Source: Malacoraja senta (Eukaryota). Taken from it: DNA of 64,000 bases. Position numbers and translations under genes: made by a program. The DNA is taken from assembly GCA_038087875.1 (NCBI GenBank), contig JAXLNO010005338.1, positions 1 through 64,000 of the forward strand, in the 5' to 3' direction. Position 1 is the first letter of the stretch. Each line of letters opens with the position of its first letter. Positions 1 to 64,000 of the stretch are shown here, in pieces. The notes beneath the pieces were generated by a model, which was given only the letters and a program-made list of their open reading frames with translations, was not told the DNA's origin and made no database searches.

Positions 1-255
1 GGGGAGAGGGGGGGCATAGGTAGAGGGAGAAGGGAAGGCCAGAGGGGGAGGAGGGGTGAGAGGGAGGGGCGGAGGGAAGGGCAGTGGGAGGGGGAGTGGC
101 ATTGGTAGAGGGAGGGGCAGAGGGAGGTGAGAGGGAGGGGGTAGAGGGACGTGGGAGAGGGAGGAAGGAAGGGCAGAGGGAGGGGCAGAGGGAGGGGGGG
201 AAGGAAGGGCAGAGGGAGGGGAGGAGGAAGCGGGAGAGGGTGGGTCAGAGGGAGA
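1..255. repeat. Low-complexity G/A purine tract (GGGA/GAGG-type)
   Basis: Almost pure G/A with many G3-G7 runs; the ORFs 84..272 and 151..342 are by-products of this composition. Confidence 0.9.
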
Positions 256-339
256 GGATGTTATTTCCTTGATTACCGCATTTTTCTCGATTTCATCATT
301 TTTCCTCTTACCGCCTTTACGTCTTGTTCTCCACACCCC

Positions 340-470
340 TGACGCTCAGTCTGAAGAAGGGTCCAACGCTAAATATCACCAGAGATTTCCCCAGAGATGC
401 TGCCTAACCCGCTGAGTTATTCCAAATTTTAGTGCTTGCCTTCGGTTTAAACAGCATCAGCGTTACCTCC
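340..470 (+). mobile_element. Degenerate Penelope-derived terminal (pLTR-like) fragment
   Basis: CTCAGTCTGAAGAAGGGTCC...GATGCTGCCTAACCCGCTGAGTTA resembles the termini of the better-preserved Penelope pieces at 7847-7975 and 17520-17720. Confidence 0.55.
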
Positions 471-1784
471 CGACACAAATAAAAGCAACATTTGCTCATC
501 TGCTGTCTCTGCATCCAACCACCAACTACCCGCCTTTGTTCCCGTTCAATCCCTTACCTCAAACAAACGCATTTCTGCTTCAGTTGTCCGACCAAGTATT
601 CCAGGGAGAATGACATGGAATTCCAGGTATCTCCTGTAGTCCAAGACTCATACCCTCAACACACCAAGGATCCATCAGCCGAGGCAACGGAACCATCGTC
701 CAATCGCCAGTAAAAATTATGAATTTGAAATAAAATCTTCAGGGAAATCGCGGTGAGCTTCGTCCAAGATAAAACGAGCGATAGCGGATCAAAATTGTCG
801 CCTTCTAGCCCGAGTCCCCGGCGCCCAGACGTCGGTCACAGAAGGAGAACAAAGGGATTCAGTCCTCTGTGTTCCGGAGCAACAGCGATACAACGGACAC
901 AAGTTTATCCAGTGAGGCATCTCCACAAACCATCACTGCCCACACACTGGGCAATAAGTCGCGGACAAATTGTCACCGTTCCGACTGTGAATCAGTGTGC
1001 CGCAGTTTCAATGACAATCGCTGCTTTGGGCGGGACTTGTAGCCGCAGGTAAACAACACCGCAGCCTGATTTCCACACAAAGGAATCCTGCAGCGACCCT
1101 CCCATTAACCTGCCGCCGTCTCTATTGGCAACCGCCGTCTCAGCTAGAGCGTTTGGGGGCGGGAGCGGATACACCTGGGCTCAGAACAGAGCGAGTTATA
1201 CAGCGAGCTGCAGAACAAAGGGAGCAGGGAACAGCACAGCACATAAACACATGCTGGGAACAAAGAACTACAGACGCTGGTTAATACACACAAGACACAG
1301 GCCAGTTCAACACCTACAACACAGTCCGAGTGCCGCAGCCAGGACAACGGGCCGTTAAGGCCAAGATCAAACACTGTACCAAAAATAACTTTGAACATTT
1401 AAATACACAAGTTGGCGGCAGAAGCGTGGCGACTATTTGTGCAAGCCTCGGTGAAGTCTAGTGTACTTACAGTACAATCGTAGAAACATAGAATATAGGT
1501 GCAGGAATGGGCCATTCGGCCCTTCGAGCCAGTACCGCTATTCAATATGACCATGGCTGATCATCAAAAACCAGTACGCAGTTCCTGCTTGTTCCCCATA
1601 TCCCTTGACACTTCCCTTGAAATCGTTGCACATTTGTACTGATCTATCCTTGTGCTTATCTAGAGTTTGACTTTAAGGAATATGTGGAAAGCAAGAATTT
1701 CACCGCACCAAAGTGTATGTGACAATAAAGTATAATTGAATCATTGATGTGTGTTGAGTCGGTAGACTGGTATATATAGACAAT

Positions 1785-2545
1785 AGACAATAGGCCATTC
1801 GGCCCCTCGAGCCTGCACCGCAATTCAATGTGATCATGGCTGATCCTCCACAATCAGTACCCCGTTCCTGCCTTCTCCCCATATCCCGTGACTCCGCTAT
1901 CTTTAAGAGCCCTATCTAGCTTTCTCTTGAAAGCATCCAGAGAACCTGCCTCCTCCGCCCTCTGAGGCAGAGAATTCCACAGACTCACCACTCTCTGTGA
2001 GAAAAGGTGTTTCCTCGTCTCCGTTCTAAATGGCTTACCCCTTATTCTTAAACTGTGGCCCTTGGTTCTGGACTCCCCCCAACATCGGGAACATGTTTCC
2101 TGCCTCTAGTGTGACCAAACCCTTAACAATCTTACATGTTTCAATAAGATCCCCTCTCGTCCTTCTAAACTCCAGAGTGTACAAGCCCAGCTGCTCCATT
2201 CTCTCAGCATATCCCGCCATCCCGGGAAATTAACCTTGTAAACCTACGCTGCGCTCCCTCAATAGCAAGAATGTCCTTCCTCCAATTAGGGGACCAAAAC
2301 TGCACACAATACTCCAGGTGTGGTCTCACTAGGGCTGTGTACAACTGCAGAAGGACCACTTTGCTCCTATATTCGATTCCTCTTGTTATAAAGGCCAACA
2401 TGCCATTCACTTTCTTTACTGCCTGCTGTACCTGCATTCTTACTTTCATAGACTGCAGTACAAGGACCCCCAGATCCCGTTGTACTTCCCCTTTTCCCAA
2501 CTTGACGCCACTTAGATAGTAATCTGCCTTCCTGTTTTTGCTACC
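1785..2545 (-). mobile_element. CR1 (HER1-like) LINE 3' fragment
   Basis: Minus ORFs read RDLGVLV..LVRPHLEYCVQFWSP..RRFTRLI and LGLYTLEFRR.RGDLIET, the CR1 RT C-terminus; the CR1 3' tail GGCCATTCGGCCC lies at the left end. A shorter tail copy lies at ~1480-1600. Confidence 0.9.
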
Positions 2546-3715
2546 ACGTCACATCTATAGTCATGGACGCTGCAACTAAGCTGGATGTATATGCCATCGC
2601 TGTCACAGACTCCATCAGCAAGTATGGAGAGGACTGTGGACCACATAATGCGATACGTTTATTCACCAAACGGAAACCATGGGTGAACCGTGAGCTCCAC
2701 TCACAGGTGAAGCCCAAGTTTCGTTTAGTTCAGAGATACAGCCCGGAAACAGGCCCTTCGGCCCACAGAGTTAGCGCTGACCTGCGATCCCCGTACATTA
2801 ACATTATCCGATGTACACTGGGGACAATTTACAATGATATCAAACCAATTAACTTACAAACTTGTACGCCTTTGGAGTGTGGGAGGAAACCGGGGCGCAC
2901 GAAGAAACCTCACGCAATCACGGGGAGAATGTACAACTCCGCACGGACAGCATCCGTAGTCAGGATCGAACCCGGGTCCCTGGCGCTGTAAGGCATCAAC
3001 TCTACCGCAACGCCAACGTGCCGAACCAAGTCTACAGCGTTAAAGTCAAACGATGCCGTGCGGCACAGGAAATCTATCAATGGCCGTCGCAGAGCCATTA
3101 AGGATGCCAAGAGGGAATTCCGGACCAAGCTGGAGACACGAGGCAATGAGACGGATACCCGCATTCTCCGCCCGCTTAGAACAGAATGTCTGGAGGAATG
3201 TCTCCCGCTCCTTCAGTCTCGGGTGTACCTGTACCAACGGTTACTGCCACAGGCGTAAGATCGGTCATCCTGAGAGTGAATCTGTGGATAGCAACTGGCT
3301 CGGATGCAGTCCCCTACAGTTCTCACGATACACTCAGGACTGTGCGCCCAAATTCGGCTTTAACCACATCTACAAGTCTGCAGGTGACAACTCTGTGGTG
3401 GGCGGATAATGAACAAGGACTAGACGGAACACAAGAGGAAGACGGGGAGCTTAGCAACACGGTGGGTGTCAGGAGATCACTCTGTCACTCAATGCCAGCA
3501 ACACGAAGGAGCTAGTTATTGTGTTCAGGAATCTTGATAGAGTACCCTGCCTCAATCTGTATCAATGGGGCCAAAGTGGAAATGGTTGAGACCTTGAAAT
3601 AGCTTGGCATTAATATTACCAATGACTTGTTATGGACCGATCATATTGAGGCGACAACCAATAAAGCACACCAATAGGAACCTGAGGAAATTCAGCATGT
3701 CTCCAATGAGGAAGA
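2546..3715 (+). mobile_element. Decayed Rex1/Babar-type LINE remnant, split by a SINE
   Basis: Frames read KPWVNRELHS and RAIKDAKREFRTKLE, and nucleotide similarity extends to the other Rex/Babar remnants in the window; many stops and frameshifts. Confidence 0.6.
2718..3027 (-). mobile_element. tRNA-derived V-SINE (HE1-like)
   Basis: Minus strand has a tRNA-like head with B box (GGGTTCGATCC), the V-domain-type core (GTACATTCTCCCCGTG...GGTTTCCTCCCAC) and a CR1-like tail; possible 6-bp TSD CCAAGT. Confidence 0.8.
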
Positions 3716-3870
3716 TCTTAGGGTTAACGGAATCAAAGGATATGGGGGAGAAAGCCGGAACGGGCTACTGATTTTGGATGATCAGACATTATCATATTGA
3801 ATGGCGGTGCTGGCTCGAAGGGCCGAATGGCCTACTCCTGCACCTATTTTCTATGATTCTGTGATTCTTA
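3716..3870 (+). mobile_element. CR1 3' end
   Basis: GGATATGGGG...GCTCGAAGGGCCGAATGGCCTACTCCTGCACCTATTTTCTATG, the same tail as the long CR1 at 20637-25346. Confidence 0.85.
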
Positions 3871-3879
3871 CACACTTCA

Positions 3880-4836
3880 GGTTTCGGTGCTGTTTGTCAT
3901 CTATATCAATGATTTGGATGAGAAATACAAAGTAGAATTTGGAAGTTTGCAGATGTCACTAAGGATGGTGATATGGTAGATGGCGATGATAGTTGTTCAG
4001 AATAAAAGCAAGACCTTGATCAGATGAACAGGTGGGTTGAGCAATAGTTGATGGCGTTGAATATAGAGAATAGTGAAGCTTTGCATTTTCGGAAGTCACA
4101 CCAGCGCATGACTTGTAGAGTGAATTGCAGGGCTCTGGTGAGTGTTGCAGTGGAGAGGAATCCAGCAGTGCAGGTACATAGCTCCTTGAAAGTGGCGACA
4201 TATGTAGAAAGTGTGGTCAAGGCTTTTGGCACATTGGCCTTCATCAATCAGAGTATTGAATATAGATGTTGGGAGGTCATATTACAGTTCGAGAAGACAT
4301 TGGTGAGGCCTCACAGAGTATTTTGTTCAGTTTTGGTCATCCTGTTGGAGGAAAGATGGTGTTAAGCTGGGAAGGGTACAGAAGAGGTTGACTAGGATGT
4401 AGAAAGATACTCAAGTGCCTGAGCGGTGTGGAGAGGTTGAGGAGGCTTGGACTTTATTTATTGGAGCGCAGGAGGATGAGGGGTGCTATTATAGAGGCGT
4501 ACAAGATCATGAGAGGAATAGATAGGGTATATGTACAGATTTTCATCCAGAGTCAGGGATTAAACCAGAGGACATGTTTCAAGGTGAGGGGTGAGAGATT
4601 GAATCGGAACCTGAGCGGTAAATTATTTAAACAGAGTATGGTGTATCGATCGAGCTGCTAGATGAGATAGGCGAGGCAGGTGCTATGACAATATATAATA
4701 AACATTTACAGATGTGCATAGATGGAGGGGTATTGCCTTAATCGGATAGGTGGGCCTAGCGTCGATGATGCTTGTTGCTCAGCAGGGGCAAGCTGGGTGG
4801 AATGGCCTCTTTGCGCGCTGTATGTCTCTCTGTCTC
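3880..4836 (+). mobile_element. Older CR1-family RT remnant
   Basis: Broken frames give SLKVATYVESVVKAFGTLAFINQSIEYR..TLVRPH and ERLRRLGLYLLERRRMRG, CR1 RT C-terminal motifs. Confidence 0.8.
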
Positions 4837-5274
4837 NNNNNNNNNNNNNNNNNNNNNNNNNNNNNNNNNNNNNNNNNNNNNNNNNNNNNNNNNNNNNNNN
4901 NNNNNNNNNNNNNNNNNNNNNNNNNNNNNNNNNNNNNNNNNNNNNNNNNNNNNNNNNNNNNNNNNNNNNNNNNNNNNNNNNNNNNNNNNNNNNNNNNNNN
5001 NNNNNNNNNNNNNNNNNNNNNNNNNNNNNNNNNNNNNNNNNNNNNNNNNNNNNNNNNNNNNNNNNNNNNNNNNNNNNNNNNNNNNNNNNNNNNNNNNNNN
5101 NNNNNNNNNNNNNNNNNNNNNNNNNNNNNNNNNNNNNNNNNNNNNNNNNNNNNNNNNNNNNNNNNNNNNNNNNNNNNNNNNNNNNNNNNNNNNNNNNNNN
5201 NNNNNNNNNNNNNNNNNNNNNNNNNNNNNNNNNNNNNNNNNNNNNNNNNNNNNNNNNNNNNNNNNNNNNNNNNN
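4837..5274. other. Assembly gap (438 N)
   Basis: Run of N seen directly; the true gap size is unknown. Confidence 1.
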
Positions 5275-5479
5275 TACTTCACTGCTGAACATTATCAGCA
5301 AGTTTACTGTGTTGTTCATCCTATCCCATCTCGTCGGCTTCTCTTTACACTTGTCCAACAGTTCACCTGTTGTTAAAATCCAATCATCACCTTCTCTTGT
5401 TTATCAACATGGTCCTCAATCTTCATCGTCTCCAGTCTCCGTCATAGTCCGAACTGGTCATGGTTGTTACTCACCACAG

Positions 5480-7130
5480 AGCATTATGTATGGCCAGCTT
5501 TGGTGAGGTCTATGACTGTCATGGATACATGGGTACAGTGTAAATCTTTGTATTGCATGCTATCCAAACGTTTCACATATATCATATATAGATGCAAACA
5601 GTTCAAACTTGTACAATGGATAGAGCAAATACGAAGAAACAGAATGCAGACTCTAATTCAAGCTACGGAATATCATGCTTAATATCGTTCTTTATTCTCA
5701 TCAAACCCTGATTTATCCGTAAATGTGTAAGAATGAACAACAATGCGGAATTCTGGTCTATCTCTGTCCTAAGAAACGGACATTCACAGTTGTAGAATTT
5801 GAGCTTTTTGTAAAAAACACAAAATATTCATTCAAGCAGGTGCAGAAACTTTTATTTAACTGTTCTGAAGTGCGCAGCTAGAGCGACAGATGATGCAATA
5901 CTGATCTCACCTTTGAGACCTCCCACTGGCTTGCGGAGTTGTAAACAATTAAGATGCGAGGCACATTAGGTTTCAGGTACAGGTTTAGGATTAGGATTAT
6001 TATTGTGAAATACCGAGATAGAGTGGGAAATAAACTGTGTTTACATGTTATCCAGGCAACCAGATATTCCATGCATAGGTACAATCATTTCAAACTCACG
6101 TATAACAGATAGAGCAAAGGAGAAGATACAGTGTGCAGAATATAGTTTCAGCAATCTAGCGCATCACCTCCAGAGACTCAGTCCAATGTCCTCAAAGGGG
6201 ATATGTGAATTCAACAGCACCATAGTTTATGGAAGGACCATTAATAATCCCGATAACGGACGGGAATAAGCTACTGGTGGTGCGCGCTTTCACGTGTGTG
6301 CTCTTCCTGCTGACTGGAGCAGGGGGAACAAGGAATGGTCGAGGTGAAACAGGTCTTTGATAATATTGGCTGCTTTTCCGAGGCAGCGTAAAGTGTAGAT
6401 GGAATCAGTGGTGAGAAGTCTGGTCTGTGTGATGGACTTGGCTACATCTACAAATCTCTACAATTGCTTGCGTTCTCAGGCAGAACTTTTCTCAAAAGAA
6501 GCAGCCCTACATTATACTGTCCTTGGTGCATCTACAGAAGTTTGGAAGAGTCACTGGAGACATGCCGAGATTTATCTGTCAGCTCAGGATATAAAGGGGT
6601 TAGTGCGCCTTCTGGATTGTTACATCTATGATCCACGACAGACCTTTGATAATATTAACACAAAAGGGAAGCCGTGAACCATTTCCACTTCTGCACCATT
6701 GATGCTGATTGGGCATGTCCTACACCATGCTTCCTGAAGCCAATAACTAGCTTCATCGTCCTGCTGACATTGAGGGGAAAATTATTGTCCTGGCACCATG
6801 TATCTTAGTTCTCTATCTACCTCCTGTACTCCATATTGTCATTATTCTCGATGTGACCCAGCACAATAGGGTTGTGAGCAAACCTGTAGATGTCATTAAA
6901 GCCAAATGTGTAAAGGGAGTATAGTTGGAGGCCAAGAACGCATCCTTGCAGGGCACCGACGTGGAGAGTGATTATGGAGGAGATGCTGTCCCCTATCCTC
7001 ACTGACTGAGGTCCGGGGCATTGGAGCCTTGGAAGCAGTGACAGAGGGAGAGCAGATTCCGAGGTCCCGTGGGTTGGAGATAACAGCCATTCTTCTCCCA
7101 GCAGACACAGGTACACACGGTCACACGCAC
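5480..7130 (-). mobile_element. Rex1/Babar-type LINE remnant (copy in unit 1)
   Basis: Minus ORF 6817..7116 reads ITLHVGALQGCVLGLQLYSLYT..IYRFA..IVLGHI.NND..EYRR, the Rex/Babar RT signature (G.PQGCVLSPLLYSLYT..KFADD..VVG.I...DE..YR). Confidence 0.75.
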
Positions 7131-7846
7131 AATGCCAAGCTCAAGTCTGTTTGACAATTCAATGTCATAATTACAAACTGTTTTTGATTCCATATTCACT
7201 TCCACTCAGGTCTCATCAGCGTTGGTTTCCCTATTTGCCACAAATACCTTCGCCCCAACCCAGTTTACATTTCATTAATGGTCATTCTTGTTTTCTGTGG
7301 TAGATAATACTGTAGATTCAGATATATCTGCAAGAATATTTTACATCTATCTTCAGTCACTCCAAGGCGAATTCCTATTCTGAACGATGATCCTAATGTG
7401 ATCATCCATATGCGGGCTGTAATTCTCTCAAAATCTATCCTGCAAAGGCGACGCAGAAGTCCCGATGTCGGGGTCAATACATTCATTTGTTGTTCTTACG
7501 AACTGCACAGAATGGATGAACTGGTCAATTGTTCACCTTTGAGAGCCCCTTGATGCGACGGATACGTCTCGAATTCTGTCTCTGCCCCGAGTCGAATGTA
7601 AGTATCGCTCTCCTGAAAAACGATAGTGCCAGGGCATAATATTCTGCAGACTAAGTGTTGGTAGATGGCATTTAGTAATTGGACAGCAGACACACACACA
7701 GTATTTCGGCCTATTTCTCTGCTGTGTGACTCAATGACTATTGGTCCAGTGTGTGCACGTTTCTCCACACGTGGTATCACCGTCAGTATTTATAGCCGGG
7801 TTCATCACTGTGCCTTGTGTGGGCAACTCGACAGTTGCAATAGGTA

Positions 7847-9011
7847 TTTAAGAAGGAACTGCAGATGCTGGAAAATCGAAAGTACCCAAAAATGCTGGAG
7901 AAACTCAGCGGGTGCAGCAGCATCTATGGAGCGAAGGAAATAGGCAACGTTTCGGGCCGAAACCCTTCTTCAGAATGATGGGGGGGTGGGGAGAAGAACG
8001 GAAAAAGGCGGAGGAGGAGCCCGAGGGCTGAGGGATTGGAGGAGACAGCCCGAGGGTTGAGGAAGGGGAGGGCTAACAGAGTAGGGAGAATGCAATGTTC
8101 ATGCCCCCAGGATGCAGACTCCCCAAGCGGAATATGAGGTGCTGTTCCTCCAATTTCCGGTGTTGCTCGCTCTGGCCATGGAGGAGACCCAGGACAGAGA
8201 GGTCAGATACGGAATGGGAGGGGGAGTTGAAGTGCTGAGCCACTGGCAGGTCAGGTTGGTTATTGCCGACCGCGCGGAGGTGTTCGGCGAAACGATCGCC
8301 AAGCCTCCGCTTGGTCTCTCCGATGTAGATCAGCTGACATCTAGAGCAGCGGATTCAATAGATGAGGTTGGAGGAGATGCAGGTGAACCTCTGTCGCACC
8401 TGGAACGACTGCTTAGGTCCTTGAATGGAGTCGAGGGGAGAGGTGAAGGGACAAGTGTTGCATCTCTTGCGGTTGCAAGGGAAAGTGCCCGCGGAGGGGG
8501 TGGTACGGGAGGGGAGGGAAGGGAAGAATTGACAATGAAGTTACGGAGGGAGCGGTCTTTGCGGAAGGCAGTCATGAGGGGAGATGGGAAGATGTGGCGA
8601 GTGGTGGGGTCACGTTGGAGGTGGCGAAACTGGCGGAGGATCACTTGTTGTATGTGACGGCTGATGGGGTGAAAGGTGAGGACTAGAGGGACTCTGCCCT
8701 TGTTGTGTGTGGGGGGATGGGGAGAGAGAGCAGTGTTGCGGGGTATGGAAGAGACCCTGGTGCGAGCCTCATCTATGGTGGAGGAGGGGAACCCCCGTTT
8801 CCTGAAGAATGAGGACATTTCGGATGCCCTGGTGTGGAACGCCTCATCCTGCGAGCAGATGCGGCGTAGACGGAGGAATTGGGAGTAGGGGATGGAGTCC
8901 TTACTGGAACCAGGATGGGATGAAGTGTAATCCAGATAGCTATGGGAGTCAGTAGGTTTATAGTGGATGTCGGTCAGAAGTCTATCACCTGCGATGGAGA
9001 TAGTGAGGTCA
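7847..9011 (-). mobile_element. Penelope-like element, 5'-truncated (RT C-terminus + GIY-YIG endonuclease + terminal repeat), with TSD
   Basis: Minus frames give LDLTISI..LLTDIHYKPTDSHSYLDYTSSHP..IPYSQFLRLRRICS and, after a frameshift, C..C..IYIGETKRRLGDRFAEH..KLEEQHLIFRLG; flanked by AGTTGCAATAGGTA at 7833-7846 and 9012-9025. Confidence 0.93.
7946..7973 (-). ncRNA. Minimal type I hammerhead ribozyme core in the Penelope terminus
   Basis: Minus strand CTGAAGA-A-GGG TTTCGG CCC-GAAAC-GTT: CUGANGA core, stem II hairpin, GAAA, NUH triplet GUU. Penelope-like elements are known to carry such minimal hammerheads. Confidence 0.7.
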
Positions 9012-9168
9012 AGTTGCAATAGGTAGCCAGGTTTGGTTATTTCTGTTGAGTAATAAATGTTGGGCAGCAACTAATTCTGCACCAATGTTGATGTGCGCTG
9101 ACGAGCCAGTTTACACTCTCATCTAGACAACGCCAATGTTTGTGGGCGTATGAATTGCGAAACAGTAA

Positions 9169-9678
9169 ATGGCCTGTCCCACTTGTATGCGACTGCACGC
9201 GTTTGGCGCGACCAAAACGGAAGCGAAGTTTGCGCTGTTAGCGCTAAGTTCGCGGTAAGTACGTGCAAAGTACACGGTAAGTATGCGCTAAGTTCGCGCC
9301 TGATGTAATTCGCATCATACTTACCAATCAGCTGGGCAGGAGGCGGGCCGACTGAATTTGGGCGTCGCACGGCGTCGGGCGGTGAAGTCATCGCGCAACG
9401 CCACGTGCTAGGCGTACGCCGCCAAGACGCTGCGGTCGACATCAAGACGCTGCATAGGCCGTCAGGACGCTGCGTACGCCCTCAATGCGCCTGCGAGTCG
9501 ACAGGCCGTTGGCGCGCGGAATTTTCGGACAGTGCAGGATTTTCGGAGCCCAGCCCCGCACAACACCATACGCTTCCGCGCTTCGAAGTGGGACCGGTCC
9601 CACGCGGCCCGTACGCCTCAAGCGACCACGTTTGGTCGCGCCAGACGCATGCAATCGCATGCAAGTGGGACAGGCCCT
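9169..9678. mobile_element. Non-autonomous DNA transposon (PIF/Harbinger-type MITE)
   Basis: ~50-bp terminal inverted repeats (A[T/G]GGCCTGTCCCACTTG[T/C]ATGCGA[C/T]TGCA[C/T]GCGT[T/C]TGGCGCGACCAAA), TAA on both sides (9166-9168, 9679-9681), CpG-rich non-coding interior. Confidence 0.8.
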
Positions 9679-9774
9679 TAACACAGCGTGCATTTGTTTA
9701 GACTAGATCGGAGCTTTGATAAGCTCATTCATTTCAGACATTAGATACGTTGTCCTCTCAAGCGGAAGTCTTAG

Positions 9775-10115
9775 ACAATAGACAATAGACAATAGGTGCA
9801 GGAGTAGGCCATTCGGCCCTTCGAGCCAGCACCGCCATTCAATGTGATCATGGCTGATCTTCCCCAATCAGTACCCCGTTCCTGCCTTCTCCCCATATCC
9901 CCTGACTCCGCTATTTTTAAGAGCCCTATCTCGCTCTCTCTTGAAAGCATCCAGAGAACCGGCCTCCACCGCCCTCTGAGGCAGATAATTCCGCAGACTC
10001 ACCACTGTCTGTGAGAAAAAGTGTTTCCTCCTCTCCGTTCTATATGGCTTACTCCTTATTCTTAAACTGTGGCCCCTGGTTCTGGACCCCCCCAACATCG
10101 GGAACATGTTTCCTG
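9775..10115 (-). mobile_element. CR1 3' fragment
   Basis: Minus ORF AGNMFPMLGGSRTRGHSLRIR..YGEKAGTGY plus the CR1 tail with (GACAATA)n end. Confidence 0.9.
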
Positions 10116-10419
10116 CGTTCATGTTTCCTGCATCTTCTGAATTTTCTGGGTTTATCCTTTTGTCCTATTTTATTTCCGATGCCCGGCAATAACTGCGGTC
10201 CGCAATACAGTATTAGCATTTTACTCGATTCTGTCTCCTACCCCCACACCTCATCTTCTCACGCATGTGTCGAACTGTTCATTTGCGGTTAACAAGGATG
10301 CATCAACTTCTCTTGTATATAAACACCGGCTGTGTCACGTGGGTAATCTTTGCCCCATCATTGTACTTATATTCACGCTCTGATCACAGTTGTCACTTAT
10401 CTCCAATCAATAGATTTGT

Positions 10420-11150
10420 CTGGGTTCGGCTAGATGTATTATTGCCGCATGTACGTATTTACAGTGAAAAGCCTGGTTTTGCATGATATCCACTCAGACC
10501 AGTCACACCATACATGGACACAATAGAAAATATCTCTGCAATATCTTGCCGTCTTGACTAGAACTATTTCCAGACCAGGCTGTGATGCATCCTGACCTTC
10601 TGCTTTCAATGGCACATCTGGAGATGTTTGCAGAGGTTTTGTCAGTCTCCGGCGGAAGTCGAGTGTGCCTTCTTGGTTGTCTGAACAGTGTGGTTCATCC
10701 AGGACACATCGGTGTTAATATTAACGCCAAACAACTTGAGCCTCAACTATTTCCACTTCCGCGCCAATAATCCTGATTTACGCATGTACTCCACCTTGCT
10801 TCCAGGAATTAATAACTAGCCCCTTCGTCTTGATGATGTTGATGGAGAGACTATTGTTCTGACACAATGTGAGTAGGTACATTATCTCTTCCCTGAACTC
10901 CGCCTCATCATTGTCCCTGATCCGGCCCATCACAGGGTTGTCGTCAGAGAACAATGGAGAGTGTAAAGAGAGAATCGCAGGGGACCGAGAAATCACCCTT
11001 GCAGGGCGCCGGTGTTGAGAGTAATTATGGAGGAGATGTTGTCACCTGTAGTCACTGACTAAGGTCCGTGGGCCATAGGGCCGATGAAGCAGTGGCAGAG
11101 GGCGGATCACATACCTAGGCCATGGACACAGGTATACACGGCCACACGCA
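10420..11150 (-). mobile_element. Rex1/Babar-type remnant (copy in unit 2)
   Basis: Minus ORF FSDDNPVMGRIRDNDEAEFREEI..L..LCQNNSLSINIIKTKGLVI matches the Rex/Babar RT C-terminal motifs. Confidence 0.75.
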
Positions 11151-12364
11151 CAATGCCAAGCTCAGGCCTGTTCAGACAATTAATTATCAAACTGATCCTG
11201 GAATCGTTAGAAACATAGCTAGAAACATAGAAAATAGGTGCAGGAGGAGGCCATTCGGCCCTTCGAGCCAGCACCACCATTCATTGTGATCATGGCTGAT
11301 CGTCCCCAATCAATAACCCGTGCCTGCCTTCTCCCCATACCCCTTGACTCCACTAGCCCCTAGAGCTCTTTCTAACTTCATTTCCATACCCCTGGTCACA
11401 TTAGTCTTCAGTTCCCTCTTGTCCACAAGGAACTTCGCTTGTATGTATTTAACAAATGGACATCATCGTTTTCTGGAGGAGAGGGTACTCTCCATGCAGA
11501 TATATCTGAGAGAGTAAATTACATCTCATCTCAGTCACTCCAAGGTGAATTGATAATCTGAACTTCTGATCCCAACGTAATCATTCTTATACCCGTTGTT
11601 TATTGCTTTGATGGTCTACCCTGTCAGGACGTCGCAGTCCCACAAATCAATGTCAATAAATTAACTTGTTGTTCTTAGCAACTGTACACAGTAGAGGATC
11701 TGATTAAATGGTGATCGTCTCACAGCTACTTTATGCTCTGGATAAATCTCGACTTGGACTCTACACCGCTTCAAAGGTAAGTATCACCTTCAATAAAAGA
11801 GAAAGCCAGTGCATAATATTCTGTGGACACAATTGCTAGTAAATGTGATTCAATAATTGGGTAGCATGGACACAGAGAGTTGCTGGGTCTGTTTCTCTGC
11901 TGTGTGACTATGACTCTTGGTCCAGTCTCTGCATATTTCTCCACATCTGGTATCACCGTCAGTAGTTATAGCTGGACTGTACTGCGATGCCCTTGTGTGT
12001 CCCAGCTGTAGGGAGAAGTGAGGACTTTATTCCCTGGAGCGAAGGAAGCTGGGGGGTGATGATATAAATAGTGTTAAATCATGAGACGAATAATTAGGAT
12101 GAATGCAGTCTTTTATCCAGGATGGAGAATCAAAAATCAGATATCATAGGTTTAAGGTGAGAGGGGCAAGATTTACAAGGAACCTGAAGTGAAGACTTGA
12201 CACAAAGATGGTGCTGAGTATAAGGGACAAACTTAGGTAAGATAATTTACTTCTGACATTACATATGACTTTTCTGAGTCTGCTGAGTATATTATGTTTT
12301 ATGATGTATTGCAAATGCCCGGCAATTAATACGGTCCACGATACGGTATCGGGTGTTTTACTGT

Positions 12365-12795
12365 GTTACATAGATACATAGAAAATAGGTGCAGGAGTAG
12401 GCCATTCGGCCCTTCGAGCCTGCACCGCCATTCAATATGATCATGGCTGATCATCCAACTCAGTATCCCGTACCTGCCTTCTCTCCATACCCCCTGATCC
12501 CCTTAGCCACAAGGGCCACATCTAACTCCCTCTTAAATATAGCCAATGAACTGGCCTCAACTACCCTCTGTGGCAGAGAGTTCCAGAGATTCACCACTCT
12601 CTGTGTGAAAAAGTTTTTCCTCATCTCGGTCTTAAAGGATTTCCCCCTTATCCTTAAGCTGTGACCCCTTGTCCTGGACTTCCCCAACATCGGGAACAAT
12701 CTTCCTGCATCTCGCCTGTCCAACCCCATAAGAATTGTGTACGTTTATATAAGATCCCCTCTCAATCTCCTAAATTCTAGCGAGTATAAGCCAAT
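12365..12795 (-). mobile_element. Young CR1 3' fragment inserted in block A of unit 3
   Basis: Near-identical to the last ~430 bp of the long CR1 copies (GLDRRDAGRLFPMLGKSRTRGHSLRIRGK..GTGY). A shorter tail lies at ~11205-11375. Confidence 0.93.
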
Positions 12796-12979
12796 TCTTC
12801 CAGCCGCGCCCACTCGTCACCTTGTCTTCGCATTTGTCCAACAGTTCATTTGTAGTTAACCGCCATTCAACACCTTCTCTTGTTTAATCAATACTGTTTC
12901 CATTACATGAACATTCTTAGAGCCATCGTAGTACGAACATCCCGCTCTGTTCATGGTTGTTACTTATATCAGATCATTA

Positions 12980-14640
12980 GATCAGGTAAGGTGAGGCTGG
13001 TCTATTATTGTCACATGTTCCTCGTTGCAGTGGAAAGCGTGGCTCTGCACGCTATCTATTCAGTCCAGATATGCCATACATCGGTACATCAATTAAAGTC
13101 CTGTAGTTGGAACGTGGAGGAAGATACATAATGCAGAGTATAGTGTATTATATAGTATATCGTGCTGAATATTGTTGGTTATTCCCGTCAAACCATGAAT
13201 TCTCCGTGTAATTATGAGAATCAATAACCTTAGTTCAAGTCACATTGTATAATTCAGTTCTCCGTCCAACTGGACAAGTGCAGTTGGACAATTCGAGTTC
13301 TGTAAAAACACAAACAAAGAATGTGTGTAAAAATATTATTTAAATGTGCATGTGTATAACTGGAACAATGGAACAATAAGCAATGAAATATCCTCCTGGG
13401 ATCGCGATGTTGTAGACAATTAAGATGAGAGGCGTTTTAGGTTTGAGCTTCAGGTTTAAGTTTGTTATTGTTACACGAGTATATGTGAAAAGCGATATGT
13501 TGCATACTATCCAAACATCAGATATACCATATATAGACAGTATGTTCAAATTCGAGGACATCGAGTGCTGGGGATATGGATTCACATGAAGAATGAGCTA
13601 CCAGAGGAGGTCGTTGAGGAAGTCATTGTTACAACCTTGCAATGGCAGTTAGACTGCTTGGTGGATAGGAACGGTTTGGGGATATGTGGGTGAAAGATGG
13701 GTTGGAGTGATTAGTGTGGATGGGGCACATCGGTCGGCAGCTGGGACGAAAGGTCTGTTACCATATCCTCTGACAATATATAGAGCCATGTGGAAGATAC
13801 AGGGTGCAGCATATAGTTCGCACCATTGAGCGGATTGCAGTGCATACGTTACTTGGAGGAACTGACCGGTCTGGACAAGTCTTTGATTATGTTTTGTTTC
13901 CGAGGCAGCCTGAAGTGTAGATGGAGTCAATGGTGGGACGTCCGGTCTGTGTGATGGGTTGGGCTATATTTAAAACTGCAATTTCTCGCGGTCTTGGCAG
14001 ACCAGTTACCACTCCAATCTGTGGTGCAACCTGACAATATGCTTTCCACGATATATCCCGAGAATCTTGTCAGAGTCACTAGTGACAAGCCACATTTCCC
14101 CAGACTCCTCCTGAAGTAGAGGCGTTGATGTGCCTTCTTGGAAGTCGCATCAATGTGATTACCCCGCGACAGATCGTTGGTAATATAACTCCATGCAACT
14201 TGAGCTTTCGACCATTTTCAATTCCATACCATTGATGCAGATGTGTGTTGTACTCCACCATGCTTCATGAAGTCAATAATTACCTCCTTCAACTTGCTGA
14301 CATTGAAAGAGGGGTTATTGTCCTGACACTATGTCACTAAGTTCACTATCTTCGGCTTCTACTCCATCTCCACGTTGCACATTATTTGACCCTTCCCATT
14401 TGTATCATCGGCAAGCTCGTAGATACAATAAGAGCCGTGTTTGGCCGCACGGTGGCGAGTGTAAATGAGGTATGGTGGAGGACTGAAAACCAATACTTGC
14501 AGGCTCTTGTGTTATTCTGGAGGAAGTGTAATAATCTATAATCACTGACTGAGGACTGTTAGTGCTGAAATCGAGCATTCAGTGGAAGAGGGGGAAAATA
14601 TACCTCGGTCCCGGAGTTTGGAGAAGCTAACCACCCCATC
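12980..14640 (-). mobile_element. Rex1/Babar-type remnant (copy in unit 3)
   Basis: Aligns by eye with 5480-7130 (e.g. CCGAGGCAGC..AAGTGTAGATGGA.TCA.TGGTG, CTGACATTGA); heavily decayed. Confidence 0.65.
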
Positions 14641-14724
14641 ATTTTGCGCATACATGTACACATTGCTAAACGCATACAATAAAGTTCGAGTCTGTTCTTA
14701 TTTTCAATATTATCCGTGAACTGA

Positions 14725-15445
14725 CCTAGGCACCAGTAGTGGCTGCCTCGCCAGCAGGGTGTCTGTCCTTTCTACTTTTTTCTTATTTTAATGTGTTCAA
14801 AATTATGTTTTAGTGTTCCTTGTTTTGTTTTATGTGGGGTTGTGTGTGTGTGTGTGTGGGGGGGGGCTTTTATTCAATCTCTTACTTCGACGGAGATGCG
14901 ATTATTTTCCGTATCGTATCTCCGTCCGCACTGTGCCCTAACACCGTGGAGTTGGCGGCCTTTCCTGGAGACCGATCCGGCGCTCCAAGCCACGGGAGTC
15001 TGCGGGACTATAACATCGCGGAACTTGCGATCCCTTTGCCGGGGATCGAAGCTCCAACCGCGGGGCCTGTGGACTTTAACATCGTGGATCCCGCTGTCTC
15101 TGGTAAGAAGAGGCCGACTCGGGAGCTCCATGCCGCGGGGGAGTTTCAACCGCCCCGACGCGGGAGTTATGATCACCCCGACGGGGGCTCCGTCGTCGGC
15201 TGCGGGGCTCTGATCGCCCCGACTGCGGATGGTTTAACTGACCCGACCGCGGAGTATAAAGAGGAAGAAGATTGGACTTGTTTAGCTTCTTTCACAGTGA
15301 GGAATGTGGGGAATCCGCTGTGGTGGATGTTTACGTTAACTTTTATGTAATTGTGTGTCTTATTGCTTTTGTTTCGTATGGCCGAATGGTAATTCGCATA
15401 TCACTGCACCGTAATTGGTACATGTGACAATAAAGGTCCTTTGAA
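14725..15445 (+). mobile_element. Non-autonomous GC-rich element with Rex/Babar-like 3' tail
   Basis: Starts GGCTGCCTCGCCAGCAG, has a CpG-rich body and ends CACTGCACCGTAATTGGTACATGTGACAATAAA; a related reverse copy lies at ~18545-19205. Confidence 0.55.
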
Positions 15446-15710
15446 TCATTTGATCGGTTCGAAGTTCTGTTCTTCGCTCCTCAAACAATGAAGCTGTGAT
15501 CCAATAATTACCGGAGGTTGTGCAAATTGCAGCTTTTCAATGATGGGGACATCAGGTGGGTGGCAAGAGAACTGCATGCGAACGGGCACGAATCCATCAA
15601 TAAGTCATTTATGGATAACTTGCAGGTTCCGCGTGTATGTTGGGTAATTTGCTACGTTTCCCGGATCAGAAGGAAAGTGCTACTTTTTGTCTCCATTCTC
15701 CAGTAGACGA

Positions 15711-15769
15711 TGGTGGCAAACCAGCTGCCTCCCAAGATGTCGACCGGAATTCGATCCCTGGCCTCCGCA
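15711..15769 (+). pseudogene. Decayed tRNA-Gly-like sequence (or tRNA-Gly-derived SINE head)
   Basis: 15723-15769 matches the 3' 47 nt of vertebrate tRNA-Gly(TCC), recalled from memory, at about 36/47 without gaps; the anticodon position reads CCC and the 5' acceptor strand is not recognisable. Confidence 0.65.
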
Positions 15770-16548
15770 GTTGACCCGATCCAGGTGAAGCCCGCCTACC
15801 GAGAGCTTTGGAGATTTCGTTCAGATTCCAATTACTACCCATTTTAATAATAATAAGGAATGGTGAATTGCGGTAAACGGGACTCAATGACAAATTATTA
15901 TTCACTGTGATCTAGTCGTTGGGTCAGGGATGCAATTCCCGCCCCTCTCATTTTCCCGGTAAAACGGTGAACCTACGAGGGCATCTTCCTGGCCTCTTTA
16001 TTGCAGAATTCTACAGAAATCGATGGAAGGTCCCGACATGTCTCGACGATAGGTTCAGATGGTGTGACGCCTGTTTCTTCAAACGATAACCTGATGAAAA
16101 TCGTCTTGCCCCTGCTGTTATTCGTTTGTACCCGCTCTCTGATGGTTTTATAGCTTCGCTGAAATGTGGCGCCCTGTTTAAACACAATACTCCAACATAC
16201 ACAGAACATGATGGAGAAAAGTCAGGCACCGCCAAGAGTCATAACGTCATACAGTACTGAAACACCCTCTGGCCCAACTCGACCACACCATCTAAAATAG
16301 TCCATCAAAGCTTGAATGTTTGCCGAGTTCAATCCATATCTTACTCTAATCCTCCCCTATCTACCTGTCCAAAAGTTCACTTGAAATCTTTTTGTCCTTC
16401 CTCAACTACCTCATCTGGCACTCGTTCAGTATATCCAACATCCACAGTGTGAAAAACGTTCATTTTAAATATCTTTTATACGTCAGATCGCCACTGCTAC
16501 CCGAATATGACAAAAACACAGTTTGCGTTTCCTTTCTTCAGTAGCACA

Positions 16549-16605
16549 TGGTGACATACCAGCTGCCTCCCAGCAGTCGGGTGGAGTTCGATTCCCGGCA
16601 CCGCA
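16549..16605 (+). pseudogene. Second decayed tRNA-Gly-like sequence
   Basis: AGCTGCCTCCCAGCAGT...GTTCGATTCCCGGC: exact 14-nt T-arm/B-box match to tRNA-Gly and about 37/47 overall; paralogous to 15711-15769 including the downstream CGCAGTTGA[C/T]CC. Confidence 0.65.
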
Positions 16606-17473
16606 GTTGATCCAATCCACACGAAATCTGCCTCCCGGGAGCATCTTTAATCTCTCCCTACTACATCTTTAATCTCCCCCTACTCCGTTCTGAGGCACCC
16701 ACCTGCTTCAAGAAGACCACCTTTATCCCTAACCCGAAGTAAAGCAAGATATCGTGCCCAAAGGACAACCGCACTGTGCCCTTGACATCTACCATCATGA
16801 ATAGTTTCAGGAGACTATTAAATCATGTCTACCACGCGGCCTGGACGCACTGCAGTTCGCCTACCGCCAGAACAGGTTCACGGGAGTTGCCATCACCCTC
16901 ATCCCTGGAACACCTGGATAAGATACGTCAGACCCTGACAGCTACACAGCTCCTTGACTACAGCTCTGCCGTTAACACCGTTATACCATCCAGGTTCATC
17001 ACCGAAATAGTTATATAGTTATACAGCTAGATAGCTAGGTAGCAACGTAGCTAGATAGCTAGGTAGACGGGTAGCAAATAGCTGGATAGCCAGCTAGATA
17101 GCTACATATCTGTGTAGATAGCTAGACAGATAGATAGTTAGATAGTGAAATAGCTGGATAGCCAGCTAGATAGCTACATATCTATGTAGATAGCTAGACA
17201 GATAGATAGTGAAATAGCGAAATAGCTGGATTGACAGCTAGATAGTTATATATCTATGTAGATAACTAGACAGATAGATAGTTAGATAGTGAAATAGCTG
17301 GATAGCCACCTAGATAGCTACATATCTATGTAGATAGCTAGACCGATAGATAGTTAGATAGTGAAATAGCTGGATAGACAGCTAGATAGCTACTTATCTA
17401 TGTAGATAGCTAGATAGATAGATAGTTAGATAGTGAAATAGCTGGATTGACAGCTAGATAGCTACATATCGGT

Positions 17474-17720
17474 GTATAAGAAGTTTTTAAGAAGTAACTG
17501 CAGATGATGGAGAATCGAAGGTAGACAAAAGTGCTGGAGAAACTCAGCGGGTGCAGCAGCATCTATGGAGTGAACGAAATAGGCAACGTTTCGGGCCGAA
17601 ACCCTTCTTCAGACAGAAACGCTTCTTCTGAAGAAGGGTTTCGGCGCGATACGTTGCCTATTTCCTTCGCTCCACAGATGCTGCTGCACCCGCTGAGTTT
17701 CTCCAGCACTTTCGTCTACC
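17474..17720. mobile_element. Palindromic Penelope-derived non-autonomous element with 11-bp TSD
   Basis: Inverted arms 17520-17613 and 17627-17720 of the Penelope terminus; TACATATCGGT at 17463-17473 and 17721-17731. Confidence 0.85.
17585..17612 (-). ncRNA. Minimal hammerhead ribozyme core (left arm of the palindromic element)
   Basis: Minus strand CTGAAGAAGGGTTTCGGCCCGAAACGTT is intact; the right-arm copy (17628-17655, +) has GAAA changed to GATA and a stem II mismatch. Confidence 0.65.
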
Positions 17721-18544
17721 TACATATCGGTATAGATAGCTAGACACATAGATAGCTAGAAAGTTAGATAGCTAGATAACTAGCCAACAAGCTGGATAAC
17801 TGGACAGCTAGATAGCAAACTCGCTAGATAGTTAGATTACTGGCTAGCCAGGTGGCTACATATCTATGTAGATAGCTAGACAGATAGATAGAGAACTAGC
17901 TGGATAGATAGCTAGATAGCTACATATCTGTGTATATAGCTAGACAGATAGATATCTAGAAAGTTAAATAGCCAGATAACTAGGCAACTAGCTAGATAAC
18001 TGGGAAGCTAGATAGCTAGATAGCTGGCTAGTTAGGTAGCTAGATAGCTAAGTAACCTGCTAGCTGGATGGATGGACGGCGAGCCGGATGGAAGGCCAGA
18101 CGGTTAGAACCCTTGATTGATAGCTAGATAGCTGGAGTACTAGATATGTGTACAGCGCTGTATAGCTATCGCGCTATCTATGATAAATACCCAGATAGCT
18201 AGCTATCTGCCGTTCTAGCTAACCATCGCGATGCTTAGATGGCTAGATGGCTCGATGGGTAGAAGGCTGGATAGTTGACTAGGTACCTAGAGAGCTCGTG
18301 GCTATAGTTAGCTAGATTGCTAGATTAGTTAGAGAGCTGGATATCTAGCTAGCGGTAGTAGTTAGATAGTTAGATAGCTCGCTAGATAACTATATAGCTA
18401 GATATATAGCTAACTATATATCTGGAGAACCAGATTGCTATCTAACTATCTCGCTTGCTATCTAGCCAGCTACATCAGTTCAAGTGAAAATCTCCTCAAA
18501 GGGCATAAGATAAGTGAGAGAGCATCCAGTCTTTCGGAGAAAAT

Positions 18545-19205
18545 TTCAGCAATAATACAAGATAAATTTATTTGTCACATGTGCCAGTTGGTACAGTGAA
18601 ATGTAATCACAATACCGCCATACAGTAAAAATAAAGAACACAACATAGAGTTGATAGAATTCAAGATAAAACATCCCCACACAGCAGAATCAAAGTTTCC
18701 CACTGTGAGGGAAGGCACCAAGGTCAGTCTCTTCCTCTAATGTTCCCCAATGTTCACCCGTGGTCGAGACCTCCCCGAGCCCTCATGTTGGTCAGCGCCG
18801 CCCGCGTTGGAAGCTCTCCCAAACCGCAGCTCCACGATGTTGGAGCAACGGCCCAATGCTCCGGAGCTCCAAACGGCGATCCAGGTCGGTATCACCCGCT
18901 CCGCGGTGAATCTAGCGCTGCGCCGCCGCTGTTGTAGCTCTGGTCCGGTTCCCGGTCCCCGGCTGGAAAGGCCGCTCTGATCCAGGTGGTCGGCCGCGAG
19001 GAGGGGGGCGAGGACGCGACTCGGGAAATAGTCGCGTCCCCGCCAGGAAGCGACTGGGAAACAGTTTCCCCCTTACCCTACCGCCCTCCCCCACATAGAA
19101 AACTCAAAGATTCCCCCAAAACAAACGTTAAACTGACTAAAATTAAAAAAACAGATTGAAAAACAAAGAGGCTGCAGGCAGAGGCTGCCGTGAGTGCTGC
19201 GCCCC
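18545..19205 (-). mobile_element. Non-autonomous GC-rich element, related to 14725-15445
   Basis: Left end TTTATTTGTCACATGTGCCAGTTGGTACAGTG is the reverse complement of the same tail; CpG-rich body; right end AGGCTGCC. Confidence 0.5.
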
Positions 19206-19854
19206 TAGTGTCCAAATCATTTGTCTTGGTTGAATCGCTGACGCCACTTCCAAGAAAACACGAAAACGCCACTAGCTCCTCAGAAAACCAAGGACAATCG
19301 GCATGTATTCAACGAGTCTTACCAATTCCGACAGATGCGCCGTGGAAAGCAACCTATCGGGAAGCATCACAGTTTGGTTTGCCACCACATTTGTTGAAGA
19401 CCGTAAGAAATTGCAGGGAGTTGAAGATATAGTCCAGTCCATCACACACGTCACGTCTTCCCACTCCCTATCAATCTACCGTTCAGACTGCCTCTGAACA
19501 GCAGCCAACATGATCAAGGATCACTCGCGCCCTGGCCACTCCTTCCTTGCCCTCTCCCGTCGGTCTAAGCACAAAGGCTTGAAATCACGTACCACAACAT
19601 CCAGGAATATATCTTTTCCCGATATTATCAGACCAATGAAGGACCTCATAAACTGTAACTATAAATCCGATCTCTGAATTAATTGACTTGTTTAATAAGA
19701 ACTTTAGCTATAACACGGCATCTGAATTCTAGTATTTTCCTCTATGCACTACATGTTGTATTCTGTGTGGCTTGATTATGTTCATACATGGTCTGATGAA
19801 ACTTGATAACACTCTTGGTTGACGCGACAACGATGAAAGAAGAGCAATAGCGAA

Positions 19855-20634
19855 GCCAATGAGAGAGCAGGCTATTCTAGACTGGGTATTGAGTAATGAG
19901 GAAGGGTTAGTTAGCAGTCGTGTTGTGCGTGGCCCCTTGCGCAAGAGTGACCATAATATGGTTGAGTTCTTCATTAGGATGGAGAGTGACATAATTAATT
20001 CAGAAACAAGGGTTCTGAACTTAAAGAAAGGTGACTTTGAGGGTATGAGACGTGAATTGGCCAAGATAGACTGGCAATTGATTCTTAAAGGGTTGACAGT
20101 GGATATGCAATGGAAGGCATTTAAATACTGCATGGATGAACTACAACAATTGTTCATCCCAGTTTGGTAAAAGAATAAATCACGGAAGGTAGTGGATAAC
20201 AAGGGAAATCAGGAATCGTATCTAAACAAAAGATGAAGTATACAAATTAGCTAGAAAAAGCAGCCTACCAGAGGACTGGGAGAAATTCAGAGTCCAGCAG
20301 AGGAGGCCAGATGGATTAACTAGGAAAGGGAAAATAGATTATGAAAGAAAACTGGCAGGGAAAATAAAAACTGACTGCAAAGGGGTTTATAGATATGTGA
20401 AGAGAACAAATTAAAACAAATGTAGGTCCCTTGCAGTCAGAAACAGGTGAATTGATCATGGGGAACAAGGACATGGGAGCTCAATTGAATAACTACTTTG
20501 GTTCTGTCTTCACTAAGGAATACATAAATAATCTGCCGGAAATAGCAGGGGACTGGGGGTCAAATGAGATGGAACTGAGTGAAATCCAGGTTAGCCGGGA
20601 AGTGGTGTTAGGTAAATTGAATGGATTAAAGGCC
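19855..20634 (+). mobile_element. Older internal fragment of the same CR1 family (EN-RT linker)
   Basis: Aligns to ~22965-23756 of the long copy (REQAILDWVLSNEEGLVS..) with stops and indels; ends abruptly where the long CR1 starts. Confidence 0.9.
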
Positions 20635-20638
20635 TCTC

Positions 20639-20961
20639 CCGAGAGCCGTTGGAGAGGTCGCTGAGGGAGGAGCTACACCCGAGCGGTAGGACTTAAAAAG
20701 GAGCGCGGGGCTTGTTCCTTACAGAGGTCCGAGAGCCGTTGGAGAGGTCACTGAGGGAGGAGCTACACCCGAGCGGTAGGACTTAAAAAGGAGCGCGGGG
20801 CTTGTTCCTTACAGAGGTCCGAGAGCCGTTGGAGAGGTCGCAGAGGGAGGAGCTACACCCGAGCGGTAGGACTTAAAAAGGAGCGCGGGGCTTGTTCCTT
20901 ACAGAGGTCCGAGAGCCGTTGGAGAGGTCACTGAGGGAGGAGCTACACCCGAGCGGTAGGA
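20639..20961 (+). repeat. 90-bp tandem monomer x ~3.5 at the CR1 5' end
   Basis: GAGAGCCGTTGGAGAGGTC starts at 20641, 20731, 20821 and 20911; the units are nearly identical. Confidence 0.97.
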
Positions 20962-21134
20962 AGTGGAACCCAAATCTGTAACGTTCCGAGTTCCACTTCA
21001 AAAACAAGTGGGTTTGAGGAAGCCGCTGATTGGTGGACGCAGACAAGAGGGAGCAGCTGATTGGGAGTCAGATCCCTGCTGATTGTACTGTATTGTAGCA
21101 GTTTGTTTTGTATTGTATCCAGGGTAAGGGGAGT

Positions 21135-22133
21135 ATGAGGGCCAGGGCAGTTTACTGTTCTGGATGTCAGATGTATTGTATCCGGGGTAAGGGGAGTATG
21201 AGGGCCAGGGCAGTTTACTGTTCTGGATGTCAGATATGGGAAGTCATGGAGTCTGATAGCCCTCCAGACGTCCACATCTGCGCCAGATGTATCGAGATGG
21301 GGCTCCTAATGGACCGTATTAGGAACCTGGAGCAGCAGCTCGATGACCTCCGTCTGGTCAGGGAGCGCGAGGAAGTCATTGAGAGGAGTTACAGGGATGT
21401 GGTCACTCCAACACCACAGGAGGCAGGCAAGTGGATCACGGTTGGGAGAGGCAAGGGGCACAGGCAGGGACTAGAGAGTACCCCGGTGGCTGTACACCTT
21501 GACAATAAGTACTCCTGTTTGAGCACTGTTGGGGTGGACAGCCTACCTGGGGGTAGCGACAGCGGCCGGGCCTCCGGTATAGAGACCGGTCCTGCTGCTC
21601 AGAAGGGTAAGGAAAAGAAGAGGAGGGCAATATTAATAGGGGACTCTATAGTTAGGGGGTCAGACAGGCGATTCTGTGGACGCAGTCGGGAGACCCGGAT
21701 GGTAGTTTGCCTCCCTGGTGCCAGGGTCTGTGATGTGTCTCAACGTGTCCAAGACATCCTGAAAGGGCAGGGAGAGGAGCCCGAGGTCGTGATACATATA
21801 GGTACCAATGACATAGGTAAAAAAAGAGAAGAGGTCCTGAAAGGAGAATTTAGGGAGTTAGGAGGGGAGTTAAAGAGAAGGACAGCAAAGGTAACAATCT
21901 CGGGATTACTGCCTGTGCCACGCGACAGTGAGAGTAGGAATGGAGCGAGGTGGAGGATAAATGCGTGGCTGAAGGACTGGTGCAGAAGGCAGGGATTCAA
22001 ATTTCTGGATCATTGGGACCTCTTTTGTGGAAGGTTCGACCTGTACAAAAAGGATGGGTTGCACTTGAACCTGAGGGGGACCGATATCCTGGCGGGGAGA
22101 TCTGCAAAGGCTACTGGGGAGACTTTAAACTAG
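21135..22133 (+). CDS. CR1 ORF1 protein (zinc finger, coiled coil, SGNH esterase-like domain)
   Basis: Open frame with CSGC..HICARC, a leucine-rich heptad stretch, then LIGDSIVRG..CLPGARV..VIHIGTND..KDGLHLN (GDS-G-N-DxxH esterase motifs typical of CR1 ORF1). Confidence 0.92.
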   Translation: MRARAVYCSGCQMYCIRGKGSMRARAVYCSGCQIWEVMESDSPPDVHICARCIEMGLLMDRIRNLEQQLDDLRLVREREEVIERSYRDVVTPTPQEAGKWITVGRGKGHRQGLESTPVAVHLDNKYSCLSTVGVDSLPGGSDSGRASGIETGPAAQKGKEKKRRAILIGDSIVRGSDRRFCGRSRETRMVVCLPGARVCDVSQRVQDILKGQGEEPEVVIHIGTNDIGKKREEVLKGEFRELGGELKRRTAKVTISGLLPVPRDSESRNGARWRINAWLKDWCRRQGFKFLDHWDLFCGRFDLYKKDGLHLNLRGTDILAGRSAKATGETLN

Positions 22134-22437
22134 AATGGTTGGGGGGAGGGACTCGAATAGAGAATGCTATTAGACAGTGTGTGAGGCAGGAGGCAGAGAA
22201 GGAAAGCACTCAGACCCAACATGTAGGGGGGAAAGAAGAAAACAATAATAAACAGAGAATAAGAGGTGGTGGGGTTCTTAAATGGGAGAGCAGAGAAACA
22301 GAGGGGTGTAAAAGGCGGGCGGAAGCAATAGGTAGCAAGGTGAAAGGTAAAAGTGGCAGGCAGACAAATCCAGGGCAAAAATCAAAAAGAGCCACTTTTC
22401 AACATAATTGTATAAGGGGTAAGAGCGTTGTAAAAAC

Positions 22438-25248
22438 AAGCCTGAAGGCTTTGTGTCTCAATGCAAGGAGCATTCGTAATAAGGTGGATGAGTTGAACGT
22501 GCAGATAGCAATTAATGATTATGATATAGTTGGGATCACGGAGACATGGCTCCAGGGTGACCAAGGCTGGGAGCTGAACATCCAGGGATATTCAATATTC
22601 AGGAGGGATAGAGAGAAAGGAAAAGGAGGTGGGGTAGCGTTGCTGGTTAGAGAGGAGATTAACGCAGTGGAAAGGAAGGACATTAGCTTGGAGGATGTGG
22701 AATCGGTATGGGTAGAGCTGCGAAACACTAAGGGGCAGAAAACGCTGGTGGGTGTTGTGTACAGGCCACCTAGCAGTAGTAGTGAAGTTGGGGATGGCAT
22801 CAAACAGGAAATTAGAAATGCGTGCAACAAAGGCAAAACAGTTATAATGGGTGACTTCAATCTACATATAGATTGGGTGAATCAAATTGGCAGGGGTGCT
22901 GAGGAAGAGGATTTCTTGGAATGTATGAGGGATAGTTATCTAAACCAACATGTAGAGGAACCAACGAGAGAGCAGGCTATTCTAGACTGGGTATTGAGTA
23001 ATGAGGAAGGGTTAGTTAGCAGACTTGTTGTGCGTGCCCCCTTGGGCAAGAGTGACCATAATATGGTTGAGTTCTTCATTAGGATGGAGAGTGACATTGT
23101 TAATTCAGAAACAACGGTTCTGAACTTAAAGAAAGGTAACTTTGAGGGTATGAGACGTGAATTGGCCAAGATTGACTGGCAATTAGTTCTAAAAGGGTTG
23201 ACGGTGGATATGCAATGGAAGGCATTTAAAGACTGCATGGATGAACTACAAAAATTGTTCATCCCAGTTTGGCAAAAGAATAAATCAAGGAAGGTAGTGC
23301 ATCCGTGGATAACAAGGGAAATCAGGGATAGTATCAAAGCAAAAGATGATGCGTACAAATTAGCCAGAAAAAGCAGCATACCAGAGGACTGGGAGAAATT
23401 CAGAGACCAGCAGAGGAGGACAAAGGGCTTAATTAGGAAAGGGAAAATAGATTATGAAAGGAATCTGGCAGGGAACATAAAAACTGACTGCAAAAGTTTT
23501 TATAGATATGTGAAGAGAAAGAGATTAGTTAAAACAAATGTAGGTCCCTTGCAGTCAGAAACAGGTGAATTGATCATGGGGAACAAGGATATGGCAGACC
23601 AATTGAATAACTACTTTGGTTCCGTCTTCACTAAGGAAGACATAAATAATCTGCCGGAAATAGCAGGGGGCCGCGGGTCAAAGGAGATGGAGGAACTGAG
23701 TGAAATCCAGGTTAGTCGGGAAGTGGTGTTGGGTAAATTGAATGGATTAAAGGCCGATAAATCACCAAGGCCAGATAGGCTGCATCCCAGAATACTTAAG
23801 GAAGTAGCTCCAGAAATAGTGGATGCATTAGTGATAATTTTTCAAAACTCTTTAGATTCTGGAGTAGTTCCTGAGGATTGGAGGGTAGCAAACGTAACCC
23901 CACTTTTTAAGAAGGGAGGGAGAGAGAAAACGGGGAATTACAGACCAGTTAGTCTAACATCGGTAGTGGGGAAACTGCTAGAGTCAGTTATTAAAGATGG
24001 GATAGCAGCACATTTGGAAAGTGGTGAAATCATTGGACAAAGTCAGCATGGATTTACGAAAGGTAAATCGTGTCTGACGAATCTTATAGAATTTTTCGAG
24101 GATGTAACTAGTAGAGTGGATAGGGGAGAACCAGTGGATGTGTTGTATCTGGACTTTCAGAAGGCTTTCGACAAGGTACCACATAAGAGATTAGGATACA
24201 AACTTAAATCACACGGTATTGGGGGTTCAGTATTGATGTGGATAGAGAACTGGCTGGCAAACAGGAAGCAAAGAGTAGGAGTAAACGGGTCCTTTTCACA
24301 ATGGCAGGCAGTGACTAGTGGGGTACCGCAAGGCTCAGTGCTGGGACCCCAGCTATTTACAATTTATATTAATGATCTGGACGAGGGAATTGAAAGCAAC
24401 ATCTCCAAGTTTGCGGATGACACTAAGCTGGGGGGCAGTGTTAGCTGTGAGGAGGATGCTAGGAGACTGCAAGGTGACTTGGATAGGCTGGGTGAGTGGG
24501 CAAATGTTTGGCAGATGCAGTATAATGTGGATAAATGTGAGGTTATCCACTTTGGTAGCAAAAACGGGAAGGCAGGCTATTATCTAAATGGTGGCCGATT
24601 AGGAAATGGGGAGATGCAGCGAGACCTGGGTGTCATGGTACACCAGTCATTGAAAGTAGGCATGCAGGTGCAGCAGGCAGTGAAGAAGCGAATGGTATGT
24701 TGGCCTTCATAGCAAGAGGATTTGAGTATAGGAGCAGGGAGGTTCTACTGCAGTTGTACAGGGTCTTGGTGAGACCACACCTGGAGTATTGCGTACAGTT
24801 TTGGTCTCCAAATCTGAGGAAGGACATTATAGCCATAGAGGGAGTGCAGAGAAGGTTCACCAGACTGATTCCTGGGATGTCAGGACTTTCATATGAAGAA
24901 AGACTGGATAGACTTGGCTTATACTCGCTAGAATTTAGGAGATTGAGAGGGGATCTTATAGAAACGTACAAAATTCTTATGTGGTTGGACAGGCTAGATG
25001 CAGGAAGATTGTTCCCGATGTTGGGGAAGTCCAGGACAAGGGGTCACAGCTTAAGGATAAGGGGGAAATCCTTTAAGACCGAGATGAGGAAAAACTTTTT
25101 CACACAGAGAGTGGTGAATCTCTGGAACTCTCTGCCACAGAGGGTAGTTGAGGCCAGTTCATTGGCTATATTTAAGAGGGAGTTAGATGTGGCCCTTGTG
25201 GCTAAAGGGATCATGGGGTATGGAGAGAAGGCAGGTACGGGATACTGA
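22438..25248 (+). pseudogene. CR1 ORF2 (APE endonuclease + RT) with one frameshift
   Basis: LNARSIRNK..GITETW..GDFN..SDH..YRPVSL..YLDFQKAFD..GVPQGSVLGP..FADDT intact; 1-nt deletion at ~24687 (GAAGAAGCG vs GAAGAAAGCG in the second copy). The true start codon is uncertain. Confidence 0.93.
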
Positions 25249-25480
25249 GTTGGATGATCAGCCATGATCGTATTGAATGGCGATGCAGGCTCGAAGGGCC
25301 GAATGGCCTACTCCTGCACCTATTTTCTATGTATCTATGTATCTATACCTAGAATGCTCTACCAGGAGTGTTGGTAGAGGAGGACATGATAATGGTGCTT
25401 AAGAAGGTTTTGGACAGGCTTGTGGTAATGCAGGGAATACAAGGATATGGATCACATGCAGGCAGTGGAGATGAGTTTTG

Positions 25481-25755
25481 GTTTAGTTTAGAGATAAAGT
25501 ATGGAAACAGGAACTTTGGGCCACTGAGTCCGCACTGACCAGCAATTGCCCATTCACTATTTCTGTCCAACAAGCTAGGGCCAATTAACCTACAAACCTG
25601 CATGTCTTTTGTATTTTGGAGAAAACCGGAGCCCCCAGAGAAAACCCACAGGGTGACACAGGGAACATACAAACTCCGTCACGAGACAGCACTCTAGTCA
25701 GGATCGAACCCGGGTCTCTAATGCTGTAAGACAGCCACTCTATCACTGTGCCTCT
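25481..25755 (-). mobile_element. V-SINE (HE1-like)
   Basis: Same head, core and tail as 2718-3027; a further decayed copy lies at ~27520-27785. Confidence 0.75.
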
Positions 25756-25949
25756 GTGTTGCCTTCGTTTAACTTGGTATCCTGTTCGACATGGACATTG
25801 CAGGCTGAAAGTCCTGTTCTTGTACTGTTCTATGTTCTATATATTCTCATTGGACAGGGCAGGGATATGTTTTCCACTCCTCCAGCCTCCACGTTGTATA
25901 CTTACTCCCAGTTTAAATCTGATTCAATTAGTCAATCCATTTCTCCCTC

Positions 25950-26430
25950 CCCTCCTGCCCTGATCCCCATTCAATATCTTGAAGTAGTCATTCCCTGTTT
26001 CACTCCCTGGTCTGTCTACTATTCCCACAACTTTCCTCTACTTTCCTGTCTGGGTGCATGCAACATCTATCCATTTACCTCTTCCCTTCCCACTGTCCAT
26101 AGACCCAGGTAGTTCTTCAAAGTGAAACAGCGTGAAACACTTGGACTTCCAGTCAAATCTGCTGCATTTGGTTTTCATGACGTAATCTTCCACATTGCAT
26201 CAATGAAACAAATTGAGTGGCTGCTTTTTGGAGAACCTGCATTCAATCCATGGAACTTTCTAAGATTCCTAATTCCTGCCACTCTAATTCTCCATTCAAC
26301 ACCCACCATGATCCATCCATCTGCACCTCTTACACTAGGATAACAAGGGTGAAAGTGTCCTTGAGGACCAACAACTCAGCTTCTGTCTGGACATGTTGCA
26401 GCCTTTCAAACTCAATTCCACATTCAACGA
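25950..26430 (+). mobile_element. Decayed Penelope GIY-YIG remnant
   Basis: CATTTACCTCTTCCCTTCCCACTGTCCATAGACCCAGG..TTCAAAGTGAAACAG aligns with the reverse complement of the GIY-YIG region at ~8100-8470. Confidence 0.6.
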
Positions 26431-29054
26431 GTTGCATTCCCTGTCGATAAAAGAAGTGGTCATTTCAACTGTTAAGTTGAAGTCAGAAAGAGCAGATGCA
26501 AGAAGTATGAAGCAGGATCCCAAGCTGAAACATTACATAACCATGTCTTCCAGATGCTGCCTGAGCCACTGAGTTACACCTGCACGTTCTTGTGTTTTTT
26601 TAAATTACAATAAAGTTATCCACCAGCAAAATCAGGACAGTCTGACCTACTTGAGTACTGCAGTATGTGCTGCATTTTATATAACTCTGTTTAGTTTCAT
26701 GCATGCAGAGATGCAGTGAAATGGTTTGGATGGAACAGCAGATGCTGGACACCCCGTCCCTTCTCTCCAGAGATGCTGCCTGTCCCACTGAGTTACTCCA
26801 CCTTTTTGTGTCTATCTGCAGTGAAATGGTTGCTCTGCATTCTCTCCAGTCAAGTCATACTGTACATAAGTACAATACGTCCACTTCTGGAACAGCGCGC
26901 AGAGATCCACCACATTCCAGGGACTATCTTGCAGCTTCCAAGTCTCTGAAAAGTCTGATTTTGCCCTAAGGAAATACCCAATTTCTCATGTTAAGGCCCA
27001 GTGTCATAACAGCACTGCATTGATGAAGTAGAGGCGCCTGCCTCAGTTTACGTTTTTCTGTTTCAAGATTGTGATCAAACCCTCATCACTGAACTGTGTC
27101 GCAGTGCCACCCATTACGTATGTCCCAATTATCTTTCAACATGCTGGAATCACTTGTTTTTTTATCCATTTTAGACTTTTTTCATGAATTGTTCAGCATA
27201 AACAGTTATGCTACAACAGTTAAGCGCAACTACCACTTAGTTCCAGATACGTAACAACACAAGAGATAGTGTTGGAAGAATGATCAAACTCACACATAGT
27301 GGTTAGAATCCATAGTCTATTATTAGTAACTCTGCAGAGGAAACACAAGGTGCTTTCTTCTCAGCATGCTTACTACCAGTCTACCAGAGGGAGAGAGGGA
27401 GAGAGAGAGAGAGAGAGAAAGCTGTCTAATAAGCCTGTGGGCGGAGCCACAGTATGAGTGACACCAATCTACAGATAGGCACAGGGGTAAGTTTCGGTTT
27501 ATTATTGTCACGTTTAGTTTCGAGGTACAGCATGGAAATAGGCCTTTTGTCCCACTGAACCTGTGCTGACTAATGACCACCCAAATATTAGTTCTATCCT
27601 ACACACTAGGGACAATTTACAGAAGCCAAAAAACTTACAAACCTGCACGTCTTTGAATGTGACGGAACTGCAGCACCCGGAGATAACTCACATGGTCACA
27701 GAGAGAATATATGAACTCTATATAGACAGCACCCATTGTCAGGATTGAACTTTGGTCTGTGGTACTGTAAGGCAGCAACTTTCCAGGTACAGTTGCATGC
27801 TATCAAATTGGATGAGATAATAACATACATATATATGATCAAGTCAACTCAAGTACTGAAGGTAGAGCAAAGGGGAAGGTACAGAGTGTGGCATATAGTT
27901 CTCAGCAATGTAGCACACCAGTTCCATTAGATATGGGTTTCGACATGAAATGTGACACATTCCTTCTCTCCAGAGATGCTGCCTGACCCGTTGAGTTACT
28001 CTAGTATTTTGTGTCTATCTGCAGTTTAAACCAGCATCTACAGTTCCTTCCTACATAGTTCTATAAACAAAGTCCACTGTCTGTAATGGGGTGGTGGTCA
28101 ATTGGACAGAACCCTAGCTTATGGAACGATCATTCAGAAGCCTGATTTTCTCCTCGGTTATCAAGTTTCCGAGTAAGCCATTTGGTCCTCTAACCTGCCC
28201 GCCATTCAATATGACCATGGCTGACGTTCCTCAGGCATCAACTCCTGTTCGGTGCCAGTTCCTCATTGCACTCAATTCTCCAATCTTTCAAAAGTTTAAC
28301 TACCGCCACATTAAATACTTCCAATGATTTTGTCTTCACAAATCTCTGGCGCCAGAGAATGACCACACTCTGCAAAAAGAGATTTTGTAAACAAATGACT
28401 GGTCTCTTTTATCTCTTATTGAAGAGGAGTGAAAATACGGCCAATTTTAAGCTTGTCCCCTCCCCAATTGGCCCTCATTTCATAACTTGTCAATTATTTA
28501 TTATTGTCAATAATGTGCCCTAGTGAAAAGATTTGCCGTTGGTATTAGTTTATTATTGTCACATGAACTGAGATAGTCAAAAGTTTGTCTGTGTGTTATC
28601 CAATCAGATCATACTACACATGTGCAATCAAGCCATCCACAAGTAGATCAGTGCAAAGAGAAAACGACTCAGAGTGCAGAATATCGGGTTACAATATCAT
28701 AGCATTACAGTTACAGAGAAAGTGCAGATCAAAAAGAGTTGCAAGGATCACAATGAGATTGGTTGGAAGTTCAGGGCAACATCTTATCTTACATGAGAAT
28801 CATTCAGTAGTCCAATAACAGCGGGGAAGAAGCTGTTCCTGAATTTAATGGTACGTACTTTCAAACTTTCTTGTGTACTGTCTTAACAGGGAGCATACAA
28901 TCCCTTTTATTTGGTTGGTTGATGGGACGAAAGAGGCAAAATGGGGCAGATGTGGACAGTAACTTGGTTGTTGTAGTGGACTGAAGAATATTTTGTGATG
29001 GGTGAATGTGCAAGTTTTACTGAAGGTGAAAATAACCATCTTACGGCCTTGTAG

Positions 29055-29321
29055 TTTTCCCTGAGGTCACTCTCGCTGCCCGCCCTGATGATCATTCAGT
29101 CCTGTACTGCACTGTGTTTGGATTTTACCCACCGGCCATCAATGTCAGCTGGTTGCAGAATGGTCAACATGTCTCTGAGACCAAATCTTCTGGGGTCATA
29201 CCCAACAATGATGGAACATATCATCTAAGGTCTGTCCTTGAGTATGATCCATATGATGGGAAACAGTATTCCTGTCATGTCAATCACAGCAGCCTGCCCG
29301 GTGGGAAGATCATCATCTGGG
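29055..29321 (+). CDS. MHC class I-type heavy chain, alpha3 (Ig C1-set) exon
   Basis: Acceptor CCTTGTAG|, donor G|GTAAGA, 267 nt, phase 1-1. Translation (x)FPEVTLAARPDDHSVLYCTVFGFYPPAINVSWLQNGQHVSETKSSGVIPNNDGTYHLRSVLEYDPYDGKQYSCHVNHSSLPGGKIIIW has C..GFYP.I.V.W, PN.DGTY (class I alpha3 type, not class II beta DWT) and YSC.V.HSSL..W. Confidence 0.9.
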
Positions 29322-29619
29322 GTAAGAACGTTAAATATTCTTTCATAGATAATCATTATCTTCTGTTATATCCATTTTAATCATCGTGAATACATCCCAT
29401 ATTCCAAGATGCTTAAACTTTCTTTGTTTAGTGGTGTTGCTCTAAGTAATCACGTAATCAGCACCCACTCTCCACATGAGCAGAAGACTTTGTCAACAGA
29501 ACATTTATCAAAAGTAAATAAATAACTCATATACAAGGAAGGAGTATTTGGGATTCTCAGTGGTGGAACTGATATCCATGAAAGGTATGTTTAAATAATA
29601 AATGAATCTTGATGTGATT

Positions 29620-30330
29620 AACAACAAGGCACTGGGGGAGTACATGCCCCAATCCAAATCAATGGTCCGAAGTGGAAATGATTGAGAGCTTCATGTTCCT
29701 TGGCATGAATTTATCCAATATTCTGTCATGGACTGGCCACATAGCCAAGGAGGCACACCAACACCTCTACATCCTCAGGAGACTGAGGATATTCATCATG
29801 TCTCTGGTGACTCCAGCAAACATCTATAGATGCCGCTAGAGAAAGCATGTTGTTGGGTTGCATCACATCTTGATTTGGGAACTGCACTGCCCAAGACTGC
29901 AAGAATATACAAAGAGTTAAAGATCATCACACAGCCCAGACTTCCCACTATTGACCCAATCTACACCAGGTTGCCTTGGAAAACGAGACTTATCCCACCC
30001 CGGTTATTCCTCCTTCCTGCTCCCATCAGGCAATAGGTACTGAAAGTTGAAAATATTCACTGCCAGACTCAGGAACACCCCCTTTCCACCTGTTATCAGG
30101 CTTCGGAAGGGTCCTTCCATAATGTAGGTTTAAAGCCCGATTCACCTCAACCTCATTGCACATTGAACATTGTCTATGGAACTGATGTGTTACAATGCTG
30201 AGAACTATATTCTGTACTCTGTATCCTCCTCTTTGCTCTATCTATTGTTTTTGAGTTTGTATTTATGTATAGTTTTATAATTTGTTTGGATAGCATACAA
30301 AACAAACCTTTGCTCTGTATTTTGAAACAT
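29620..30330 (+). mobile_element. Rex1/Babar-type 3' remnant in the alpha3-TM intron
   Basis: GTGGAAATGATTGAGAGCTTCATGTTCCTTGGC..GCACACCAACACCTCTAC.TCCTCAGGAGACTGAGG, the decayed F.FLG..KA.QRLY.LRRL segment. Confidence 0.6.
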
Positions 30331-31866
30331 CTGGCATTAATAAAACAAAACCTAATGAAGTAAGTTCCAGGACGCAAGTTACAGATTCAGCAACGAAAAA
30401 TATAACTGCCTGACAAACAGCGATCGTACTAGTTTGATTCCAGGTATGCTGCACGAACCTACACAAATGTTCACTTCTGTAGATTCCCTCGAACAATGCA
30501 CAGCTAAGGAATCTGATGTTTCACTGTGAAGACTGTTGACATACTCCAGAACTTAATTTCCAACCTATCTATGTATCATCAGCAATCTAGGCTACAGCGC
30601 CATCAGTCCCTTCATCTGCTCTTAATACCAACGATAAGTAGTTCACTTTCTTGCATTGATTCCCATCCTGCAGTTGCAGTTTCCCAACCTGAACACTCCT
30701 TTAAGACAACTCTCTGCTTGCTCTTAATTGTTTTTCCATTCATGCTAATTATTACTCTCATTGTCATAAGCCATGTGCCTTTGCAACACTTGATCAGATA
30801 TCTTATGAAAATCCAGATATTGTGGCGACATCTGGTGGTCAGGCCACTTATAGCTAGAACCCTCATCAGGGGAGCTGGGACTATCACGTGAGTGACAGGG
30901 TTTTGGTGGGAGTTGGTGATGAGTTAATCGCCAGTCAACTGGTGTGCCCGATAACAACGGCAGGAACTTTGCTCAAGTCCTTACTAAACGCGAGTGGGCC
31001 AAAACTGTATTTCTTTAAAAAACATTGATTTGTTCACGACGTTTGGATCTCTACAATATATTGTATTTCTTTTGTTTCTCATTCCAATTTTGTTACCTAT
31101 TCTGCTTTTCCATCATTTTGTTTTTGAATTTTAGGCTTTTCACACCTGCTGCTCGAATATACATTGTCTACGGGTTCCTGTTGCATTTTCAAAGAATTCT
31201 AATCAATTTCTCAAACAAAGTTTGAAGAAGGATCCCAAAACGAAACGACACCTGTCCATGTGTAAGAAGAAACTGCAAATGCTGGTTTACACCGAAGATG
31301 GACACAAATTGCTGGAATAACTCAGCTGGTCAGCCAGCATCTCTGGAGAAAAGGAATAGGTGATGAATCCGTGTTCGCCAGGGATGCTGCCTGTTCCGCT
31401 GAGTTACTACAGCATTTTGTGTCTATCATGTATATTCTTTCCGCTGACTGATTAGCACGTAACAAAAGCTTTTCACTGTAGCTCAATACATGTGACAATA
31501 AACTAAACTAAAGCTTTTGTGTAAATCAGTATCTGCATCTCTTTCTTTCTACAATGCCCTGATAATGCACGTTATTGTTTTGTTATTACTTAAATGTTCT
31601 GCCATTATTGAAAGGAATCCAGCATTTTCCCCAAAACAAATTTTAGTTTATATAGGGTTAAAGCTTTCTGCTTTCAATTCACCTTCTTTCTTGAATTAAG
31701 TTGTGGCTGTGATGGTGCCATAGATCATAGAGTTGTACAGAACATATATTGTCCCTTTGCCATGCTGCAGAACTCCGTGATTCAAAACACCATATCATCT
31801 TATATACCTTGAAAAGCGCCAAAGATAGACACAAAATGCTGGAGTAACTCAGCGGTCAGGTAACAT

Positions 31867-34800
31867 AGATACATAGATACATAGATACATAGAAAATAGG
31901 TGCAGGAGTAGGCCATTCGGCCCTTCGAGCCTGCACCGCCATTCAATACGATCATGGCTGATCATCCAACTCAGTATCCCGTACCTGCCTTCTCTCCATA
32001 CCCCCTGATCCCTTTAGCCACAAGGGCCACATCTAATTCCCTCTTAAATATAGCCAATGAACTGGCCTCAACTACCCTCTGTGGCAGAGAGTTCCAGAGA
32101 TTCACCACTCTCTGTGTGAAAAAGTTTTTCCTCATCTCGGTCTTAAAGGATTTCCCCCTTATCCTTAAGCTGTGACCCCTTGTCCTGGACTTCCCCAACA
32201 TCGGGAACAATCTTCCTGCATCTAGCCTGTCCAACCCCATAAGAATTTTGTACGTTTCTATAAGATCCCCTCTCAATCTCCTAAATTCTAGCGAGTATAA
32301 GCCAAGTCTATCCAGTCTTTCTTCATATGAAAGTCCTGACATCCCAGGAATCAGTCTGGTGAACCTTCTCTGCACTCCCTCTAGGGCTATAATGTCCTTC
32401 CTCAGATTTGGGGACCAAAACTGAACGCAATACTCCAGGTGTGGTCTCACCAAGACCCTGTACAACTGCAGTAGAACTTCCCTGCTCCTACACTCAAATC
32501 CTCTTGCTATGAAGGCCAACATACCATTCGCTTTCTTCACTGCCTGCTGCACCTGCATGCCTACTTTCAATGACTGGTGTACCATGACACCCAGGTCTCG
32601 CTGCATCTCCCCATTTCCTAATCGGCCACCATTTAGATAATAGTCTGCCTTCCCGTTTTTGCTACCAAAGTGGATAACCTCACATTTATCCACATTATAC
32701 TGCATCTGCCAAACATTTGCCCACTCACCCAGCCTATCCAAGTCACCTTGCAGTCTCCTAGCATCCTCCTCACAGCTAACACTGCCCCCCAGCTTAGTGC
32801 CATCCGCAAACTTGGAGATGTTGCTTTCAATTCCCTCGTCCAGATCATTAATATAAATTGTAAATAGCTGGGGTCCCAGCACTGAGCCTTGCGGTACCCC
32901 ACTAGTCACTGCCTGCCATTGTGAAAAGGACCCGTTTACTCCTACTCTTTGCTTCCTGTTTGCCAGCCAGTTCTCTATCCACATCAATACTGAAACCCCA
33001 ATACCGTGTGATTTAAGTTTGTATCCTAATCTCTTATGTGGTACCTTGTCGAAAGCCTTCTGAAAGTCCAGATACAACACATCCACTGGTTCTCCCCTAT
33101 CCACTCTACTAGTTACATCCTCGAAAAATTCTATAAGATTCGTCAGACACGATTTACCTTTCGTAAATCCATGCTGACTTTGTCCAATGATTTCACCACT
33201 TTCCAAATGTGCTGCTATCCCATCTTTAATAACTGACTCTAGCAGTTTCCCCACTACCGATGTTAGACTAACTGGTCTGTAATTCCCCGTTTTCTCTCTC
33301 CCTCCCTTCTTAAAAAGTGGGGTTACGTTTGCTACCCTCCAATCCTCAGGAACTACTCCAGAATCTAAAGAGTTTTGAAAAATTATCACTAATGCATCCA
33401 CTATTTCTGGAGCTACTTCCTTAAGTACTCTGGGATGCAGCCTATCTGGCCCTGGTGATTTATCGGCCTTTAATCCATTCAATTTACCCAACACCACTTC
33501 CCGATTAACCTGGATTTCACTCAGTTCCTCCATCTCCTTTGACCCGCGGCCCCCTGCTATTTCCGGCAGATTATTTATGTCTTCCATAGTGAAGACGGAA
33601 CCAAAGTAGTTATTCAATTGGTCTGCCATATCCTTGTTCCCCATGATCAATTCACCTGTTTCTGACTGCAAGGGACCTACATTTGTTTTAACTAATCTCT
33701 TTCTCTTCACATATCTATAAAAACTTTTGCAGTCAGTTTTTATGTTCCCTGCCAGTTTCCTTTCATAATCTATTTTCCCTTTCCTAATTAAGCCCTTTGT
33801 CCTCCTCTGCTGGTCTCTGAATTTCTCCCAGTCCTCTGGTATGCTGCTTTTTCTGGCTAATTTGTACGCATCATCTTTTGCTTTGATACTATCCCTGATT
33901 TCCCTTGTTATCCACGGATGCACTACCTTCCGTGATTTATTCTTTTGCCAAACTGGGATGAACAATTTTTGTAGTTCATCCATGCAGTCTTTAAATGCCT
34001 TCCATTGCATATCCACCGTCAACCCTTTTAGAACTATTTGCCAGTCAATCTTGGCCAATTCACGTCTCATACCCTCAAAGTCACCTTTCTTTAAGTTCAG
34101 AACCGCTGTTTCTGAATTAACAATGTCACTCTCCATCCTAATGAAGAACTCAACCATATTATGATCACTCTTGCCCAAGGGGGCACGCACAACAAGTCTG
34201 CTAACTAACCCTTCCTCATTACTCAATACCCAGTCTAGAATAGCCTGCTCTCTCGTTGGTTCCTCTACATGTTGGTTTAGATAACTATCCCTCATACATT
34301 CCAAGAAATCCTCTTCCTCAGCACCCCTGCCAATTTGATTCACCCAATCTATATGTAGATTGAAGTCACCCATTATAACTGTTTTGCCTTTGTTGCACGC
34401 ATTTCTAATTTCCTGTTTGATGCCATCCCCAACTTCACTACTACTGCTAGGTGGCCTGTACACAACACCCACCAGCGTTTTCTGCCCCTTAGTGTTTCGC
34501 AGCTCTACCCATACCGATTCCACATCCTCCAAGCTAATGTCCTTCCTTTCCACTGACTTAATCTCCTCTCTAACAAGCAACGCTACCCCACCTCCTTTTC
34601 CTTTCTCTCTATCCCTCCTGAATATTGAATATCCCTGGATGTTCAGCTCCCAGCCTTGGTCACCCTGGAGCCATGTCTCCGTGATCCCAACTATATCATA
34701 ATCATTCATTGCTATCTGCACGTTCAACTCATCCACCTTATTACGAATGCTCCTTGCATTGAGACACAAAGCCTTCAGGTTTGTTTTTACAACGCTCTTA

Positions 34801-35589
34801 CCCCTTATACAATTATGTTGAAAAGTGGCTCTTTTTGATTTTTGCCCTGGATTTGTCTGCCTGCCACTTTTACCTTTCACCTTGCTACCTATTGCCTCCT
34901 GCCTCACACACTGTCTAATAGCATTCTCTATTTGAGTCCCTCCCCCCAACCATTCTAGTTTAAAGACTCCCCAGTAGCCTTTGCAGATCTCCCCGCCAGG
35001 ATATCGGTCCCCCTCAGGTTCAAGTGCAACCCATCCTTTTTGTACAGGTCGAACCTTCCACAAAAGAGGTCCCAATGATCCAGAAATTTGAATCCCTGCC
35101 TTCTGCACCAGTCCTTCAGCCACGCATTTATCCTCCACCTCGCTCCATTCCTACTCTCACTGTCGCGTGGTACAGGCAGTAATCCCGAGATTGTTACCTT
35201 TGCTGTCCTTCTCTTTAATTCCCCTCCTAACTCCCTAAATTCTCCTTTCAGGACCTCTTCTCTTTTTTTACCTATGTCATTGGTACCTATATGTATCACG
35301 ACCTCGGGCTCCTCTCCCTGCCCTTTCAGGATGTCTTGGACACGTTGAGACACATCACAGACCCTGGCACCAGGGAGGCAAACTACCATCCGGGTCTCCC
35401 GACTGCGTCCACAGAATCGCCTGTCTGACCTCCTAACTATAGAGTCCCCTATTAATATTGCCCTCCTCTTCTTTTCCTTACCCTTCTGAGCAACAGGCCC
35501 GGTCTCTATACCGGAAGCCCGGCCGCTGTCGCTACCCCCAGGTAGGCTGTCCACCCCAACAGTGCTCAAACAGGAGTACTTATTGTCAA
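31867..35589 (-). mobile_element. Young CR1 LINE, 5'-truncated within ORF1
   Basis: About 98-99% identical by eye to 21487-25346; (ACATAGAT)n tail at 31862-31890; inserted into a Penelope-derived terminus with ~8-bp TSD GGTAACAT (31859-31866, 35590-35597, partly microhomology). Confidence 0.97.
31971..34830 (-). CDS. CR1 ORF2, uninterrupted but with catalytic FADD changed to FADG
   Basis: Part of the 1055-aa minus ORF, with full EN and RT motifs; codon GGC (plus 32799-32801) replaces the GAC of the other copy. Confidence 0.9.
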
Positions 35590-35729
35590 GGTAACATCTC
35601 TGGAGAAAAGGAATAGGTGGCATTTCGGGTCGAGACCCTTCTTCACTCTGAAGTCTTCAGACAGTGCCCATCTATTTAGCTGCACAGCTTAACAATTGAT
35701 TTGTAAAATTATGCATTCTTATTTTTCAG

Positions 35730-35834
35730 AAGGAAATAGGAAGAAAGACAGGCACATAGGCCTTATTGCCGTGTGTGTGCTGATATTGCTGGCTATTGTC
35801 TTGGCAGTAATTGTTTGGTGGAGAAAAAAGAGAG
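35730..35834 (+). CDS. Connecting peptide/transmembrane exon of the MHC class I-type gene
   Basis: Acceptor ATTTTTCAG|, donor AGAG|GTAAGA, 105 nt, phase 1-1. Joined to alpha3 it reads ..IIIW-EGNRKKDRHIGLIAVCVLILLAIVLAVIVWWRKKR(G): ~22 hydrophobic residues then a basic stop-transfer. Confidence 0.82.
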
Positions 35835-36089
35835 GTAAGATGGAAAAATTGTGATGCACTGTTGCTAGTAAAGGTATTGGGCTTGAAGAAATGATCGATC
35901 TCAAGTAGGATAAGGCAGCAGCTACACCTGAAATGCCTCGACAGTCACCACTGTCAACTAGCCTTTGTGCTGTTGTTAAATGTTTCTGATAATCAGATAT
36001 TTAAAAATTGTGAATTCAGTGTAAAAACATGTTATACATTATGGATTCACTGCCCCAAATCCTAGAAATATCAATGAGTCATTAAAAAG

Positions 36090-38075
36090 TACAGCATGTA
36101 AGCAGTCCTTTCGGCCCACCGTGTCCATGCCAACCACCTGTTCTCATGAATTCTATCTCATTGCACCTTCTCATCCAGTCACCCACCCACTAGGGGCAAT
36201 TTACAGTGGCCAATTAAACTATAAACTGACACATCTTAGGATGTGTGAGGAAACCGGAGCCCCTGGAGGGATCCAATACGGTTACACGGAGAACGTGCAA
36301 ACTCCACATAGATGGCACGCAAGGTCAAAATTGAACCCGGGTCTGTGTCGCTGTGAGGCAGAAGCTCTACGAGTTGTAACACTGTGCTTTTCTTTTGGGG
36401 GCTCGCACTGTTCATGATCCAAGTCAGCTATGAGGCAGATTGGTTGCAGTTTAACATTTACTAGTTTTGTTTAGTTTAATTTAGAGATACAGTGACGAAA
36501 CAGGTCCTTAGGCCCACCGAGTCTGCGCTGACCAGCGATCCCCGCACATTAACACTACCCTATGCACGCACACCAAGCCAATTAACCTACATACCTGTAC
36601 GTCTTTGGAGTGTGGGAGGAAACCTTAGATCTTGGAGAAAACCCATGCGGTCATGGGGAGAACGTACAAACTTTGTACAGACAGCATCAGTAGTCAGGAT
36701 CGAACCCGGGTCTCCGGTGCTGCAAGCACTGTAAGGCAGCAACTCTACCGCTGCACACAGTAGCTGCCACCAAGGCCGCTGTTGCTGGAAAACTCCAAAT
36801 TAAGTGGGAATGTGAGTAGTGGGAGAAACGGTTCAAGGTGGAAAGCCGAATGAATGAGCAACAACATGACAGGTGGACTACAATGTGAAACAGGACAGCA
36901 CAGAGCCAGAGACCTGAATTTAATACCAACATCGGCTGTTGTATCTGTAGAGTTTGCATGTTGTTCCTGTGACCATGTGGGTTTCCCCAGGTGCTCTGGT
37001 TTCCTCCCACATCCCCAAAACATTGTTTGGTAGGTTAGTTGTCCCCTAGATTGTGCATGATACAATGTGGGGAGAGCTGATGAGAATGTGGGACAAATAT
37101 AGGATTAATGTACATGAATGGTTGGTGCAGGTCAGTGGGACAAAGGCCATGTTTGTATGCTGCATATTTCCATGACTCTTTATGATGTAGAAAGATGCTG
37201 ACTATTTTTGATTTATAAGATTGGGAAAGACTGTGAGGGACAGTGCTATAGTAACTCAGCAGGTCAGGCAACATCCCTGGAGACCATGGATAGGTGACAA
37301 TCTGGTTTGAGACTCTTCAGGCAAATTACAATGGGTATTCCTCTGCTTAAGTCTGATAGTAGTGTACATAGATACATAGATACATAGATACATAGAAATT
37401 AGGTGCAGGAGTAGGCCATTCGGCCCTTCGAGCCTGCACCGCCATTCAATACGATCATGGCTGATCATGCACCTCAACCACTGACGTGCTCAACAAGTGC
37501 TTAAATTAGTTGAATTAAAGTATGTTTGGAGTAACATGCAGCAGTCCTTAAAATCTACCATTTCCCAAATCCCAAGAGAGCTGGATGATCAGGGTTTTAG
37601 TGTAAATTCAGTCATCTATATCACTGGTTTCTTGCCTGTGATCACACTGTTGTAAGAGATATTCTGGTGTTGAATTGCAGTTCACTTTCCTCCTGTGTAA
37701 AGGAGTTATTGTGTTGAATATAACAAGTGGAAGGGAAAGTCAGTGTAGGATTTAGAGTTTGTACGTAATGCAGCATGGTAGTGCAGCTGGTAGAACTGCT
37801 GCTTCACAATGCCAGAGACCCAGGTTCAATCTGGACCTCGGGTACTGTCTACGTGGAGTTTGCACATTCTCTTGTGACTATGTGGGCTTCCTCAGGGAGC
37901 TCCGGTTTCCTCCGATATCCCAAAGATGAGCAGGTGTGCAGATAATCATCCTCGGTAAGTCACCCTGATAGTGTAGGGGTGGATGGGAAATCTATTATGA
38001 ATGGGTGATTGCTGGTTAGTATGGATTTGGTGGCACAAATGACATGTTTACACACTGTATCACTGTTTTCAAGAG
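36090..38075. mobile_element. Cluster of V-SINE copies (~36090-36385 -, ~36465-36765 -, ~36885-37160 +, ~37775-38075 +) and CR1 tails (~37370-37470, ~38075-38240)
   Basis: Each SINE shows the B-box head and/or the GGTTTCCTCC core; CR1 tails show GGCCATTCGGCCC or its reverse complement. Confidence 0.75.
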
Positions 38076-39313
38076 AGAGTTAGATTTAGCTCTTAGGGCT
38101 AAGGGAGTCAAGGGATATGGGGAAAAAGCCAGATTGGAGTATTAATTTTGGATGATCAGCCATGATTGTATTGAATGGCGGTGCTGGCTCAAAGGGCCGA
38201 ATAGCCTATTCCTGCACCTATTTTTTTATGTTTCTATCTTTCTATTAAATAAACTAAATTGGAAGACAGAAGGTATTGACTGATGCATCTTCACGCCAGC
38301 TATAAATGTCATAAACTGTGAGAATTGATTGCAAATGTTATACAATATTATAAACTAAACTGGGTGATCAAAATGACAAGATGGATGAAGAGCAGAGTTT
38401 TCATTGAAATAACAGACGTGCAGCTTTCTCGAGCACTTGGCCTTGGTTGTGTAATATTTCCTCTTCAAAATACAATGTTCCCAGGCATTGCTGGTCTGAG
38501 ACACCATTCAGCAAGTATATTTCCTGAAATTGAGATTCTGCTTTCATGGTATCAAGATGTCTAACAGCTCCAGCACCCAGATCAGAACCTTGCCAAAACT
38601 AAGAATGCAGCAACAATTTAGTCATTGAACATTAACGACATGCATATTTGAACTGAGGCAATGGTTAGCTTATTATCACTGTAAACCAGTCATGGTCATG
38701 GGTCTGCCATTGTGGTCACTATTAGTGAGGGTGATTAACTATCATTTGGCAGTGAAACGGAAAATAATTGGTTTTTCAAGCCCACGGAGCCATAGAGTCA
38801 TACGACATGGAAATGGGCCCTTTGCCTCAACTTGGCCATGCCAACCAAGATGCCATGTTTAAACTACAATTTTCCTGCAATTGACCCATATCTCACTGAA
38901 CCTTTCCTATCTACAGCATGTACCTGTCCAAGTGTGTTCTAAATGTTTTTTAACTCCTTCCCCTGGAATGTTCTTCCATATTTCCACTTCCTCTGGTTCT
39001 GAGTAACTAGTTTCCTTCTCACCTTAAACCTAAGTTCTCTGGTTCTTGATTACACAAGGCTGGTTAAAAGATTCTGTGCATTCAATCTATCTATGCTCCT
39101 TGATTTTATAAACTTCTATAAGATCACCCCTCAGCCTCTTGCGTGCCAAGGACTAAAGTCCAAGCATTCTCATCCTCTCCCTGAATCACAGGCCCTGTTA
39201 ATGACATCCTTCCGATAGTGGAGTGACCAAAACTTAACACAATACTCCAAATGTGGCCTCACCAACATCTTGTACAACTGTAGCAGAACATCCCAACTTT
39301 TTTATTCAGTACC

Positions 39314-42300
39314 TTTCTTTTAAAATCTTTTTATTGTTTTTTTTCCAAAAAACAAAAACAAAAATAAAAGATTAAAAACAGAGCAAAAAGAATAATGATA
39401 AACATAACAATGGTATTGATACATAGGGATCAGGATTAAACACATTAATAACAGGTATAACCTAATATGAGACCAGTGTCAAAATACACAATGAATATAG
39501 ACCTCTCGGTCCCTATGTAAATACAGGTAAATCTTTAAAAGGAAACATAATTTTTTTTTAAAAAGCAAAGATAAAAAGACAAAAAGAAAAAGAAAAAACA
39601 AAACCCCCCCTAAACTAAAAAAACGTTTTAAAAATTGATAATAATAAAATAAGAATAAAAATAAAATAAATAAATAAAACAAAACAGAGCAAAACCGAAT
39701 CTGAACTGAGAAATTCAACAATTTAAGTCTGTTTGTCGTCAAGTCCGTTCCACCCTATGAAGGTAAAATAATTTTTATAACGGTTAAAGAGGGATCAATT
39801 TATGTTGTATGAAAGTGTTCAATAAATTTTCCCCAAGTCTTATCAAATTTAACCAAGGGTTCAACAATGTCACTTCTGATTTTTTCTAAATTTAAACATG
39901 ATATCGTTTCAGAATACCACTGGAGTGTGGTCGGAGGGTTGGAATCTTTCCATTTAAAGAAAATAAATCTTCTGGCAATTAATGTGGTAAAAGCAATCAA
40001 CCGATGGGCGGAGTGGGACAAATGAATAGAATCTAACATTGGTAACCCAAAAATTGCAGTAATAGGATGAGGTTGTAAATCTATACCTAAGACTACAGAA
40101 ATAGTATCAAAAATATCTTTCCAATATTTTTCCAAAAGAGGGCAGGACCAAAACATATGGGTCAGTGATGCCACTTCAGAGTTACATCTGTCACAGGTAG
40201 GATTTATATGACCATAAAAACGAGCTAACTTATCTTTTGACATATGAGCTCTGTGGACCACCTTGAATTGTATCAAAGCGTGTCTTGCACACATTGAAGA
40301 GGTATTATCTAATTGAAGGATCCTCTCCCATTTCTCTATAGATAAAGACATTTGGAGTTCTCTTTCCCAGTCATTCTTAATTTTATCAAATGTATCTATT
40401 TGCAATTTTAAAATCAACTCATGAATAGTCGTTATTAATCCTTTCTGATAAGGGTTCAACTGTAAAAAAAATCCAAAATTTCGGGTTGATGTGGTAGCGG
40501 AAAAAGGGGTAGTCCCTTTTGTCTAATTTGTAAATATCTAAAAAAGTGTGAATTAGGTAAGTTATATTTATTGGAGAGTTGTTCGAAAGACATAAAACAA
40601 CCCTCCAAAAACAAATCACGAAAAGCTACTAATCCCTTCCTCTTCCATAACAAAAAAATTGATCAGTACTAGATGGTTGGAAGAGAAATTTGGATAAAAT
40701 CAGATAGTCCAAAAAACTTATGAAATTGAAACCGTATTCGGAACGTATGTCTTATTATTGGGTTCATCATATATTTATTCAATCTCGTAATTGTAAAAGG
40801 TAACGAGGCCCCTAGAATAGAAGCCAATTATAGCCCTTGTAAGGAATCACGTTCTAGGTTTATCCATCCAGGGCATTGGGTATCTTCTAAATCTTTTGTC
40901 CAAAATGTTAAATAACGAACATTGACTGCCCAATAGTAGAGTCTAAGGTTCGGCAATGCCAAACCACCAACTTTTTGATTTCTGTATGTATTTTTTACCT
41001 AGTCTGGGATTTTTATTCTGCCATATATATGAAGAAATTTTAGAGTCTATAATATCAAAGAAAGATTTGGCAATAAAAATTGGTATCGTCTGAAATAAAT
41101 ACAGAAATTTAGGTAAAATGAACATTTTAATAGCATTGATTCGGCCAATTAAGGATAAGGACATTGGTGACCATTTAGTGAACTGATGTTTAATGTGGTC
41201 AATTAAAGGAATAAAATTAGCTTTAAATAAATCCTTGTGTTTCTTGGTGATCTTAATACCTAAATAAGTAAAACTTTCAGTAGTCAATCTAAATGGAAGC
41301 TGTCCAGAACTCGAAACAAAATTATTTAATGGGAAAGCTCACTCTTACTAAGATTTAGTTTATAACCAGAAAAACTACTGAATTGATTAAGTAATGCTAC
41401 TATTGCCGGAATAGATTTCTCAGGATTAGAAATAAATAATAACAGATCATCTGCATAAAGAGATAGCTTATGTGTCTTATTCCCCCGGACAATACCAAAA
41501 ATATTAGGGGATTTCCTAATAGCAGTGGCTAACGTTTCCAAAGCAATATCAAATAGTAAAGGACTTAAGGGACAGCCCTGTCTAGTTTCTTGAAAGAGCC
41601 TGAAAAAAGGGGATCTCTGATTATTAGTAAATACAGAAGCCTGAGGTATAAGATATATCAGTTTGATCCAAGAGATAAATTTATTAGACGCTGTATATAC
41701 AATATTTATTAATCTCCTAACATTAAAGAATGAGTAACGATTTTTAATAAAACCTGTCTGATCTTCAGAGATAATTTGCAGTAAAATCTTTTCCAATCTC
41801 ATAGGTAATATTTTGGAAAGAATTTTAAAATCTACATTTAACATTGATATAGGTCTATATGATGTCACTTCAGTAGGGTCTTTATCTTTTTTTTAAATTA
41901 AAGAAATAGAAGCTTCATAAAAAGATTGTGGTAATCTATTCCTTAAAACAGGCTTATTTAAATACCTTGCATAGCCATGGAGACAATAAATTTGAGAAAT
42001 ACTTTAAAAATTCTACTGTAAACCCATCTAAACCGGGAGCTTTACCAGAATTCATTGAAAAAATGCTTTCTGTATTTCTTCTTCCGTGATGGGTTTATCT
42101 AACAACAGAGACTCATTATATGGTAAATTTGGTAAGTTCAGTTTCTTTAAAAACTCATGCATTATATTGGAATCAGTAGGAAAATCTGATTGGGATAGGG
42201 AGGTATAAAATTCCTGAAAGGATTTATTAATTTCGTCATGGTCTACGGTTACTGTACCATCCCGTTTACTCACTTTAGTAATCTGACGCTTGGCCGACAC

Positions 42301-43488
42301 TGCTTTCAATTGATTAGCAAGTCATTTACCAGATTTTTCGCCATTTATATAAAATTGACTTTTGGTTTTAAGTAACTGGTTCTCAATCGGTGATACTAAT
42401 AACAAATCATATCTCAATTGAAGTTCAACTCTATTCTTATAGAGCTCTAAACTAGGAGCTTTTGAATATTTTTTTATCAATTTCTTTAATCTCGTCAGCC
42501 AATGTGCGTATTTCTTTTTGTGTTTGTTTTTTTAATCCCGCAGAGTATGAAATAATTTGTCCACGAATATATGCCTTAAAAGCATCCCAAACTATACCAT
42601 TTTCTCTTCATTAGAGTTTGTCAAGAAGTAAAAAGCAATCTGATCTTTCATAAACTTAATAAAGTTTAAGTCTTGAAGCAAAGTAGCATTAAATCGCCAT
42701 TGTTTAGCACTAAACTTGGAATCAGGTAGTTTGATCAATAGTTTCACTGGTGCATGATCAGAAATAGCAATTGTATCATACTCACATGCAATGACCGATG
42801 GAACTAGCCGAGAATCTAGTATAAAATAGTCGATCCTAGAATAACTATGAAATACATGAGAGAAAAATGAAAATTCTTTGTCATTTGCGTGTAAGAATCT
42901 CCAAATTTCTAACATTCCCGAGTCAAGTAAAAAAGAATAAAATAAATTAGCTGATATATTTGGAAGCACATGATCAGATGTAGACCTATCAATCGAGGGA
43001 TTCAAACAGCAATTGAAGTCTCCATCCATTATTAAAAAGTGTTCATTTAAATTAGGAAAGGATGCAATTAACTGTTTAAAAAACTCAGGGTGATCAATAT
43101 TTGGTGCACAGACATTCACCAAAGCCACTTTTTGCCTAAAAAGGACAGCGGTAATCACCAAGAATCTGCCATATGGATCAGAAATTGTTTCATGGTGAAC
43201 AAACGGAATTGAGGGGTCGATAAAAATAGAGACTCCTTTCACCTTAGCCTGTGAATTTGAATGAAACTGCTGTCCTCTCCAAAACTTGAAAAATCGTGAC
43301 TTGTCATCTTGCCTTACATGAGTTTCCTGAACAAAGATAATCTGAGCATTTAGTCTGTGAAGAACTTTTTTTTTTAAATCCTCTTAATGGGATGGTTCAA
43401 GCCATTAACATTCCATGAAAGGAACTTTATCCATATTGCTTGTAAAAATCATGTGGGATGTAATGGGTTAATTTCTTGAAGCCTAAAA
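39314..43488 (-). mobile_element. L1 family B, 3' part (B1): decayed ORF2 + 3' UTR
   Basis: Minus frames give SWNVNGLNHP..QETH..GDFN..YSRIDYF..SDHAP..YRPISMLNVDFKIL..TRQGCPLSPLLF..LYADD..C.RC...ASLTHMFWSC; A-rich tail at ~39314-39350; multiple frameshifts and an internal RT deletion near 41685. Confidence 0.95.
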
Positions 43489-43505
43489 TGGGAATGGTAT
43501 ATACC

Positions 43506-46500
43506 AGAAAATAATTGCTTATTGATTATAATATTATAACCAATTGTAAGAACTTATACTATTAACAACTTAATAAGTTATGCAGGTTAGATTAGAATAC
43601 TAACAAAAACAAAAATAAAAAATAACGAACTAACATACTAATATGAATTTTTAATAAATTGAAACCTTATCTATAAGTGGGAGGAGGGGATGAGAAACGA
43701 GCACCTGGCTTAGGTCCAGGGGCACGTCTCGTTAACCCCTTCAACCAACAGTTGATTCTTATTGAAGTCAAAAGTATCGGTTTAATAATTAGTAGTTAAA
43801 ATTCCGATATATATATATGTTATAAGGAAATATCAGGGTAAAATTGTATTATATATCTGAATGTGAGGCCTCGTTTTAATATTTTAATATGTTATGATTA
43901 ACTAAGAGAGCGGAGCTATTTGAGTAACAACGCAATGGAAGTCAAAACAACGTTTTTTCCCACCTACAGGTGGGACACTCGCTACAGTGCCGACTATATC
44001 AGACACTGTAGCCTCACTTTTTTAGGTATTTTTTTACCACATAAAATCACTTGTTTGTGTTTTGTGTTTAGTGATAAGAGTAAAATGGACATACCAGCAA
44101 AAGTTAATAATTCCAAAACTCCCCCAATACCTAAAGACCTGGGACATGGACGCACCACAAGATTTAAAGGTACTATAATTATTCAAAATGCATGACACCA
44201 CACAAAAGAACCTAGGAGGAATCTCATTTTGTAGTTGGAATATAAGAGGTATTAACGAACCTATCAAAAGGGGTAAGATATTAGCTCAGCTAAAAATGTA
44301 CAATTCTGACATTACCTTCCTAAAAGAAACACACCTAAAACCTCAGGATCAAGTTAGGCTGAGGGCGAAATGGATAGGTCAAACATACCATTCTTCATTT
44401 ACTTCAAAATCTAGAGGCACGTCAATTATCATAAGAAAAGGTATACCATTTAAAGCAAAGAATATTATAACAGATATAGAAGGGAGATACCTAATAGTTA
44501 ATGGAGAAATCCATGACACTCCACTTACTTTGGTAAATATATATGCCCCTAACTTTGATAACCCCCACTTTTTCAATAAAATCTTCAATATAATTGCAGA
44601 GTCAAACTATCAAAATGTTATAATAGGCGGAGACTTTAACTGTGTTTTAGATCCGTACTTAGATAAATCAAGTCAAAAACAGAGAGGGAATATGAAATCG
44701 AAAACTGGGGAACTCCTCAATACCTATATAAATAACACTAATATAGCAGATGTTTGGAGAATTGTGAATCCAACTGGCAGGGAATATTCGTTTTACTCAA
44801 TGGTACATAAGACATACTCACGTATAGACTACTTTCTGCTGGATACAAAATTAATCCCCCAAACATCTAATGCAATATACCATACAAATTCAATTTCAGA
44901 CCATTCTCCACTAACTTTCTTTTTAAAACTGGAAGGATTGTCTAAGAATAAATCATTCTGGAGATTTAACTCTCAAATTTTAAAAGATCCACAAGCGAAT
45001 ATATATTTAAAAGAACAAATGGAGGTCTTTTTTCAAACAAATGATACTTCAGATATATCGCCTACTTTACTTTGGGAATCTTTTAAAGCATACATTAGGG
45101 GTATTATAATTTCATATCAAGCTTTTCAAAATAAAAAGAATAAGAATGAACAAAGACAGTTAGAAGAACTTATTAGACAAATGGATATAGATAATGCTAA
45201 AGATCCATCAATAGATAAACATAATAAAATAATAATTTTAAAATTTAAATTAAATAAATTATTATCTGCCAAACATATAAGACTTTTTCAAATTACAAAA
45301 CAAGAGCACTTTGAATTTGGGGATAAACCGCATAAACTTTTGGCTCGCCAGCTAAAAAAACGAGAAAAGGAACATACTATACCAAAGATCAAATCAGATA
45401 AAGGGGAATTATTAACAACACCGAAGGATATTAATAAAAGATTTGCGCAATTTTACGAGAATTTGTATACATCTAAAACGATAACTGATTCTAATAATAT
45501 CACAAAGTTCTTGGATACCTGTAATCTTCCAAAGTTAGAGCTGAGGGAACAAGAGGAATTGGGTGCACAAATTTCAATTAAGGAATTAGAAGATACAATA
45601 AACTCATTAAAGAATGGAAAAACACCAGGCCCTGATGGATTTACTAATGAATTTTATAAAAGCTTTTATGATAAAATAATACCAAGATTACAAAAAATGT
45701 ACCAATACGCTTTTAAAAAACGAATACTACCTGATACATTAGCGGAATCAACGATTACATTAATACCTAAGAAAAATAAAGATTTAGAAGAACCTGGCTC
45801 ATATAGAGCTATAGCATTGTTAAACACAGATCAAAAAATATTAGCGAAAACATTAGCTAGAAGATTAAGTAAATACATTAGTAAATTAATAAACCCAGAT
45901 CAGACAGGGTTTATCCCTAAGAGATACTCTTCTAATAATATGAGACGTCTACTCAACATAATGCACTAACACAAATCTGAAGATCAAGAATTATCAATTA
46001 TTTCGCTGGATGCTGAAAAAGCATTTGATCAAGTAGAATGGAATTATATGGATAAAGTATTACAAAAATTTCAACTGGGAGAGAATTTTATTTTATGGAT
46101 TAAGTTACTATATAACAAACCTACAGCTAGAATACTTACTAATAACATATTATCCTCGAAATTTCAACTATCAAGGGGAAATAGACAAGGATGCTCATTA
46201 TCACCACAGCTGTTTGCTCTCATTATTGAACCGCTAGCAGAAAAAATTATATTCATGGATATAATACTAAAGACTCATATAATAAAATATCTTTATACGC
46301 GGATGATATATTATTGTATATTACAAAACCTCAAATCACTATACCAAATATATTAAATTTAATTGAAGACTTCGGATCTTTTTCTGGATATAGAATAAAT
46401 TGGAATAAAAGTGAAATTATGTCAATAAAACCGAAAGATTCAACACATCTTTTAAAATTCCCTTTTAAAATAGCTACAGAAAAATTTAAATATTTGGGAA

Positions 46501-48317
46501 TCGAAATTACCAGAACATATCAAGGTATGTTCAGGGCAAATTTTGACCCCCTACTTATTAAACTGAATACATAAATTAAATTCTGGAAAACGCTCCCGAT
46601 GTCTTTAATAGGCCGAATAAACGCAATAAAAATGATCTTTTTACCACAAATTTTATACCTATTTCAATCAATTCCTATATACTTACCTAAGAAGTTTTTT
46701 AAAAAACTCGACTCAGATATCACTAATTTTATATGGGACTATAAATCACATAGAATACAAAAAACCCATCTGAATAAACCTAAAGTATTGGGGGGTCTAG
46801 CACTACCTAATTTTATGTATTATTACTGGTCAGTAAATATTAAAAACATGATTCAACTGATGGATAACTCCGTCCAGCAAGTAGACTGGATTGTAATGGA
46901 GAAAGAGGATTGCTCCTCTAGAAACATTGGAGCGATCCTCCTCTCTCCAATGAAACTGAATAACATAAATTATAATAAGAACCCAATTATTCATAGTACA
47001 ATCCGTATTTGGAAACAAATAAAACAAAATTTAAAATTAAGAAACTTATCACTTTTATTACCTATATTCAATAACCCTTCGTTTAGTCCTTCTATTATAG
47101 ATAAAGCTTATACACAATGGGATAGACTAGGAATTAAAACGCTTGGTGACTTGTATGAAACTGGAAAATTACTTCATTTCGACAATTACAAATAAAATAT
47201 AAACTCGGAAATAATCAATATTTTAAATATTTTCAAATATGCGACTATTTGAAAAAATATACAAAAGATCATTATAATAATCCAGTAGATGTATTGGACG
47301 AGGCAATGCAGATAAAAGCGGAATCAGCAAACTTAATATCATATTTGTATAATATTATTTTAAATGTACAAATACGACCTACGGAGGGTATCAGAAGAGA
47401 CTGGGAAGAAGAGTTAGCTATTAAAATTTCAAAGGAAAGTTGGAATGAATACTTATTAAACGTGCATAAATGCTCGATTAATGTAAGACACACTTTAATA
47501 CAATTTAAAATTTTACATAGATTATATTATTCGAAAACTAAAATTCATAAAATTTTCCCAAACGTATCATCTATTTGTGATAAATGTCAATCCCAAGAAG
47601 CAACTATAGCGCACTCATTTGTCTTCTGTACAAAAATTCAAAAATTTTGGAATGAAATTTTTGAAATCTTTACAAAGTTATTTAAAACAAGACTGATACC
47701 CAAAGCAGAATGGATTATCTTCGGAATAACGGAAGATGATCCAGAACTAAATGTGTTTCAAAAGAAATTAATGGACTATGGGTTAATAACTGGAAAAAAG
47801 CTAATTCTAAAATTTTGGAAGAAGGCTCCAATACCAACTATAAATATGTGGATTTCAAATATGTTTGAAACATTACACCTAGAAGAGATAAGACTCCTCC
47901 TAGCAGGTAAACCAGATCACTTCCACCTGACGTGGTCTGCATTTATAGAATTATTACAAATATAGGGTGCAAAAGTACTTTAAAAAAAATAAAAAATTGA
48001 GGTCAGGGGGATGATAGTTGAAGAGTTGGTATGTTCTATTTACGTGATGCTCAAAAAAAAACATTTGTTTCTTTTTTTTCTCTTTCTTTCTTCTTTTCTT
48101 GGGGCCTATTTCTTAATTTTCTACACTTTTCTACACTTGCACTTTTTCCTTCATTTTCTTCTTTCTTTCAATCTTTTCCTTTTCTAGTGTAAAAAAACAA
48201 ATAAAGGGAGTACATTAATTGTAAGAAGATATAAATGACGAGTATTAATGTATGTGGCTGTAATGTAATGTACTTCTAATAAATAAAAATTTAAAAAAAA
48301 ACAAAAAAAAAAAAAAA
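43506..48317 (+). mobile_element. L1 family A copy A1, 5'-truncated in the inter-ORF spacer
   Basis: Spacer + ORF2 (44188-47965, frameshifted: SWNIRGIN..ETH..GDFN..SRIDY..SDH..PGPDG..SLDAEKAFD..RQGC..YADD..CDKC) + AATAAA + poly(A). Confidence 0.97.
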
Positions 48318-49845
48318 TCATATATTTATTCAATCTCGTAATTGTAAAAGGTAACGAGGCCCCTAGAATAGAAGCCAATTATAGCCCTTGTAAGGAATCA
48401 CGTTCTAGGTTTATCCATCCAGGGCATTGGGTATCTTCTAAATCTTTTGTCCAAAATGTTAAATAACGAACATTGACTGCCCAATAGTAGAGTCTAAGGT
48501 TCGGCAATGCCAAACCACCAACTTTTTTGATTTCTGTATGTATTTTTTACCTAGTCTGAGATTTTTATTCTGCCATATATATGAAGAAATTTTAGAGTCT
48601 ATAATATCAAAGAAAGATTTGGCAATAAAAATTGGTATCGTCTGAAATAAATACAGACATTTAGGTAAAATGAACATTTTAATAGCATTGATTCGGCCAA
48701 TTAAGGATAAGGACATTGGTGACCATTTAGTGAACTGATGTTTAATGTGGTCAATTAAAGGAATAAAATTAGCTTTAAATAAATCCTTGTGTTTCTTGGT
48801 GATATTAATACCTAAATAAGTAAAACTTTCAGTAGTCAATCTAAATGGAAGCTGTCCAGAACTCGAAACAAAATTATTTAATGGGAAAGCTCACTCTTAC
48901 TAAGATTTAGTTTATAACCAGAAAAACTACTGAATTGATTAAATAATGCTACTATTGCCGGAATAGATTTCTCAGGGTTAGAAATAAATAATAACAGATC
49001 ATCTGCATAAAGAGATAGCTTATGTGTCTTATTCCCCCGGACAATACCAAAAATATTAGGGGATTTCCTAATAGCAGTGGCTAACGTTTCCAAAGCAATA
49101 TCAAATAGTAAAGGACTTAAGGGACAGCCCTGTCTAGTTTCTTGAAAGAGCCTGAAAAAAGGGGATCTCTGATTATTAGTAAATACAGAAGCCTGAGGTA
49201 TAAGATATATCAGTTTGATCCAAGAGATAAATTTATTAGACGCTGTATATACAATATTTATTAATCTCCTAACATTAAAGAATGAGTAACGATTTTTAAT
49301 AAAAACCTGTCTGATCTTCAGAGATAATTTGCAGTAAAATCTTTTCCAATCTCATAGGTAATATTTTGGAAAGAATTTTAAAATCTACATTTAACATTGA
49401 TATAGGTCTATATGATGTCACTTCAGTAGGGTCTTTATCTTTTTTTAAATTAAAGAAATAGAAGCTTCATAAAAAGATTGTGGTAATCTATTCCTTAAAA
49501 AAGGCTTCTTTAAATACCTTGCATAGCCATGGAGACAATAAATTTGAGAAATACTTTAAAAATTCTACTGTAAACCCATCTAAACCGGGAGCTTTACCAG
49601 AATTCATTGAAAAAATGCTTTCTGTATTTCTTCTTCCGTGATGGGTTCATCTAACAACAGAGACTCATTATATGGTAAATTTGGTAAGTTCAGTTTCTTT
49701 AAAAACTCATGCATTATATTGGAATCAGTAGGAAAATCTGATTGGGATAGGGAGGTATAAAATTCCTGAAAGGATTTATTAATTTCGTCATGGTCTACGG
49801 TTACTGTACCATCCCGTTTACTCACTTTAGAAATCTGACGCTTGG
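48318..49845 (-). mobile_element. L1 family B duplicate (B2a), copy of 40767-42293
   Basis: About 11 differences in ~1.5 kb versus B1 by eye; shares the same RT deletion. Confidence 0.95.
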
Positions 49846-50038
49846 GACTTCCGGTGGCGTCATGTTAGACTAACAGACGTGCACCCAGCTCCTCTCCCGA
49901 AAAACTTCACGATTTATCGTGTAAAACGGGTCCGAAAATCGGGATTGTTTTTAAAAACCTTACCGGAGCTTCTGGTTACCGCGCTGATGACGTCATCGTT
50001 AAACGCGATGTTTTAAACGGTGGTTTGAAGCCCTTTAA

Positions 50039-51100
50039 ATGAGTATTTTGACTCCAGCTGTGAGCCCTCAGAGAGCTGTGAATAAGCTGTCGAAAAAGTT
50101 CGAAACAGAAGTTACCTCTGAAGTCTCTGAAGTGGCTGCAGAAATGTCTAAGAAAGACTTTGATGATTTGAACAAATCAATGAAAAATTTGAAAGATGAG
50201 ATCTCGGATAATAGGGTGGAAGATAAGAAGGAAATGAAGGAAAATTCGGTAAAAATGATGGAAGGAATGGAGAAGATGATGAAGGATTTAAATGCTGGTA
50301 ACCAGAAGAATATGACGGATTTACTGGACATTATGAATAAACGAATTGATGAGGTGAAAGATGGACTATCAGAGAAAATGGATAAGATGGATGTAATTAC
50401 TACGGATAAGTTCACGGCTGTACTTGAAACAGTAGCTGCAAGTATGCAGACAATTACGGAAATGGAGAAAAATACGGCTCGACTGGTTGAAGACATGGCG
50501 AAATTGAGGCAAGAACATGAGCAAATGAGGCGAGAAAACGAACAAGCATCACTACAAATGGGGACTCAATTAGAGAAAGTCTCATTCAAATGCCTGGACC
50601 TGGAAGCTCGTTCTGGACGCCAGAATTTGAGAATTCTTGGTGTTTCAGAGGGGACAGAAGGAGAACAGGTACGTGAATTTGCCATGGGCTTGTTGAAACA
50701 ACTGTTGAATCTTCCCAAGGAACCGAACATCGAAGTGGCTCATCGTGTCCCAAGATTTGGAAAAAGATTTGATGCGGCAAAAGCTTATCCACGACATATT
50801 ATAGTGAAATTTCGAGATACTGCAGAACTGGAATACGTTATGACTAAAATCAAATATGGTGTACAATTACGGCTGGACAAAGACACTATTAAGATATTCA
50901 GGGACTACCCACATGAAATTGTGCAAAAAAGAAATACATTTGATAAGGTTAAAGATCTTTTAAGAGGGAGAGAAGGGGTCAGATTTGGGTTTTTTTATCC
51001 CGCGAAAATGCGTATTTCTTTTAATGGTCTTGAAAAGTCAATTGTTAAGCCTGAAGACGCTTTCAAATATGCCCAAACAATTGTTGAAAAACAGAAATAA
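50039..51100 (+). CDS. L1 ORF1p (coiled coil + RRM + CTD), 353 aa, open
   Basis: Heptad-rich N-terminal half, then LEARSGRQNLRILGVSEG..EVAHRV..RHIIVKF..IFRDY..FFYPAKMRI, matching L1 ORF1p motifs. Confidence 0.92.
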   Translation: MSILTPAVSPQRAVNKLSKKFETEVTSEVSEVAAEMSKKDFDDLNKSMKNLKDEISDNRVEDKKEMKENSVKMMEGMEKMMKDLNAGNQKNMTDLLDIMNKRIDEVKDGLSEKMDKMDVITTDKFTAVLETVAASMQTITEMEKNTARLVEDMAKLRQEHEQMRRENEQASLQMGTQLEKVSFKCLDLEARSGRQNLRILGVSEGTEGEQVREFAMGLLKQLLNLPKEPNIEVAHRVPRFGKRFDAAKAYPRHIIVKFRDTAELEYVMTKIKYGVQLRLDKDTIKIFRDYPHEIVQKRNTFDKVKDLLRGREGVRFGFFYPAKMRISFNGLEKSIVKPEDAFKYAQTIVEKQK

Positions 51101-51655
51101 AAGGGAGCTTTGGCAGATCCGAATAATTCTCAGCTATGTTTTGTCTGGGGATAGTTACATTGTTATCTCTGGAATGTTGAAGCAAGGACATTTTCTGTTC
51201 AAAACGTGTAATCAACTTTATAGCTGGATATGAATTAGAAAATAATTGCTTATTGATTAAAATGTTATAACCAATTGTAAGAACTTATCCTATTAACAAC
51301 TTTAAAAGTTATGCAGGTTAGATTAGAATACTAACAAAAAAAACAAAAAAATAATGAACTAACATACTAATATGAATTTTTAATAAATTGTAACCTTGTC
51401 TATAAGCGGGAGGAGGGGATGAGAAACGAGCTCCTGGCTTATGTCCAGGAGCACGTCTCGTTAACCCCTTCAACCAACAGCTGATTCTTATTGAAATCAA
51501 AAATATTGGTTTAATAATTAAACTCTGATATATATATATGTTATAAGGAAATATCAGGGTAAAATTGTATTATATATCTGAATGTGAGGCCTCGTTTTAA
51601 TATTTTAATATGTTATGATTAACTAAGTGAGCGGAGCGAGTTGAGCAACATCGCA

Positions 51656-51913
51656 ATGGAAGTCAAAATAAGGTTTTTTCCCACCTACAGGTGGGTCACT
51701 CGCTACAGTGCCGACTATAGACACTGTAGCCTCACTTTTTTAGTTTTTTTTTTATCACATAAAATCACTTGTTTGTGTTTTGTGTTTAGTGATAAGAATA
51801 ATATGGACATACCAACAAAAGTTAATAATTCAAAAACTCCCCCAATACCTAAAGACCTGGGATATGGACGCACCACAAGATTCAAAGGTACTATAATTAT
51901 TCAAAATGCATGA
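51656..51913 (+). CDS. Candidate small spacer ORF overlapping the ORF2 start (85 aa; also 43935-44195 and 57767-58027)
   Basis: GCAATGG strong Kozak context; open in all three A copies; stop TGA overlaps the ORF2 ATG as ATGCATGA. Coding status unproven. Confidence 0.35.
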   Translation: MEVKIRFFPTYRWVTRYSADYRHCSLTFLVFFLSHKITCLCFVFSDKNNMDIPTKVNNSKTPPIPKDLGYGRTTRFKGTIIIQNA

Positions 51914-54900
51914 CACCACACAAAAGAACCTAGGAGGAATCTCATTTTGTAGTTGGATTATAAGAGGTATTAACGAACCTATCAAAAGGGGTAAGATATT
52001 AGCTCAGCTAAAAATGTATAATTCTGACATTACCTTCCAACAAGAAACACACCTAAAACCTCAGGACCAAGTTAGGCTGAGGGCGAAATGGATAGGTCAA
52101 ACATACCACTCTTCATTCACTTCAAAATCTAGAGGCACGTCAATTATCATAAGAAAAGGTATACCATTTAAAGCAAAGAATATTATAACAGATATAGAAG
52201 GGAGATACCTAATAGTTAATGGAGAAATCCATGACACTCCACTTACTTTGGTAAATATATATGCCCCTAACTTTGATAACCCCCACTTTTTCAATAAAAT
52301 CTTCAATATAATTGCAGAGTCAAACTATCAAAATGTTATAATAGGCGGAGACTTTAACTGTGTTTTAGATCCGTACTTAGATAAATCAAGTCAAAAACAG
52401 AGAGGGAATATGAAATCGAAAACTGGGGAACTCCTCAATACCTACATAAATAACACTAATATAGCAGATGTTTGGAGAATTGTGAATCCAACTGGCAGGG
52501 AATATTCGTTTTACTCAATGGTACATAAGACATACTCACGTATAGACTACTTTCTGCTGGATACAAAATTAATTCCCCAAACATCTAATGCAATATATCA
52601 TACAAATTCAATTTCAGACCATTCTCCACTAACTTTCTTTTTAAAACTGGAAGGATTGTCTAAGAATAATTCATTCTGGAGATTTAACTCTCAAAATTTA
52701 AAAGATCCACAAGCGAGTATATATTTAAAAGAACAAATGGAGGTCTTTTTTCAAACAAATGATACTTCAGATATATCGCCTACTTTACTTTGGGAATCTT
52801 TTAAAGCATACATTAGGGGTATTATAATTTCATATCAAGCTTTTCAAAATAAAAATAATAAGAATGAACAAAGACAGTTAGAAGAACTTATTAGACAAAT
52901 GGATATAGATAATGCTAAAGATCCATCAATAGATAAACATAATAAAATAATAATTTTAAAATTTAAATTAAATAAATTATTATCTGCCAAACTTATAAGA
53001 CTTTTTCAAATTACAAAACAAGAGCACTTTGAATTTGGGGATAAACCGCATAAACTTTTGGCTCGCCAGCTAAAAAAACGAGAAAAGGAACATACTATAC
53101 CAAAGATCAAATCAGATAAAGGGGAATTATTAACAACACCGAAGGATATTAATAAAAGATTTGCGCAATTTTACGAGAATTTGTATACATCTAAAACGAT
53201 AATTGATTCCAATAATATCACAAAGTTCTTGGATACCTGTAATCTTCCAAAGTTAGAGCTGAAGAAACAAGAGGAACTGGGTGCACAAATCTCAATTAAG
53301 GAATTAGAAGATACAATAAACTCACTAAAAAATGGAAAAACACCAGGCCCTGATGGATTTACTAATGAATTTTATAAAAGCTTTTATGATAAAATAATAC
53401 CGATTACAAAAAATGTACCAATACGCTTTTAAAAAACGAATACTACCTGATACATTAGCGGAATCAACGATTACATTAATACCTAAGAAAAATAAGGATT
53501 TAGAAGAACCTGGCTCATATAGAGCTATAGCATTGTTAAACACAGATCAAAAAATATTAGCGAAAACATTAGCCAGAAGATTAAGTAAATACATTAGTAA
53601 ATTAATAAACCCATATCAGACAGGGTTTATCCCTAAGAGATACTCCTCTAATAATATGAGACGTCTACTCAACATAATGCACTCACACAAATCTGAAGAT
53701 CAAGAATTATCAATTATTTCGCTGGATGCTGAAAAAGCATTTGATCAAGTAGAATGGAATTATATGGATAAAGTATTACAAAAATTTCAACTGGGAGAGA
53801 ATTTTATTTTATGGATTAAGTTACTATATAACAAACCTACAGCTAGAATACTTACTAATAACATATTATCCTCGAAATTTCAACAACCAAGGGGAAATAG
53901 ACAAGGATGCTCATTATCACCACAGCTGTTTGCTCTCATTATTGAACCGCTAGCAGAAAAAATTATAATACACCCTGATATTCATGGATATAATACTAAA
54001 GACTCATATAATAAAATATCTTTATACGCGGATGATATATTATTGTATATTACAAAACCTCAAATCACTATACCAAATATATTAAATTTAATTGAAGACT
54101 TCGGATCTTTTTCTGGATATAGAATAAATTGGAATAAAAGTGAAATTATGTCAATAAAACCGAAAGATTCAACACATCTTTTAAAATTCCCTTTTAAAAT
54201 AGCTACAGAAAAATTTAAATATTTGGGAATCGAAATTACCAGAGCATATCAAGGTATGCTCAGGGCAAATTTTGACCCCCTACTTAATAAACTGAATACA
54301 TTAATTAAATTCTGGAAAACGCTTCCGATGTCTTTAATAGGCCGAATAAACGCAATAAAAATGATCTTTTTACCACAAATTTTATACCTATTTCAATCAA
54401 TTCCTATATACTTACCTAAGAAGTTTTTTTAAAAAACTCGACTCAGATATCACTAATTTTATATGGGACTATAAATCACATAGAATACAAAAAACCCATC
54501 TGAATAAATCTAAAGTATTGGGGGGTCTAGCACTACCTAATTTTATGTATTATTATTGGTCAGTAAATATTAAAAACATGATTCAACTGATGGATAACTC
54601 CGCCCAGCAAGTAGACTGGATTGTAATGGAGAAAGAGGATTGCTCCTCTAGAAACATTGGAGCGATCCTCCTCTCTCCAATGAAATTGAATAACATAAAC
54701 TATAATAAGAACCCAATTATTCATAGTACAATCCGTATTTGGAAACAAATAAAACAAAATTTAAAATTAAGAAACTTATCACTTTTATTACCTATAGTCA
54801 ATAACCCTTCGTTTAGTCCTTCTATTATAGATAAAGCTTATACACAATGGGATAGACTAGGAATTAAAACGCTTGGTGACTTGTATGAAACTGGAAAATT

Positions 54901-55696
54901 ACTTTCATTTCAACAATTACAAATAAAATATAAACTCGGAAATAATCAATATTTTAAATACTTTCAAATATGCGACTATTTGAAAAAATATATAAAAGAT
55001 CATCATAATAACCCAGCAGATGTACTGGACGAAGCAATGCAGATAAAAGCGGAATGAGCAAACTTAATATCATAGTTGTACAATATTATCTTAAATGCAC
55101 AAATACCATCTACGGAGGGTATCAGAAGAGACTGGGAACAAGAGTTAGCTATTAAAATTTCAAAGGAAAGTTGGAATGAATACTTATTAAAAGTGCATAA
55201 ATGCTCGATTAATGTAAGACACACTTTAATACAATTTAAAATTTTACATAGATTATATTATTCGAAAACTAAAATTCATAAAATTTTCCCAAACGTATCA
55301 TCTATTTGTGATAAATGTCAATCCCAAGAAGCAACTATAGCGCACTCATTTGTCTTCTGTACAAAAATTCAAAAATTTTGGAATGAAATTTTTGAAATCT
55401 TTACAAAGTTATTTAAAACAAGACTGATACCCAAAGCAGAATGGATTATCTTCGGAATAACGGAAGATGATCCAGAATTAAATGTGTTTCAAAAGAAATT
55501 AATGGATTATGGGTTAATAACTGGAAAAAAGCTAATTCTAAAATTTTGGAAGAAGGCTCCAATACCAACTATAAATATGTGGATTTCAAATATGTTTGAA
55601 ACATTACACCTTGAAGAGATAAGACTCCTCCTAGCAGGTAAACCAGATCACTTCCACCTGACGTGATCTGCATTTATAGAATTATTACAAACATAG
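51906..55696 (+). pseudogene. L1 ORF2 of A2 (EN + RT + C-terminal Cys domain), disrupted
   Basis: Consecutive ORF-track pieces 51906..53432, 53413..54432, 54518..55057 and 55076..55666, separated by frameshifts and premature TGA codons. Confidence 0.95.
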
Positions 55697-56106
55697 GGTG
55701 CAAAAGTACTTTAAAAAAAAATAAAAAATTGAGGTCGGGTAAGGGGGGATGATAGTTGAAGAGTTGGTATGTCCTATTTACGTGATGCTCAAAAAAAAAA
55801 CATTTGTTTCTCTTTTTTTTCTCTTTCTCTTTTCTTTTCTTAGGGCCTATTTCTTAACTCTTTTTCTTTTTGTTTTTAATTTCGCTCTTATAGGGTCTTC
55901 GTCCTTTTTTGTTGTTACATTTTCTACACTTTTCTACACTTGCACTTTTTCCTTCACTTTCTTCTCTCTTTCAATCTTTTCTTTCTCTAGTGTAAAAAAA
56001 TAAATAAAGGGAGTACATTAATTGTAAGATGATATAAATGACGAGTATTAATGTATGTGGTTGTAATGTAATGTACTTCTAATAAATAAAAATTAAAAAA
56101 AAAAAA

Positions 56107-57319
56107 AGAAATCTGACGCTTGGCCGACACTGCTTTCAATTGATTAGCAAGTAATTTACCAGATTTTTCGCCATTTATATAAAATTGACTTTTGGTTTTA
56201 AGTAACAGGTTCTCAATCGGTGATACTAATAACAAATCATATCTCAATTGAAGTTCAACTCTATTCTTATAGAGCTCTAAACTAGGAGCTTTTGAATATT
56301 TTTTTATCAATTTCTTTAATCTCGTCAGCCAATGTGCGTATTTCTTTTTGTGTTTGTTTTTTTAATCCCGCAGAGTATGAAATAATTTGTCCACGAATAT
56401 ATGCCTTAAAAGCATCCCAAACTATACCATTTTCTCTTCATTAGAGTTTGTCAAGAAGTAAAAAGCAATCTGATCTTTCATAAACTTAATAAAGTTTAAG
56501 TCTTGAAGCAAAGTAGCATTAAATCGCCATTGTTTAGCACTAAACTTGGAATCAGGTAGTTTGATCAATAGTTTCACTGGTGCATGATCAGAAATAGCAA
56601 TTGTATCATACTCACATGCAATGACCGATGGAACTAGCCGAGAATCTAGTATAAAATAGTCGATCCTAGAATAACTATGAAATACATGAGAGAAAAATGA
56701 AAATTCTTTGTCATTTGCGTGTAAGAATCTCCAAATTTCTAACATTCCCGAGTCAAGTAAAAAAAGAATAAAATAAATTAGCTGATATATTTGGAAGCAC
56801 ATGATCAGATGTAGACCTATCAATCGAGGGATTCAAACAGCAATTGAAGTCTCCATCCATTATTAAAAAGTGTTCATTTAAATTAGGAAAGGATGCAATT
56901 AACTGTTTAAAAAACTCAGGGTGATCAATATTTGGTGCACAGACGTTCACCAAAGCCACTTTTTGCCTAAAAAGGACAGCGGTAATCACCAAGAATCTGC
57001 CATATGGATCAGAAATTGTTTCATGGTGAACAAACGGAATTGAGGGGTCGATAAAAATAGAGACTCCTTTCACCTTAGCCTGTGAATTTGAATGAAACTG
57101 CTGTCCTCTCCAAAACTTGAAAAATCGTGACTTGTCATCTTGCCTTACATGAGTTTCCTGAACAAAGATAATCTGAGCATTTAGTCTGTGAAGAACTTTT
57201 TTTTAAAAATCCTCTTAATGGGATGGTTCAAGCCATTAACATTCCATGAAAGGAACTTTATCCATATTGCTTGTAAAAATCATGTGGGATGTAATGGGTT
57301 AATTTCTTGAAGCCTAAAA
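56107..57319 (-). mobile_element. L1 family B duplicate (B2b), copy of 42277-43488
   Basis: Continues B2a exactly across the A2 TSD; about 5 differences from B1. Confidence 0.95.
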
Positions 57320-57336
57320 TGGGAATGGTATATACC

Positions 57337-60300
57337 AGAAAATAATTGCTTATTGATTATAATATTATAACCAATTGTAAGAACTTATCCTATTAACAAC
57401 TTAATAAGTTATGCAGGTTAGATTAGAATACTAACAAAAACAAAAATAAAAAATAACGAACTAACATACTAATATGAATTTTTAATAAATTGAAACCTTA
57501 TCTATAAGTGGGAGGAGGGGATGAGAAACGAGCACCTGGCTTAGGTCCAGGGGCACGTCTCGTTAACCCCTTCAACCAACAGTTGATTCTTATTGAAGTC
57601 AAAAGTATCGGTTTAATAATTAGTAGTTAAAATTCCGATATATATATATGTTATAATGAAATATATAGGGTAAAATTGTATTATATATCTGAATGTGAGG
57701 CCCCGTTTTAATCTTTTAATATGTTATGATTAACCAAGAGAGCGGAGCTATTTGTGTAACAACGCAATGGAAGTCAAAACAAGGTTTTTTCCCACCTACA
57801 GGTGGGACACTCGCTATAGTGCCGACTATATCAGACACTGTATCTTCACTTTTTTAGTTTTTTTTTTATCACATAAAATCACTTGTTTGTGTTTTGTGTT
57901 TAGTGATAAGCGTAAAATGGACATACCAGCAAAACTTAAAAACTCAAAAGCTCCCCCAATACCTAAAGACCTGGGATATGGATGCACCACAAGATTCAAA
58001 GGTACTATAATTATTCAAAATGCATGACACCACACAAAAGAACCTAGGAGGAATCTCATTTTGTAGTTGGAATATAAGAGGTATTAACGAACCTATTAAA
58101 AGGGGTAAGATACTAGCTCAGCTGAAACTGTACAACTGCGACATTACCTTCCTACAAGAAACACACCTAAAACCTCAGGATCAAGTTAGGTTGAGGGCGA
58201 AATGGAGAGGTCAAACATACCATTCTTCATTTACTTCAAAATCTAGAGGCACGTCAATCATCATAAGAAAAGGTATACCATTTAAAGCAAAGAATATCAT
58301 AACAGATATAGAAGGGAGATACCTAATAGTTAATGGAGAAATCCATGACACTCCACTTACTTTGGTAAATATATATGCCCCTAACTTTGATAACCCCCAC
58401 TTTTTCAATAAAATTTTCAACATAATTGCAGAGTCAAACTATCAAAATGTTATAATAGGAGGAGACTTTAACTGTGTTTTAGATCCGTACTTAGATAAAT
58501 CAAGTCAAAAACAGAGAGGGAATATGAAATCGAAAACTGGGGAACTTCTCAATTCCTATATAAACAACACTAATATAGCAGATGTTTGGAGAATTGTTAA
58601 TCCAACTGGCAGGGAATACTCGTTTTACTCAATGGTACATAAGACATACTCACGTATAGACTACTTTCTGCTGGATACAAAATTAATCCCCCAAACATCT
58701 AATGCAATATACCACACAAACTCGATTTCAGACCATTCTCCACTAACTTTCTTTTTAAAACTGGAAGGATTGTCTAAGAATAAATCGTTTTGGAGATTTA
58801 ATTCTCAAATTCTAAAAGATCCACAAGCGAGTATATATTTAAAAGAACAAATGGAGGTCTTTTTTCAAATAAATGATACTCCAGATATATCGCCTACTGT
58901 ATTATGGGAATCTTTCAAAGCATACATTAGGGGTATTATAATTTCATATCAAGCTTTTCAAAATAAAAAGAATAAGAATGAACAAAGACAGTTAGAAGAA
59001 CTTATTAGACAAATGGATATAGATAATGCTAAAGATCCATCAATAGATAAACATAATAAAATAATAATTTTGAAATTTAAATTAAATAAATTATTATCTG
59101 CCAAACTTATAAGACTTTTTCAAATTACAAAACAAGAGCACTTTGAATTTGGGGATAAACCGCATAAACTTTTGGCTCGCCAGCTAAATAAACGAGAAAA
59201 GGAACATACTATACCAAAGATCAAATCAGATAAAGGGGAATTATTAACAACACCGAAGGATATTAATAAAAGATTTGCGCAATTCTATGAGAATTTGTAT
59301 ACATCTAAAACGACAATTGATTCCAATAATATCACAAAGTTCTTGGATACCTGTAATCTTCCAAAGTTAGAGCTGAAGGAACAAGAGGAACTGGGTGCAC
59401 AAATCTCAATTAAGGAATTAGAAGATACAATAAACTCACTAAAGAATGGAAAAACACCAGGCCCTGATGGATTTACTAATGAATTTTATAAAAGCTTTTA
59501 TGATAAAATAATACCAAGATTACAAAAAATGTACCAATATGCTTTTAAAAAACGAATACTACCTGATACATTAGCGGAATCAACGATTACACTAATACCT
59601 AAGAAAAATAAAGATTTAGAAGAACCTGGTTCATATAGAGCTATAGCATTGTTAAACACAGATCAAAAAATATTAGCGAAAACATAAGCTAGAAGATTAA
59701 GTAAATACATTAGTAAATTAATAAACCCAAATCAGACGGGGTTTATCCCTAAGAGATACTCTTCTAACAATATGAGACGTCTACTCAACATAATGCCCTC
59801 ACATAAATCTGAAGATCAAGAATTATCAATTATTTTGCTGGATGCTGAAAAAGCATTTGATCAAGTAGAATGGAATTATATGGACAAAGTATTAGAAAAA
59901 TTTCAACTGGGAGAGAATTTTATTCTATGGATTAAGTTACTATATAACGAACCTACAGCTAGAATACTAACTAATAACATATTATCCTCGAAATTCCAAC
60001 TATCAAGGGGAAATAGACAAGGATGCTCATTATCACCACAGCTGTTTGCTCTCATTATTGAACCGCTAGCAGAAAAAATTAGAATACACCCTGATATCCA
60101 TGGATATAATACTAAAGACTATATAATAAAATATCTTTATACGCGGACGATATATTACTGTACATTACAAAACCTCAAATCACTATACCAAATATATTAA
60201 ATTTAATTGAAGACTTTGGATCTTTTTCTGGATATAGAATAAATTGGAATAAAAGTGAAATTATGTCAATAAAACCGAAAGATTCAACACATCTTTTAAA

Positions 60301-62210
60301 ATTCCCTTTTAAAATAGTTACAGAAAAATTTAAATATTTGGGAATCGAAATTACCAGAACATATCAAGGTATGTTTAGGGCAAATTTTGACCCCCTACTT
60401 AATAAATTAAACACACTAATTAAATTCTGGAAAACGCTCCCGATGTCTTTAATAGGCCGAATAAACGCAATAAAAATGATCTTTTTACCACAAATTTTAT
60501 ACCTATTTCAATCAATTCCTATATACTTACCAAAGAAGTTTTTTTAAAAACTCGACTCAGATATCACTAATTTTATATGGGACTATAAATCACATAGAAT
60601 ACAAAAAACTCATCTGAATAAACCTAAAGTATTAGGGGGTTTAGCACTACCTAATTTTATGTATTATTATTGGTCAGTAAATATTAAAAACATGATTCAA
60701 CTGATGGATAACTCCGCCCAGCAAGTGGACTGGATTGTAATGGAGAAAGAGGATTGCTCCTCTAGAAACATTGGAGCGATCCTCCTTTCTCCAATGAAAT
60801 TGAATAACATAAATTATAATAAGAACCCAATTATTCATAGTACAATCCGAATTTGGAAACAAATAAAACAAAATTTAAAATTAAGAAATTTATCACTTTT
60901 ATTACCTATAGTCAATAAACCTTCGTTTAATCCTTCTATTATAGATAAAGCTTATACACAATGGGATAGACTAGGAATTAAAACGCTTGGTGACTTGTAT
61001 GAAACTGGAAAATTACTTTCATTTCAACAATTACAAATAAAATATAAACTCGGAAATAATCAATATTTTAAATATTTTCAAATATGCGACTATTTGAAAA
61101 AATATACAAAAGAGCATTATAATAACCCAGTAGATGTATTGGACGAGGCAATGCAGATAAAAGCGGAATCAGCAAACTTAATATCATATTTGTATAATAT
61201 TATCTTAAATGTACAAATACCATCTACGGAGGGTATCAGAAGAGACTGGGAACAAGAGTTAGCTATTAAAATGTCAAAGGAAAGTTGGAATGAATACTTA
61301 TTAAACGTGCATAAATGCTCGATTAATGTAAGACACACTTTAATACAATTTAAAATTTTACATAGATTATATTATTCGAAAATTAAAATTCATAAAATTT
61401 TCCCAAATGTATCATCTATTTGTGATAAATGTCAATCCCAAGAAGCTACTATAGCGCACTCATTCGTTTTCTGTACAAAAATTCAAAAATTTTGGAATGA
61501 AATTTTTGAAATCTTTACAAAGTTATTTAAAACAAGACTGATACCCAAAGCAGAATGGATTATCTTCGGAATAACGAAAGATGGTCCAGAACTAAATGTG
61601 TTTCAAAAGAAACTAATGGACTATTGGTTAATAACTGGAAAAAAGCTAATTCTAAAATTTTGGAAGAAGGCTCCAATACCAACTATAAATATGTGGATTT
61701 CAAATATGTTTGAAACATTACACCTAGAAGAGATAAGACTCCTCCTAGCAGGTAAACCAGATCACTTCCACCTGACGTGGTCTGCATTTATAGAATTATT
61801 ACAAACATAGGGTGCAAAAGTACTTTAAAAAAATTAAAAAAATTGAGGTCAGGTAAAGGGGGATGATAGTTGAAGAGTTGGTATGTCCCATTTACGTAAT
61901 GCTCATAAAAATATTTGTTTCTCTTTTTTTCCTCTTTCTCTTTCTCTTTTTTTCCTAGGGCCTATTTCTTAACTCTTTTTCTTTTGTTTTTAATTTTGCT
62001 CTTATAGGTACTTCGTCCTTTTTTGTTGTCACATTTTCTACACTTTCACTTTTTCCTTCACTTTCTTCTTTCTTTCAATCTTTTCCTTTTCTAGTGTAAA
62101 AAATAAAGGGAGTACATTAATTGTAAGAAGATATAAATGACGAGTACTAATGTATGTGGTTGTAATGTAATGTACTTCTAATAAATAAAAATTAAAAAAA
62201 AACAAAAAAA
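57337..62210 (+). mobile_element. L1 family A copy A3, 5'-truncated in the spacer
   Basis: Same 5' junction and 17-nt filler as A1; ORF2 58020-61810 is frameshifted; poly(A) ends at ~62210. Confidence 0.97.
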
Positions 62211-64000
62211 AACTGTTTAAAAAACTCAGGGTGATCAATATTTGGTGCACAGACATTCACCAAAGCCACTTTTTGCCTAAAAAGGACAGCGGTAATCACC
62301 AAGAATCTGCCATATGGATCAGAAATTGTTTCATGGTGAACAAACGGAATTGAGGGGTCGATAAAAATAGAGACTCCTTTCACCTTAGCCTGTGAATTTG
62401 AATGAAACTGCTGTCCTCTCCAAAACTTGAAAAATCGTGACTTGTCTTCTTGCCTTACATGAGTTTCCTGAACAAAGATAATCTGAGCATTTAGTCTGTG
62501 AAGAACTTTTTAAAAAAAATCCTCTTAATGGGATGGTTCAAGCCATGAAAGGAATTCCATGGTTCAATTCCATGAAAGGAACTTTATCCATATTGCTTGT
62601 AAAAATCATGTGGGATGTAATGGGTTAATTTCTTGAAGCCTAAAAGTTCATAATACTGGAAGAAGAAAAATCTAGGGCGGAGCCAGGTGACGACATTTCA
62701 GCCAATTTTGTAGTTCAGAATTTGCACAAATGGAGATCACTAAATAGGGAACAAAAGACCCCTCCCCCCTCCCCCCTCCCACCCCTGTAGAACCCCAAAC
62801 TGACCAAAAGACAGTCAGCAAACTACCTAATCCCCTCCCCAATCCCATCTCTCCCAGTAACAGCGCTAGGCATAAACAGAATAATATTTAACCACTACCT
62901 CATAACACATTCGTTATTATCTCTTTGAGAGAGAAAAAAAATACAGACTGGCATGAAATGCTGCTTATTATTATCCAAGGTCAAGATATGAAAAACAAGA
63001 ACTGCGTTCTCTTAGTTTGTCTAACGACAGGGGAACACGAATTAACAAAGAAATTCTTAAAAGAATATATATAAAAGAAAAACAACTCGTCCAGTTAAAT
63101 TCTTAATCATTACCAAACGAAATGTTGTCAAAATAGGAACAGTAAATCTCCAATTATAACTTAATCAGCTATCAATTACTCCCCTTCCTCGTCGTAGCTC
63201 TTCAGAAAGCTGGAGGCGTCTTGAGGACTGTTAAAAAATCGAAAGTTACCATTGAAAAGCCGAATCTAGCTGGTGATAATAAAGCTGGGCGCAGTTTTTC
63301 TTATATAAATCAGACATTACATTATAAAAAGTCTTTCTTATTTCCAAAAGCTCGTAACTATAATCAGGGACAAACCGAAACTTACATCCTTCATATTCAA
63401 CCACACCAAACTTTTTTGCTGCCTGGAGAATATTCTCGTTCATTTGAAAAAAATGAAACCGAATGATCAAGTGTCTCGGTTTATTACCGGATCTCTTCCC
63501 AATCCTGTGTGCGTTATCCATGAACGGAAGGTTTTCATTGTGCTCAATGTTGAATGTTTCCTTTATCATTTTAGAAGCATATTTTATAACATTATCTCCT
63601 TCTTGGCCTTCCGGCAAACCAACAATTCGTCAATTCAAACGATGGCTTCTGTTTTCTAAGTCCATATTTTTAGACTTGTATTGCTGAAGTGTTTTCATTC
63701 ATTCTCCGTTCCAATTTTTCAATCTTCAAATCTCTCTCCTGTCCCAGGGTGCGCAAGATATCAATTTGATCCTTTTGTTCACGAAGTTCATCTTGTAACA
63801 AAGACAGTTTTCCTTGGACTTCTTTCACCATTTCTTCCAAACTGCCAAATCTTGTTTTCATTTCATTTTTCAGCTCATTTTTCAATTCATCGTTCATTTT
63901 TGATATTGCTTCTATGATGCTGCAATCAGAAGCTGCAGCTGTGGTTGTGGCTTTCCCCAGTTCCTTCTTTGGGGATCCTCCTTTCCTTCTTGTCTCCATC
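62211..64000 (-). mobile_element. L1 family B, 5' part (B3): ORF2 start, spacer and ORF1
   Basis: Repeats B 43070-43488, then continues into new B sequence; minus ORFs 63670..63999 and 63246..63617 together form a frameshifted ORF1p (coiled coil, LENRSHR.NCRIVGLPEG..NAHRIG..PRHLIIRF..RFVPDY). Confidence 0.93.

Follow-up and report, generated by a model that had tools for sequence, protein, structure and literature searches.

A 3,060-bp tandem duplication and a chimeric L1 retrotransposon at a single locus of repeat DNA

Two 5′-truncated L1 elements in the window (the whole 64,000-nucleotide stretch of DNA analysed here) start behind the same 17-nt filler and end in different targets, which raises the question of how such a pair can arise and how it relates to the tandem duplication in which it lies. 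A sequence-only reading had proposed that the cDNA of a new L1, primed at position 40766, invaded the resident element A3 and so produced a chimeric element, A1. Self-BLAST gave the order B1–A1–polyA–B2a–A2–B2b–A3–polyA–B3, in agreement with the arrangement proposed by that reading. B is the host of every A insertion, and the proteins of B and A are ~30–50% identical. The features of the locus are as follows.

39806–43488, minus strand: B1, the ORF2 region of an older L1-clade element of a family other than A (tblastn and Pfam APE, RT and zf-RVT matches; 15 stops across five HSPs)
40766–43825: first copy of the 3,060-bp duplicated unit, in which 2,723 bp of B are joined through the 17-nt filler to 320 bp of A
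43386–43396, plus strand: stretch of B from which the first half of the filler was likely copied
43489–43505, plus strand: first copy of the 17-nt filler, directly before A1
43506–48317, plus strand: A1, a 5′-truncated L1 with inter-ORF region, ORF2 (44188–47963), 3′ UTR and an A9-C-A15 tail
43806–43825: switch interval, from A1–A3 identity to lineage-level divergence, within an (AT)n tract
48317–49845, minus strand: B2a, second copy of B 40766–42293, abutting the A1 tail directly
49846–56107, plus strand: A2, a full-length L1 with an inter-ORF region of about 800 bp, present in B2 only
56107–57319, minus strand: B2b, second copy of B 42277–43488
56901–57319: left copy of the 419-bp target duplication of A3, equal to B 43070–43488
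57320–57336, plus strand: second copy of the 17-nt filler
57337–62212, plus strand: A3, a 5′-truncated L1 with a start identical to that of A1 and an A9-C-A9 tail
62211–62645: right copy of the 419-bp duplication of A3, at the start of B3, followed by the empty site without filler and without A
62547–62566: templated scar in B3, derived, net +16 bp, assembled from neighbouring sequence
62646–64000, minus strand: rest of B3, comprising the B inter-ORF region and ORF1 (match at 63318–63689)

The 3′ UTR of B1 extends leftward beyond 39806–43488. ORF2 is interrupted in all three A elements, by two stops and two frameshift indels in A1, three stops and two frameshifts in A2, and two stops and one frameshift in A3, whose ORF2 comes from a more distant lineage. 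ORF1 of A2 (50039–51100) is open and encodes 353 aa. Rfam gave no matches across the window. No affected host gene was seen at the locus, which is a single locus of repeat DNA.

Judged by their coding sequence, A1–A3 can be assigned to the L1 clade of non-LTR retrotransposons. Their ORF2 contains an APE endonuclease, an L1-type RT and a C-terminal cysteine motif, with Pfam matches to Exo_endo_phos, RVT_1 and, weakly, zf-RVT; the motifs YADD and C-x2-C-x8-H-x4-C were both found. The RT matches human L1 ORF2p best (E 1e-74, against E 1e-18 for R2). The A2 ORF1 matches human L1 ORF1p structures (E 2e-7), with Pfam Transposase_22 just under the cut-off, and a search of it for a CCHC knuckle found none, so that this ORF1 is L1-type (RRM/CTD) and not CCHC gag-like. 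A search for ORF1 homologues returned two proteins, of 40–45% identity, among 2,709 candidates, and a 23-base motif common to A1–A3 had no matches in metagenome contigs. Each of the three elements terminates in AATAAA and an A tail. A2 is an ordinary insertion, with a short 17-bp TSD (49829–49845 and 56107–56123) at a TTCT/AA site that scores 5/6 against TTTT/AA.

Duplication of the 3,060-bp unit was confirmed in the contig sequence, the copies being ~0.4–0.6% diverged. B1 and B2 differ by 9 mismatches in 1,526 bp (0.59%) and 6 in 1,212 bp (0.50%), where one site in the A2 TSD is entered in both segments, and by four further one-base indels; a difference of ~0.5–0.7% had been given by the sequence-only reading. 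The RT deletion ascribed to both copies is also present, the same 35 RT codons being absent from each relative to A2. The A1 tail ends at 48317, where it is joined to B position 40766 by an A common to both, and the duplication breakpoint therefore coincides with the end of the A1 poly(A), as had been claimed. No trace of an insertion was found at 40766 in B1, where the B ORF2 runs in frame.

The 5′ junction and the filler are identical at 43489–43505 and 57320–57336, and the filler with the 320 bp that follow it contains a single difference between A1 and A3 in 337 sites. This common junction was copied once. Some 100 bp upstream of the junction, at 43386–43396, B matches the initial half of the filler in 11 of 12 letters. 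Allowing one edit, a search of both strands returned this site, the two positions homologous to it in B, the junctions themselves and, beyond these, only one unrelated match at 14400. The 3′ end of the filler forms a 12-nt palindrome (43495–43506), which suggests fold-back synthesis. A family origin of the filler was rejected in view of this local template and of A2, the only longer copy compared, whose sequence differs at the filler position.

Divergence between A1 and A3 is far from uniform, whereas a uniform level would have refuted the sequence-only reading. The near-perfect match described earlier for the first ~320 bp was recovered (1 difference in 320 bp, 43506–43825), and the abrupt change beyond it is real, with a count of 30 in the next 500 bp in place of the ~25 given by the sequence-only reading; beyond the switch the total is 150 in 4,453. 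MaxChi on 186 informative sites places the break between 43805 and 43826, close to the expected 43810–43826, with none of 5,000 permutations as strong, and no second break in A1 was supported by the same test (716 of 3,000 permutations). At most ORF2 sites A1 agrees with A2, as had been said (85 of 124 informative sites); the motifs offered as an example lie at 44290, 52008 and 58122. Directly after the switch (43826–44187) A1 is no clear copy of A2, being 4.7% from A2 and 6.1% from A3. The changes private to the A3 ORF2 comprise 60 synonymous, 23 missense and 2 stops (omega about 0.11). A1–A3 divergence is thus shaped by selection on ORF2, and since it is mostly synonymous, the 3′ parts derive from different active L1 lineages. 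Because the junction was copied once and near-identity gives way to lineage-level divergence within 20 bp, one of A1 and A3 is a chimera.

Simpler accounts of the pair were rejected. Plain tandem duplication followed by neutral drift is inconsistent with the synonymous bias and abrupt onset of the divergence. A1 and A3 are not alleles, given their 3.4% divergence, its synonymous bias and their different 3′ targets. A mosaic already present in the source element, taken as the whole explanation, cannot yield the common truncation point, filler and flank.

The explanation preferred here, tentatively and at somewhat below an even chance, is that A3 was resident and that the cDNA of a new L1 was completed on it, giving a chimeric A1 and the 3,060-bp tandem duplication before A2 arrived. 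A3 would have inserted first, in an aberrant target-primed event with its primer site at B 43070 and an untidy 5′ join at 43488, leaving the 419-bp duplication, the locally templated filler and probably the B3 scar. An L1 RNA of another lineage would then have primed at B 40766. The cDNA made from it, of at least 4.5 kb, would have annealed at 43806–43825 to the 5′ part of A3, which lay 2.7 kb further downstream, either on the same chromatid or on its sister. Host synthesis back through the first 320 bp of A3, the filler and B (synthesis-dependent annealing), or alternatively a sister-chromatid join with an equal result, would have produced A1 and the duplication. A2 would have inserted normally into B2 later.

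The sequence itself shows the duplication, that one of the two A copies is chimeric, where the switch falls and that the divergence arose in separate lineages; that A1 is the chimeric copy, the cDNA pathway, the order of events and a germline origin are inferred. In favour of a chimeric A1 count the sharp and significant switch, the synonymous bias, which places the divergence in active source lineages, and the duplication boundary at the poly(A) end. The shared 320 bp lie 6.1–6.5% from A2, slightly closer to the A3-type distance (6.0–7.0%) than to the A1-type (4.6–4.7%), which also speaks for it. Priming at 40766, as originally proposed, agrees with this boundary and sits less well with the endonuclease site, which scores 3/6 against TTTT/AA and is equalled or bettered by about a third of B positions; the A3 site scores 4/6, as high as about 11% of B positions. 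This poor match counts against a chimeric A1, as does the A9-C pattern in both tails, which it does not predict.

B3 resumes at B position 43070 and not at 43489, so that A3 is flanked by a 419-bp target duplication. This duplication and the templated scar, which disrupts the conserved SWNVNGL motif of B in B3 only, had been overlooked in the sequence-only reading. A chimeric A1 requires just this one long TSD, a point in its favour; TSDs of up to 323 bp have been cited (PMC8087252). The 419-bp duplication also opens the mirror image, which is unlikely and still carries real weight. A1 would be the intact resident, inserted with a 2,723-bp target duplication, the filler and B3 scar being made at the 43488 join; a later L1 would prime at B 43070 in the second B copy, and its cDNA, or post-insertion conversion, would pair with the 5′ end of A1, copy 320 + 17 + at least 419 bp and re-anneal to B, so that A3 is the chimera and its 419-bp duplication a copying tract. 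No second long stagger is then needed and only about 0.76 kb is copied, and tandem duplications of 1–10 kb at L1 targets, read as large TSDs, have been reported (bioRxiv 2024.12.14.628481). On the other hand, this order would call for the rarer, longer first event, and the comparison with A2 points slightly towards a chimeric A1. Between B3 and B1 there is a single clear substitution, besides slippage and the scar, against about three substitutions expected at the left-part rate. B1/B2 substitutions are skewed to the left (11 in 40767–42377 against 2 in 42378–43825), and a less diverged right part would speak for a chimeric A3 over a chimeric A1; the skew is not significant with a free change point (p = 0.10) or with an a priori split at 43070 (p = 0.34). 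The sole direct discriminator is a likelihood ratio of about 1.1–1.5 (1.15–1.48) for A1 over A3 as the chimera. Of the original proposal, the chimerism of one copy is therefore borne out, A1 as that copy is slightly favoured, and invasion of A3 by cDNA would be the way in which the join was made.

Decay of the elements also bears on direction. Disabling ORF2 changes (four in A1, three in A3) are uninformative for relative dating. If the 3′ part of A1 dates from the duplication and A2 arrived after it, about one private stop is predicted for A1 and A2 together from the B1/B2 split; five are present (p = 0.007), and missense plus stop changes number 15 in A1 and 19 in A2 against 6.4 expected (p = 0.02 and 0.002). 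This excess counts against a chimeric A1, and is eased under a chimeric A3, where the left-part rate alone applies (A1 p = 0.22, A2 p = 0.07, stops p = 0.04). For A1 this places decay of the 3′ part above half of the B1/B2 split (p = 0.02, or 0.22 at the left-part rate), and its indels agree with expectation (2 against 2.5). The excess could come from source-element changes or from later conversion between B1 and B2.

Recombination between alleles would dispense with cDNA invasion. An ordinary L1, ‘C’, inserted at 40766 on the A3 haplotype could have crossed over unequally with A3 of a haplotype lacking C; the lack of any element trace at 40766 in B1 means that non-allelic recombination would need such a heterozygous insertion. 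Geometrically this should give exactly the same order and junctions, the ~0.5% B1/B2 difference could be allelic, and the restriction of A2 to B2 follows naturally. We nevertheless consider it improbable. The switch comes within the initial 6.7% of the length that A1 and A3 share, where the DNA is non-coding and diverged by about 6%, and most of the longer A1/A3 identity tracts (109–180 bp) lie further 3′; a crossover would thus have taken the most diverged 5′ end and not the better-matched ORF2, and annealing of a cDNA end would fit better than a meiotic event. It also predicts that C and A2 postdate the B1/B2 split, opposite to what the decay excess points to, and L1-flanked variants in 1,019 human genomes are reported as 219 deletions to 1 insertion (PMC12350158).

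An assembly artefact, in which the contig jumps from haplotype 1 (B and the 5′ end of A3) to the homologous L1 of haplotype 2 (C at 40766), is very improbable. B1/B2 divergence is of heterozygosity size, and sequencing runs searched for B1 and its flank gave no near-identical match to the B1 stretch: the best of the 24 listed shared 0.57 and 0.54 of 569 words and the remainder 0.30 or less, shares that are uninformative on alleles. Against it, the simple version with A1 and A3 as two alleles is excluded on the grounds given above, the switch must join sequences about 6% apart locally, and the only N run of the window lies at 4837–5274. Slightly more remote still is duplication of the whole of B (40766–43488) plus A by a non-L1 event breaking in the tail, followed by replacement of 4.5 kb of one copy with another L1, through conversion or cDNA primed at the old tail start. 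The common A9-C pattern and the poor site at 40766 would be accounted for, at the cost of an extra event and a random breakpoint within a ~25-nt tail. Over their final ~110 bp, A1 and A3 show three substitutions and one indel of 5 bp (p = 0.012 under the rate of the duplication), so the replacement must also reach the tail exactly.

Chimeric insertions formed by pairing of L1 cDNA with a resident L1, in an SDSA-like manner, are reported in cultured human cells (Gilbert et al., 2005). A chimera of comparable size arose in vivo in a de novo human CDKL5 case, where 4,272 bp of new L1HS adjoin a 2,602-bp stretch copied from the locus of a resident L1PA5 (Hiatt et al., 2021; PMC8087252). As in these, the 5′ part and non-L1 flank here are those of a resident, diverged L1 locus (1/337; 2.7–3.1 kb, against 2.6 kb in CDKL5) and the 3′ part is from a different L1 (150/4,453), a new polyadenylated one in the reported cases; a long TSD, of 119 bp, accompanies the CDKL5 insertion. 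In that case some 230 kb separate the donor from the copy, which is dispersed, and the patient was suspected of mosaicism, whereas here the donor is adjacent, the duplication is tandem, aged by about 0.5% and has gained a later insertion, the host is probably a non-mammalian vertebrate, and direction and pathway are inferred. L1-mediated tandem duplications or large TSDs (Rodriguez-Martin et al., 2020, PMC7058536; bioRxiv 2024.12.14.628481; bioRxiv 2024.08.27.596794, 14 of 152 rearrangements) similarly have a single L1 with poly(A) bridging a head-to-tail target duplication, of 1–10 kb as reported. Those are somatic or experimental and attributed to end-joining or break-induced replication, the accessible portions of the sources describing no resident-L1 pairing, and here two duplications (419 and 2,723 bp) end at one junction. 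L1–L1 non-allelic homologous recombination (PMC12350158) also places a chimeric L1 at a duplication junction, but joins two pre-existing L1s, each with its own TSD, and in humans nearly always yields deletions. Extra nucleotides copied from the flank occur at LINE 5′ ends (Yamaguchi et al., 2014; PMC4245944), like the partly copied-looking filler with its source ~100 bp upstream in the target; the fold-back palindrome and the second templated scar in the other target-duplication copy set this locus apart.

The mechanism is therefore already on record, in human cells and in a single de novo case in a human patient, and the locus is probably a new, non-mammalian and apparently inherited example of it. 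A broader suggestion, itself distinctly unlikely, is that the 5′-truncated end of one L1 served as a local trap for L1 cDNA in the germline of a non-mammal, and that two events in succession left oversized target duplications (419 bp and 2.7 kb) sharing the same end base. The locus offers a simple signature that can be searched for in genomes, namely L1 pairs with the same 5′ junction and a different 3′ target. L1-bridged tandem duplications have been documented in tumours; if the preferred explanation is true, kilobase duplications and mosaic L1s made by cDNA completion on a resident L1 would be passed on in non-mammals as well. If such events are common in the host genome, L1 retrotransposition into L1-rich DNA would be a routine germline source of kilobase tandem duplications and mosaic L1s.

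Judged by their sequence matches, the family A elements belong to the L1 clade. The best match of the reverse transcriptase (RT) is human L1 ORF2p (E 1e-74), with R2 at E 1e-18, ORF1 matches L1 ORF1p (E 2e-7), and the Pfam domains detected are APE, RT and a weak zf-RVT. The inter-ORF region is roughly 800 bp; this length and the young esterase-ORF1 LINEs described below would point to a non-mammalian vertebrate host, and the tails of the repeats perhaps to a cartilaginous fish. In A2, ORF1 (50039-51100) is still open at 353 aa, and a protein search with it returned just two distant relatives at 40–45%. Three copies of the family (A1, A2 and A3) are inserted into an older L1-clade element, B. 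The order B1–A1–B2–A2–B2–A3–B3 claimed by the sequence-only reading was recovered by self-comparison of the window and pairwise alignment, from which the following layout is derived.

Layout of the A/B locus (B positions are B1 coordinates)
Ends at 43488, minus strand: B1, older L1-clade element
Between 43488 and the start of A1: 17-nt filler; an identical filler precedes A3
43506–48317: A1, preceded by the 17-nt filler
48317–49845: B2a, in which B resumes at B position 40766
49846–56107: A2, full length, with a 17-bp target site duplication (TSD)
56107–57319: B2b, followed by the second filler copy
57337–62212: A3, followed by B3
After A3: B3, restarting at B position 43070, crossing the empty 43488 site and continuing into ORF1 of B

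B accounts for 2,723 bp of the 3,060-bp duplicated unit. B1 and B2 are separated by 13 clear substitutions (one of them in the A part), one two-base shift in a T/A run and four one-base indels, and they do share an RT deletion, which measures 35 codons. The ORF2 reading frame of B1 is unbroken across 40766. The differences between 40767-43825 and its second copy are rich in transversions (6/13 A/C and 2/13 A/T), unlike a CpG-driven spectrum. Across the three B copies, the boundary of the T/A run shifts stepwise at constant length, from T10A3 (43366-43378) through T8A5 (57197-57209) to T5A8 (62507-62519).

Comparison of the three copies indicates that either A1 or A3 is a chimera. A1 and A3 differ at 1/320 sites in their shared 5' part, and after the switch at 43806–43825 at 22/362 in the remaining inter-ORF region, 109/3,775 in ORF2 and 19/316 in the 3' UTR; divergence is thus not uniform along their length. 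Alignment of all three gives 228 variable gap-free columns: A3 alone differs in 112, A2 alone in 74 and A1 alone in 41, and in one all three differ. The first 19 informative sites all group A1 with A3, and the 186 informative sites are best split between 43805 and 43826, where a breakpoint had been expected (43810-43826), with none of 5,000 permutations as strong. A second breakpoint in the same set was not significant (716/3,000 permutations). The A3-private changes in ORF2 consist of 60 synonymous, 23 missense and two stops, against a neutral expectation of about 21% synonymous, which argues that the divergence between the 3' parts of A1 and A3 built up in active lineages that were under selection. 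This selection-shaped divergence rules out plain duplication followed by drift, and likewise A1 and A3 as alleles.

We tentatively prefer A3 as the resident copy and A1 as the chimera. A3 would have inserted first, leaving a 419-bp duplication, and a new cDNA primed at 40766 would then have used A3 as its pairing partner, copying 3.06 kb. The mirror order, rather unlikely in our view, has A1 inserting first with a 2.7-kb duplication, and a new L1 primed at 43070 pairing with A1 and copying about 0.76 kb. The preference is mainly because the first event is shorter when A3 is the resident; TSDs as long as 323 bp, cited in PMC8087252, give it precedent, as do duplications of 1–10 kb at L1 target sites, described in bioRxiv 2024.12.14.628481, for the mirror order. 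The divergence between A2 and the shared 5' part leans towards a resident A3 (likelihood ratio 1.15–1.48), and the one clear substitution between B3 and B1 in 419 bp leans slightly the same way, whereas substitutions between the duplication copies are denser left of 43070 (11 in 2,303 bp versus 2 in 756 bp, p 0.34; with the change point left free, p 0.10 on substitutions alone and 0.17 on all 18 events), which leans towards the mirror. Of the proposal that cDNA primed at 40766 met a resident A3 to yield A1, the chimerism of one copy stands, and its assignment to A1 is barely favoured by the likelihood ratio.

A3 is flanked by its own 419-bp target duplication, overlooked in the sequence-only reading. 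The right copy has gained a net 16 bp, assembled from neighbouring sequence; this insertion must be derived as it disrupts the SWNVNGL motif of B. The first half of the filler agrees at 11/12 letters with B sequence lying about 100 bp upstream; across both strands of the window there is one other match, unrelated. The 3' end of the filler is a 12-nt palindrome. It is thus partly flank-like, resembling the 5' extra nucleotides copied from the flank that PMC4245944 describes for LINE inserts. The filler and the scar in B3 would reflect error-prone end joining near 43488.

Several results run against the preferred reading. The 40766 site agrees with the L1 target consensus TTTT/AA (quoted in PMC4859970) at 3/6 positions, a score reached by about a third of B positions. 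A1 and A2 hold five private stops versus 0.98 predicted from half the B1/B2 divergence (p 0.007), and 15 and 19 missense plus stop changes, respectively, versus 6.4 expected (p 0.02 and 0.002). Source-inherited changes may inflate the counts, and conversion of one tandem B copy by the other could make the yardstick too small. With the left-part rate only, p is 0.04 for stops, 0.22 for A1 and 0.07 for A2. Frameshift indels (two in each, 2.5 expected) are consistent. The tails of A1 (48284-48317) and A3 (62186-62212) are both A9-C-An, that of A2 being plain. Despite this common tail the A1 and A3 3' UTRs are about 6% apart, and three substitutions plus a 5-bp indel separate their last ~110 bp; simple duplication thus does not account for the tail.

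The same sequence may also result from unequal crossover in which just one of the two haplotypes carried a normal L1 at 40766, or from a chimeric assembly join, the in-silico twin of that exchange. Against crossover, the switch falls within the opening 6.7% of the shared length, where the DNA is about 6% diverged, and PMC12350158 gives 219 deletions versus one insertion among L1-flanked variants in 1,019 humans. Crossover also leaves the excess of stops and missense changes in A1 and A2, because the insertions would then be younger than the B1/B2 split. Among the matches listed, the best public sequencing runs contained just 0.57 and 0.54 of the words that were sampled. The sole assembly gap in the window (4837-5274, 438 N) is distant from the locus.

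Other repeats accompany the A/B locus. Two young LINE copies (20639-25346, plus strand; 31873-35592, minus strand), which we take to be CR1/L2-like, are about 99% identical, inverted and about 6.5 kb apart; both have a GDSL esterase ORF1 and an APE-RT ORF2 and end in an 8-bp tandem repeat, and the 5' end of the first bears a 90-bp tandem repeat (3.6 copies). Directly before that end is a 787-bp internal piece of a LINE from this family (19848-20634), 91% identical to the young copies. A TAGA-based satellite occupies 17007-18050; its higher-order repeat is 72 bp long (5.5 copies, 91% matches). A dispersed SINE-sized repeat of about 270–290 bp (2718-3008, 25477-25742, 27511-27780 and 36469-36751; 66–74% alike) has no match in Rfam.

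The order, duplication and A1/A3 switch of the sequence-only reading are borne out, and its interpretation is upheld in part. The structure resembles chimeric L1 insertions ascribed to retrotransposition and SDSA, for which PMC8087252 cites Gilbert et al. (2005); the CDKL5 case in that paper is an in vivo chimera of comparable size. Tandem duplications bridged by L1 are known from tumours (PMC7058536) and make up 14/152 rearrangements in bioRxiv 2024.08.27.596794. A search of the literature by title found no inherited non-mammalian tandem case, which is weak evidence of absence as most subscription journals lie outside its coverage. At B positions 40766, 42277 and 43070, three separate L1s of the same family primed within 2.3 kb, all antisense to the older L1, and the cluster is possibly an insertion hot spot. 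The two oversize target duplications share one end base, one probably arising via end joining and the other via homology-guided copying of the junction.

Follow-up and report, generated by a model that had tools for sequence, protein, structure and literature searches.

The L1 retrotransposons studied here join a short upstream ORF (uORF) at the element's 5' end with complementarity between that end and the spacer separating ORF1 from ORF2, and the pairing carries compensatory changes. This is a new observation beyond the earlier note on this DNA, which had proposed that a third ORF in the spacer relays ribosomes to ORF2 by virus-style termination-reinitiation. The best reading, to which we give an even chance of being right, is that ribosomes would be shunted over ORF1, translate the third ORF and reinitiate at ORF2. 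The duplex between 5' end and spacer, together with the three-codon uORF, is a candidate answer to how the small ORF starts.

The window, meaning the whole 64,000-nucleotide stretch of Malacoraja senta DNA analysed, holds three copies of one family (A), with all features on the plus strand. The elements are L1 clade non-LTR retrotransposons with a marginal RBD-like domain in ORF1 and an APE endonuclease and RT in ORF2. The intact ORF1 (50039-51100, 353 aa) matched PF02994 at E=4e-4, marginally below the Pfam cut-off, and ORF2 of copy 1 carries EN and RT domains (PF03372, PF14529 and a partial PF00078). A profile search with PF17490 gave no match, and no relatives of the ORF2 N-terminus were found among viral or metagenome contigs. 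A spacer of 805 nt (51101-51905) separates ORF1 from the ORF2 start, whose first open piece runs from 51906 to 53432, with more pieces of this copy's ORF2 following. The small ORFs lie where they had been placed, at 43935-44195 (86 aa), 51656-51913 (85 aa) and 57767-58027 (86 aa); each starts in the context GCA-ATG-G and ends with ATGCATGA across the ORF2 ATG. The one at 51656-51913 opens with AUG, runs for 85 codons and stops at +5 relative to the ORF2 AUG; it showed no Pfam match. The three copies claimed are present but represent just two insertions: copies 1 (42277-48116) and 3 (56107-61972) agree at 97% over 5.9 kb and are one insertion duplicated, both 5'-truncated (copy 1 near 43506), without ORF1 and 5'UTR. 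The nearest sister family, A', was located by a search of the same genome, in which a 27-nt loose-end pattern pointing to it had no exact match.

Predicted pairing between the 5' end and the spacer

In the window, the element's 5' end (GACTTCCG, 49846-49853) forms the 5' arm of a predicted long-range helix, helix a; it pairs with 51658-51664 in a 1.9-kb MFE fold, and the 3' arm falls within the first 9 nt of the third ORF. A cap-proximal uORF of three codons (M-L-D-stop, 49862-49873) follows, and 54 of 57 distinct 5' ends have a uORF of 2-3 codons. The 5' arm of a second predicted helix, helix b, lies at 49883-49899 (GCTCC motif; 49886-49894 paired in the MFE fold here) and its 3' arm at 51627-51643 (GGAGC motif), weaker in A than in sister families. 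The distance from the uORF stop to helix b is 8-10 nt in seven A-clade copies and unclear in the distant family B, and the 3' arm ends 12-13 nt before the ACG or AUG start of the small ORF, the stretch between being A/U-rich.

In 16 of 24 full-length copies, the first 60 nt find their best partner in the interval preceding the start of the small ORF. Helix b has 16-17 of its 17 positions paired in sister groups c1, c2, c4 and c6, with two-sided changes, and its non-Watson-Crick positions comprise 22 G.U against 3 A.C (11 copies). Both helices form in four of five whole 1.5-2.2 kb MFE folds, the window's copy included, and the same pairing is visible by eye in zebrafish and frog L1 consensuses. 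Family B has a different motif pair; its duplex, of 17 bp, occupies nt 1-19, which lie upstream of the uORF, and is absent from the global fold. The weakest pairing falls in family A itself (13 of 17 pairs), which counts against the shunt reading. Family A shows no own-family preference in the cross matrix, and 15 additional A copies have 1-37 windows, out of about 350, with better pairing than the predicted partner. Opposite-strand pairing energies are similar in A, c1 and the distant family C.

The same duplex could be a real RNA switch, turning translation off, serving RNP assembly or protecting the 5' end, with the third ORF a repressive or by-product uORF and ORF2 reached otherwise. That helix a involves nt 1-8 together with the start codon of the small ORF, that the family-B duplex is cap-proximal and that the peptide is unconstrained would all suit a switch. 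We regard it as unlikely, though with real weight, as it leaves unaccounted for the fixed uORF length, the fixed spacings on either side of helix b and a stop that tracks the ORF2 AUG across several frame changes.

The third ORF and its hairpins across L1 families

Two hairpins lie inside the third ORF. Hairpin 1 (CCACC-loop-GGTGG, 51680-51695) sits 20-24 nt after the start codon and is nearly invariant, and hairpin 2 (51702-51730, 9-12 bp) has arms that co-vary between families, 6 of its 14 pairs showing two-sided changes. Together they fold with z of -4.5 to -6.2 in six copies, and folding of the spacer was no better than that of shuffles for the whole 3' spacer (z -0.9) or its last 130 nt (z +1.5). 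The 3-nt length difference between the small ORFs was confirmed and sits in the loop of the conserved hairpin 2. Conserved, covarying hairpins with U-rich tracts might act as an IRES from which translation of the small ORF or ORF2 begins directly, and for most long spacers of vertebrates the cited section of PMC5381506 gives in silico IRES predictions. Such cap-independent entry seems quite improbable: the hairpins sit within the ORF, 3' of its start, they have no Rfam match except one weak chance-level hit, and an IRES needs neither the 5'-end pairing nor the uORF.

The relay ORF of the earlier note recurs open beside the ORF2 AUG in sister and distant families, in keeping with a termination-reinitiation relay; its TURBS part is not supported. 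A frame of 77-93 codons from a conserved ACG/ATG-GAA-GTC is open to the ORF2 start in copies of 7 of 10 A-clade sister groups, with AUG as start codon in A and A' and mostly ACG in sister families. Distant families B and C likewise carry a frame ending beside the ORF2 AUG, and the stop lies within -16 to +11 nt of that AUG (A +5, A' +11, B +5, C +8, others -9 to -16). An open majority spacer is found in A, A', c2, c4 and C; the majority length belongs to the open-frame class in all seven A-clade groups with n of at least 7. Two of 147 A-clade segments (ORF2 ATG mis-anchored), two of 23 C copies (no anchor) and 5 of 20 A loci (5' end lacking) were left out.

A length-matched open frame from the fixed start arose in 22 of 3000 dinucleotide shuffles, and the shuffle nulls amount to 0.3-2% per A-clade family. 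When neutral evolution was simulated on the tree, with open copies picked by the analyst as leaves, all seven other leaves stayed open in 0 of 4500 replicates and at least two in 1-7%, depending on the root. In family B, 7 of 36 copies keep the -1 frame open over 116-127 codons, with the stop at +5 (AUG-GA-UAA) in five and at -4 in two; this was equalled in 17 of 5000 shuffles, the start codon having been chosen post hoc. For family C, TTG-GAA-GTC was rejected as the start because the frame is closed at modal length, so an upstream in-frame ATG, picked after the frame was seen, was used; a control frame was open equally often (11/21), and family C therefore does not discriminate.

The mostly broken frame in c1 and c5 counts against the relay reading. 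Third frames are open in 3/30 copies of c1 versus 19/30 for equal ORF2 length, and in 0/7 copies of c5 versus 6/7. Both majorities are interrupted by 1-2 internal stops. The first falls at a variable T/A tract, and the masters of c1 and c5 may thus have ended after about 29 codons. The c3 majority has one internal stop, c7 and c8 have an open frame in 0/2 copies each, and c4 is open in 2/11, its modal length being off-frame.

The peptide itself appears free to vary. A dN/dS below one had been proposed as a check, and the values obtained (0.4-1.6 over 28 pairs) lie near 1; between families 26-100% of alignment columns share the frame, which changes internally, and no purifying selection on the small-ORF peptide was found. 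These shifts and ratios suggest that openness is kept, not the peptide. The second in-frame ATG (MDIP) noted earlier does exist but is specific to family A, occurring in 22/23 A copies versus 1/24 A' copies. Stop readthrough into ORF2 was rejected because the third frame is out of frame with ORF2 in A, A', c2, B and C.

Might U/C-rich, structured sequence yield the open frame as a by-product, the 5'/spacer match being a DNA motif such as an inverted promoter copy? T-rich tracts are poor in stops, two frames are open in family C, most c1 and c5 copies are closed, and the 5' motif is described in the cited part of PMC5381506 as a transcription-factor site. We nevertheless hold this to be very unlikely in view of the shuffle nulls and tree simulation, the family-specific two-sided changes, the G.U excess and the separate motif pair in B.

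The earlier note had also likened the ORF2 start to a calicivirus-type TURBS, in which UGGGA and a 2/2* pairing would drive reinitiation. TGGGA does occur at 44140, 51858 and 57972, and AGGT at 51886; stop and restart overlap or are adjacent, with the +5 overlap confined to A and B. UGGGA stands 48 nt before the stop and the overlap is 8 nt, inside the ranges of 40-90 nt and 1-14 nt given in the section of PMC5972666 consulted. The motif is nonetheless not a conserved TURBS: it occurs in 23/23 A copies but in 2/179 other copies, and the site at 51858-51862 is a family-A-specific variant of TRAGG/TGAGA, which reads TGAGA/TGAGG in A' with the same ORF kept. By chance, TGGGA falls in a 70-nt window in 2.6% of 20000 mononucleotide shuffles. 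The GGT partner of the 2/2* pairing is missing in c1, c4, c5, c6, B and C, the UGGGA region has no stable fold that could expose the motif (z +1.4), and no conserved 40S tether for reinitiation after an 80-codon ORF was found. An invariant GCACC stands about 38 nt ahead of ORF2. TURBS-driven reinitiation is highly improbable. Family A has polypyrimidine/AG acceptor-like sites near 51690 and 51788, but an ORF2 mRNA spliced there is barely credible: the AG of the first site coincides with the loop of hairpin 1 and is missing in c4 and c6, the second site reads AAG in most other families, and neither site has a joint among the four joints listed for 49800-52400 (four contig runs, not RNA on record).

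A possible shunt and relay to ORF2

Considering these results, the shunt-and-relay reading can be set out as a plausible model. A 40S subunit would scan from the cap, translate the 2-3 codon uORF and stop 8-10 nt before helix b; the layout of this step is seen in the sequence. Some ribosomes would scan on to ORF1, and others might cross the base of helix b and land in the A/U-rich stretch about 1.8 kb downstream, a step for which covariation argues for the duplex and analogy with CaMV and RTBV for the shunt. Initiation would then occur 12-13 nt further at ACG (AUG in A and A'), probably with the aid of hairpin 1, which lies some 20 nt downstream. Elongation would pass through hairpins 1 and 2 and beyond the 2-6 further AUGs inside the third ORF, yielding a disposable peptide, and termination within -16 to +11 nt of the ORF2 AUG would allow reinitiation without a UGGGA tether. 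The landing 250 nt short of ORF2 counts against a shunt.

The closest systems described in the consulted part of PMC5902531 are CaMV, RTBV and RTSV, where ribosome shunt depends on a short uORF. The duplex and uORF geometry agrees with that account: a short 5'-proximal uORF ends a few nt before a helix, and a UA-rich landing stretch precedes an AUG or non-AUG start near the stem. Their stem closes the leader, whereas the L1 duplex is predicted to loop out a 1-kb ORF plus spacer (1.3-2.1 kb), and the element here is a non-LTR retrotransposon whose shunt is a prediction, unlike theirs. Duck hepatitis B virus is likewise a retroelement with a bicistronic RNA in which the Pol (RT) ORF is reached by shunt from near the 5' end; it differs in landing near the Pol AUG, with the take-off site undefined, and the passage in PMC5902531 describes no relay ORF or long-range duplex. 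Calicivirus and influenza B TURBS (PMC5972666, in the part cited) share a stop and restart a few nt apart. The L1s studied here lack conservation of UGGGA and of 2/2*, some of their stops fall as far as 16 nt upstream, and their upstream ORF makes no conserved protein. For mammalian L1 and SART1, termination nearby upstream is thought necessary for ORF2 (as reviewed in the section of PMC5972666 consulted), and spacer AUGs of the long-spacer megabat L1 aided mobility, their removal cutting it about 3.3-fold (PMC4072516, in the passage cited). In those accounts the upstream ORF is ORF1 or small ORFs left unspecified, whereas the present L1s have a single conserved frame of 80-90 codons with its own predicted entry route.

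How ORF2 is translated over spacers of 300-1000 nt is left open in the L1 literature consulted, in which PMC5381506 predicts an IRES in silico only and calls reinitiation risky. We found no paper on an L1 shunt or relay scheme in the open-access library searched. Long-spacer vertebrate L1s (fish, frogs and cartilaginous fish) may make ORF2p by a two-step shunt and non-AUG throwaway-ORF relay, possibly the ancestral L1 scheme, lost where the spacer shrank; we put this generalization at somewhat below an even chance. Each of the three elements, duplex, mini-uORF and relay frame, is exact and mutable, which makes ORF2 translation directly testable. If true, the scheme would account for the GCTCC motif described as conserved in the 5'UTRs of frog L1s, and would mean that an animal retrotransposon uses a shunt of the virus type.

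The third frame of the spacer across the A clade

The three small ORFs that the earlier note placed in the L1 inter-ORF spacer (43935-44195, 51656-51913 and 57767-58027 in family-A copies 1, 2 and 3) were confirmed at those coordinates, together with the ATGCATGA overlap, TGGGA and AGGT. Copies 1 and 3 are a single 5'-truncated insertion within a 5.9-kb duplication, so that 5'UTR and ORF1 exist in copy 2 only (from 49846). Between the duplicated segments (42277-48116 vs 56107-61972, 97% identity), the upstream flank is near-identical and the small-ORF region is more diverged, which suggests recombination between L1 copies. The window also holds two LINEs (21135-25248 and 31971-35623), each with ORF1 and an EN/RT ORF2, which we take to be CR1-like with an esterase-like ORF1; one of them has a 912-aa open ORF2.

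The frame was open in 30/30 genomic copies closest to copy 2, which add little because they were chosen by identity. A pattern for the motif at the small-ORF start and follow-up searches yielded 147 distinct A-clade segments, forming nine clusters at 89% identity and ten groups (A, A' and c1-c8) after A and A' were split, with representatives 55-89% identical to each other. In A and A' the small ORF starts with ATG, in the other groups mostly with ACG. With a frame counted as open when it extends to 25 nt or less from the ORF2 AUG, open copies numbered 23/23 in A (selected), 9/24 in A', 3/30 in c1, 16/26 in c2, 4/16 in c3, 2/11 in c4, 0/7 in c5, 2/4 in c6 and 0/2 in both c7 and c8, and in each of the two control frames 0-2 copies per group were open. 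Over the same length, ORF2 was open in 9/24 (A'), 19/30 (c1), 21/26 (c2), 6/16 (c3) and 6/7 (c5); the small ORF thus decays like ORF2 in A', c2 and c3, and far worse in c1 (3/30) and c5 (0/7). Its stop lies at -9 relative to the ORF2 AUG in c1, c3, c4 and c6, at -13 or -16 in c2, at +5 in A and at +11 in A'. The feature is genuine and has a wider extent than first reported.

A, A', c2 and c4 have an open majority spacer; those of c1, c3 and c5 have open-class length, yet are interrupted by 1-2 internal stops, of which the first falls at a T/A tract with a boundary that differs from copy to copy. Such boundaries vary in ORF2 as well. T(n)A(m) tracts in the spacer of copies L110-L190 and in ORF2 of c2 copies have a widely variable boundary, often at constant length, and its shifting creates TAA stops, making this a hypermutable site type. 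When neutral substitution was simulated on the tree, without indels and with open copies picked by us as leaves, all 7 other leaves were open in 0/4500 replicates. The dN/dS below 1 put forward as a check was not borne out, the small ORF giving 0.4-1.6, and the share of aligned columns in a common frame was only 26-100%, which indicates that openness is kept and the peptide is unconserved. The frame is probably translated and under selection.

In family B, a distant L1 family (endonuclease ~33-40% identical), the -1 frame is open over 116-127 codons in 7/36 copies, ending as AUG-GA-UAA in five of the seven and at -4 in two; shuffled B sequence gave a run of such length in 17/5000. From an in-frame strong ATG ~250 nt upstream, 10/36 copies are open (controls 0). 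The B spacer carries, within this frame and ~100 nt before ORF2, a sense GTCACTT/CTGGCTCCGCCC-type motif (62697-62674, minus strand), which we take to resemble an ETS/Sp1-like promoter. Family C, also distant, has a 77-codon ATG frame with its stop at +8, open in 10/21 copies, and is uninformative because a control frame is open in 11/21. Its copies L271, L274 and L286 have a -1 frame open 130-160 codons upstream of ORF2, in an unusually stop-poor spacer where a second frame is open for 79 codons.

Candidate signals before ORF2

The proposal that a calicivirus-type TURBS (UGGGA plus 2/2* pairing) drives reinitiation is very improbable and was rejected. TGGGA, 90-20 nt before the AUG, occurs in 23/23 A copies but in 2/179 copies from all remaining groups, where the homologous site reads TGAGA, TGAGG, TAAGG or CAAGG; the GGT partner is absent from six groups, and folding gave no stable structure in the last 78 nt before ORF2. 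Within the small ORF, conservation is seen in two hairpins (z -4.5 to -6.2 on folding six copies), with two-sided changes at 6/14 pairs in a 10-row alignment containing some misregistered rows. GCACC, ~38 nt before the ORF2 AUG (51869-51873 and homologues), is near-invariant in 12 A-clade representatives, most with AGGTA just 5' of it, and is a candidate reinitiation element.

Predicted pairing of the 5' end with the spacer

Full-length copies start GACTTCCGG, with an AUG at ~+17 whose frame closes after 2-3 codons in 54/57 distinct 5' ends (49862-49873 in copy 2), and the codons and stop of this mini-uORF differ between them. The family-A 5'UTR also has a second uORF of 9 codons (49987-50016), and the -3 context of its ORF1 AUG is weak. 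The element's first 8 nt (helix a; 49846-49853) are complementary to CGGAAGTC at the small-ORF start, and a 17-nt segment 8-10 nt past the uORF stop (helix b; 49883-49899) is complementary to spacer ending 12-13 nt before that start (51627-51643). Helix b is paired at 16-17 of 17 positions in c1, c2, c4 and c6, and its arms co-vary (TTTAGCTCC/GGAGCTAAA in c2, TTGAGCTCC/GGAGCTCAA in c1, TTTACCTCC/GGAGGTAAA in c4 and c6). Family B has another 5' end, with a matching 17-bp partner immediately before its ATG (16-17/17 paired, G.U included). Non-Watson-Crick positions in 11 related copies comprise 22 G.U, much of it contributed by B, 3 A.C and 10 other, and the excess of G.U over A.C favours sense-strand RNA.

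Among 300-490 overlapping windows compared with the first 60 nt, the best partner was the site preceding the small-ORF start in 16/24 copies, and 2-14 windows paired better in the remaining eight. Both helices appear in 4/5 whole MFE folds (1.5-2.2 kb), including copy 2, and are absent from that of B. Pairing is weaker in A and A' (13/17 pairs, own family not preferred), and in 15 further A copies 1-37 of ~350 windows pair better; these are the lineages starting with AUG instead of ACG. The duplex is very probably real, as judged from sequence.

In the accessible part of the PMC5381506 supplement, 5' ends and spacers compared by eye gave clear helix-b matches of ~9-22 bp in zebrafish L1-1B, 7C, 13A, 13B and 16B and frog L1-11, and weak or ambiguous ones in L1-6, 7B and 13D. 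The 5' ends show short uORFs, and an open frame reaches the ORF2 start from close to the partner in 1B, 7C, 13A, 13B and frog L1-11, with none seen in 16B; given T-rich spacers and reading by eye, this pattern is a lead. An ATG-GAA-GTC in the elephant L1 spacer of that supplement closes within a few codons and is probably chance.

A possible shunt and relay to ORF2

According to PMC5902531, the layout of plant pararetrovirus shunts is a short uORF that terminates immediately 5' of a helix, with an A/U-rich stretch for landing and a non-AUG codon for initiation, and the RT ORF of duck HBV is reached by shunting. These L1s share the plant-virus layout. By analogy, ribosomes would shunt across ORF1, translate the relay frame through the hairpins and 2-6 further AUGs counted there, and then reinitiate at ORF2. 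In the megabat long spacer, AUG removal lowered mobility ~3.3-fold (PMC4072516), which fits a relay through spacer ORFs. IRESs have been proposed for L1 spacers in PMC5381506, whose accessible text has no mention of "third ORF", "short ORF" or "complementary", and no published description of the shunt-plus-relay scheme or third ORF was found in the open-access literature searched. The chances that the whole chain, from shunt through relay frame to ORF2 reinitiation, operates are about even, and we propose, from sequence and analogy, that shunt-plus-relay is the best explanation of how these L1s may reach ORF2.
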